DNA from: Balanoglossus misakiensis
Lineage: Eukaryota > Animalia > Hemichordata
DNA length: 64,000 nucleotides
Direction: 5' to 3'
NCBI GenBank assembly: GCA_040954595.2
Contig: CM082589.2
Span: 9,932,894-9,996,893 of the forward strand
In this document: piece after piece, positions 1 to 64,000 of the stretch
Layout: each line of letters starts with the position of its first letter
Numbering within the stretch: position 1 is the stretch's first letter
Translations under genes and position numbers: made by a program
Notes under the pieces: model-generated
Seen by the model: the letters and a program-made list of their open reading frames with translations, nothing else
The model's database searches: none
What the model was told of the DNA's origin: nothing

Positions 1-639
1 AGGTATAATAATGATAAAAGCTTAAATAAGTGTTGGGGCACAATCTTCACATTGGTTAATGTGTATATTTTATTAATATCATGCTATTGTTTATCAGTTA
101 GATCATAATCAGGATTTTTCCATGCACATCGTCACCATGATTCAGCGGAATTCTTCTGAATAGTACCTGTGATCATTTTTCCGCACCGACGCATTGTACG
201 CGACAGACATGCAGAAAATATTAACATGTAACTCACAGGCATAATGTTAAATCTAAACGACTGTACGTTAGGTTAGCTTTACCTCCCCACCCCATCCAAA
301 TTCCAAATTTAGCTTGCCATGCAGTTTTCGGGTAGTACCAATTCGGAAACTTTCATGGTTCATTCATCGAACCAAATATTGGATTTGACACACTGTGCCA
401 TGGGTGGGTAAAGCATGGTGAAATGTTGGCGGTAAACTTTAACCAGGCAGGTCACATGAAATGAAGATATTATCCTTTGAGTTTGATGACATACATGATA
501 AGATATGTCAGTTTTGACACCTTTTTGCAGACATAGATGCTGATGTATTTTTTCCATTGGACACAGTAGTCAAAGTCCAGTCTGTGTTTAAAATGATACC
601 CTGGTCACACACAGTGAGAAATATCAGCCTTTGACTTAA
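1..639. repeat. Local duplicated segment (second copy at ~14052-14693); target site of the Kolobok insertion
   Basis: Near-identical text at 14052-14693. Both copies end in GCCTTTGACTTAA. Here the TTAA is followed by the Kolobok terminus; at 14690-14693 it is uninterrupted (empty site). Confidence 0.9.
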
Positions 640-2721
640 AGGGACAAAGTCTCTCTCTTTTTGCCTTTTTTCCATTACTTTTGATTCATTCAAGACACTG
701 TGTATGTTATTTTAAATGTTGATATATAGTGAATCAACGTTCGACCACACACAAGTTCCATCCCGCTTGTAGACACGAGAGTAAAAAAATCACCAAAATG
801 AATAATCGTTCTTTACCATTTATTCGAGCGCGGACGCGGGCCGGGCTTCGATCATTACCAATGTGCGCATGTGCAAGGGTATATACACAAAATGAAACGT
901 CATACATATAATTATAGCTGTAGCGACAGTCATGGCGGATGCTTTGGCGTCTGTTCCCAGTAGCAGTGGTAAACGTAAACGTGCTCGTGGCCGCCCACAA
1001 ACCACTGCTTCGGCAAAAAAACGTAAACAATTGCTGAAACAAGTAGGTCAGATAAACATTTTCTCGGAAATTCATCGTTGGAATGAAATCAAACGCTCCT
1101 TGGTATTGGAAACGAACCGCCAGGTCGCAAAGGTACTGATCGACCGGTAAGTACATATTCGTGCATTCACTGTGTACGTACTCCATAGCCAAAGATACGG
1201 CATGAATTGTGTACATGAATTTAGAATCTGTGTCTCACAGAATCACTGCGAGCATCATCTCAATGTAATTCTAAATGTGCTGTTTCAAGTCGTATTTCAC
1301 TTAGTGATTTTGCCCAGCGCATACCTCGCCCTCGACCAGCAGTTGTATGTAGTACGCTGGACCGTTTGTATCAATGTATGACTATGCGAGATAAATTGTA
1401 CGGTACTGCAATTTTTTTTTTTTTTCTTTTTTTTCCTCCGGACAATCTACATGTATTACTGTTATCGAACATACGAGACAATATGCTTTTAGCGGAATTT
1501 GGTTGTTCTTTGTTCTGCTACAACTTCCGTTTTGTTATAGCCAGTTGTGTACATTTCTTGAGCTGTATATGAACTGAAGAAAAATTTGGCTATTTTCTCG
1601 TAGTTATCTTATTCTCACCTTACGTGTCTGTAACCTGTCCTCTGAGGCAAATTATGGCTGTGTGTAATCCCTTCTAAAGACAGAAATTGGCTACGTAAAC
1701 AAGCCATTGTAAAGGCAAAAAAGGTTCATTGTGTCTTATTATTTGTGTGGACAGGTATTATGAACATCAAGTTACAGCAACAACAGATGCAGAATTTACC
1801 AGGCCTGCATCATCTCCAAGTGGCCAAGAAACACTGCAAGTATTTGCACCGTCTATGGAAACTAGGTACCAAATAAATTTTGATCATGATACTTTGAGCT
1901 TTGTATAGTACACAATAGATTTTCATATTTGATGGGGCTCTTGCAGTATACATGATGTATATTGTTTTAAAGAGGTGACATGTTTTTATGGCTCATGAAA
2001 AGTAATTGTGTCCGTAATATAATTTATAGAAATGAAACAATGAAATGTTGCATTCCACATAGTTATCTGTGTGATAGATGGGAATACCTAAAAGTATATA
2101 TTTGTTTCTTAAAATTTATAGGCAACGTGATGATCAAGGACAAGCCACCCAAACTTTTCCTATGACATCAACGCCAGGAAATGGCCATCTTTGTGATATC
2201 GAAAAAAATTTAGAAGAATTAGTTGCATCAGAAATATCATCAGTCAGGTAGGTGTTTAAGCACTGTTTTTTTACATTACATGATAATTTCAATGCTTCTA
2301 GCCACAATCTGTAGTATGAGGAAAAGCCTCTGCTCAAACTCTCAGGTGACAATAATCAACATAACAATGGCGAAGTATACCTGACATTTGCCCTCCAATA
2401 AACAACCAAAATCATCCTATACAATTTATTCAGTGTGTTGACCAAGACATTCACGTCTATGGTTTTAATCCAGCAAACATAGGTTTTTCACTGCTTACTG
2501 GTTGGGGGATTAGGGGGAACTGGAACCTACAACGTTTGTGCAGACCTAGTTTGTCATGTATCAAATTTTAGTCTTTTTTTTCTTTGTACAGGGTTTCTTC
2601 CATCTCTGGAATTGCAGAGATAGATGTTCAGGAGATAGGAGAATCATCACAAGAGAAACCTATGGAATCTACAGAAGGCCCATCACAGCCAGTACAAAGT
2701 GAAAGGTATGACACTATCTTT

Positions 2722-3105
2722 TCTTACACTCCCCGTACGCTGGGAGTGTGAGAACAGAGTGTGGGAACAAATTGTTCTCACAATCTCACTGAATAGAAAG
2801 CTGTATATGACGTGAGTGCTGATTGGTTAACAAAGTGTTCTGTCGCTACGCGCACTAAATGTTATCCAATGGCGCGATGTGTATTACAGGCACAGAGACT
2901 ACAACGTGCCCCCAGACAACAATTCCAGAGTCATTTATTCAATGTTTTTAACGAACTTGGCTAATTTGTGACCGTGTGAGAAAAAGAATCTCACACACCA
3001 AGGACCTGGGATCATATTTCTCACACTCGTCGGGGATATTCGGGGATATTCCCCAACTCTTGTGAGAAATGTGATCCCAGGTCCTTGGGAGTGTGAGATT
3101 CTATT
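2722..3105. mobile_element. Small non-autonomous element with long terminal palindrome (possibly Crypton-like), intronic
   Basis: Imperfect ~118-bp hairpin at 2985-3102 (AGAATCTCACAC.CCAAGGACCTGGGATCA.ATTTCTCACA / reverse complement). Repeated GTGTGAGAA motifs also occur at 2745-2785. The family assignment is a guess from architecture. Confidence 0.5.
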
Positions 3106-4275
3106 AATCTGAAGATAAACTGTAGTTAGGTAAACTTTTATAGTGAAATGTGGCTTTCCCCCCTCTTTTGTACCTTTTGTGATAAACATTAATCTCCTGC
3201 TTTAGGACAAAAGCAGGAGCGACTGCTTTACATACATGTAAATGTACTAATTTCTAACTCCCTTGCTTATGCTTGTGTGAATAAGTTATTCTGTGTAGCT
3301 ATCAACATGAAAATATTTCTTAGAAAGCAAAATGGCAAATGTTTACCAAGCACCCTAAATTTACTTGTGTGAAACCAAGATAGAGAGGAACCTGTAAAAA
3401 TAAGCAGTGATGCTGCTGTCCCTGTGTGCCCCTGTCACTTTGTTTCAGAGTTCAATTTTCATGTGTGTTATATTTAGTTCACAGCTGTAAATTAGTTCAG
3501 TACATATTGCCGTCTCATGTGTGCCTATTTTGTCATTTTTTTCTCCAGCGGCCGTGTAAGATTTCCAAGAAATTTGTCTGAGTCTTTCATCAATCCATTT
3601 GAGTAAGTTTTCCTTATTCTATTGTCATATACGGCATGCATGTATCCCTTGCTTGAGCAAGCCTTTTCGATTGCTTCTTTTCTCCTGTTACACTAAATTT
3701 AAATTTGTTGGGAAAATCAGTTTCATGACATGCATCACGTGTGTCAGAACATTTGCTTGTACTTAAATTCATGGGAAATGTTTTCTTTCTTTTTTGTGCT
3801 TATGAGTGACTATATGTATTTTTAGTGAGCAGCATTGTCCCACTATTCAGATTAATTCCTTGGTTTTATTACTACCAGGTTGAGCATTGATATTTCTGAG
3901 GAAGACAAAGAGGAAGACATGAACCTATGTGACGATGATGATTATGACTATGAGCCCAGCTTTGATATTTCTATAATGTAAGTGCGCATTTATCACTATC
4001 ATCAAAGTTCCTTATTGGATGGGTACACAACAAATGGAAAGCAAAATATCCTCATGGTTAAAAAAAGCCTAAGTGTTGGACGCTAAAATTCATATATATG
4101 ATAAATTTTCTTTTATGAATGAAACATCAACTTACAACATTTGTACTAACAGCTGACTGACAAACTCTGATGGACAAGTCATGAGCATTGTTAGGATTTT
4201 TTGTCCATTTCTCAGAACTAATGGCGCGCAGGTGGTTCCTGCCATTGGTGACGACGATATTGAAAGTGACGGTGG

Positions 4276-4276
<1 letters not shown>

Positions 4277-4303
<27 letters not shown>
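4277..4303 (+). repeat. (GAT)n microsatellite encoding poly-Asp in the transposase N-terminal region
   Basis: gatgatgat... run, in frame within exon 4216-4509. Confidence 0.9.
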
Positions 4304-4306
<3 letters not shown>

Positions 4307-5625
4307 ACACCATCACCGGGTCTGCAGAGAGTTGTCACAGAAGAAGATGGGGAAAGCCTCCTTGGTGACTCTACAACATGTCTGTTTTTTTTAACCAGCT
4401 TCTGGCCCTTGGCAAAAAATCTATTAGGCAAGTCTGTGCATTGAAGTCTTGCAGTGGATTGATATCCTCTACTTCAAAGTTTGTTGGCTCAGCTTTATAT
4501 CTAAAGTGGGTGAGTGTGAACTAAATATGGTATATTCTTGACAATTATTGTTAAACTATACCAACTGTAGTGTGCATTGTATGGACAATCACTATGCCAG
4601 TATTATTTAGATGAACAGGAAACTCTAGTTATAATCCTATGTGGGTGCACATTGTTCCTTTAGGTTTATAATAAAAAACAATAGTCAACTGAAATTACAA
4701 AGTTATCGGTATTAACATCTGTTTTATCGTGTCTTGGAGAAATCAACATGAAATGATCAAATAAGCATGAATCTTTAAACTTTTTTTTTTCAGGAATGCT
4801 CAGCTGGTCACCTTGAGTACGAATGGTGTTCACAACCAATTTTGAACAGGAGACTTCATAGTGGTGATCTCTTCACAGCAGCTGCCATTCTATTGTCTGG
4901 TAATAATTATGCCAAAATTAATTTTTTGGCAAGCATTCTGTCACTCAGAATTTGCTCCCAGAATACTTACAATAGAATTCAGAAAGCTTATCTAATACCA
5001 TGTCTTGATGAATTTTGGATACGACAACAACAAGACATCATTGATTCATTTGATGGCCAAGAACTTGTTTTACTGGGTAAGTTTTTAGCTTCATTGTTAA
5101 TGACACGCACCTAATCTGATTGGCTCACCCCACTGATTATCCATCACATGTCAGCCAATGCACTTGTAATTTATGTCTAAAAGTTTATACTTACACACTC
5201 TATTCTGCTGATTTAGAAAAGAATACAATAGTTATTATTTGGTGGCATTTACTTCCTCATTTGCATCATTTCATACTCATTGTAAAATCATTGAATTGGA
5301 AATGTTCTCACTTATGCATACTTATGTATAATTTGACTGACATATTTACTTGATTATGTCTCAGGTGATGGGCGAATGGATTCCCCGGGTTTTTGTGCGC
5401 AATATTGCACCTATACTGTGATGGAGGAAACCACCAAGAAAATTCTGTCGATAATAACCATGGACAAAAGAGAAACAGAGAAGAAGTCAACAAACATGGA
5501 AAAGGCCTGCCTTGTTAAAAGTCTAAACCAGCTTCAGGAGAAAGGTGTAAATGTCAAAGAAGTCGTAACAGATGCCCACATGCAGATTACAGCTCTGATG
5601 AGTAAGTGTAATTTTATGATTTTAA

Positions 5626-6420
5626 GATGGGTCCCTAGGATCTTTTTGCCCGTTGCTATGGGCCTTTATAGGACATTACACCCCGATTTGGACTAAGCCG
5701 TTTTCAGAGTCTAACAAGGGGCTGGTAACTAGTTGAAAATCTGCACGATTGTGAGCGCGCGCCCCCTGACGCCATTGATATGCAAATTAGCTAGGTCAAA
5801 TTTCAAAAGCCTAAGGCTTTTTATTCCGTGACCTCAAAAACGAACTTGATACGTATTCATTAGTTGCTTGAACCAGGGAAGATCGTGACGGATTTTGTTT
5901 TCGAATATTATCGTTGTATCCTACGATTTCAGCATACCCGTACCACACCTGAAAAAGTCATCGATTTTGGGTGTTTTTGGACGCACTCTTCCACCGGTAT
6001 CGCTTCTTAGCACGACGAAAACCGAAAAAACGATCCGTCACACTATGCGGAAGTGCGTTCTCAACAAGCAGGTCAAATTTGGCTGGCCTACGTCGCCTAT
6101 GAAAAAAGCCTTAGGGATTTTCGTGAACGGTACAAAATCTCTGTGTACAAAACATTGGATATTTAGCGTTCGATCCAGTTACTGTGGTTACAGGACGCGC
6201 ACGCTATCGGTGACTGCTGCTTTGCCGTATTAGCGTGGCGGCCTATGGCCGGGCGGTAGCTGCCGTAACCATACTCGGACAGGGGGTGTGCACACAATCG
6301 TGCGTATTTTTAACTAGTTACAAGCCCCTTGTCGGACGTTCATAACGGTTTCGATCAAAATTGAGTGTAGTGTCCTATAAAGGCCCATAGCAACGAGCAA
6401 AAAGATCCTAGGGACCCATC
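5626..6420. mobile_element. Non-autonomous TTAA-specific MITE (Kolobok-like termini), 795 bp, intronic
   Basis: TTAA TSD at 5622-5625 and 6421-6424. Imperfect TIRs of ~140 bp begin GATGGGTCCCTAGGATCTTTTTGC and end GCAAAAAGATCCTAGGGACCCATC. Confidence 0.92.
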
Positions 6421-6906
6421 TTAACTTGGGTTATATGTTGCTTTGAAATGCCAAAAGCAAAGCTGTTATACAGGTCAATGTTGATTTTGTTTTTCTGAGA
6501 TAATGTATTTGGCAATCATAACACTGTCATTTTGAAGCTCCATTTGTAATCACATTTACCCACTCTTATAGGAGACGATCACCCAGACATAAAACATTCT
6601 CATGACATTTGGCATGCTGCCAAGAACTTGTCAAAGAAGATCATAAAGGTTAGACAAACTTTTATTCTTGTATTCAGTTTTCATTTATCTTCTAAATATG
6701 TGTGACACTGACACATAACAATGTAAGGGTATAGAATGTTACTAACTGATCCTTCTATCATTTTGGGTGGGGTGGGTGTCAAACTACCTTTGAAAATAGT
6801 TATGGCAATATTCAAATTGTGCAGTTGTTATTTGCATCAGTAAATGTCACAAACAAGTTCAGGTCTATGGTGAATAGTTATGAACCATCAGTTTATATCA
6901 GATCAT

Positions 6907-7060
6907 TGTGATAGTATTGTCATGATCACGTGATTGTCACATGGTCTGTATACGTGATTTCCTGTAACTGTTAGTTCCCGCGTGGTTGTCATTCAATAAA
7001 CATCACTTCTGTGGAACTCCGTCGTTGTCGACTGTCAATAACCCCTCCCCGGACATCACA
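6907..7060 (+). repeat. 5' LTR of Gypsy element 1
   Basis: TGTGAT...ATCACA inverted termini, contains AATAAA, identical to 11754-11907. Confidence 0.97.
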
Positions 7061-7064
7061 TAAA

Positions 7065-7077
7065 TGGCGACGAGGAT
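7065..7077 (+). promoter_or_regulatory. Primer-binding site, tRNA-Ser(GCU)-type
   Basis: TGGCGACGAGGAT just after the LTR; complementary to the ...ATCCTCGTCG-CCA 3' end of metazoan tRNA-Ser(GCU). Confidence 0.8.
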
Positions 7078-7160
7078 TTAGTTGTCTAAATTAACTATCG
7101 AAGAACATACGCAAGCAACCTTTACGAGATTTGGTGACTTTTTAGCCGTGATTTGAGTGC

Positions 7161-10100
7161 ATGAAAATGTCTACACCCGTAACGCTGTCCGGACTGCCAG
7201 GAGTGGCGGGATTCGACTGTGAAGGCGAACCGGAGGCTCTTCAGCAAAGGTGGGAGCGTTGGCTTCAGGAATTTGAACTGTTCGTAGCAGCTTCTGGTGT
7301 TTCAAATAATGCGCAGAAGCGTGCCTTACTTTTGCACATGGCTGGAGCGGGCATCAGAGACATTGTTAGCACTAAATCTGAAGATGAAACTGGTGACGTC
7401 ACAAACTGCGCAACGTTGATAGCATGTTTGGATAAACACTTTCAACTGCAGAAAAACGTTCCTATGGCGAGACAGAAGTTTTACAGCGCAACTCCCACGT
7501 CCGGGGAGACGGTCGACAGCTACGTAATACGTCTCAAGAACCTACTGAAAGACTGTGATTTTCCCGAGACGGAAAAAGACAACCAGATAAGAGATCGTGT
7601 CTTGCTCTACATCAGCGACAAGGTGCTAAAAAGCAAGCTGTATCGTGAAAAGAATTTGGACACTACCAAACTACTACAAATCATACGGTCGTATCACGAC
7701 AAAGATGCACTAGTTTTGGTGTCTGGTACTCAAGCTGTGAGTGCAAATGCAGTCAATATTGGCGGTAAACGTACGCGCGCCAAAAACAAAATGGCGGACT
7801 TAGCCTGTTTCCGTTGTGGAAGGAAAGGTCACATGCAACGTGAATGTCGCGCCAGTACAAGTGGTAGTTCTCGCAATGCCGAACAAAAATCCGACCGGTG
7901 TTTCCGATGTCAAAAACCGGGACACAGAGCTGCAGACTGTCGTGCTAAGTGGGAAGACTGTCCGTCTAAAGACAGTGAAAATGGCAACAGTCGAGGCAGT
8001 GGTGGTAACCGCAGCGCACGTGGACGTGGCCGTACGCGTGGTGATGGTCGCGGTACACACAAGGTAGCTCAGACGACTACTGATGCAAACGCCGATGGTG
8101 GCCATGCAGACGTCGAGACTGACGAGGAGAAAGCGTACTATGCTTTCAATGCTGCTTTCCGTGCTTCCAGTGGGAAGGACCTCACTGATACAGGTATTCA
8201 GATCGAGAATCAACACGTGCCGGTTATCATCGACAGTGGTGCTACATGTAATCTCATTGGTGAAAGACAATTTCGCAGACTTGCTGAAAAGCGTGGTGTG
8301 AAAGTTCGAAATTGTAACAATAAAGTGTTTACCTATGGTTCTAGTAAACCTTTAGATATATTGGGTAAATGTGCCTTACATGTTGAAGCGCCTACTAAAA
8401 AGAAATGTATTGCTGATTTTATAGTGATCAAGGCTGATCAACCGATTTTGTTGAGTCGGAGTACTTCTGAGAATTTAGATATGTTGAGAGTTGGAAATGT
8501 GAATCTGTACACGATAAATTCAATATCTGCTGATAATTCTTCGCCAATTCTTGCAGAATTGCGGAGGAAATATCCTGAGGTATTTAATGGGTTGGGTAAG
8601 TTAAAGGGCTACAAGCTCCATTTGCATATTGATGAGAGTGTCAAACCCATAGCCCAGTACCGGCGAATTCCTTTCAACCGCCGTGCTAAAGTTGTTGAAA
8701 AAACTCAACGAGCTTCAAAAGCTGGGAGTAATAGAGAAGGTTTCGGGTCCGACCTCTTGGGTCAACCCCCTTGTAACAGTACAAAAGCCTGATGGGGATA
8801 TCAGACTATGTCTGGACATGAGAAAAGCAAATCAAGCCATTGTTAGGGAAAGACACCCTGTTCCCACCATGGATGAAACGCTAGAGGAAATTTCAGGGGC
8901 CAAGGTATTTTGCAAGCTTGATATGAATATGGCTTTCCATCAAATTGAGCTCGATGAAAAGAGCAGGGATATTACAACCTTTTCAGGGCCCAACTCTTTG
9001 TATCGCTACAAGCGTTTAGTTTTTGGTGTGAACATGGCGACTGAAAAGTTTCAAAATCTAATTAGCCAGGTTTTGAAGGGCTGTGAGGGTGCCCACAACA
9101 TGCATGATGATATTAGAGTAGTAGCTGAAAATTATGAGCAGCTGCATGCCAGAGTTGGGAAAGTGATCAAGCGTTTTAGTGAGCATGGTTTAACGCTGAA
9201 CTTTACAAAATGTAAGCTAGGAGACAATATGATATTCATGGGTCACTTGATGACGGCCCAGGGTATGAAACTCACTGATGAGAAGGTCAAAGCTATTGTA
9301 AAAGCTCGAACGCCAACTGACAAATCAGAATTGAGAAGTTTCTTTGGGCTGGCTCAATTTTGATCAAAATATGTCGATAAATTTGCAACAGTGACAAGCC
9401 CACTGTGGGATTTGACTCGCAAAGATGCAAAGTGGAAATGGCTTCCCAAGCATGAGAAAGTATTCAATCTCATCAAACATAAATTGACCACAAGTCCATT
9501 CATGGCTTATTTCAAGCAGGGTGCTAAAACTCGAGTCACTTCTGATGCATCGCCCGTTGGTGTTGGAGCAATCCTTGAACAAATGCAAAGTAATGGTTCA
9601 TATCAACCAGTGTACTATGTTAGCAGAAAGCTTACACATGTTGAGTCGAGGTACTCTCAGTTTGAGCGAGAGGCGCTTGGAGTTAAATGGGCATGTGAGA
9701 AACTTCAGCAGTTTCTGCTAGGCAGTCATTTTGAGGTCAGAACTGACCATAAGCCTTTATTGAAAGTATTCAGCCCTAACTCCAGGCCCCCTTCAGCTAG
9801 AATTGAGAGATGGCTGTTATATATGCAACAATTTGATTATCATATCACCCATATCAAGGGAAAGAATAATTATGCGGACATGTTGAGTAGATTGCCCGTG
9901 GACGAACCATCTGACAACTATTGTAGAGAGACTGAAGATTTTGCATGTAGTGTTGTTTTAGAGGCTATGCCATCTGCTATCACCCCACGTGATATTGAGA
10001 GAGAATCTGCAAAAGACCAGAGCTTGCAATTGGTTGAAAAGTGTATTACCTCTGCAAATTGGTCAAAATTGAAGTCTTCACCCTATTGGCATGTGAAAGA

Positions 10101-11502
10101 CGAATTATGGTTGTATGGCAGATTGATCATGCGTGGTAACAGATTGGTTGTTCCTCAAGTTTTGCAAAGAAAAATCTTGAAAATTGCACACCAGGGTCAT
10201 CAGGGAATTGTGAGGACAAAGGCTCGTTTACGTGACAGAGTTTGGTGGCCAGGAATGGACAGGGATGTGGAAAAACTGATACGATCCTGTCATCCATGTC
10301 AATTGGTCAGTGCCAGGCCAAACCCAGAGCCATTATTACCCACACAGTTACCTGAAGGACCATGGTTCGATTTAGCAGTTGATCTTTTGGATGTATGTGA
10401 TGGTGAGAAATTACTAGTGGTAACTGATTTATACTCTAGATGGCCTGAAGTAGTTTTGTTAAAGAAAACAGATGCTGCCCATGTCATAAAAGCCATGGAA
10501 GCTATGTTTCTTACACATGGGTTGCCTTACTGTGTCAAATCAGACAATGGTCCACCTTTTACCTCAGCCGAGTTTGAAGGTTTCCTTGATTACTTAGGTA
10601 TTGATCATGAATATTCCATTCCATACTGGCCTCAGAGCAATGGAAGTGTTGAGAGGCTGAATGAAATAATTTTGAAGTCTGTACGAATTGCTAAATTGCA
10701 AAAGAAAAGTTGGTACAAAGATTTGACACATTTTCTATTTGAATATAGAAATACACCCCATACTGTGACAGGCATATCTCCTGCTATGGCTCTGATGGGA
10801 AGAGAGTTTAGGGACAAAATTCCTAGACTGAGAATTCCATCCCAAACAATCAATGAGTCTGATTGGCAAATCAAAATGAGAGAAAGAAACAACAGAATGA
10901 AAATGAAACAAAAGTTCTATGCCGACAACAGGAGACATGCCACTTCCTCAGATATCAGGGAAGGTGATACTGTTTTGCTCCAGCAAGCATTTAGGCAAAA
11001 CAAACTCACTCCCAATTTCGAGACAGAACCATACAAAGTCATCCAGAAAGATGGAGGTGCGTTATTATTGGAAAACTCCAAAGGTGTAAAAAGAAGGTCC
11101 ACTGGACATGTAAAGAAATATGTTGAGGAATATCCAGAATTTTCCTTCCAGGGCACTGAATGGAACTCCAAACATTTGACATATGAACAACCTCAAAGGG
11201 TTCAAAATGGTGTTCCATCCTGTAACCCCCATATCCATGATTTGTCTACACATAACAACCTGGATAACTTGCCAGTATAACCCGTCTGTTCTAGTCAGAA
11301 ATCAACTGGACCAGCATGTCCTAGTCCTGTTTCACCTACTGGTACAGCATCGTTGGAAACGATTGTAAATGTTCCTCCAACAATGCCAGTGACAAATTCA
11401 CCTAAGACAAATGTAAACCCCAATAGTACTGATGTGAGACGCTCAACAAGAATAAAATCTAAACCTCCTTGGCACAAAGACTATTGCATGCCAGAAGGAT
11501 AG
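7161..11502 (+). pseudogene. Gag-Pol polyprotein (2 CCHC knuckles, protease, RT, RNase H, integrase) with three lesions
   Basis: Knuckles CFRCGRKGHMQREC and CFRCQKPGHRAADC; protease IIDSGATCN; RT SWVNPLV..IRLCLDMR..MHDDI; RNase H TSDASPVG..EREAL..TDHKPL; integrase AHQGHQG..CHPC, VDLL..SDNGP..NGSVER; C-terminal RRSTRIKSKPPWHKDY. Lesions: +1 A at ~8698-8703, in-frame TGA at 9361, in-frame TAA at 11278. Confidence 0.95.
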
Positions 11503-11753
11503 ATTATATTGACATAAGACTGTCCACAAACATTATGGAATGAGTTTCTGTAGAGCAAATTTTCTCTTGGAGATTTGTATTTTCCTAGTTATGAAGTTCT
11601 CAAGTTCTTGTTAAGGTTAAGGTTCTGTTTGTTTTCGTTTGTTAGAACATGATCATTCACAAAGCATTACAATTTGACAGTGTTGGCAAATTTCATACTT
11701 TCCAAAGCGAGTTGTAAACTTAAAGTACAAGTTTTCTTCTAAAGTTGAGGAGA

Positions 11754-11907
11754 TGTGATAGTATTGTCATGATCACGTGATTGTCACATGGTCTGTATAC
11801 GTGATTTCCTGTAACTGTTAGTTCCCGCGTGGTTGTCATTCAATAAACATCACTTCTGTGGAACTCCGTCGTTGTCGACTGTCAATAACCCCTCCCCGGA
11901 CATCACA
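11754..11907 (+). repeat. 3' LTR of Gypsy element 1
   Basis: Identical to 6907-7060; preceded by AAAGTTGAGGAGA. Confidence 0.97.
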
Positions 11908-12249
11908 ATCATGAGTGTATTCTGTGTTTTTTTAAGGCTGCACAAAACAAAGAGTGCAAACCACTGCTGAAATGGGTGACCCACATTGTGAACCACTTTT
12001 GGTATTGTTGTCAAAAAGCATCAGATATGGACAAGTTTCTGGTAAGTATTACTTATCATCAGCTAGCCTAGATGTTAAAATGTGTGATACTATAGAGACT
12101 TCTTAGGGTAATCTTAAAAATTAATATTTGATAATAAATATTGAGACATGTTTTAACATTCAATTGGATTGGTTGCTGCTGTTTTGCTGTGCATTGAACA
12201 TGTCATAGTTCATGTTATTGCAATAGTGATTTATGGGATTGTAAACTTT

Positions 12250-13000
12250 ACTAGGGCAGAGAATAAGTACCCCTGGCCCTTGCTAGGGCAGAGAATTGGT
12301 ACCCCTGGTTAATACTTGGCAAAAAGCAATTTTATTTTACATTGCTAATGAAATGGTGACACTGAATCTGATTCTTTGCATCAGGGTAAATGGCGATGCA
12401 AGCTTGATGATGCATCCCGGTAGATAGTGATGCAAACACTTCACTTTGACATGGGTATTAAATGCATGTGGGGATTAAAAGTTGACTGAAAATCCCTGGG
12501 TTAATACAAGTCCAAAAGCACTGAAATTTGACATAGCTAATACAATGGTGACATTGAATGTGATTCTTTGCATTAGGGGAAATGGCGTAGCAAGCCTAAT
12601 GATGCATCAGTGTAGATGGTGATCCAAGCTCTGCGCTTTGGCATACGTATTTAATGCATGTGCATGGGTATTTAATGTTGAATGTAAATTCCCAGGTTAA
12701 TATATGCATGGGTATTTAATGTTGAATGTAAATTCCCAGGTTAATATATGCATGGGTATTTAATGTTGACTGTAAATCCCTAGGTTAATACATGGCCATA
12801 AGTACTGTAAGGGGTAGATGGTGATGCAAGCTCTGCACTTTGACATGGGGATTAAATGCATGCTGAGGGGGATTTTAAGTTGTCTGTAAATCCCCAGGTT
12901 GATATGTGGCCAAAAGCACTGTAATTTGACATTGCTAATGATGGTGAGCTGTACTCCCCAGGGAGTTGAATGGAATGTTTAGGTCCAACGACCTAGGTCA
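12250..13000. repeat. Degenerate tandem repeat region (~190-bp units with an internal ~45-bp triplication)
   Basis: AAAAGCA..ACATTGCTAAT..ATGGTGA recurs at ~12322, ~12514 and ~12912. TGCATGGGTATTTAATGTTGA.TGTAAAT occurs three times at ~12661-12790. Confidence 0.7.
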
Positions 13001-13364
13001 AATGACCATGGAACAACTTTAAAGCATGTTGAGATTTAATGTGCTACATAAGTTATAAATATTATATTAATATTATTACATAAACAACACTCTTACCTAG
13101 CTAAGGAAGTGGTCAGGTGAAAAATATTTGCAGAGCTGACCAATTATTTAAGGAATATTAAAGTTGGGTAATTTGGACGTATTCATACGGGTGTTGGTCA
13201 ATGGAAAGTCCTTTGTTCATTTTCAAAATGGCAACCAAAAATGCGAACAAAACACACTGAATTATGTACGGGATATTGGTGTTGCCTAATTTGCGTGTTT
13301 CCACATTTACTTAAACTCTCACAGGGAGACAAATGTCACAGCAAACGGAAAAATGACTATGCTA
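12843..13364. repeat. Duplicated segment (copy at ~16930-17459; partial copy at ~16370-16586)
   Basis: Direct text match, e.g. CTCCCCAGGGAGTTGAATGG...AAGGAAGTGGTCAGGTG...ACAGGGAGACAAATGTCACAGCAAACGG. Confidence 0.85.
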
Positions 13365-14799
13365 CACACAACACTTTTATTGATCATGGAAAATGTTCAT
13401 GAGAATTGTGTTATGGTACTTTTCGGGGCTCACGACCTGTGTTATAGGAAATCTGACAAGGAATCCAAACTGTACCACATACACAACACTTTAATTAAGC
13501 ATGGGAAATGGTCCTGAGAACAATATTCTCAGAGTTGACAAACTGTGTTATCTGCGTTATATTGATGTTGTCTAATTTACACGCCTGTACATTTATTTAT
13601 ACTCTGACTTTGAGCTTAATAAGGCAGCGCCTGCTAAGGTCAATTTCCCACGTACACTTTTAATTAGCATAGATAATGATCATGATAACTTCATTTTCAG
13701 AGCTGACAAACTGTGTTATGTGAAATTCATGTTGCCTATTTCATGATAATGGCTTGTGGTACACAAGGGTTAACAGCAATCAGCAATTGCTTGTATGATA
13801 GGTATAATGATCGATTTACAAATTTCAATGGTATAATAATGGGCAACACATGTGGAAGTGTTTAATAAACAGTTAACTGATGTGGTGATGGTTTGTGGTA
13901 AAATTGAGGGTACACAGATTATAATGGGCAAAACAATGAATATAATAGAGGTTGATGATGGTGAATGGTTTCATATGAATGGTGTAATAAAGGTTAACAA
14001 ATGTGGTGATAGCTTTGGTGTACAGGGCTGTTCATATCTTTAGTAATGACAAAGGTATAATAGTGATAAAAGCTTAAATAAGTGTTAGGGCACAATCTTC
14101 ATGATGGTTCATTCATTGGTTAATGTGTATATTTTATTAATATCATGCTATTGTTTATCAGTTAGATCATAATCAGGGTTTTTCCATGCACATAGTCATC
14201 ATGAATCAGCGGAATTCTTCTGAATAGTACCTGTGATCATTTTTGCGCACCGACGCATTGTACGCGACAGACATGCAGAAAATATTAACATGTAGCTCAC
14301 AGGCATAGTGTTAAATCTAAACGACTATATGTTAGATAAGCTTTACCTCCCCACCCCATCAAAATTCCAAATTTAGCTTGATGTGACGTTTTCGGGTAGA
14401 AACTTTCATGGTTCATTCATTGAACCAAATATTGGATTTGACACACTGTGTCTTGGGTGGGTAAAGCATGGTGAAATGTTGGCAGTAAACTTTAACCAGA
14501 CAGGTCACATGAAAGGAAGATTTTATCATTTGAGTTCGATGGCATACATGATAAGATATGTCAGTTCTGACACCATTTTTGCAGACGTAGATGCTGATGT
14601 ATTTTTTCCATTGGACACAATACTCAAAGTCCAGTCTGTGTTTAAAATGATACCCTGGTCACACACAGTGAGAAATGTCAGCCTTTGACTTAATTATCTA
14701 ATTTATGCATTGTTAACAATGCACTGTGACATTTACTGCATGTATTTTTCCCACTGTGGAAACTTACTATGCTTTGAATACATGTTCCCTAATGGGGTG

Positions 14800-15390
14800 T
14801 TAAAGGATACAGTAGGATCTGTTTCGGTAGCAAATATGACACTGTTTTCAACATATTTGACTGGTGGCAATATGTGGTTTTACGTTGGTATCCATCATGT
14901 AACTCAGATCACCTATATGAAGCTCCATAGTAAATTTCACAGAAGTCGGCTGATCAATTCCAGAAAAGTAGATTTTTTACCAAAAATGTGGAAAAAGACA
15001 AAAAAATGCATAACAAGTAGAAAATTCACACTATTAGCTTAAAACATACAGAAATGTGTGAGGCTAATATAAGGTACTATCATACCATTTTTTCAAATCA
15101 ACATGACCAGGACTTGTCGTGTTTCTGAGTTTTGACCAAATTAAGGTTTTCCCAGCTAATTTGTATATATTTTTGGCAATGACAACTTCGTTTGAACAAA
15201 CTCCCATCTACAGCCTAGCATGCATCTACACACCAAATATCGAGGTTATTGGCGCAACGGTTTTCAAGTTTTTGATGTGTACGGACATACATCCATCTAT
15301 CCGTCCATATGTCCATACATACATACAGACGCAACCAAATCCATAAGGTCCCACTGTATATACCTATACAAATGGGACCAAATAAAACAC
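14800..15390 (+). mobile_element. Non-autonomous Helentron/DINE-1-like (HINE-type) element, approximate bounds
   Basis: Degenerate (CATA/CATC)n microsatellite at ~15281-15330, followed by a terminal stem-loop GGTCCCA...TGGGACC (15346-15379) and an A-rich flank. This matches the known architecture of such elements. Confidence 0.5.
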
Positions 15391-16157
15391 ACAAAAAATA
15401 ACACTTAACATCTTACAGTGCAGGGCCTTGCTAGTTGATGTGGTACAATTCTATCATATCACTTCACAGCTGGTAGCCAAGGGCAGTGTTTGCACAGAGG
15501 AGCCTCCTGAATGTCTTCGCTCGTTCACACCTCTTCAGTGATAATGTCTGGATTACATTGACATGAAACTGTTTGTTCAGTAGTGTTTCAACTGCCAGCT
15601 ACCTGGGTTCATTTTACACCCAAACACTGAAAATATTGTAGCAGTCAATAATATAACCTACACACTGTGTGAAATTCACCATGTTCTAAAGTAATGTTGA
15701 TGTCTAATGTGCATTGTGACTTACAGGGCATGCACGGCTAAAGCTTGTCGAAAGTTGACAAAGCAAAAGACCAGACCAGTTGCCTGTTTTAAAATGTGCT
15801 TCATTCCAAGGACCTTGGCGATGAGTCATGAATTGGGGAACGTTCATGAGACCCATTTTTTTTCACTGGACCAGCACATTTAATGATATGACCTTGAAAT
15901 TGAACTGTTCCCAGGAGCTACTGAGAGTTGCCTTGTTTCACCCCCAAGTTACTACCTGGGGTTTTTACAATGTCGACAGTAGTTCCAAAAAAAAAAACGT
16001 TGTACTTTTATGAATAATCGATTAGGGTAGATTTATTCATGGTAGTAAAACTTTTTGGCCTGCAGTTGCCAAACAAAGACAATTACAAGTAAGGGACTGG
16101 ACGTAAACTACCAGGGGGAGCGCAGGGAAATTGACGAAAGCGATGGCCTCAAATTAA

Positions 16158-16510
16158 TGTCATAGTCCAGTGGTTAGAGCATCAGACCCATAATCAAAGA
16201 ATCAAGAGTTTGATCCCTGGCATGGTTGTGGTGTTGTGTCCTCTGGCAAGGCAATTTACATCTCCTTGCCTCTCCCCGCCTATAAGAAAAGGGTAATTTG
16301 GTGGATCGGATATTGTAATGTGTATGTATAGGTCTGCTTTGCTGATATAAAAGCTGCACATGTGAGCTGTTGTTTGCTCCCCATGGAGTGGAATGGAATA
16401 TTTTAGGTCCAACGACCTAGGTCAAATTACCATGGGAAACACTTCAAAGCAGCACATTGAGATTTATTGCATAATGTGCTATATAAGTAATAAATATTAT
16501 ATTGATATTA
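16158..16510 (+). mobile_element. Degenerate tRNA-derived SINE
   Basis: A-box-like TAGTCCAGTGG(TTAGAGC) at 16163; B-box-like GAGTTTGATCC at 16206; the common SINE core motif GTGTTGTGTCC..TGGCAAGGCA.TTTAC; AT-rich tail at ~16490-16510. Confidence 0.6.
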
Positions 16511-16586
16511 TTACATAAACAACACTCTTACTTAGCAAAGGAAGTGGTCAGGTGAACTATATTCGCAGAGCTGACCAATTGTTTAA

Positions 16587-16928
16587 AGGGGCAAAGTCTC
16601 TCATCGCTGCCTTTTTTCAATTAATTATGTATGATACAAGACGCCATTGATGTTATTCTACATGTGGATATATGGTGAATCAACATTCGACCACACACAA
16701 CTTCCGTCTCGTTTGTACGATATGAGAGTAAAAACTCGCCCAAAATGAATAAATGGTAAAGAACGATTATTCATTTTGGCGAGTTTTTCACTCTCCTGTC
16801 TATAAGAGGGATGGAAGTTGTGTGTGGTTGAACGTTCATTCGCTATATATCCACATGTAGAATAACAAACGGTGTCTCTTATCAAATATAATATGGGAAA
16901 AGGGCAGCGAGAGAGAGACTTTGTCCCT
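16587..16928. mobile_element. Palindromic Kolobok MITE (342 bp), related to the element starting at 640
   Basis: TTAA at 16583-16586. Arms of ~165 bp: AGGGGCAAAGTCTCTC... / ...GAGAGAGACTTTGTCCCT. The reverse complement of the right arm matches 640-825, including AATAATCGTTCTTTACCATTTATTC. The right TSD is absent. Confidence 0.9.
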
Positions 16929-17461
16929 CACATGGGGATTAAATGCATATGCGTGTGTATTTAAAGTTAACTGTAAATCCCCAGGTTAATACGTGGCCAA
17001 AAGCACTGTAATTTGGCATTTCTAATGATGGTGAGATGTTGTTTGCTCCCCAGGGAGTTGAATGGAATATTTAGGTCCAACATCCTAGCTCAAATGACCA
17101 TGGGACAACTTAAAGCACGTTGAGATTTAATGTGCTACATAAGTTATAAATATTATAAAAATATTATTACATAAACAACACTCTTCCTTAGCAAAGGAAG
17201 TGGTCAGGTGAAATATATTCGCAGAGCTGACCAATTCTTTAAGGAAAATTAAAGTTGGGTAATTTGGATGTATTCATACGAGTGTTGGTCAATGATAGGA
17301 AAGTCCTTTGTTCATTTTCAAAATGAAAACCAAAAATGCGAACAAAACACACTGAATTACGTATGGGATATTGATGTTGCCTAATTTGCGTGACTCTACA
17401 TTTACTTAAACTCTCACAGGGAGACAAATGTCACAGCAAACGGAAAAATGATTATGCTAAG

Positions 17462-19428
17462 CAATACGCCAACCTTTAAAATATTACTTTAGAAAGTTTG
17501 TATTCATACTTTCTTCAAGTTGTCATAACGCTACCCCGAAATGTGTTTAAGTATTGCCTTTGTATTAATGGGCTAGATTCATGGCGTTATATGTCATAAA
17601 TTAAAAAGCCAACCCTTATTGATTTTGATAATATTTATGTCGGAGAATCCACAATGAAAAATATGTATTTCAATTTCATAACTCAAAATGATTTTCAAAT
17701 CCATGACCTTATTTTCAACTCCAGTGATCGTACATCCTGAACCTTGTGCCAGTAAATGATTGGCCATTACAGGGTTAATGGGCACTCTCCCGTTCTCTTC
17801 CTCCGCAGTTTCATTCATGTTCTTGTTTGACGGAAATGGGTGTGACCAGACGCTTGAATGTTTTCATGTGGGTGTCGTTGTTCATCGGGATCGGTCTCCT
17901 GGTGTGTCTGTACAGGTACGCAAGGAGAAACTGCCCACAAGAAGCTGCGAGTGAAACTATTTAAGGTAGTATGTGCCTCGCGGTCCGAGATTCAGACAAA
18001 TGATAGTCCTCAAAACTTTTTCAAGTCTTTGATTTACTAAAGTGTATGGTGAGTCTCTTTGAAAACAACAAAAACATTACTCACCATATTGTTATTTTTT
18101 TGAAAGTTTAAAATGAAGTTGACAATGTACCAAACAGATTCTATTTATTTCTTCATGACCATGTTCACCCCAAGGTCATATGGACCTGCAAGTATATGCC
18201 AGAGCCAGAGTCGACATTACCGAAGCCAGAGTTCAAAGCTTGCAGGTCACCCCTTGCCAGCTCATGTCTAGCTAAACTGCCATGGATGCCAAGAGATATA
18301 GGACTACAGTAACCTGTAGATGGTTTCAGTATGTTTGAAGAAAGTGGTGGCGCACTTTTGGCTACATTTGAAATGGCTATGGTACCAGTGGTTGAATTTG
18401 CAAAGGTGACCTTTGACCTGGTATCATTAAAGATATTAAAGAACGATTGAACATTCCTTGTTGTCGTAAAATGACATCTGTAATAACTTATATTTTATCT
18501 GTTCATCTTGAAGTACTATATATTTAAACGCCAATTTTCCATTGCCAATCAAGTTTTTACAAATAAATTGTAATATGCATGTTGATTTTACAAAAACTCC
18601 TTACTTCCAAGTGAATTCTGTTACACATCACGTAAATATTTTCCCCACGAATTCTTCAGTTGCTGACTCGGAAATTTCATATATTGGGCAGAAATTGGAT
18701 ACATTACCGAGCCATTAAAATTACAGTTTTCTATTTTAATTGATCTTCCATAACTTCAAGTACTTTGATTTGACATAAATTAAAAACATCATGGTGAATA
18801 AATAAAAAATCTTTGATTATCTAATTGTGCATGTTTACATGGTTTTATTTTAGTATGCTGGGTACTTAATGTCTAATTGCTCGCTGATTTTATACTGTTC
18901 AAGATGACAATCTAATTTTAGTTTTCAGCTGATAATGGAAATCACTGATTAAAAAAATTGAATTTTGTCATGAATAAACTTGTTGTTCATGGCAGTTGCT
19001 GTATTTTGTTTCATGTGTATTCAATTTTTGCAAGAATACCATTGAGCACAGTTTGATTTGATTAAACACGTTTATCGGAAAATTTTGTCATTTGAAATAT
19101 CTGTTTTTGCGCCCTCTACCATTTGACCAAATGATTCTCTTATTTTGGTGGCCTTTGTCTGTGTATATGAGAATACTATAGTACTCTCGCATCGATGATA
19201 GTAGAAGTTGAAAACGTCTCTTGCCACGTGGCCTAGAAGAAAGGTGATCTTTAGAGTAAAATAAAACAAACTATCCAGATAGGAAGCTAGAAAAGAAGTT
19301 GAATCGTTGAAATTTTATTTATTTTTATATTGTTAATATCGTTGGTGATGTTGACTGGCCGACAATCTTTGTCACACCAGTATTTGCAGGTAGATTAAAA
19401 CATTGCCTATTCCAGCAATAATCACAAC
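17462..19428. repeat. ~1.97-kb direct repeat, copy 1 (copy 2 at 34230-36197)
   Basis: Near-identical from CAATACGCCAACCTTT to CAGCAATAATCACAACAG. The ORF track shows paired ORFs (17594/34384 and 17858/34627). Confidence 0.95.
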
Positions 19429-19644
19429 AGTCTTACTTTTTCTATCTTTGTAAGCGTTAATCTTTATTGACCTCGCTTGTTGTTTTGTGTTTTTGTGTTG
19501 TTTTTGTTTTTGTTTTGTTTTTTTAGTAGTTTCATAATTTTATTTGTATTTTTAAAATGTTTTCCTGTTTTTTGTTTACTTTTTTATTTTTTTTACTATT
19601 TGTTGATTGTAATGCTGTATGGGTCTCGACTGTCGGTCCCAACT

Positions 19645-20941
19645 TGTCATATAATTAGGTAGTACTGGAGTCAGTGGAAACCCAGGTGCCCGCATAATTT
19701 CAGGTGTAGTGACACCGTGTATTGTCATGTTAATGAATAGGGCTTCGTTAGCTAAGTTTCGTGTAGTAAGAGAGCACACTTCAATTTAGGTCTTGAAGGG
19801 AGCAACAAGTCGGGTCTCCCTGCTCAGTGAGTAGAAATACTAGGGGAAATATTGCACCATACCTTGCTGTGTCCATGTAATGCTGTAGCGCGCATTAGTG
19901 CTCTCAGGACCACTGTTTCTGCAATTCGAGTGGAAGTAAATTCAGTACTTCTAGAAAGCAGAATTGTGCTTATTCAGTGCAAACCGGTGTGGTCGGGCGA
20001 TTGGCGTGGCTGGCATGGTCGTATGTGGTGTGGCTGGAAATTGCTCCAAGCAGAGTTCTGTGGAACCATCCTATAGACCCGGTATTGCTGAGCATGAAGT
20101 GTGGTGAAGAATTCTCGTGTAAGTAATGTATTTGTTTATTTATTTACTATAACTTAAATTTATATTTTATGGATATTTATGTCAAATTCGACAATTTGTA
20201 AGTAATAGGACGGTCATAGTTAAAGCATAATTTTCCATGATATCACATGTAATCATGACGCTTTAACTAGTCCAAATTTCTGATAATTATTATTGAGAAA
20301 CGTCAGTATTCATTTGTGAACAGTTGCTAAGGTGGACATTTCAGTCAATGTTTGTTGATTTTTCATTCAGCCATTTAACCCAAGACTTGCATCTAACAAG
20401 TCAGTCTTCAGTGTGTTTACTTGACTACTGGAGGACTACAAGTGGTAGAAAACATGGTGTATCACAGATTGTATGTGTAATGTGGATCGTCGCTACATCG
20501 TTCATCTATACAGGACTCCATCCCATATTGTGGTTGAATCATGATTGTTTACTATGAATGTTATATACAGCTAAGTGACACTTACCATTGTTTAGACAAT
20601 ATGCAATAGACAATAAACTATAGTGATATTGTGAATATATTCATTTATGTAATATATTAAGTAACCCATTGTATTGTATGACCAATTGTATCAGCATACC
20701 TGTACCTGCTAAATTGGTTAGGACAGAGACATTTGATATTGTGCATATTGTGCACAAAAATTATATTCCTAGTATTATCTTTATATTATTTAATTGATTT
20801 AAATTAAATCAACTGTATTATTGTATCCGCACTGGTTTGTGTAGTTTCTCCCCATACCTTATCCACGGATGTTTACTCCTTGGCACTGAGAGCTGCTCAA
20901 TATTTATCCTGGAATCAGAGGGGTGCCCTCCACCTCTGACA
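19645..20941 (+). repeat. 5' LTR (~1.3 kb) of the Gmr1-like element
   Basis: Starts TGTCA directly after the motif GGGTCTCGACTGTCGGTCCCAACT, which recurs at 36508-36531 without the LTR. Ends TGACA 2 bp before the PBS. There is no second LTR to confirm it. Confidence 0.7.
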
Positions 20942-20943
20942 TT

Positions 20944-20960
20944 TGGGGGCTCGTCCGGGA
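20944..20960 (+). promoter_or_regulatory. Primer-binding site, tRNA-Pro
   Basis: TGGGGGCTCGTCCGGGA, the canonical tRNA-Pro PBS sequence. Confidence 0.92.
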
Positions 20961-21241
20961 GTTTTATCGTTTTGTTGTGCATTTGTTTGTATACTATCAT
21001 AAATTGTTGCCATATAGTGGAGACCATGGTTTTGATAGGTAGAGATTCTGCAAATTGTGAAGACGGTGCTGGGTCTGTAGGCTGGTACTGTTACTGTATG
21101 TGCGCTTGTGGTTTCCTGCTATATAATATGGGCCGTGTTGGTTTGCGTCGTGCGTTTGGCTGTGTTGACTTGTGCTGAATGCCCTGTACTGCTAGTGGTT
21201 GTCAAACTGGGGGTTGTAAATCGCGATACAGCAAAGCATAT

Positions 21242-23052
21242 ATGCAGAAAGAATATCTAAGATAGGGAGAAAATTTGGGTTGGAAGGGACTGCTTTAAAA
21301 GATTATGTTAGAGAGGAACAAATTAGACAGAGGGATCTTAGGGCTACTGAGAGAGAGGAGCAGAGAGAAGATAATAGGCGGCGCGAGGAACATGAGAGAG
21401 AGATACTGAAAATGCAAATTCACTTACAAGAATTAAAATTGAAAGGGGAAAATACAGAACAGCAGGTTACTGAAAATAATTTGGCCAAAGCGCGTGCTCC
21501 GAGACTACAGGGTTTTCGTGAGGATGTTGATGATATGGATGCGTACCTTCAACGTTTTCAGCGCTACGCCACTGCTCAGAAGTGGGAAAAAGATGTCTGG
21601 GGGTGAATCTCAGTGCATATTGTTACAAGGTAAGGATGTATCCACATACAACCAAATGCCTGCAGCGTCTGCAAATAATTATGATGAATTGAAACCAGAG
21701 TTATTGAGGGCTTACCAGTTAAGTGAGGAGAGTTTTCATGACAAGTTCCGTTCGTGTATGCCACATTATGATGAAAGTGCTCAAAAGTTTATGGACCGTA
21801 TTGGTGACTATTTGGGCAGATGGGTAGAACTGGCTGGTACTCCAAAGACGTACAATGGGCTTACAGATCTGTTACTTCGAGAGCAGTTTATTGGAGTATG
21901 TTCCAGAGACATGGCAATGTTCATTAGAGAGCGACGGCCAGAGAATGTCCAAGAGATGGTATCTACTGCCTCAAAATACTTAGATGCCCGAGGGTGGTGG
22001 AAACTGCCAAGTAATGCCAAGAATAATCCAAGGAGCCAGCCGACAGCAAATACCAAGCCTTCTGTATATCCAAATCAAGTAAATAAGTTTAATAACAAAA
22101 CCAATGGTTCCCATGTTTTTAAAGGTACGTGCTTCGTATGTGGTAAAGGTGGTCATATGGCCAAAGATTGTAGAAGTAAGCCAAAGATGCATAAGACGGC
22201 GGTATTGTTAACTGAAGAAGATAGAAACTATCCACCTAAACAAGAATGTACACATTGGGGCAACCGTCAACAGCCCAGGGGACTAGACACTGGTTATGCA
22301 TGTATGGTGGTAGCAATGGAAATAGATAAAACAGATGCAACACTGAATAAGGAGTTCGTGTTACCATGTGGTCATAAGCTCCCAGTGATGAGTGCTGCTT
22401 GTAGTGCCCATGGAGTGAAGAAGATGCCGGTAATGAAGGGATTGCTCGATGGTAAGCTGGTTAGCGTTTTGCGTGATAGTGGGTGTAGTAGCGTGGTAGT
22501 TCGAAGAAGTCTGGTGTCAAGTAATCAGCTGACTGGTGAGTACAGGACGTGTGTTCTGATAGATGGGACTATTAGAAGAGTACCTGTAGCCTCTATAAAA
22601 GTTGATACCCCTTACTTTGTTGGTGATGTTACTGCACTGTGCATGATGAACCATGTGTATGATTTAATACTGGGCAACATTGATGGTGTATCTGACCCTT
22701 CGAATCCTGATACTACATGGCAGGAACCATTGCCGACATGTAGACTGTGTACAACTGTTGGACAGGTACCAGGTTTAGCAAATGCTGTGGAGACCAGAGC
22801 CCAGAAGATAGCCAACCAAAAACCAATCAGAGAGCTTAAAGTACCTAAAGCTGTTGGTGAAGTGGTGATGCCAGGGAAGCTTCAACAAGCTCAAGAAGAA
22901 GACTCCACTCTTGACAAACTACGTGAGAAGGCAATTTTGGGTGACGAGAAAGTGACTAGGAATGGAGGTAGGTTGAAGTTCATCATGAAAGATGGGATCC
23001 TGTACAGAGAGTTCAATTCGCCAATGGTCCAATTTGGTGAAAAGCTGTTACA
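21242..23052 (+). pseudogene. Gmr1-like Gag (SCAN-like capsid CTD, CCHC knuckle), protease and start of the integrase region
   Basis: DMDAYLQRFQRYA; LLLREQFIGVCSRDMAMFIRERRPENVQEM (SCAN-like); CFVCGKGGHMAKDC; LRDSGCSSVVV; QQAQEEDSTL..DGILYR. Stop/frameshift lesions occur near 21262 and ~21600-21620. Confidence 0.88.
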
Positions 23053-23092
23053 CACTGCGGGAAATACTAGAGCTATGTTGGGCAGTATTCCG
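23053..23092 (+). repeat. Left bipartite TIR
   Basis: CACTGCGG-N18-TGGGCAGTATTCCG. Confidence 0.85.
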
Positions 23093-23136
23093 CGAAGCGC
23101 GAGCTCCCATGTTCACCATAGCAACGCATTGCCAAG

Positions 23137-23787
23137 ATGGCGGCGCCCGTGTTGATCGATGCCGAGAAAGTTATAAAACGCAAATTGCGAGAGGCAAAAT
23201 CTGTGCTTAAACGTAAAAAATGCGTGTCGGACAATCTGTATATACACCCACTCTTTGATGAACTTGAGGATGTGACAACAAGGGCCATATTTCGAAACGA
23301 CAAGCTGTCAAAGGACAAGATTCGTTGGCGTGACGTCGCCGTATTTCCCATGTTTCAGCGTGATATGACCTACTGGCAGAAGACCTTCTACGCTCGGCTG
23401 TCAACATCCCCGTCGTTAAGGTCACCATGGCAAAGCAGCTTTACACGACAAATGCCGAGGGAAGTATTTGATGTTTTTCATCAGTTTGCTACTCGGACCG
23501 GTTTTGGTATCGACGAGAAGACCTCCAGGGCTATCATAACCTTGACCTTCACAAGTTCCTTGAAGCTATTGTATGTGATACGGAAAGGTTATTGCTACGA
23601 GGGCGCTATCGGTCAGCATACAGAGAATATCCTAGAGAAGAAAGTCCGTGGAAAGAGGGTAGCTGTTATATTCACACCTGAGAAGCCCTGTGTTGTGAAA
23701 TATTTTATCAACAGGGAGACTGTTGCTGTTAGATTCAGCTTTGGTGCCTGGAACAAACATGGAATTCCATTACATCCAGAGAACTGA
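23137..23787 (+). CDS. Intact 216-aa basic orphan protein carried by the transposon (unknown function)
   Basis: Uninterrupted ORF starting 84 bp inside the left end, strong start context (AAGATGGCG), AATAAA at ~23916, convergent with the transposase. No domain recognised. Confidence 0.75.
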   Translation: MAAPVLIDAEKVIKRKLREAKSVLKRKKCVSDNLYIHPLFDELEDVTTRAIFRNDKLSKDKIRWRDVAVFPMFQRDMTYWQKTFYARLSTSPSLRSPWQSSFTRQMPREVFDVFHQFATRTGFGIDEKTSRAIITLTFTSSLKLLYVIRKGYCYEGAIGQHTENILEKKVRGKRVAVIFTPEKPCVVKYFINRETVAVRFSFGAWNKHGIPLHPEN

Positions 23788-24639
23788 ACCCTATTGATTT
23801 TTCACACTGATTCAACCCATCTGAGGAACATTTTTTTCCTGATCTGTGGCACATGTTGTTCAGTGTAGATGTATCAGTCTGTCAAGACAGTCCTCTCACA
23901 ATTGACATATATTCAAATAAAAAAAGGAAAATTAGAAGACTCAAAAATTCATCACTTGTCTTTATTTATCTACATTCAATACAAATGAACAGATAATGTT
24001 TACAAAATTTCCTAAACTGTAAAATTCTTTTTTTCCATCATTATTGTAACATAGATTTTTCATTAGTTTCAGAAAAAAATGTATGTTACCTACAATCAAC
24101 ATTGATAAGTCAATCAAAACTGCTCATCTAACAGTTAACCAGGATTTCTGGTCTAAATTTAATTAATATTTACAATTAATTCCATGACAAAATTTATAAA
24201 TATCAAGAATTTGATGAGACTTAATTCTTTATTTTTTCACAAATTCATTAAAATTTCGTGCAGGTGCAGAATAAACAACTCCTCAAGAAAAATGTAAAAC
24301 TTTTCTATCAAGCTTATGTATGTCATACATTTTAATTTTGCAAAGCACTGCAATCACTATACGATTAAGGGTTTATTCACAATACTTAATAGTGGTAAGA
24401 TAAGTTTCAATTTCCCTGTCCCCATACATGCACACATATACAAAATCCCATAAGAAACATATCATCTCCAGTTCAAAAAGTGTGAATTCATGTGATTTGT
24501 GATCTCCATTTTTATTAAATGCAGCTCTCAACTACAGATGAGTCTTTATAATTCTGTAATGTAATTAATACTATAGTTATCCTTTAATTCTAAAGTAGCA
24601 CACAGTGACACAATCCACTGTTTCAAATTCAATCATTGT

Positions 24640-27600
24640 TCACAGCATAAGTTTCTTGAGTTTATTTGATATTTTACCAGTGACAGCTGCTTTTTTTATG
24701 TCATCCATAATTGGGTCAACACATATTTCACAGGCAGTCATTGTTTCATTTTTTTAAATTGCCACACATACAGTAGCCTGCATTCTCATAATATCGACTG
24801 GGAATGTATTTTTCTTTTTCTTTAAGCTCAAATTGACCTACATTTGCATTTCTATAGTTGTCAGCTTTTGGACTTTTGTTCCTCAGCCAAAAAAGCATCA
24901 CATATTCGTGTCGAAATATGAGGGCCCACCTATTTTGAGGTGTAGAATTTTCACTGAATTCTAGCAGGCGTAGATGCTTTGCCTCTCTGCCTTCCATTGT
25001 GTTTAGGCCTAATCCCAGACTGAATTGCTTATAGATACTAGTGGTGTGTTTTGGGACTACATAACCAATGTGCCACACAGTATTATTGACATTCAGAAAC
25101 AGGGAATGTAGATTAAAGTACCACCGACACTTATGCCTAAGTACAAGCAAATCTCCCTCATTTATGTTGAATCGTGAGAATAACAAAGTGATATCTCTAA
25201 GCAAGATACCAGTATATGTGTAGAGAGCTAATTGAGCCCGACGCTTTGGTCTGTCTGTATCGCTTCTCAATGCTAATACCAATCCTATGAAATGCCAAGC
25301 AAGTTTGCGAGACTCCTCACCAGTGAAGCGATAAACCACATTAATGTTGGCATTTGACTTGACACTATTTTCATTGAAGTATTTTACAATCTTATTATAC
25401 AACTTTCCAGCTTTTACTTGATATTTTAGGGCAGACAGGAATTTGTACAGATATGACTCGTTAGGTAGATTCTCAATTTTAACTCCATTTTCACGACCCT
25501 TTTCCGAAGTGTGGGCAACTGCGTCAATCAGTAATCGTTGGAAGTAGTATTGCCATGCATTGTTCTTTAAATGCAATGGCTCAGCCTTGGCACAATCAAT
25601 AAATCTACCCAACGGTGGTACAAATTCCTGTCTTGACCTCAGACTGGCTATAAATTGTGTGATTTTGGGTCGCACTGTTTTGGGCTTTCCAGTTTTAATT
25701 TTCTTAGTTGACTTCAACTTTTCAACAGCTTCTGCATCTTTAATTCTTTTCTGATATTTCCATTCATCCCACTTCTGACCTGGGCCAATTTCTGCTCCAA
25801 TACAATCAATATCATTTTTGGAACGTTAGCAAATGAGCTGAAATACTTTGCTGCATTGCTTAGTTCTCCAGACACACTGGCCAATCCCTTCTGATCAAAG
25901 GGTAAAAGTGACACCTGAAAAGTTACATCAAGACTGCCAACTTTATATTTACGTTTCTCAATACACTCAAGGTCTTTTGACAATGCAATTGCAAATTCAA
26001 TCATTATGGGGTCATCCTCTTTTATGTTTGCCCCTAATAGGAGAAAATTGTGGTCTGGGCTAGCAACACGGTGGGTCACATTCAAGAAACTAACTAGCCA
26101 TGCAGTGGCCTGTCCATGTTTGCCAAACGGAGCCCCGTCAGCACCTATACTGATTTGAAATGAGCCCTCCTGTTTACCGAACCAGTTAAGAATATCAGGC
26201 TGTGTTTCCCCCATATTTAAATATAAACTGGCAATCTTAATAAGCAACTCCTCAGGGTTTCTTTTTAAGCCGACTTGTTTGCCTTCAGATGATATAATTG
26301 GCTCAAGATTTCCAATGTCAAGGTTACTTACATACTGTACAACTTTTGTGTATGGGAGCAGTCTTGGTATTCTACAGCCAGAATGAATTTCTAATGCTTT
26401 CCTAGGATGTTTCAAGTTGGAGAACATCTGAAGTTCACTCTGCCTCAGACAGTTATATTTTCGTTTGGATAGCACTCCGCCCTCATACATAGTTCTGACA
26501 CTCCTCACCAAATTGTTCTCACTTTTCTCAAATTTACTGATGTATTTATCAAATACTGATGGCATTACTTTTTTACTGATTTGGGGAGAGGTTCTGAAGA
26601 ATGTTTTCATTTGGTCAGGAGTGGCAGAATTAACAAGAGTATACCACAAACCATCAAGTGCTGCTTTTGGTGGATGTAGTACATTCGGTTTATTTATACC
26701 TTTGGCTGGGCTTACATCTGTAGTTGCTACATGAATATTTATGGCTGCTGATAAGGTTTCACACCTACGTTCATACTGTTGACGTCGCGACAGCTTCAAA
26801 GATTCACTATTATCTGCACATACTTCAGTGTTCTTGTGGACCCATTTAGAGCGTTTCACATTAACAACATCAACAGGAATCTGAAAGATTAAGTGTGTGA
26901 TAAATATATACTAATTAGAATATAATCATTATATATAAAATAAAATCTTCTTACAAGTTAATCATTAATTTAAATGTCCTTGATAAGAAATACACACGTG
27001 TAGCCTGTATTTTTCTGACAACTTCTGCAATAAAAATCCTAAAAAATATACATAGTTTGTTGGAAAACCTAGATGTTTTGCATCAAAGCTGAACCCATTT
27101 TGTTATCATTGTTTACACAGGATCATGTGACATGAAGTTCAAAAAGCGAATTTGGGCTAAAATTTGAAGAGGATTTATACAAATCTGAGATTTTTAAAAT
27201 TATGACTAAGTCTATTTATCTGATCTAGCTTACCTTTCTCTTATTATTCTTTGTAGCTAAGATCTCACAAATCTTACTGTTCTTCTTCTCTAGTCTAGCT
27301 AGCTGGGTTGAGGATTTTTTACTAGTCTCCTAGCTGCACTCAACTTATTCAACTTATCCTGAATTATGCTTTCTTCCTCATCTCTCTTTCTCTTTCTCTG
27401 TCTACACCACTCTCCTAAGTTAAACCTGTGTTTAGTCTGTCCTCTCTTTGTTCTAACTACCAATAGGTTGTTGGCCACGCTCCCAGACAAAGATCTAGTC
27501 TTCAATTTCTCCTGATATAGTTGTTGTAAACACTTCTCTTCAGCTACCTGTCTCGCTATCTTTTGGTCCTTTGCCCACTGGCCTATGTTGAAGTAACTTT

Positions 27601-27676
27601 TCCCTTTTCTATTCGGCATAACAATAGACAAACTTTTAAGAAGTGCGCTACTCCTGTTGAATAGTTTGCCCCACAT
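24640..27676 (-). pseudogene. RAG1-core/Transib-like DDE transposase, ~890 aa when repaired; two coding exons, three 1-nt frameshifts
   Basis: Exons ~27676-27234 and 26880-24640 with a phase-0 GT-AG intron. Motifs: SIGADGAPF (D at 26137-9), LPFDQKGLASVSGELS (D at 25894-6), AEPLH, RFTGEESR, NTVWHIGYVVPKH, GLNTMEGREAKH (E at 24983-5), C-terminal CMCG..CEIC. Frameshifts at ~27315 (A-run), ~25822 and ~24750 (A-run). The start codon is uncertain (27676 or 27619). Confidence 0.8.
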
Positions 27677-28484
27677 GGCTCTAAATCTATACCTGAAAAG
27701 GGTGAACAAGAGAAATATCTTTACAATAATTATCTATCCGAGGGAAGCAAAAACAAAACACCTGCTCATTATACTTCCTCCAGAAATTGAGGTCAAAGGT
27801 GACATAGAAAGAATGTGGGTAACCTTACCATAACAATCTCGCCCATTCATTTTTTTCTTATTTCGTTTTCACCCTCGAATTTCCAGCGAATTATATCAAG
27901 AATATATTTTAGCACAAACTATTGGTTTCTGATTTTTCAGTTACGGTCTTATTTTCTGTCAATTCTATGAACAATATCACCATGTCGCCGAAAATTCGAA
28001 GCGCCGCCATTACAATCAATGTAACCCGTGCTGCTGCCAAGGAACACACAGGGTCGTATATTTTCGCTTGGTATGATTTCGTCATATTGCTTGTAGCAGC
28101 ATTTTAAACATGGAATCCTATGTTTACGTATAAAAGACTAAATTCGTATGGTTTTCAAATTGAAAAAAACAATTCTGTGAAGCTGAATCGTTGTAATTTT
28201 TAGTGTTTGTTTATGGTTGCTTAGGACGGCTTCTGCTATAGCAACGGCCAGGGACTGTCAGCGGGTGATCAAAATGTTCAAGTTATTTGGCTGATACACA
28301 TAAATAACACAGCAGAATCGCAACTTTATTTCATATTGTCTCTGACATCTTGCTAATTTTACTAAACAAAACTTGGAATAAAGCAATATTACTCACCGAA
28401 TTATGCTGTGCATCGACAGCTGTGTTCGATCGCGAACGCCATTACTGTGTCTAATTAAATATTCATGAGCTTCATAGGCTGCCA

Positions 28485-28525
28485 CGGAAATACTGCCCAT
28501 AGGTGGCGTCGTTCAAGCTGTAGTG
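28485..28525 (-). repeat. Right bipartite TIR
   Basis: Reverse complement reads CACTACAG-N18-TGGGCAGTATTTCCG. Confidence 0.85.
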
Positions 28526-28528
28526 ACA

Positions 28529-30535
28529 GGTGGTGGTTCCCAGAGTGTATCGTAACCAGGTGATGAGACTAGCCCATGAATCAGTGCTGGGTGGTCACCA
28601 CGGAACTCACAAGACCACAGACAAGATCCTCAGCAACTTCGTTTGGCCTGGGCTAACATCAGATGTTTCCCGTTACTGTCAGTCCTGTGATTCATGTCAA
28701 CGGACACAACCAAAGGGACGGGTGACCAAGGTACCACTTGGAAGTATGCCACTAATAGATATCCCTTTCCTACGTATTGCAGTAGACCTGGTTGGCCCTA
28801 TTCATCCATGCACTGAACGCAAGAATAGGTACATACTTACTGTTGTTGATTATGCAACACGCTATCCGGAGGCTGTTGCATTGACTAACATTGATACCAA
28901 GACTGTTGCAGAGGCGCTCCTGGACATCTACTCAAGAGTGGGGTGTCCACGTGAAATTCTGACAGATCAAGGAACTCAATTTACATCAGATGTGATGCGT
29001 GAGGTCAGCCGGCTTTTGTCTATAAAGCAGATGACTACCACCCCATACCACCCAGCATTCAATGGTCTAGTGGAACGGTTCAATGGTACATTGAAACTCA
29101 TGCTCAGGAAGATGTGTGAGGAACGTCCAACATATTGGGATCGTTATCTGAATGCTTTACTATTTGCCTACAGAGAAACGCCTCAATCGAGCACAGGATT
29201 CTCTCCGTTTGAGTTACTTTATGGGAGGAGTGTGCGTGGTCCAATGGCTATCTTGAAAGAACTATGGACTGGAGAGATCAGTGAACCAGAAACCAAAACG
29301 ACTTATCAATACATCCTTGATCTTCAAAAGAAATTAAAGAAGGCATGCGATTTAGCAAGACAAGAACTGAAGATATCACAAGGCAAATACAAGTCCTACT
29401 ACAATAGAAAGGCCAAATGGAGGAAGTTCAACAAAGGTGACGAGGTGTTATTGCTACTACCTACTGACCATAATAAACTACTTATGCACTGGAAGGGTCC
29501 TTTTCCAGTGGTGGAGAAAGCGAGCAATATGGATTACAAGATTGACTTTGGTCATAGGGTGAAAACATTCCATGCCAACCTGTTGAAGAGGTACTATCGA
29601 AGAACTGATCAGCTAGATGAAGTATCAGCTGGACTTCTTGAGATTGTGTGTGTATCTGTGATAGATGAGCAGAGTTATGAATCTTCAGAAGTACAAGAGA
29701 ACACAGGGGTTAAAGTAAACGATGACTTACTGCGGGTTCCTGCATTCAAGCAGAAAGAATTTGCTGCAGATGTGAATGTATGTGACAACTTGTCAGACAT
29801 ACAGAAGCAAGTGGTGAGGAGGTTGCTGATCAATTACAAAGATATGTTAACTGATATTCGTGGTAACACCAACCTGGGTTTCCATGACATCAAGTTGATG
29901 GATCCAACACCAGTATGCAGTAGGCCATACCCCATCCCTCATGCACTCCGTGAAGCAGTGAAAGATGAAGTCAAAACGATGATTAAGATGGGAGTAGCTG
30001 AACCTTCAGAGAGTCCATATGCTGTTCCACTGGTAATGGTGAAGAAATCTGATGGGTCCAATCGTTGTTGTGTTGACATGAGAAAGCTCAATCGCATAAC
30101 AGTGTTTGATGCAGAGCCTACACCAGACCTGAGTGAGCTTTTTGCTTTTTGCTAAGTTATCCAAGGATCACTATTTCACTAAAGTAGATCTCAGCAAAGA
30201 ATATTGGCAAGTCCCGTTGACTGATAATTCTAAACAATTGACGGCATTTATCACGCATGATGGGCTATACCAATTTATCAAAATGCCTTTCGGACTTGTA
30301 AATAGTGCTGCGACTTTTAGCAGAATTATGAGAAGATTGTTAAGAGATATGAAGAACGTAGACAACTATATCGATCACATACTGATCCACACTGCATCAT
30401 GGGAAGAACATATCAAGACAATTACAGATTTGATGAGCAGACTACGAAAGGCAAAGTTAACAGCGAGACCAACTAAGTGTTATGTGGGTTATGAGCAGAT
30501 CGATTTCCTGGGTCATGTGGTTGGTCATGGTGAAC
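28529..30535 (+). pseudogene. Gmr1-like integrase followed by reverse transcriptase (frameshifted, YIDH, truncated)
   Basis: Integrase: AHESVLGGHHG..CDSC, AVDLVGP..TDQGTQF..NGLVERFN, WKGPF. RT: SRPYPIP..SPYAVPLVMVKK..VDMRKLN, frameshift at ~30150, MPFGL, YIDHILI, FLGHVV. Confidence 0.92.
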
Positions 30536-30685
30536 TAGTCCTGTTTCAAAATGACCTACATTACAGGTCCTATGCACACGTATTACATGTTCTGATTGGT
30601 TTATCCACTTCTCTAAGGTCCACTTGCGGCTCGCTGATTGGAGGGACCTTATGTGTTAGGTCTTATTACTATGTATTATTCACCA

Positions 30686-30892
30686 GACCTTGTAGGTTAG
30701 GTCTTATTACAATGCATTATTCACTTTACAGCTCCCTGATTGGTTAATGTGTAGGTCTGGTCCTCCAGTGTTCACTGCCTCATTATGCAGGACCTTGTAG
30801 GTTAGGTCTTATTAATATGTATTTATTCACCATACAGCTCCCTGATTGGTTAACGTGTCAGTCTGGTCCCCCCAGTGTTCACTGCCTCATTG
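30686..30892. repeat. Tandem duplication of a ~104-bp unit
   Basis: GACCTTGTAGGTTAGGTCTTATTA...CAGCTCCCTGATTGGTTAA...CCAGTGTTCACTGCCTCATT occurs twice. Confidence 0.85.
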
Positions 30893-32402
30893 TGAAATGT
30901 CCCATGTGCTTCCTGGCTAGCGTTGTGGTAACATATTATTCGGGGTGTCCGCAGATCGTTCATTGATTTTCTGAGAAATAGCCTAACTGATACTATCTCC
31001 AACATAAACCGCACCCTGGAAAGATTAAATGATCTTTTAGGTGGACTTTGAAAATCTGATTAACTCATCTAAGCATTTTAGCTAAGTTGTATATTTTTTA
31101 ATTATAATCATACAAAATACTTAAAAAATAAAAACAATGTTCAGTTTTAATACCCACTGATGAGGGGAAACATCAGTTTCAAATTCTTTTCATGGGAGCG
31201 CTTGAGCAGAGTTATGAGTTTTGCTCTGTGAAAGAAAATGGGGGGATTTCAAAATATTTCGGGTTGTGAAAGGGGGGGGGGGCATGTGAAAATTAGCGGT
31301 AAAAGATGAATTCCCCCCCCCCCCTCCAGAGGTGTTTGTGAATGCAGCCTAAGAAAGAAAAAATGTGAAATGGGTCAAATATGGGCCGGACGTGCCCATT
31401 CAACTCAATTTACTTTTGTTTGCTTTAAGTAGGAATTGATCACAGCTATATTTATTTTGGACACCTGAGCGACAAGAAAACAATCTGATTCTACATTTTA
31501 AAAAGCGTCATTGGAAAAGCACTGCAATTTTGTTTCTTGCTTTAAAAAAGTTTGGGGTGGCATGTAATAATTAAGGTGTGTCTAAATTACTAATTTGGTG
31601 CACCTCAAAGCCCTTAGCCAATGTAAATTATATCCTGCATTGTATTCATGAAGGATATCCTCCCGCGAGGTCAATGCCATTCAATGTCAAACAGTCTCAA
31701 CAAAGACCATTGGACACTCATAGCCGTTTTGTATGAAAGTGACTGGAGTACGAGATGAGTTTCATGACAACAACAAATCATGCTCAGTCTCGCTGCAGGG
31801 TCTATAATTTCAATAACGGCTAGACGCTGGACACTATCTTAGGTAACACTTTAGGGTCATAGTGCTGGAACGACATGTTTAAACAGGTCGTTCCGGCACT
31901 CTGACCCTTTCGGCCCCAGTCGTTTCAGCCCCCATTTTCCACGACCCAAGTCGTTACAGCCCGGACAGTAACACCCCAAACATTTCAACACTTATCAGGG
32001 AAGACCTTAGCCCAACTATTAAAACTTGGCTTGAACCTACTTAAGTTCTCCGCATGAAATATGAGCGAGCGTTGTCAGAGGACGACAGCTACGCACACTT
32101 TGGGCATGACCGAATCAAACAGAATTGAATATTCTATATTCGGAAAAAACACCTTATCTCCGTTTTGCCGTTGACAAACCGATTTCTGTCATGACAGTTA
32201 CTCCCGGGGACTGTGACAGACCATATACAGACAGTAGAGGCCGCGCGCTGGGGGTCTACACAAGTCACTACAGCTGATGTAAGCAAGTACAACATGCTTT
32301 GCTTGCAGGAATGTTCCATTTTCAATAGAGGGGTGTGTATATTCAGAGGGAATGTCAGTCGGGGCCCTGGCTGGCAACATGCGGCGTATATATTGACAAT
32401 CT

Positions 32403-33330
32403 TAGCCGGGAGACCAGGGCGTCGATCTAAAATACAACGCTCGGGGACAGTCGAGCAAGTCCTGCTGAGCTGAAAGATAGTAGTCTTGGCAACGATCGAG
32501 GTCGCTTAGTAACAAATGGATAACGAGTGATCTATCAAATGTTGACGGGCGCCAGTGGTTGGATGATATAATTAAAGGCACGTAAGCTGTAACTGGATAA
32601 AAAATTAAAGTTTTAAATAATCTCATATATGCTTTTAATTATGTCTATTAAATGCTATTTCATGATAATATATCAAGCTCAACACTTATTTATGACAAAA
32701 TGGCCAAAAATTAAAGAAAAACGAAAATTCCTGCAATTTTAAAAAAAGCGCAATATTGCAATGAAAAATGAAAATCTGATGTCTCAGTGGTGTACATTTA
32801 CTTCCATGAGCTCAAGTGGATGAGATCATGTTTTGTTTATGAAGTTTCACAACCGGAAATGCAACATTTTCATTGTTTCTTGCATTTTCCCACGGTGGCG
32901 GCCATAATCGCTTGCGGCAAAGCTTTATTATTTATCTGGTTAAAACTTGCATATGCACTCATACTTAGGGTTTATAATGCTTGTGTATTGTTCACTACCT
33001 CCATCTGCATGGACTAATGGTAGTGCAGTTTGAAACAAAAATTATGAAAATTATCCCAAAAGTTACACCTTACGTGCCTTTAACAAAGCTTGGTTATGAA
33101 TATTCATACACTTTCAAAACCACTCCCACATCCCATCGCGGGAATTTCACACATGACTCCACCTCTATTTCCTTATTTAGAAGGCGACGATGTCATGTGG
33201 TTAACATTGAGTGACCAATTAGCTTACACGCAAGATTTACCACACGTGTCGTTCTACGAACAGAATTCTGTTCGTAAATAGAGACTGTCCCCGGGCGTTT
33301 CTTTTCCCCGACGCCCTGGTCTCCAGGCTA
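32403..33330. mobile_element. Non-autonomous TIR element, TAG...CTA termini, 9-bp TSD (AcademH-like)
   Basis: TSD TGACAATCT at 32394-32402 and 33331-33339. TIRs of ~50 bp: TAGCC(G/T)GGAGACCAGGGCGTCG...GGGGACAGTC. Confidence 0.85.
32576..33079. mobile_element. Kolobok-type non-autonomous element (504 bp) nested in the AcademH-like element
   Basis: TTAA TSD at 32572-32575 and 33080-33083; short TIRs AGGCACGTAAG(C/G)TGTAACT. Confidence 0.88.
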
Positions 33331-33763
33331 TGACAATCTCGCTGATAGGCGCAGCTGGAATTTATGTTTCTGTGGTATGATTATTGTATTTTATCAATGC
33401 ACAATCACGATGGGCGAGTTTCAAGCAAGCAATTGGATTCGCTTCAATCCCTCACTAAAATCTAGACTGCACCACTGTATAATAACACAATACAGTCTTC
33501 TAGCCTCATGGTATAAACAGGAACTCTTGTCTGCTGGACATCCGTGTACTTTGGTCTACTGAGTGAACGCGTTACGTATAGAGGTAGCGCAAAGTGAAAA
33601 CCTATTTAAGGCAGCCACAACAATCAGTGTTGACGTACATACAATCTGACTAAAATCGCAGTTGGTATGACGACAGCATACTAATAATACTGTACCACAT
33701 AAGTAAAAGACGTCGTCGTACCATACATCTGATTTTATTCAGATTACTGCATATTTGCATATA

Positions 33764-33970
33764 CTGTGAAACAAGTTATTTTCGCGAGCAATACATTTTC
33801 GCGAGATACGTGAGAGCCAAAATGGTATGAAAATAAGAGGTCGCATAATTATTTTTGAAGATAACGATGCAGTGAATGAAATAAGAGAACGCGAAAATTA
33901 ATACTCGCGAAACAGTAGCCTCTCTCGATATCGTGAAAATTTCAACTCGCTAAAATAAAGTGTTTTACAG
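33764..33970. mobile_element. MITE with TA TSD (Tc1/mariner-like)
   Basis: TA|CTGTGAAACAAGTTATTTTCGCG ... CGCTAAAATAAAGTGTTTTACAG|TA; internal CGCGA(A) repeats. Confidence 0.75.
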
Positions 33971-33996
33971 TAGTTTATGTATGTAAAGTGTTCCTG

Positions 33997-34126
33997 ATGT
34001 TAACACAATCTGTTTGAAATCAGATGTAGGCCTAGGGAATGGCGACGTAGTTTTTTGATGCTGCGACAGCATAAAAAACACGTCGCCGTTCCCTACATCT
34101 GATTTTAATCAGATTAGCGTTAACAT
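33997..34126. repeat. ~130-bp imperfect palindrome (related hairpin at ~33642-33746)
   Basis: ATGTTAAC..AATCTG...AAATCAGATGTAGG..GAATGGCGACGT / ACGTCGCCGTTCCCTACATCTGATTTTAATCAGATT..GTTAACAT. Confidence 0.75.
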
Positions 34127-34229
34127 AACTTTATCAGAATAAGTTAACGCCATAACTTTGACAGAATAAGAGTTGCCTCAAACGGCTCTAACCGAATTTC
34201 CATTAATAGCAGAACAAACAAGCTGTAAT

Positions 34230-36197
34230 CAATACGCCAACCTTTAAAATATTACTTTAGAAAGTTTGTATTCATACTTTCTTCAAGTTGTCATAACGCT
34301 AACCCGAAATGTGTTTTAGTATTGCCTTTGTATTAATGGGCTAGATTCATGGCGTTATATGTCATAAATTAAAAAGACAACCCTTATTGTTTTTGATAAT
34401 ATTTATGTCGGAGAATCCACAATGAAAAATATGTATTTTCAATTTCATAACTCAAAATAATTTTCAAATCCATGACCTTATTTTCAACTCCAGTGATCGT
34501 ACATCCTGAACCTTGTTCCAGTAAATGATTGGTCATTACAGGGTTAATGGGCACTCTCCCGTTCTCTTCCTCCGCAGTTTCATTCATGTTCTTGTTTGAC
34601 GGAAATGGGTGTGACCAGACGATTGAATGTTTTCATGTGGGTTGAGTTGTTCATCGGGAACGGCCTCCTGGTGTGTCTGTACAGGTACGCAAGGAGAAAC
34701 TGCCCACAAGAAGCTGCGAGTGAAACTATTTAAGGTAGTATGTGCCTCGCGGTCCGAGATTCTGACAAATGATAGTCCTCAAAACTTTTTCAAGTCATTG
34801 ATTTACTAAAGTGTGTGGTGAGTCTCTTTGAAAACAACAACAATATTACTCATCATATTGTAATTTTTTGAAACTATAAAATGAAGTTGACAATGCACCA
34901 AACAGATTCTATTTATTTCTTCATGACCATGTTCACCCCAAGGTCATATGGACCTGCAAGTATATGCCAGAGCCAGAGTCGACATTACCGAAGCCAGAGT
35001 TTAAAGCTTACAGGTCACCCCTTGCCAGCTCATGACTAGCTAAACTGCCATGGATGCCAAGAGATATATGACTACGGTAACCTGTAGATGGTTTCAGTAT
35101 GTTTGAAGAAAGTGGTGGCGCACTTTTGGCTACATTTGAAATGGCTATGGTACCAGTGGTTGAATTTGCAAAGGTGACCTTTGACCTGGCATCTTTAAAG
35201 ATATTAAAGAACGATTTACCATTCCTTGTTGTCGTAAAATGACATCTGTAATAACTTATATTTTATCTGTTCATCTTGAAGTACTATATATTTAAACGCC
35301 AATTTTCCATTGCCAATCAAGTTTTTACAAATAAATTGTAATATGCATGTTGATTTTACAAAAACTCCTTACTTCCAAGTGAATTCTGTTACACATCACG
35401 TAACTATTTTCCCCACGAATTCTTCAGTTGCTAACTCGGAAATTTCATATATTGGGCAGAAATTGGATACATTACCCAGCCATTAAAATTACAGTTTTCT
35501 ATTTTAATTGATCGTCCATAACTTCAAGTACTTTGACTTGACATACATTAAAAACATCATGGTGAATAAATAAAAATTATTTGATTATCTAATTGTGCAT
35601 GTTTACATGGTTTTATTTTAGTATGCTGGGTACTTAATGTCTAATGGCTCGCTGATTTTATACTGTTCAAGATGACAATCTAATTTTAGTTTTCAGCTGA
35701 TAATTGAAATCAATGATTCAAAAAAATTGAATTTTGACATGAATAAACTTCTTGTTCATGGCAGTTGCTGTGTTTTGTTTCATTTGTATTCAATTTTTGC
35801 AAGCATACCATTGAGCACAGTTTGATTTGATTAAACACGTTTATCGGAAAATTTTGTCATTTGAAATATCTGTTTTTGCGCCCTCTACCATTTGACCAAA
35901 TGATTCTCTTATTTTGGTGGCCTTTGTCTGTGTATATGAGAATACTATAGTACTCTCGCATCGATCATAGTAGAAGTTGATAACGTCTCTTGCCACGTGG
36001 CCTGGAAGAAAGGCGATCTTTAGAGTAAAAAAAACAAACTATCCAGATAGGAAGCTAGAAAAGAAGTTGAATCGTTGAAATTTTATTTATTTTATATTGT
36101 TAATATCGTTGGTGATGTTGACTGGCCGACAATCTTTGTCACACGAGTCTTTGCAGGCAGATTAAAACATTGCCTATTCCAGCAATAATCACAACAG
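34230..36197. repeat. ~1.97-kb direct repeat, copy 2
   Basis: Near-identical to 17462-19428. Confidence 0.95.
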
Positions 36198-37181
36198 GAG
36201 TGTGTCACACAGGAGACAGTTGGGATTATAGTCATAATCTACCTTAGTTTGTTGTCAACAACCAGATGTGGTCGCATTCCGTGCATCCGTGCATATTTTG
36301 GAACAACGACTCTATCGAACAGACGTATTTCAAACACCTTGGAGAAAAACATCGATGACCAGTGGAATTGACTGTCGCTTGAAATCCGATAGGAATACAC
36401 CTGTTTACGGTGGACGATACCGACACTCCTCTGCTAACTTAATCTGCTCTGCTAACTATACCTGCTTTGATTAAGTTGCGTCTAAAACTTTCCTTACAAT
36501 ACAATGTGGGTCTCGACTGTCGGTCCCAACTATAGCGACGACAGCCTCGGTATGTTTCGCCGATAGCAATCCGGAGATGAAATTTGCATACAGCAATATC
36601 TTTCAAGATAAATAATTTATGTCCTAAAGGTATTACTTTTAGTGGTCTGACGGAGACGTTTTCTGCTGTAACATGCAAAACCTGCGGCGGACCTGAGGTC
36701 ATGTTGCGAACACTGTAGTTTTGTTACGCCCGCCATCCTTCGGACGTTTACCTCATCGGGGCTTCTTTGGGGAATCAGCCACGTCCGAAGGGTGAGAGTG
36801 TAAATTCTCTCCCTCTCCTTCTCCACCCAACATATTCATAGAGTCAGAGAGAGGTACCCGGCATATCGTAAACTTAACGAGAGGCATAACGAGACTTTCA
36901 ACAAGTTTTCCGAGTAACACAAATAGTTGTGGTTTATTACTGGTCACACGTAAGAATTACACGACTCTATCCATGCTCGTTGACTCCCGTCACGGATCTC
37001 CGGTGATAATAATGTGATATCAAATTTCACCACCTCTTATTAATACGTTAGTCAAGTATTATGTCATAAAAGGAACACGTCATCTTAATATTTCTTAAAC
37101 ATGAACTTAGCGCGTGATATCTCTATCTCGTTCTGACATGTATCAATTACACAATCTTGTTTACTCTGAGTCAAATACCTA

Positions 37182-40100
37182 TTTTTTTTTGGTGATTTTC
37201 ACCGATGTTTTTTTTTTCAAAAATCGACGAACCAATGATTTTTTTCAAAATCGACGAAATTTTGAGATTATGCAAAGTCGAAAATTTTTCATTTTTTGAT
37301 GATTTTCACCCATGATTTTTTTCAAAAATCTACGAAATTTTGAGATTTTGCAAACTCGAAAATTTGTCATTTTTTTATGATTTTCACCCATGATTTTTTT
37401 TTAAAAATCGACGAACCCATAATTTTTTTCAAAATCGACGAAATTTTGAGATTTTGCAGTCTAAAATGTTTCATTTTTTGATGATTTTCACCCATGTTTT
37501 TTTTTCAAAAATCGACGAACCCATGTTTTTTTTCAAAAGTCGACGAAATTTTGAGATTTTGCAGTCTTAAATTTGTCATTTTTTGATGGTTTTCACCCAT
37601 GTTTTTTTAAAAAATCGACGAACCCGTGATTTTTTTTCAAAATCGACGAAATTTTGAGATTTTGCAAAATCAAAAATTTGTCATTTTTTGATGATTTTCA
37701 CCCATGTTTTTTTTTTCAGAAATCGACGAACGCATGTTTTTTTTCAAAAATCGACGAAATTTTGAGATTTTGCAGTCGAAAATTTGTCATTTTTTGATGG
37801 TTTTCACCCATGTTTTTTTAAAAAATCGACGAACCCGTGATTTTTTTCAAAATCGACGAAATTTTGAGATTTTGCAAAATCAAAAATTTGTCATTTTTTT
37901 GATGATTTTCACCCATGATTTTTTTTCAAAAATCGACGAAATTTTAAGATTTGCAGTCGAAAATTTGTCATTTTTTGATGATTTTCACCCATGATTTTTT
38001 CAAAAATCGACGAACCCATATTTTTTTTCAAAATCGACGAAATTTTGAGATTTTGCAAAGTCGAAAATTTGTAATTTTTTGATGATTTTCACCCATGTTT
38101 TTTTTTTCAAAAATCGACGATATTTTGAGATTTCGCAAAGTTGAAAATTTGACATTTGTTGATGATTTTCATGAGCTATAGCCTATGATTTTTTTTTCAA
38201 AAATCGACGAAATTTTGAGATTTTGCAGTCGAAAATTTGTCATTTTGTTGATTTTCACCCATGTTTTTTTTAAACAATCGACGAACCCATGATTTTTTTT
38301 CAAAATCGACGAACTTTTGAGATTTTGCAAAATCGAAAATTTGTCATTTTTTGATGATTTTCACCCATGATTTTTTTTCAAAAATCGACGAACCCATAAT
38401 TTTTTTCAAAATCGACGAAATTTTGAGATTTTGCAAAGTCGAAAATTTTTCATTTTTTGATGATTTTCACCCATGTTTTTTTAAAAAATCAACGAACCCA
38501 TGATTTTTTTTCAAAATCGACGAAATTTTGAAATTTTGCAAAATCAAAAATTTGTCGTTTTTTTGAGGATTTTCACCCATGATTTTTTTTTCAAAAATCG
38601 ACGAAATTTTGAGATTTTGCAGTCGAAAATTTGTCATTTTGTTGATTTTCACCCATGTTTTTTTTAAACAATCGACGAACCCATGATTTTTTTTCAAAAT
38701 CGACGAACTTTTGAGATTTTGCAAAATCGAAAATTTGTCATTTTTTGATGATTTTCACCCATGATTTTTTTTCAAAAATCGACGAACCCATATTTTTTTT
38801 CAAAATCGACGAAATTTTGAGATTTTGCAAAGTCGAAAATTTTTCATTTTTTGATGATTTTCACCCATGTTTTTTTAAAAAATCAACGAACCCATGATTT
38901 TTTTTCAAAATCGACGAAATTTTGAAATTTTGCAAAATCAAAAATTTGTCGTTTTTTTGAGGATTTTCACCCATGATTTTTTTTTCAAAAATCGACGAAA
39001 TTTTGAGATTTTGCAGTCGAAAATTTGTAAATTTTTGATGATTTTCACCCATGTTTTTTTAAAAAATCAACGAACCCATGCTTTTTTTCAAAAGTCGACG
39101 AAATTTTAAGATTTTGCAGTCTTAAATTTGTCATTTTTTGATGGTTTTCACTCATGTTTTTTTAAAAAATCGACGAACCCGTGATTTTTTTTCAAAATCG
39201 ACGAAATTTTGAGATTTTGCAAAATCAAAAATTTGTCATTTTTTTGATGATTTTCACCCATGATTTTTTTTCGAAAATCGACGAAATTTTGAGATTTTGC
39301 AGTCGAAAATTTGTCATTTTTTGAAGATTTTCACCCATGATTTTTTTCAAAAATCGACGAACCCATAATTTTTTTCAAAATCGACGAAATTTTGACATTT
39401 TGCAAAGTCGAAAATTTGTCATTTTTTGATGATTTTCACCCATGTTTTTTTTCAAAAATCGACGAACCCATGGTTTTTTTTCAAAAATCGACGATATTTT
39501 GAGATTTCGCAAAGTTGAAAATTTGACATTTGTTGATGATTTTCATGAGCTACAGCCAATGATTTTTTTTTCAAAAATCGACGAAATTTTGAGATTTTGC
39601 AGTCGAAAATTTGTCATTTTGTTGATTTTCACCCATGTTTTTTTTAAACAATCGACGAACCCATGATTTTTTTTCAAAATCGGCGAACTTTTGAGATTTG
39701 GAAAATCGAAAATTTGTCATTTTTTGATGATTTTCACCCATGATTTTTTTACAAAAATCGACGAACCCATGATTTTTTTCAAAATCGACGAAATTTTGAG
39801 GTTTTGCAAAGTCGAAAATTTTTCATTTTTTGATGATTTTCACCCATGTTTTTTTTTAAAAATCAACGAACCCATGATTTTTTTTCCAAATCGACGAAAT
39901 TTTGAGATTTTGCAAAGTCGAAAATTCACCCATGTTTTTTTAAAAAATCAACGAACCCATGATTTTTTTCAAAATCGATGAAATTTTGAGATTTTGCAAA
40001 GTCGAAAATTCACCCATGTTTTTTTTCAAAAATCGACAAACCCATAATTTTTTTCAAAATCGACGAAATTTTGAGATTTTGCAAAATCAAAAATTTGTCA

Positions 40101-40882
40101 TTTTTTGATGATTTTCACCATGATTTTTTTCAAAAATCGACGAAATTTTGAGATTTCGCAAAGTTGAAAATTTGACATTTGTTGATGATTTTCATGAGCT
40201 ATAGCCCATGATTTTTTTTTCAAAATCGACGAACCCATGTTTTTTTTTCAAAAATCGACGATATTTTGAGATTTCGCAAAGTTGAAAATTTGACATTTGT
40301 TGATGATTTTCATGAGCTATAGCCCATGATTTTTTATTTCAAAAATCGACGAAATTTTGAGATTTGCAAAGTCGAACATTGGTCATTTTGATGATTTTCA
40401 CCCATTTTTTTTTTCAAAAATCGACGAACCCATAATTTTTTTTCAAAATCGACGAAATTTTGAGATTTTGCAAAGTCGAAAATTTGTCATTTTTTGATGA
40501 TTTTCATCCATGTTTTTTTTCACAATTCAACGAACCCATGATTGTTTTCAAAATCGACGAAATTTTGAGATTTTGCAAGAACCCATGATTTTTTTCAAAT
40601 TCGACGAAATTTTGAGATTTTGCAAAGTCGAAAATTTGTCATTTTTTGATGATTTTCACCCATGATTTTTTGCAAAAATCGACGAACCCATGATTTTTTT
40701 CCAAAATCGACGAAATTTTGAGATTTTGCAAAGTCGAAAATTTGTCATTTTTTGATGATTTTCATCCATGTTTTTTTTTTCAAAATTCAACGAACCCATG
40801 ATTTTTTTCAAAATCGACGAAATTTTGAGATTTTGCAAGAACCCATGATTTTTTTCAAAATCGACGAAATATTGAGATTTTG
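37182..40882 (-). repeat. AT-rich satellite array, reverse-orientation block
   Basis: Reverse complement of the 78-bp monomer (ATTTTCACCCATG..AAAATCGACGAAATTTTGAGATTTTGCAAAGTCGAAAATTTGTCA), frequently interleaved with the ~29-bp subunit. Confidence 0.97.
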
Positions 40883-43800
40883 CAAAATCTCAAAATTTCG
40901 TCGATTTTGAAAAAAAATCATGGGTTCGTCGATTTTTGAAAAAAAACATGGGAGAAAATCTTCAAAAAATGGGAATTTTGTCGATTTTTGAAAAAAAAAA
41001 TCATGGGTGAAAATCATCAAAAAATGACAAATTTTCGACTTTGCAAAATCTCAAAATTTCGTCGATTTTTGAGAAAAATCATGGGTGAAAATCATCAAAA
41101 AATGACAAATTTTCGACTTTGCAAAATCTCAAAATTTCGTCGATTTTTGAAAAAAAACATGGATGAAAATCATCGAAAAATGACAAATTTTCGACTGCAA
41201 AATCTCAAAATTTTGTCGATTTTGAAAAAAGTATGGGTTCGTCGATTTTTAAAAAAAATCATGGGTGAAAATCATCAAAAAATGACAAATTTTCGACTTT
41301 GCAAGAACTTCGAGATTTTCGTCGATTTTTGAAAAAAAAAATCGTGGGGGGGGGGGGGAAATCATAAAAAAATGACAAATTTTCGACTTTGCAAAATCTC
41401 AAAATATCGTCGATTTTGGAAAAAAAAACATGGGTTCGTCGAAAAAAAAACATGGGTGAAAATCATCAAAAAATGACAAATTTTCGACTTTGCAAAATCT
41501 CAAAAGTCCGTCGATTTAAAAAAAAAACATGGGTGAAAATCTTCAAAAAATGACAAATTTTCGACTTTGCAAAAACTCAAAATTTCGTCGATTTTTGAAA
41601 AAAAATGGGTGAAAATCATCAAAAAATGACAAATTTTCGACTGCACAATCTTAAAATTTCGTAAATTTTTGAAAAAAAATCATGGGTAAAAATCATCAAT
41701 AAATGAAAAATGTTCGACTTTGCAAAATCTCAAAATTTCGTCGATTTTTGAAAAAAATCATGGGTGAAAATCATCAAAAAATGACAAATTTTCGACTTTG
41801 CAAAATTTTCAAAAATTCGTCGATTTTTGAAAAAAAAATGGGTTATAGCTGATGAAAATCATCAACAAATGACAAATTTTTGACTGCAAAATCTCAAAAT
41901 TTCGTCGATTTTTGAAAAAAAAACATGGATGAAAATCATCAAAAAATGACAAATTTTCGACTGCAAAATCTCAAAATTTTGTCGATTTTGAAAAAAGTAT
42001 GGGTTCGTCGATTTTTAAAAAAAATCATGGCTGAAAATCATCAAAAAATGACAAATTTTCGACTTTGCAAGAACTTCGAGATTTTCGTCGATTTTTGAAA
42101 AAAAAAATCGTGGGGGGGGGGGGAAATCATAAAAAAATGACAAATTTTCGACTTTGCAAAATCTCAATATATCGTCGATTTTGGAAAAAAAAAAAACATG
42201 GGTTCGTCGAAAAAAAACGGGTGAAAATCATCAAAAAATGACAAATTTTCGAATTTGCAAAATCTCAAAAGTCCGTCGATTTTGAAAAAAAACATGGGTG
42301 AAAATCTTCAAAAAATGATTCTTGAAAAAAAATGGGTGAAAATCATCAAAAATGACAAAGTTTCGACTTTGCAAAATCTCAAAATTTCATCGATTTCTGA
42401 AAAAAATCATAGGGGAAAATCATCAAAAAATGACAAATTTTCGACTGCAAAATCTTAAAATTTCGTCAATTTTTGAAAAAAATCATGGGTAAAAATCATC
42501 AATAAATGAAAAATTTTCGACTTTGCAAAATCTCAAAATTTCGTCGATTTTTGAAAAAAATCATGGGTGAAAATCATCAAAAAATGACAAATTTTCGACT
42601 TTGCAAAATTTTCAAAAATTCGTTGATTTTTGAAAAAAAAATGGGTTATAGCTTATGAAAATCATCAACAAATGACAAATTTTCGACTTTGCAAAATCTC
42701 AAAATTTCGTCGATTTTGAAAAAAATCATGGGTTCGTCGATTTTTGAAAAAAAACATGGGTGAAAATCTTCAAAAAATGACAAATTTTCGACTTTACAAA
42801 AACTGAAAATTTCGTCGATTTTTGAAAAAAATAATGAGTGAAAATCATCAAAAAAGACAAAGTTTCGACTTTGCAAAATCTCAAAATTTCGTCGATTTCT
42901 GAAAAAAATCATGGGTAAAATCGTCAAAAAAAGACAGATTTTCGACAGCAAAATCTTAAAATTTCGTCAATTTTTGAAAAAAAATCATGGGTAAAAATCA
43001 TCAAAAAATGACAAATTTTCGACTTTGCAAAATCTCAAAATTTCGTCAATTTTTGAAAAAAAAATCGTGGGGGGGGGGAAATCATCAAAAAAATGACAAA
43101 TTTTCGACTTTGCAAAATTTTGAAAAATTCGTCGATTTAAAAAAAAAAACATGGGTTCGTCCATTTTTGAAAAAAAAAACATGGGTGAAAATCATCAACA
43201 AATGACAAATGTTCAACTTTGCAAAATCTCAAAATTTCGTAGATTTTTGAAAAAAAAAATCGTGGGGGGGGGGGGGGGGAAATCATCAAAAAAATTACAA
43301 ATTTTCGACTTAACAAAATTTTCAAAAATTCGTCGATTTTTGAAAAAAAAAACATGGGTTCGTCCATTTTTGAAAAAAAAAACATGGGTGAAAATCTTCA
43401 ACAAATGACAAATGTTCAACTTTGCAAAATCTCAAAATATTGTCGATTTTTGAAAAAAAATCATGGGTTCGTTGATTTTTGAAAAAAAAACGGGTGAAAA
43501 TCATCAAAAAATTACAAATGTTCGTCTTTGCAAAATCTCAAAATTTCGTCGATTTTTGAAAAATAAAATCATGGGTAAAAATCATCAAAAAAATACAAAT
43601 TTTCGACTTTGCAAAATCTAAAAATTTTGTCGATTTTTGAAAAAAATCATGGGTGAAAATTATCAAAAAATGACAAATTTTCGACTTTGCAAAATCTCAA
43701 AATTTCGTAGATTTTTGAAAAAAAATCATGGGTTCGTTGATTTTTGAAAAAAAAACATGGGTGAAAATCATCAAAAAATTACAAATTTTCGAATTTGCAA

Positions 43801-46800
43801 AATCTCAAAATTTCGTCGATTTTTGAAAAAAAAACATGGGTGAAAATCATCAAAAAATGACAAATTTTCGACTTTGCAAAATCTCAAAATTTCGTAAATT
43901 TTTGAAAAAAAGTCATGGGTGAAAATCATAAAAAAATTACAAATTTTCGTCTTTGCAAAATCTCAAAATTTCGTCGATTTTTGAAAAAAAAAATCATGGG
44001 TAAAAATCATCAAAAAATTACAAATTTTCGACTTTGCAAAATCTAAAAATTTTGTCGATTTTTGAAAAAAATCATGGGTGAAAATCATCAAAAAATGACA
44101 AATTTTCGACTTTGCAAAATCTCAAAATTTCGTCGATTTTTGAAAAAAATCATGGGTTCGTTCAATTTTGAAAAAAAAACATGGGTGAAAATCATCAAAA
44201 AATTACAAATTTTCGACTTTGCAAAATCTCAAAATTTTGTCGATTTTTGAAAAAAAATCATGGGTGAAAATCATTAATAAATGACAAATTTTCGACTTTG
44301 CAAAATCTCAAAATTTCGTCGATTTTTGAAAAAAAATCATGGGTGAAAATCATCAAAAAATTACAAATTTTCGACTTTGCAAAATCTCAAAATTTCGTCG
44401 ATTTTTGAGAAAAATCATGGGTGAAAATCATCAAAAAATGACAAATTTTCGACTTTGCAAAATCTCAAAATTTTGTCGATTTTTGAAAAAAAATCATGGG
44501 TTCGTTGATTTTTGAAAAAAAACATGGGTGAAAATCATCAAAAAATTACAAATTTTCGAATTTGCAAAATCTCAAAATTTCGTCGATTTTGGAAAAAAAA
44601 ACATGGGTGAAAATCATCAAAAAATTACAAATTTTCGACTTTGCAAAATCTCAAAATTTCGTAGATTTTGGAAAAAAAAATCATGGGTTCGTCGATTTTT
44701 GAAAAAAATCATGGGTGAAAATCATCAAAAAATGACAAATTTTCGTCTTTGCAAAATCCCAAAATTTGGTCGATTTTTGAAAAACAAAATCATGGGAAAA
44801 AATCATCAAAAAATGACAAATTTTCGACTTTGCAAAATCTCAAAATTTCGTAAATTTTTGAAAAAAAGTCATGGGTGAAAATCATCAAAAAATTACAAAT
44901 TTTCGTCTTTGCAAAATCTCAAAATTTCGTCGATTTTTGAAAAAAAAAATCATGGGTAAAAATCATCAAAAAATTACAAATTTTCGACTTTGGAAAATCT
45001 AAAAATTTTGTCGATTTTTGAAAAAAACAATCATGGTGAAAATCATCAAAAAATGACAAATTTTCGACTTTGCAAAATCTCAAAATGTCAATTTTTTAAA
45101 AAAATCATGAGTTCGTTGATTTTAAAAAAAAAACATTGGTGTCAATTTTTTAAAAAAATCATGGGTTCGTTGATTTTTAAAAAAAAACATTGGTGAAAAT
45201 CATCAAAAAATTACAAATTTTCGACTTTGCAAAATCTCAAAATTTCGTACATTTTTGAAAAAAAATCATGGGTGAAAATCATCAAAAAATGACAAATTTT
45301 CGTCTTTGCAAAATCTCAAAATTTCGTCATTTTTTAAAAAAAAATCATGGTGAAAATCATCAAAAAATGACAAATTGTCGACTTTGCAAAATCTAAAAAT
45401 TTTGTCGATTTTTGAAAAAAATCATGGGTGAAAATAATCAAAAAATGACAAATTTTCGACTTTGCAAAATCTCAAAATTTCGTCGATTTTTGAAAAAAAT
45501 CATGGGTGAAAATCATCAAAAAATGACAAATTTTCGACTTTGCAAAATCTCAAAATTTTGTCGATTTTTGAAAAAAAATCATGGGTTCGTTGATTTTTGA
45601 AAAAAAACATGGGTGAAAATCATCAAAAAATTACAAATTTTCGAATTTGCAAAATCTCAAAATTTCGTCGATTTTTGAAAAAAAAAACATGGGTGAAAAT
45701 CATCAAAAAATGACAAATTTTCGACTTTGCAAAATCTCAAAATTTCGTAAATTTTTGAAAAAAAGTCATGGGTGAAAATCATCAAAAAATTAAAAAGTTT
45801 CGTCTTTGCAAAATCTCAAAAAATCGTCGATTTTTGAAAAAAAAAATCATGGGTAAAAATCATCAAAAAATTACAAATTTTCGACTTTGCAAAATCTAAA
45901 AATTTTGTCGATTTTTGAAAAAAATCATGGGTGAAAATCATCAAAAAATGACAAATTTTCGACTTTGCAAAATCTCAAAATTTCGTCGATTTTTGAAAAA
46001 AATCATGGGTGAAAATCATCAAAAAATGACAAATTTTCGACTTTGCAAAATCTCAAAATTTCGTAAATTTTTGAAAAAAAGTCATGGGTGAAAATCATCA
46101 AAAAATTAAAAAGTTTCGTCTTTGCAAAATCTCAAAATTTCGTCGATTTTTGAAAAAAAAATCATGGGTAAAAATCATCAAAAAATTACAAATTTTCGAC
46201 TTTGCAAAATCTAAAAATTTTGTCGATTTTTGAAAAAAATCATGGGTGAAAATCATCAAAAAATGACAAATTTTCGACTTTGCAAAATCTCAAAATTTCG
46301 TCGATTTTTGAAAAAAATCATGGGTGAAAATCATCAAAAAATGACAAATTTTCGACTTTGCAAAATCTTAAATTTCGTCGATTTTTGAAAAAAATCATGG
46401 GTGAAAATCATCAAAAAATGACAAATTTTTGACTTTGCAAAATCTCAAAATTTCGTCGATTTTTGAGAAAAATCATAGGAAAAAATTATCAAAAAATGAC
46501 AAATTTTCGACTTTGCAAAATCTCAAAATTTCGTCGATTTTTGAAAAAAATCATGGGTGAAAATCATCAAAAAATGACAAATTTTCGACTTTGCAAAATC
46601 TTAAATTTCGTCGATTTTTGAAAAAAATCATGGGTGAAAATCATCAAAAAATGACAAATTTTTGACTTTGCAAAATCTCAAAATTTCGTCGATTTTTGAG
46701 AAAAATCATGGGTGAAAATCATCAAAAAATGACAAATTTTCGTCTTTGCAAAATCTCAAAATTTGGTCGATTTTTGAAAAAAAAAATCATGGGTAAAAAT

Positions 46801-49800
46801 CATCAAAAAATGACAAATTTTCGACTTTGCAAAATCTCAAATTTCTTCGATTTTTGAAAAGAATCATGGGTGAAAATCATCAAAAAATGACAAATTTTCG
46901 ACTTTGCAAAATCTCAAAATTTCGTCGATTTTTGAGAAAAATCATGGGTGAAAATCATCAAAAAACGACAAATTTTCGTCTTTGCAAAATCTCAAAATTT
47001 CGTCGATTTTTGAAAAAAATCATGGGTGAAAATCATCAAAAAATGACAATTTTTTGTCTTTGCAAAATCTCAAAATTTGGTCGATTTTTGAAAAACAAAA
47101 TCATGGGAAAAAATCATCAAAAAATGACAAATTTTCGACTTTGCAAAATCTCAAAATTTCGTCGATTTTGGAAAAAAAAACATGGGTGAAAATCATCAAA
47201 AAATGACAAATTTTCGAATTTGCAAAATCTCAAAATTTCGTCGATTTTTGAAAAAAATCATGGGTTCGTTCAATTTTGAAAAAAAACATGGGTGAAAATC
47301 ATCAAAAAATTACAAATTTTCGACTTTGCAAAATCTCAAAATTTTGTCGATTTTTGAAAAAAAATCATGGGTGAAAATCATTAATAAATGACAAATTTTC
47401 GACTTTGCAAAATCTCAAAATTTCGTCGATTTTTGAAAAAAATCATGGGTGAAAACCTTAAAAAAATTACAAATTTTCGACTTTGCAAAATCTCAAAATT
47501 TCGTCGATTTTTGAGAAAAATCATGGGTGAAAATCATCAAAAAATGACAAATTTTCGACTTTGCAAAATCTCAAAATTTTGTCGATTTTTGAAAAAAAAT
47601 CATGGGTTCGTTGATTTTTGAAAAAAAACATGGGTGAAAATCATCAAAAAATTACAAATTTTCGAATTTGCAAAATCTCAAAATTTTGTCGATTTTTGAA
47701 AAAAATCATGGGTGAAAATCATCAAAAAATGACACATTTTCGACTTTGCAAAATCTCAAAATTTCGTCGATTTTTGAAAAAAATCATGGGTTCGTTCAAT
47801 TTTGAAAAAAAATATGGGTGAAAATCATCAAAAAATTACAAATTTTCGTCTTTGCAAAATCTCAAAATTTCGTCGATTTTTGAAAAAAAAAATCATGGGT
47901 AAAAATCATCAAAAAATTACAAATTTTCGACTTTGCAAAATCTCAAAATTTCGTCGATTTTTGAAAAAAATCATGGGTGAAAATCATCAAAAAATGACAA
48001 ATTTTCGACTTTGCAAAATCTCAAAATTTCGTAAATTTTTGAAAAAAAGTCATGGGTGAAAATCATCAAAAAATTAAAAAGTTTCGTCTTTGCAAAATCT
48101 CAAAATTTCGTCGATTTTTGAAAAAAAAATCATGGGTAAAAATCATCAAAAAATTACAAATTTTCGACTTTGCAAAATCTAAAAATTTTGTCGATTTTTG
48201 AAAAAAATCATGGGTGAAAATCATCAAAAAATGACAAATTTTCGACTTTGCAAAATCTCAAAATTTCGTCGATTTTTGAAAAAAATCATGGGTGAAAATC
48301 ATCAAAAAATGACAAATTTTCGACTTTGCAAAATCTTAAATTTCGTCGATTTTTGAAAAAAATCATGGGTGAAAATCATCAAAAAATGACAAATTTTTGA
48401 CTTTGCAAAATCTCAAAATTTCGTCGATTTTTGAGAAAAATCATAGGAAAAAATTATCAAAAAATGACAAATTTTCGACTTTGCAAAATCTCAAAATTTC
48501 GTCGATTTTTGAAAAAAATCATGGGTGAAAATCATCAAAAAATGACAAATTTTCGACTTTGCAAAATCTTAAATTTCGTCGATTTTTGAAAAAAATCATG
48601 GGTGAAAATCATCAAAAAATGACAAATTTTTGACTTTGCAAAATCTCAAAATTTCGTCGATTTTTGAGAAAAATCATGGGTGAAAATCATCAAAAAATGA
48701 CAAATTTTCGTCTTTGCAAAATCTCAAAATTTGGTCGATTTTTGAAAAAAAAAATCATGGGTAAAAATCATCAAAAAATGACAAATTTTCGACTTTGCAA
48801 AATCTCAAAATGTCAATTTTTTAAAAAAATCATGAGTTCGTTGATTTTAAAAAAAAAACATTGGTGTCAATTTTTTAAAAAAATCATGGGTTCGTTGATT
48901 TTTAAAAAAAAACATTGGTGAAAATCATCAAAAAATTACAAATTTTCGACTTTGCAAAGTCTCAAAATTTCGTACATTTTTGAAAAAAAATCATGGGTGA
49001 AAATCATCAAAAAATGACAAATTTTCGTCTTTGCAAAATCTCAAAATTTCGTCATTTTTTAAAAAAAAATCATGGTGAAAATCATCAAAAAATGACAAAT
49101 TGTCGACTTTGCAAAATCTAAAAATTTTGTCGATTTTTGAAAAAAATCATGGGTGAAAATAATCAAAAAATGACAAATTTTCGACTTTGCAAAATCTCAA
49201 AATTTCGTCGATTTTTGAAAAAAATCATGGGTGAAAATCATCAAAAAATGACAAATTTTCGACTTTGCAAAATCTCAAAATTTTGTCGATTTTTGAAAAA
49301 AAATCATGGGTTCGTTGATTTTTGAAAAAAAACATGGGTGAAAATCATCAAAAAATTACAAATTTTCGAATTTGCAAAATCTCAAAATTTCGTCGATTTT
49401 TGAAAAAAAAAACATGGGTGAAAATCATCAAAAAATGACAAATTTTCGACTTTGCAAAATCTCAAAATTTCGTAAATTTTTGAAAAAAAGTCATGGGTGA
49501 AAATCATCAAAAAATTAAAAAGTTTCGTCTTTGCAAAATCTCAAAAAATCGTCGATTTTTGAAAAAAAAAAATCATGGGTAAAAATCATCAAAAAATTAC
49601 AAATTTTCGACTTTGCAAAATCTAAAAATTTTGTCGATTTTTGAAAAAAATCATGGGTGAAAATCATCAAAAAATGACAAATTTTCGACTTTGCAAAATC
49701 TCAAAATTTCGTCGATTTTGAAAAAAATCATGGGTGAAAATCATCAAAAAATGACAAATTTTCGACTTTGCAAAATCTCAAAATTTCGTAAATTTTTGAA

Positions 49801-52800
49801 AAAAAATCATGGGTGAAAATCATCAAAAAATTAAAAAGTTTCGTCTTTGCAAAATCTCAAAATTTCGTCGATTTTTGAAAAAAAAAATCATGGGTAAAAA
49901 TCATCAAAAAATTACAAATTTTCGACTTTGCAAAATCTAAAAATTTTGTCGATTTTTGAAAAAAATCATGGGTGAAAATCATCAAAAAATGACAAATTTT
50001 CGACTTTGCAAAATCTCAAAATTTCGTCGATTTTTGAAAAAAATCATGGGTGAAAATCATCAAAAAATGACAAATTTTCGACTTTGCAAAATCTTAAATT
50101 TCGTCGATTTTTGAAAAAAATCATGGGTGAAAATCATCAAAAAATGACAAATTTTTGACTTTGCAAAATCTCAAAATTTCGTCGATTTTTGAGAAAAATC
50201 ATAGGAAAAAATTATCAAAACATGACAAATTTTCGACTTTGCAAAATCTCAAAATTTCGTCGATTTTTGAAAAAAATCATGGGTGAAAATCATCAAAAAA
50301 TGACAAATTTTCGACTTTGCAAAATCTTAAATTTCGTCGATTTTTGAAAAAAATCATGGGTGAAAATCATCAAAAAATGACAAATTTTTGACTTTGCAAA
50401 ATCTCAAAATTTCGTCGATTTTTGAGAAAAATCATGGGTGAAAATCATCAAAAAATGACAAATTTTCGTCTTTGCAAAATCTCAAAATTTGGTCGATTTT
50501 TGAAAAAAAAAATCATGGGTAAAAATCATCAAAAAATGACAAATTTTCGACTTTGCAAAATCTCAAATTTCGTCGATTTTTGAAAAGAATCATGGGTGAA
50601 AATCATCAAAAAATGACAAATTTTCGAATTTGCAAAATCTCAAAATTTCGTCGATTTTTGAAAAAAATCATGGGTTCGTTCAATTTTGAAAAAAAACATG
50701 GGTGAAAATCATCAAAAAATTACAAATTTTCGACTTTGCAAAATCTCAAAATTTTGTCGATTTTTGAAAAAAAATCATGGGTGAAAATCATTAATAAATG
50801 ACAAATTTTCGACTTTGCAAAATCTCAAAATTTCGTCGATTTTTGAAAAAAAATCATGGGTGAAAATCATCAAAAAATTACAAATTTTCGACTTTGCAAA
50901 ATCTCAAAATTTCGTCGATTTTTGAGAAAAATCATGGGTGAAAATCATCAAAAAATGACAAATTTTCGACTTTGCAAAATCTCAAAATTTTGTCGATTTT
51001 TGAAAAAAAATCATGGGTTCGTTGATTTTTGAAAAAAAACATGGGTGAAAATCATCAAAAAATTACAAATTTTCGAATTTGCAAAATCTCAAAATTTTGT
51101 CGATTTTTGAAAAAAATCATGGGTGAAAATCATCAAAAAATGACACATTTTCGACTTTGCAAAATCTCAAAATTTCGTCGATTTTTGAAAAAAATCATGG
51201 GTGAAAATCATCAAAAAATGACAAATTTTCGACTTTGCAAAATCTCAAAATTTCGTCGATTTTGAAAAAAATCATGGGTTCGTTCAATTTTGAAAAAAAA
51301 TATGGGTGAAAATCATCAAAAAATTACAAATTTTCGTCTTTGCAAAATCTCAAAATTTCGTCGATTTTTGAAAAAAAAAATCATGGGTAAAAATCATCAA
51401 AAAATTACAAATTTTCCACTTTGCAAAATCTCAAAATTTCGTCGATTTTTGAGAAAAATCATGGGTGAAAATCATCAAAAAATGACAAATTTTCGACTTT
51501 GCAAAATCTCAAAATTTCGTAAATTTTTGAAAAAAAGTCATGGGTGAAAATCATCAAAAAATTACAAATTTTCGTCTTTGCAAAATCTCAAAATTTCGTC
51601 GATTTTTGAAAAAAAAAAATCATGGGTAAAAATCATCAAAAAATTACAAATTTTCGACTTTGCAAAATCTAAAAATTTTGTCGATTTTTGAAAAAAATCA
51701 TGGGTGAAAATCATCAAAAAATGACAAATTTTCGACTTTGCAAAATCTCAAAATTTCGTAGATTTTTGAAAAAAAACATGGGTGAAAATCATCAAAAAAT
51801 GACAAATTTTCGACTTTGCAAAATCTCAAATTTCGTCGATTTTTGAAAAAAATCATGGGTGAAAATCATCAAAAAATGACAAATTTTCGTCTTTGCAAAA
51901 TCCCAAAATTTCGTAAATTTTTGAAAAAAAGTCATGGGTGAAAATCATCAAAAAATTACAAATTTTCGTCTTTGCAAAATCTCAAAATTTCGTCGATTTT
52001 TGAAAAAAAAAATCATGGGTAAAAATCATCAAAAAATTACAAATTTTCGACTTTGCAAAATCTAAAAATTTTGTCGATTTTTGAAAAAAACAATCATGGT
52101 GAAAATCATCAAAAAATGACAAATTTTCGACTTTGCAAAATCTTAAATTTCGTCGATTTTTGAAAAAAATCATGGGTGAAAATCATCAAAAAATGACAAA
52201 TTTTTGACTTTGCAAAATCTCAAAATTTCGTCGATTTTTGAGAAAAATCATGGGTGAAAATCATCAAAAAATGACAAATTTTCGTCTTTGCAAAATCTCA
52301 AAATTTGGTCGATTTTTGAAAAAAAAAATCATGGGTAAAAATCATCAAAAAATGACAAATTTTCGACTTTGCAAAATCTCAAATTTCGTCGATTTTTGAA
52401 AAGAATCATGGGTGAAAATCATCAAAAAATGACAAATTTTCGACTTTGCAAAATCTCAAAATTTCGTCGATTTTTGAGAAAAATCATGGGTGAAAATCAT
52501 CAAAAAACGACAAATTTTCGTCTTTGCAAAATCTCAAAATTTCGTCGATTTTTGAAAAAAATCATGGGTGAAAATCATCAAAAAATGACAATTTTTTGTC
52601 TTTGCAAAATCTCAAAATTTGGTCGATTTTTGAAAAACAAAATCATGGGAAAAAATCATCAAAAAATGACAAATTTTCGACTTTGCAAAATCTCAAAATT
52701 TCGTCGATTTTGGAAAAAAAAACATGGGTGAAAATCATCAAAAAATGACAAATTTTCGAATTTGCAAAATCTCAAAATTTCGTCGATTTTTGAAAAAAAT

Positions 52801-55800
52801 CATGGGTTCGTTCAATTTTGAAAAAAAATATGGGTGAAAATCATCAAAAAATTACAAATTTTCGTCTTTGCAAAATCTCAAAATTTCGTCGATTTTTGAA
52901 AAAAAAAATCATGGGTAAAAATCATCAAAAAATTACAAATTTTCGACTTTGCAAAATCTCAAAATTTCGTCGATTTTTGAAAAAAATCATGGGTGAAAAT
53001 CATCAAAAAATGACAAATTTTCGACTTTGCAAAATCTCAAAATTTCGTAAATTTTTGAAAAAAAGTCATGGGTGAAAATCATCAAAAAATTAAAAAGTTT
53101 CGTCTTTGCAAAATCTCAAAATTTCGTCGATTTTTGAAAAAAAAATCATGGGTAAAAATCATCAAAAAATTACAAATTTTCGACTTTGCAAAATCTAAAA
53201 ATTTTGTCGATTTTTGAAAAAAATCATGGGTGAAAATCATCAAAAAATGACAAATTTTCGACTTTGCAAAATCTCAAAATTTCGTCGATTTTTGAAAAAA
53301 ATCATGGGTGAAAATCATCAAAAAATGACAAATTTTCGACTTTGCAAAATCTTAAATTTCGTCGATTTTTGAAAAAAATCATGGGTGAAAATCATCAAAA
53401 AATGACAAATTTTTGACTTTGCAAAATCTCAAAATTTCGTCGATTTTTGAGAAAAATCATAGGAAAAAATTATCAAAAAATGACAAATTTTCGACTTTGC
53501 AAAATCTCAAAATTTCGTCGATTTTTGAAAAAAATCATGGGTGAAAATCATCAAAAAATGACAAATTTTCGACTTTGCAAAATCTTAAATTTCGTCGATT
53601 TTTGAAAAAAATCATGGGTGAAAATCATCAAAAAATGACAAATTTTTGACTTTGCAAAATCTCAAAATTTCGTCGATTTTTGAGAAAAATCATGGGTGAA
53701 AATCATCAAAAAATGACAAATTTTCGTCTTTGCAAAATCTCAAAATTTGGTCGATTTTTGAAAAAAAAAATCATGGGTAAAAATCATCAAAAAATGACAA
53801 ATTTTCGACTTTGCAAAATCTCAAATTTCGTCGATTTTTGAAAAGAATCATGGGTGAAAATCATCAAAAAATGACAAATTTTCGACTTTGCAAAATCTCA
53901 AAATTTCGTCGATTTTTGAGAAAAATCATGGGTGAAAATCATCAAAAAACGACAAATTTTCGTCTTTGCAAAATCTCAAAATTTCGTCGATTTTTGAAAA
54001 AAATCATGGGTGAAAATCATCAAAAAATGACAATTTTTTGTCTTTGCAAAATCTCAAAATTTGGTCGATTTTTGAAAAACAAAATCATGGGAAAAAATCA
54101 TCAAAAAATGACAAATTTTCGACTTTGCAAAATCTCGAAATTTTTTCGATTTTGGAAAAAAAAACATGGGTGAAAATCATCAAAAAATGACAAATTTTCG
54201 AATTTGCAAAATCTCAAAATTTCGTCGATTTTTGAAAAAAATCATGGGTTCGTTCAATTTTGAAAAAAAACATGGGTGAAAATCATCAAAAAATTACAAA
54301 TTTTCGACTTTGCAAAATCTCAAAATTTTGTCGATTTTTGAAAAAAAATCATGGGTGAAAATCATTAATAAATGACAAATTTTCGACTTTGCAAAATCTC
54401 AAAATTTCGTCGATTTTTGAAAAAAAATCATGGGAGAAAATCATCAAAAAATTACAAATTTTCGACTTTGCAAAATCTCAAAATTTCGTCGATTTTTGAG
54501 AAAAATCATGGGTGAAAATCATCAAAAAATGACAAATTTTCGACTTTGCAAAATCTCAAAATTTTGTCGATTTTTGAAAAAAAATCATGGGTTCGTTGAT
54601 TTTTGAAAAAAAACATGGGTGAAAATCATCAAAAAATTACAAATTTTCGAATTTGCAAAATCTCAAAATTTTGTCGATTTTTGAAAAAAATCATGGGTGA
54701 AAATCATCAAAAAATGACACATTTTCGACTTTGCAAAATCTCAAAATTTCGTCGATTTTTGAAAAAAATCATGGGTGAAAATCATCAAAAAATGACAAAT
54801 TTTCGACTTTGCAAAATCTCAAAATTTCGTCGATTTTTGAAAAAAATCATGGGTTCGTTCAATTTTGAAAAAAAATATGGGTGAAAATCATCAAAAAATT
54901 ACAAATTTTCGTCTTTGCAAAATCTCAAAATTTCGTCGATTTTTGAAAAAAAAAATCATGGGTAAAAATCATCAAAAAATTACAAATTTTCGACTTTGCA
55001 AAATCTCAAAATTTTGTCGATTTTTGAAAAAAATCATGGGTGAAAATCATCAAAAAATGACAAATTTTCGACTTTGCAAAATCTCAAAATTTCGTCGATT
55101 TTTGAAAAAAATCATGGGTTCGTTCAATTTTGAAAAAAAACATGGGTGAAAATCATCAAAAAATTACAAATTTTCGACTTTGCAAAATCTCAAAAATTTG
55201 TCGATTTTTGAAAAAAAATCATGGGTGAAAATCATTAATAAATGACAAATTTTCGACTTTGCAAAATCTCAAAATTTCGTCGATTTTTGAAAAAAAAAAC
55301 ATGGGTGAAAATCATCAAAAAATGACAAATTTTCGACTTTGCAAAATCTCAAAATTTCGTCGATTTTTGAAAAAAATCATGGGTTCGTTCAATTTTGAAA
55401 AAAAACATGGGTGAAAATCATCAAAAAATTACAAATTTTCGACTTTGCAAAATCTCAAAATTTTGTCGATTTTTGAAAAAAAATCATGGGTGAAAATCAT
55501 TAATAAATGACAAATTTTCGACTTTGCAAAATCTCAAAATTTCGTCGATTTTTGAAAAAAAATCATGGGTGAAAATCATCAAAAAATTACAAATTTTCGA
55601 CTTTGCAAAATCTCAAAATTTCGTCGATTTTTGAGAAAAATCATGGGTGAAAATCATCAAAAAATGACAAATTTTCGACTTTGCAAAATCTCAAAATTTT
55701 GTCGATTTTTGAAAAAAAATCATGGGTTCGTTGATTTTTGAAAAAAAACATGGGTGAAAATCATCAAAAAATTACAAATTTTCGAATTTGCAAAATCTCA

Positions 55801-58800
55801 AAATTTTGTCGATTTTTGAAAAAAATCATGGGTGAAAATCATCAAAAAATGACACATTTTCGACTTTGCAAAATCTCAAAATTTCGTCGATTTTTGAAAA
55901 AAATCATGGGTGAAAATCATCAAAAAATGACAAATTTTCGACTTTGCAAAATCTCAAAATTTCGTCGATTTTTGAAAAAAATCATGGGTTCGTTCAATTT
56001 GGAAAAAAAACATGGGTGAAAATCATCAAAAAATTACAAATTTTCGACTTTGCAAAATCTCAAAAATTTGTCGATTTTTGAAAAAAAATCATGGGTGAAA
56101 ATCATTAATAAATGACAAATTTTCGACATTGCAAAATCTCAAAATTTCGTCGATTTTTGAAAAAAAAATCATGGGTGAAAATCATCAAAAAATTACAAAT
56201 TTTCGACTTTGCAAAATCTCAAAATTTCGTCGATTTTTGAGAAAAATCATGGGTGAAAATCATCAAAAAATGACAAATTTTCGACTTTGCAAAATCTCAA
56301 AATTTTGTCGATTTTTGAAAAAAAATCATGGGTTCGTTGATTTTTGAAAAAAAATCATGGGTGAAAATCATCAAAAAATTACAAATTTTCGACTTTGCAA
56401 AATCTCAAAATTTCGTCGATTTTTGAGAAAAATCATGGGTGAAAATCATCAAAAAATGACAAATTTTCGACTTTGCAAAATCTCAAAATTTCGTAAATTT
56501 TTGAAAAAAAGTCATGGGTGAAAATCATCAAAAAATTACAAATTTTCGTCTTTGCAAAATCTCAAAATTTCGTCGATTTTTGAAAAAAAAAAATCATGGG
56601 TAAAAATCATCAAAAAATTACAAATTTTCGACTTTGCAAAATCTAAAAATTTTGTCGATTTTTGAAAAAAATCATGGGTGAAAATCATCAAAAAATGACA
56701 AATTTTCGACTTTGCAAAATCTCAAAATTTCGTCGATTTTTGAAAAAAAAAACATGGGTGAAAATCATCAAAAAATGACAAATTTTCGACTTTGCAAAAT
56801 CTCAAAATTTCGTCGATTTTTGAAAAAAATCATGGGTTCGTTCAATTTTGAAAAAAAACATGGGTGAAAATCATCAAAAAATTACAAATTTTCGACTTTG
56901 CAAAATCTCAAAATTTTGTCGATTTTTGAAAAAAAATCATGGGTGAAAATCATTAATAAATGACAAATTTTCGACTTTGCAAAATCTCAAAATTTCGTCG
57001 ATTTTTGAAAAAAAATCATGGGTGAAAATCATCAAAAAATTACAAATTTTCGACTTTGCAAAATCTCAAAATTTCGTCGATTTTTGAGAAAAATCATGGG
57101 TGAAAATCATCAAAAAATGACAAATTTTCGACTTTGCAAAATCTCAAAATTTTGTCGATTTTTGAAAAAAAATCATGGGTTCGTTGATTTTTGAAAAAAA
57201 ACATGGGTGAAAATCATCAAAAAATTACAAATTTTCGAATTTGCAAAATCTCAAAATTTTGTCGATTTTTGAAAAAAATCATGGGTGAAAATCATCAAAA
57301 AATGACACATTTTCGACTTTGCAAAATCTCAAAATTTCGTCGATTTTTGAAAAAAATCATGGGTGAAAATCATCAAAAAATGACAAATTTTCGACTTTGC
57401 AAAATCTCAAAAATTTGTCGATTTTTGAAAAAAAATCATGGGTTCGTTCAATTTTGAAAAAAAACATGGGTGAAAATCATCAAAAAATTACAAATTTTCG
57501 ACTTTGCAAAATCTCAAAAATTTGTCGATTTTTGAAAAAAAATCATGGGTGAAAATCATTAATAAATGACAAATTTTCGACATTGCAAAATCTCAAAATT
57601 TCGTCGATTTTTGAAAAAAAAATCATGGGTGAAAATCATCAAAAAATTACAAATTTTCGACTTTGCAAAATCTCAAAATTTCGTCGATTTTTGAGAAAAA
57701 TCATGGGTGAAAATCATCAAAAAATGACAAATTTTCGACTTTGCAAAATCTCAAAATTTTGTCGATTTTTGAAAAAAAATCATGGGTTCGTTGATTTTTG
57801 AAAAAAAATCATGGGTGAAAATCATCAAAAAATTACAAATTTTCCACTTTGCAAAATCTCAAAATTTCGTCGATTTTTGAGAAAAATCATGGGTGAAAAT
57901 CATCAAAAAATGACAAATTTTCGACTTTGCAAAATCTCAAAATTTCGTAAATTTTTGAAAAAAAGTCATGGGTGAAAATCATCAAAAAATTACAAATTTT
58001 CGTCTTTGCAAAATCTCAAAATTTCGTCGATTTTTGAAAAAAAAAAATCATGGGTAAAAATCATCAAAAAATTACAAATTTTCGACTTTGCAAAATCTAA
58101 AAATTTTGTCGATTTTTGAAAAAAATCATGGGTGAAAATCATCAAAAAATGACAAATTTTCGACTTTGCAAAATCTCAAAATTTCGTAGATTTTTGAAAA
58201 AAATCATGGGTGAAAATCATCAAAAAATGACAAATTTTCGTCTTTGCAAAATCCCAAAATTTCGTAAATTTTTGAAAAAAAGTCATGGGTGAAAATCATC
58301 AAAAAATTACAAATTTTCGTCTTTGCAAAATCTCAAAATTTCGTCGATTTTTGAAAAAAAAAATCATGGGTAAAAATCATCAAAAAATTACAAATTTTCG
58401 ACTTTGCAAAATCTAAAAATTTTGTCGATTTTTGAAAAAAACAATCATGGTGAAAATCATCAAAAAATGACAAATTTTCGACTTTGCAAAATCTCAAAAT
58501 GTTGTCAATTTTTTAAAAAATTCATGAGTTCGTTGATTTTTTAAAAAAAACATTGGTGTCAATTTTTGAAAAAAATCATGGGTTCGTTGATTTTAAAAAA
58601 AAAACATTGGTGAAAATCATCAAAAAATTACAAATTTTCGACTTTGCAAAATCTCAAAATTTCGTACATTTTTGAAAAAACATCATGGGTGAAAATCATC
58701 GAAAAATGACAAATTTTCGACTTTGCAAAATCTCAAAATTTCGTCGATTTTTGAAAAAAATCACGGGTGAAAATCATCAAAAAATGACAAATTTTCGTCT

Positions 58801-61800
58801 TTGCTAAATCTCAAAATTTCGTCGATTTTTGAAAAAAATCATGGGTGAAAATCATCAAAAAATGACAAATTTTCGACTTTGCAAAATCTCAAAATTTCGT
58901 ACATTTTTAAAAAAAAATCATGGGTGAAATTCATCAAAAAATGACAAATTTTCGTCTTTGCAAAATCTCAAAATTTCGCCGATTTTTGAAAAAAACAATC
59001 ATGGTGAAAATCATCAAAAAATGACAAATTTTCGACTTTGCAAAATCTCAAAATGTTGTCAATTTTTTAAAAAAATCATGAGTTCGTTGATTTTTAAAAA
59101 AAAACATTGTTGTCAATTTTTGAAAAAAATCATGGGTTCGTTGATTTTTAAAAAAAAACATTGGTGAAAATCATCAAAAAATTACAAATTTTCGACTTTG
59201 CAAAATCTAAAAATTTCGTACATTTTTGAAAAAAAATCATGGGTGAAAATCATCAAAAAATGACAAATTTTCGTCTTTGCAAAATCTCAAAATTTCGTCG
59301 TTTTTTAAAAAAAAATCATGGTGAAAATCATCAAAAAATGACAAATTGTCGACTTTGCAAAATCTAAAAATTTTGTCGATTTTTGAAAAAAATCATGGGT
59401 GAAAATAATCAAAAAATGACAAATTTTCGACTTTGCAAAATCTCAAAATTTCGTCGATTTTTGAAAAAAATCATGGGTGAAAATCATCAAAAAATGACAA
59501 ATTTTCGACTTTGCAAAATCTCAAAATTTCGTCGATTTTTGAAAAAAATCATGGGTTCGTTCAATTTTGAAAAAAAACGGGTGAAAATCATCAAAAAATT
59601 ACAAATTTTCGACTTTGCAAAATCTCAAAATTTTGTCGATTTTTGAAAAAAAATCATGGGTGAAAATCATCAAAAAATGACAAATTTTCGACTTTGCAAA
59701 ATCTCAAAATTTCGTCGATTTTTGAAAAAAATCATGGGTTCGTTGATTTTTGAAAAAAAACATGGGTGAAAATCATCAAAAAAGTACAAATTTTCGAATT
59801 TGCAAAATCTCAAAATTTCGTCGATTTTTGAAAAAAAAACATGGGTGAAAATCATCAAAAAATGACAAATTTTCGACTTTGCAAAATCTCAAAATTTCGT
59901 AAATTTTTGAAAAAAAGTCATGGGTGAAAATCATCAAAAAATTACAAATTTTCGTCTTTGCAAAATCTCAAAATTTCGTCGAGTTTTGAAAAAAATCATG
60001 GGTGAAAATCATCAAAAAATGACAAATTTTCGACTTTGCAAAATCTCAAAATTTTGTCGATTTTTGAAAAAAAATCATGGGTTCGTTGATTTTTTAAAAA
60101 AACATGGGTGAAAATCATCAAAAAATTACAAATTTTCGAATTTGCAAAATCTCAAAATTTTGTCGATTTTTGAAAAAAATCATGGGTGAAAATCATCAAA
60201 AAATTACAAATTTTCGACTTTGCAAAATCTAAAAATTTTGTCGATTTTTGAAAAAAATCATGGGTGAAAATCATCAAAAAATGACAAATTTTCGACTTTG
60301 CAAAATCTCAAAATTTTGTCGATTTTTGAAAAAAAATCATGGGTTCGTTGATTTTTGAAAAAAAACATGGGTGAAAATCATCAAAAAATTACAAATTTTC
60401 GAATTTGCAAAATCTCAAAATTTTGTCGATTTTTGAAAAAAATCATGGGTGAAAATAATCAAAAAATTACAAATTTTCGACTTTGCAAAATCTAAAAATT
60501 TTGTCGATTTTTGAAAAAAATCATGGGTGAAAATCATCAAAAAATGACAAATTTTCGACTATGCAAAATCTCAAAATTTAGTCGATTTTTGAAAAAAATC
60601 ATGGGTTCGTTCAATTTTGAAAAAAAACATGGGTGAAAATCATCAAAAAATTACAAATTTTCGACTTTGCAAAATCTCAAAATTTTGTCGATTTTTGAAA
60701 AAAAATCATGGGTGAAAATCATTAATAAATGACAAATTTTCGACTTTGCAAAATCTCAAAATTTCGTCGATTTTTGAAAAAAAATCATGGGTGAAAATCA
60801 TCAAAAAATTACAAATTTTCGACTTTGCAAAATCTCAAAATTTCGTCGATTTTTGAGAAAAATCATGGGTGAAAATCATCAAAAAATGACAAATTTTCGA
60901 CTTTGCAAAATCTCAAAATTTTGTCGATTTTTGAAAAAAAATCATGGGTTCGTTGATTTTTGAAAAAAAACATGGGTGAAAATCATCAAAAAATTACAAA
61001 TTTTCGAATTTGCAATATCTCAAAATTTCTTAAATTTTTGAAAAAAAGTCATGGGTGAAAATCATCAAAAAATTACAAATTTTCGTCTTTGCAAAATCTC
61101 AAAATTTCGTCGATTTTTGAAAAAAAAAATCATGGGTAAAAATCATCAAAAAATTACAAATTTTCGACTTTGCAAAATCTAAAAATTTTGTCGATTTTTG
61201 AAAAAAATCATGGGTGAAAATCATCAAAAAATGACAAATTTTCGACTTTGCAAAATCTCAAAATTTCGTAGATTTTTGAAAAAAAAAAAATCATGGGTAA
61301 AAATCATCAAAAAATTACAAATTTTCGACTTTGCAAAATCTAAAAATTTTGTCGATTTTTGAAAACAATCATGGGTGAAAATCATCAAAAAATGACAAAT
61401 TTTCGACTTTGCAAAATCTCAAAATTTTGTCGATTTTTGAAAAAAAATCATGGGTGAAAATCATTAATAAATGACAAATTTTCGACTTTGCAAAATCTCA
61501 AAATTTCGTCGATTTTTGAAAAAAAATCATGGGTGAAAATCATCAAAAAATTACAAATTTTCGACTTTGCAAAATCTCAAAATTTCGTCGATTTTTGAGA
61601 AAAATCATGGGTGAAAATCATCAAAAAATGACAAATTTTCGACTTTGCAAAATCTCAAAATTTTGTCGATTTTTGAAAAAAATCATGGGTTCGTTCAATT
61701 TTGAAAAAAAACATGGGTGAAAATCATCAAAAAATTACAAATTTTCGACTTTGCAAAATCTAAAAATTTTGTCGATTTTTGAAAAAAAATCATGGGTGAA

Positions 61801-64000
61801 AATCATTAATAAATGACAAATTTTCGACTTTGCAAAATCTCAAAATTTCGTCGATTTTTGAAAAAAAATCATGGGTGAAAATCATCAAAAAATTACAAAT
61901 TTTCGACTTTGCAAAATCTCAAAATTTCGTCGATTTTTGAGAAAAATCATGGGTGAAAATCATCAAAAAATGACAAATTTTCGACTTTGCAAAATCTCAA
62001 AATTTTGTCGATTTTTGAAAAAAAATCATGGGTTCGTTGATTTTTGAAAAAAAACATGGGTGAAAATCATCAAAAAATTACAAATTTTCGAATTTTCAAA
62101 ATCTCAAAATTTCTTAAATTTTTGAAAAAAAGTCATGGGTGAAAATCATCAAAAAATTACAAATTTTCGTCTTTGCAAAATCTCAAAATTTCGTCGATTT
62201 TTGAAAAAAAAAATCATGGGTAAAAATCATCAAAAAATTACAAATTTTCGACTTTGCAAAATCTAAAAATTTTGTCGATTTTTGAAAAAAATCATGGGTG
62301 AAAATCATAAAAAATGACAAATTTTCGACTTTGCAAAATCTCAAAATTTCGTAGATTTTTGAAAAAAAAAAATCATGGGTAAAAATCATCAAAAAATTAC
62401 AAATTTTCGACTTTGCAAAATCTAAAAATTTTGTCGATTTTTGAAAACAATCATGGGTGAAAATCATCAAAAAATGACAAATTTTCGACTTTGCAAAATC
62501 TCAAAATGTTGTCGATTTTTGAAAAAAAATCATGGGTGAAAATCATTAATAAATGACAAATTTTCGACTTTGCAAAATCTCAAAATTTCGTCGATTTTTG
62601 AAAAAAAATCATGGGTGAAAATCATCAAAAAATTACAAATTTTCGACTTTGCAAAATCTCAAAATTTCGTCGATTTTTGAGAAAAATCATGGGTGAAAAT
62701 CATCAAAAAATGACAAATTTTCGACTTTGCAAAATCTCAAAATTTTGTCGATTTTTGAAAAAAATCATGGGTTCGTTCAATTTTGAAAAAAAACATGGGT
62801 GAAAATCATCAAAAAATTACAAATTTTCGACTTTGCAAAATCTCAAAATTTCGTCGATTTTTGAAAAAAAATCATGGGTGAAAATCATCAAAAAATTACA
62901 AATTTTCGACTTTGCAAAATCTCAAAATTTTGTCGATTTTTGAAAAAAAATCATGGGTTCGTTGATTTTTGAAAAAAAACATGGGTGAAAATCATCAAAA
63001 AATTACAAATTTTCGAATTTGCAAAATCACAAAATTTCGTCGATTTTTGAAAAAAAAACATGGGTGAAAATCATCAAAAAATTACAAATTTTCGACTTTG
63101 CAAAATCTCAAAATTTCGTAAATTTTTGAAAAAAAGTCATGGGTGAAAATCATCAAAAAATTACAAATTTTCGTCTTTGCAAAATCACAAAATTTCGTCG
63201 ATTTTTGAAAAAAAAAATCATGGGTAAAAATCATCAAAAAATTACAAATTTTCGACTTTGCAAAATCTAAAAATTTTGTCGATTTTTGAAAAAAATCATG
63301 GGTGAAAATCATCAAAAAATGACAAATTTTCGTCTTTGCAAAATCTCAAAATTTCGTCCATTTTTGAATAAAAATCATGGGTGAAAATCATCAAAAAATG
63401 ACACATTTTCGACTTTGCAAAATCTAAAAATTTCGTCGATTTTTGAAAAAAATCATGGTTGAAAATCATCAAAAAATGACAAAATTTTCGACTTTGTAAA
63501 ATCACAAAATTTCGTCGATTTTGAAAAAAATCATAGGTTCGTCGATTTCTAAAAAAAAACATGGGTGAAAATCATCAAAAAATGACAAATTTTCGACTTT
63601 GCAAAATCTCAAAATTTCGTCGATTTTTGAAAAAAATCATGGGTGAAAATCATCAAAAAATGACAAATTTTCGACTTCGCAAAATCTCAAAATTTCGTCA
63701 ATTTTTGAAAAAATCAGGGGTAAAAATCATCAAAAAATGACAAATTTTCGTCTTTGCTAAATCTCAAAATTTCGTCGGTTTTTGAAAAATAATATGGGTG
63801 AAAATCATCAAAAAATGACAAATTTTCGACTTTGCAAAATCTCAAAATTTCGTCCATTTTTGAAAAAAAATCATGGGTAAAAATCATCAAAAAATGACAA
63901 ATTTTCGTCTTTGCAAAATCTCAAAATTTCTTCCATTTAAAAAAAAAAGCATGGGGGAAAATCATCAAAAAATGACAAATTTTCGTCTTTTCAAAATCTC
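40883..64000 (+). repeat. AT-rich satellite array, forward block, runs off the window end
   Basis: Monomer CATGGGTGAAAATCATCAAAAAATGACAAATTTTCGACTTTGCAAAATCTCAAAATTTCGTCGATTTTTGAAAAAAAT (78 bp) plus occasional CATGGGTTCGTTGATTTTTGAAAAAAAA subunits. Confidence 0.98.

Follow-up and report, generated by a model that had tools for sequence, protein, structure and literature searches.

A two-gene DNA transposon with bipartite CAC ends and a predicted RAG1-fold transposase in the hemichordate Balanoglossus misakiensis

A DNA transposon of 5,473 bp is inserted at positions 23053-28525 of the window, by which we mean the whole 64,000-nucleotide stretch of Balanoglossus misakiensis DNA that was analysed. 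It carries two genes that face each other tail-to-tail: a transposase gene on the minus strand, and on the plus strand a second gene whose open frame of 216 codons starts 85 bases from the left tip. The element is flanked by a 3-bp target-site duplication, and it landed in the pol region of an LTR retrotransposon of the Gypsy type, with gag and protease frames upstream of the insertion and an integrase frame downstream. The features are listed in Table 1.

Table 1. Features of the element and of its insertion site (window positions).
Feature	Position	Strand	Evidence
Left copy of the target-site duplication, ACA	23050..23052		Flank inspection
Terminal motif CACTGCGG, second-gene end	23053..23060	+	End comparison and same-sample relative
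18-bp spacer, with an unconserved 9-bp inverted partial box copy (23060-23068)	23061..23078	+	4/18 identical to other end
Internal box TGGGCAGTATT, positions 27-37	23079..23089	+	End comparison
Second gene ORF2 (P0003), 216 aa, open frame, convergent with transposase	23137..23787	+	Conserved in related elements; model not RAG2-like
Main transposase exon, frameshifts near 25820 and 24752	24640..26880	-	5′ limit at a predicted splice acceptor (by eye)
Likely upstream transposase exon, limits approximate	27302..27692	-	Short match to N-terminus of homolog P0053
Internal box TGGGCAGTATT, positions 27-37 from right end	28489..28499	-	End comparison
18-bp right-end spacer	28500..28517	-	End comparison
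Terminal motif CACTACAG, transposase-5′ end	28518..28525	-	End comparison
Right copy of the target-site duplication, ACA	28526..28528		Flank inspection
Host Gypsy-type LTR retrotransposon, limits approximate	17458..36197	+	Direct repeats ~17458-19430 and ~34226-36197, 93-98% alike

In the host LTR element (21443-30747), an integrase frame lies ahead of reverse-transcriptase-like sequence, an order that we take to be the one known for Gmr1-like Gypsy elements, and the gag frame has a SCAN domain match. Both junctions between transposon and Gypsy element were found inside unbroken contigs of run X1 covering window positions 22000-29500, at a word depth of ~1,600-1,700. Contigs of diverged relatives had a depth of 114-262 only, depth not being copy number. 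Transposon and Gypsy host may have been multiplied together, as a single unit. A second insertion site of the exact window family was not seen among the contigs of one sample, which is no proof of absence. Elsewhere in the window lie another Gypsy-type element, compact and bounded by identical direct repeats of 154 bp, whose gag is PNMA-like (6907-11907), and a long satellite (37200-64000) that is AT-rich, is built of 78/79-bp units divided into 28-bp sub-units, and switches orientation near 40,850-40,950.

The two ends of the window copy have the same layout. From each tip inward, the terminal motif is followed by 18 nt and then by the same 11-base box, which starts at position 27 left and right (the right end being read on the reverse strand). 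The consensus of the two tips is CACTRCRG, and the spacers are identical at 4 of 18 positions, which is the chance level. The first-pass annotation had described this arrangement, with spacers of equal length and different sequence, and both the coordinates and the spacer identity confirm it for the window copy. That the spacer mismatch is the decay of a contiguous terminal inverted repeat (TIR) was rejected for the window family, where a 4/18 spacer stands beside an 11/11 box. The box 11-mer occurs twice in the whole window, at the two ends only. This count alone is unremarkable, because 11 of 100 shuffles had two or more box matches at 1 mismatch; the probability of an in-register run of 11 bases within the first 60 nt, counted from the tip, is ~1e-5. 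Within 300 nt, each window end holds one box copy, plus one partial inverted copy. The latter, at the left end, had been proposed as an inverted copy of the box that makes the ends asymmetric. A 9-base match does exist: GGAAATACT, at left-end positions 8-16, is perfectly complementary, in inverted orientation, to 9 bases of the box at the right end. Compared with itself, however, the left end has a longest inverted match of 6 nt, no better than shuffles (6 nt is reached by 219 of 5000 shuffles and by 2 of 25 other ends). The inverted copy is found neither in the right end nor in the printed terminus of a relative from the same sample, and the asymmetry is not conserved.

Two frameshifts break the transposase gene of the window copy. 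One contig of run X2 has an extra base at the first of them (window 25821), so copies or reads differ at this position. Upstream of the main exon, 12 residues encoded at 27592-27557 align with the N-terminal end of homolog P0053 (E 0.019). The C-terminal part of the transposase matches 76 proteins among 3,152 candidates of 630-2000 residues. The best homolog is an uncharacterized Ptychodera flava protein (75%), and the other named ones, from corals, an anemone, a nemertean and an annelid, are at 34-40%. The same sample holds at least two other diverged relatives of the transposase, on contigs of 5,099 and 2,097 bases, with matches at 25366-25451, 25830-25926 and 26627-26670. We aligned 65 of the 76 homologs, leaving out 11 near-duplicates, together with two pieces from the window. 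No relevant Pfam family was found in any aligned member, and Transposase_21 was found in 0 of 67 at E≤0.01. The transposase gave no significant Pfam or PDB sequence match, and no RAG1 match by Pfam or PDB profile search.

The DDE triad is near-invariant in the alignment, with D181 in 65/65, D262 in 64/65 and E566 in 65/65 sequences. Of the motifs known around such a triad, the C(2)C (CxxC) motif after the second Asp is absent from all 75 homologs inspected for it, which have Y-F-S-x-F in its place. An H(3-4)H motif precedes the catalytic Glu in 34 of 76 homologs and is absent from the window copy; its second His is conserved in 63/65 sequences and its first in 24/65. A four-cysteine motif, CxC-x10-CxxC, is conserved at the C-terminus. 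No N-terminal CxxC was seen in the 60 of 76 homologs that were parsed, some of whose models may miss first exons.

The fold was examined on a model of the P. flava homolog (pLDDT 91), whose best match is RAG1 (Foldseek E 5e-12; Z 22.9, rmsd 4.0, 469 residues aligned, 10% identity). BbRAG1L and HzTransib both follow at Z 20.0 and the P element at 12.3, in a comparison whose rows include no CACTA or Chapaev structure. In the Atlas comparison, TM scores were about level for RAG1 (0.63), a Transposase_21 cluster (0.62) and Plavaka (0.59), and on this ground the predicted transposase fold belongs to a broad clade rather than next to RAG. Some structural alignments run from model residue 1 onward into RAG1 residues 400-421, at rmsd 6-8; the predicted N-terminal region thus fits the RAG1 nonamer-binding domain loosely.

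Related elements were collected in a metagenome scan, in which 204 of 254 candidate stretches were confirmed and the best 80 of these taken as loci; the 80 are redundant, many being the same family from several samples. Plain pairing of CAC sites gave noise, and termini were taken from multi-copy boundaries together with a motif search. They read CACGC(C/T)GGG, with close variants. After exclusion of duplicate copies and of the L073 right end, 24 non-redundant relative ends were counted along with the two window ends. Nine relative pairs, two of them from sibling loci, were compared left against right. Identity is 80/81 at positions 1-9, a figure that is partly circular since the termini were partly chosen by their CAC motif; it then falls to 45/54 at 10-15, 31/63 at 16-22, 21/36 at 23-26 and 1/18 at 27-28, rises to 39/45 at 29-33, and falls again to 15/36 at 34-37 and 56/207 at 38-60. 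The second peak, at 29-33, has a column-permutation P of 0.002. With 10 pairs, the in-register score was 87, against 52 and 55 at one-base shifts. For 15 of 26 ends, the best site of a leave-family-out matrix fell at the expected one of 38 offsets; for the other 11 it fell at a different one.

The inner motif of the relatives is G/C-rich and lies at positions 27-37, and its offset is the same across families whose transposases are only 35-45% identical. It is fixed relative to the tip, whereas the ATG of the second gene lies 78-107 bp from the tip (11 ends). The box sequence itself is family-specific, as the exact window box gave chance-like matches only in the 80 loci. From the same sample as the window, a contig ~80% alike aligns from 23078 inward, and a loose end CACTACGG lies exactly 25 bases earlier; its spacer is identical to the two window spacers at 6/17 and 3/17 positions (counted by eye). 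By the position of its tip, this relative is in register with the window ends, and together with the second identity peak it upholds the earlier proposal of bipartite ends at a fixed distance. The check suggested there, whether spacer length is conserved while spacer sequence varies, gave a mixed outcome in relatives: the offset is shared, but the spacer is partly conserved and two loci depart in length. In L002 the motif is 1 nt closer to the tip at one end, and in L073 the spacer is 8 nt shorter than in its sibling L071, yet the duplication is matched. L017 has a near-contiguous TIR (88%, ~34-35 bp) and L004 is at 88% over 33 bp.

Matched 3-bp duplications (GAT, ATT, AGC and TAG) flank 4 of the 11 relative loci with both ends (P 5e-5), and 4-bp or 5-bp duplications flank none of the 11. 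Several loci without a duplication have one flank in common and the other different, as in collapsed assemblies. In L002, L004 and L073 both ends are present with a matched duplication, and the main transposase frame and the second gene are open, which makes functional tests feasible. An additional inner copy of the right terminus was seen in L050, at 3240. Four families carry inverted second-gene fragments of 80-180 bp upstream of the transposase, near the other end (L012, L017-L019, L068, L050-L054 and L071-L073, by self-comparison of L012, L017, L050 and L073 and by profile matches). Such fragments could come from template switches during repair, or could be a source of transcript hairpins.

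The second gene accompanies the transposase across the lineage. In the window copy its start codon lies within AAGATGGCGGC (23131-23147), a YY1-like site, and similar ATGGCGG stretches occur near several relative ends. The window protein alone found homologs in 32 of the 80 loci; a profile, built partly from the same loci, placed it downstream of the transposase, on the strand opposite to it, in 33 of 80. Among the 35 loci with at least 1.5 kb downstream, 30 have the gene, the five without it being L013, L026, L032, L035 and L056. Its distances track those of the transposase (Mantel rho 0.56, p 0.0008, 11 elements), and the trees of the two genes share one starred five-element clade and do not resolve the deeper branches. 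At the level of sequence comparison, the distance correlation and common clade show co-inheritance, i.e. linkage, and not function.

A search of representatives at 50% identity found 736 relatives of the second protein (E≤1e-3). Precomputed annotation places the newer Pfam family PF26709 on 38 of 41 homologs. The protein itself had no significant Pfam or PDB sequence match; among the Pfam matches there was neither kelch nor PHD, and those for 18 and 90 aligned members included no Argonaute or PAZ family. In its model (pLDDT 83), three long helices come first and a mixed sheet with two helices follows. That the gene is a RAG2 was ruled out, the model being helices plus an alpha/beta domain and not a propeller. 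Foldseek gave no match at E≤0.001, and the best structural alignment (Z 7.6) covers a helical hairpin only, in a comparison that hardly extended to the C-terminal domain; the lack of a clear fold match does not show a new fold. Language-model features point to ArgoN/ArgoL1/PAZ clusters at 0.93 (recognition 1361, weak), and five listed Foldseek rows are SPARTA (short Argonaute/TIR-APAZ) chains, at E 0.09-0.16 and TM 0.15-0.18. An Argonaute-N/APAZ-like fold of the second protein is thus weakly suggested by the model.

We compared the element with the known systems that share parts of this organisation. Transib ends, in the available excerpts of Kapitonov and Jurka 2005 (PMC1131882), are 38 bp long and consist of a heptamer, a variable 23-bp spacer and a nonamer, and in most families the left and the right end are both RSS23-like; most are called symmetric in PMC8289069 as well. 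Equal spacers, which the first-pass annotation set against 12/23 and 27/31 pairs, are therefore not new. The element resembles Transib in its CAC termini, in its RAG1-like DDE core, and in bipartite ends that span ~37-38 bp and hold a variable spacer, of the same length left and right in most families. It differs in its 3-bp duplication, against 5 bp in canonical Transib, and in having CAC only and a G/C-rich box at 27-37, against a CACAATG-like heptamer and an A-rich nonamer; the bipartite layout is shared, and the RSS-likeness first proposed goes no further than CAC. It also lacks the CxxC zinc motif, is at ~13% identity, and carries two genes, against the single protein of canonical Transib (excerpt of PMC4411706). 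Some dipteran Transibs do make 3-bp duplications, but start with G (excerpt of bioRxiv 2026.08.26.747230).

RAGL elements have convergent RAG1L and RAG2L genes and 5-bp duplications (PMC9435367; excerpts of PMC7204232 and PMC10629977). With RAGL/ProtoRAG and RAG1/RAG2 the element shares its best structural match, RAG1, and two convergent genes inside CAC-ended bipartite ends; its C-terminal cysteine cluster lies where RAG1L has CTT*, as CxC-x10-CxxC instead of Cx2Cx3GHx4C. Its second protein, of ~210 aa with a predicted helical and alpha/beta fold, contrasts with the kelch propeller with PHD of RAG2L, its equal spacers and 3-bp duplication with asymmetric spacers and 5 bp, and its 8-13% identity to the RAG1 core in structural alignments with the ~30% expected. 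Chapaev3 elements, in the excerpts available, have CAC ends, often CACT, 3-bp TWA duplications (PMC3014272) and an N-terminal Chapa zinc finger (PMC4411706). The element shares the CAC termini and the 3-bp duplication; it has no Chapa zinc finger, its duplications (ACA, GAT, ATT, AGC, TAG) are not TWA, and it is larger, with two genes, the separation from Chapaev3 being by description only.

EnSpm/CACTA elements are similar in their CACTA/CACTG tips, 3-bp duplication and two genes, and in the TM score of the Transposase_21 cluster. A typical CACTA element was rejected, since there is no Transposase_21 and there are no subterminal repeat arrays; C(2)C is also missing, and the genes are convergent. 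For the CMCT clade as a whole, the available part of Kojima 2025 (PMC12730594) lists the C(2)C motif. Of the features of that clade, the element has a DDE triad in a RAG1-like core, and CA..TG termini with a duplication of 2-5 bp. Fungal ESTA elements, described in the same excerpt, are RAG1-like by HHpred, make a TA duplication, measure ~7-12 kb and keep C(2)C and H(3-4)H. Their termini are mostly CACCRCGGG, with one CACGCCGGG, in the first 400 bases of the entries in the supplement, and are the nearest in sequence to the CACTRCRGG and CACGCYGGG of this lineage. Compared by these partial descriptions, ESTA differs in being fungal, in its TA rather than 3-bp duplication, and in its C(2)C motif, absent here.

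The element would work like a Transib or RAGL element, yet lacks defining features of each named family. No published account of the lineage was found in the literature, with supplements partly visible and the Repbase/Dfam consensus sequences outside the comparison. The visible portions of the supplements of PMC9435367 and PMC7204232 held no family motif, a weak blank as long sequence runs are cut there. Because Repbase was not covered, PF26709 covers the second protein, and supplements were only partly visible, the lineage may be catalogued under another name. A lineage with a predicted RAG1-fold transposase, a 3-bp duplication and a non-RAG2 partner gene nevertheless looks new.

In RAG and Transib biochemistry, a transposase dimer with a second contact site cuts at the CAC tip. 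From the ends, the duplication, the fixed box position, the conserved DDE residues and the second-gene linkage that we observe, and from the predicted folds of the two proteins, we favour, with a probability of about 0.6, a cut-and-paste transposon whose RAG1-fold transposase would read the tip together with a box ~3 helical turns further in, aided by the product of the second gene. Analogy with RAG and Transib suggests that the catalytic core of a transposase dimer would cut at the CAC tips, probably by nick and hairpin, and strand transfer with a 3-bp stagger would produce the 3-bp duplication. The N-terminal helical region, at the place of the RAG1 nonamer-binding domain, would hold the box ~30 bp in, and for this reason spacer length would matter more than spacer sequence: we infer from the same analogy that the transposase measures the spacer. 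The second protein would most likely be a transposition cofactor or regulator, playing the part of RAG2 without kinship to it.

The same ends might be ordinary imperfect TIRs of ~37 bp whose middle drifts because the transposase would contact the tip and a distal patch only, their equal length reflecting the origin of both from one repeat without a strict length rule. The gradient among relatives, from near-contiguous (L017, L004) to split, and the exceptions of 1 nt (L002) and 8 nt (L073) agree with this explanation, which we hold to be unlikely though a serious contender: a spacer at chance identity beside an intact box is not uniform drift, and the motif offset stays constant between families with well-diverged transposases. 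The inner box could also be a host-factor site or a promoter element for the two inward-pointing genes, both ends preceding inward-reading genes. Among the 24 relative ends, 9 have GCCA at positions 30-33 and 3 have GCCAT (by eye), sequences that resemble the YY1 core. Binding of a YY1-like factor to ProtoRAG TIRs, reported in an excerpt of PMC7481187, counts for such a host-factor box. Its position, however, is fixed to the tip and not to the ATG, the window box is not YY1-like, and box sequence varies by family, and we regard this explanation as very improbable.

The second gene, for its part, might be a protective passenger, for example countering small-RNA silencing through an Argonaute-N-like fold. 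The weak ArgoN/ArgoL1/PAZ signal, the SPARTA chains and the inverted second-gene fragments of four families all lean towards this role. As the fold matches reach TM 0.15-0.18 only, and neither a Pfam Argonaute/PAZ family nor a significant PDB sequence match was found for the protein, we think it rather unlikely.

Since Transib already has such ends, the bipartite end alone is of modest interest, and the two-gene lineage is the more interesting feature. More tentatively than the cut-and-paste mechanism itself, and at somewhat less than even odds, we propose an unnamed, widespread marine-invertebrate lineage of predicted RAG1-fold transposons that would have lost the core zinc site, switched to 3-bp duplications, and recruited, independently of RAG2, a small partner encoded tail-to-tail with the transposase. 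A transpososome reading spacer length at both ends would need this partner as a subunit. The lineage bears on two questions, the passage from a one-gene Transib-like enzyme to the two-gene RAG recombinase and the origin of spacer-measuring ends. For these it offers a natural control: predicted fold, convergent gene order and fixed-distance ends are the same, but the partner is unrelated, the core zinc motif is missing and the stagger differs. With it one can ask if the bipartite ends go back to the ancestor of the whole clade, and if a partner gene was gained more than once. If the proposal is true, the two-gene RAG architecture would have been invented twice, in parallel.
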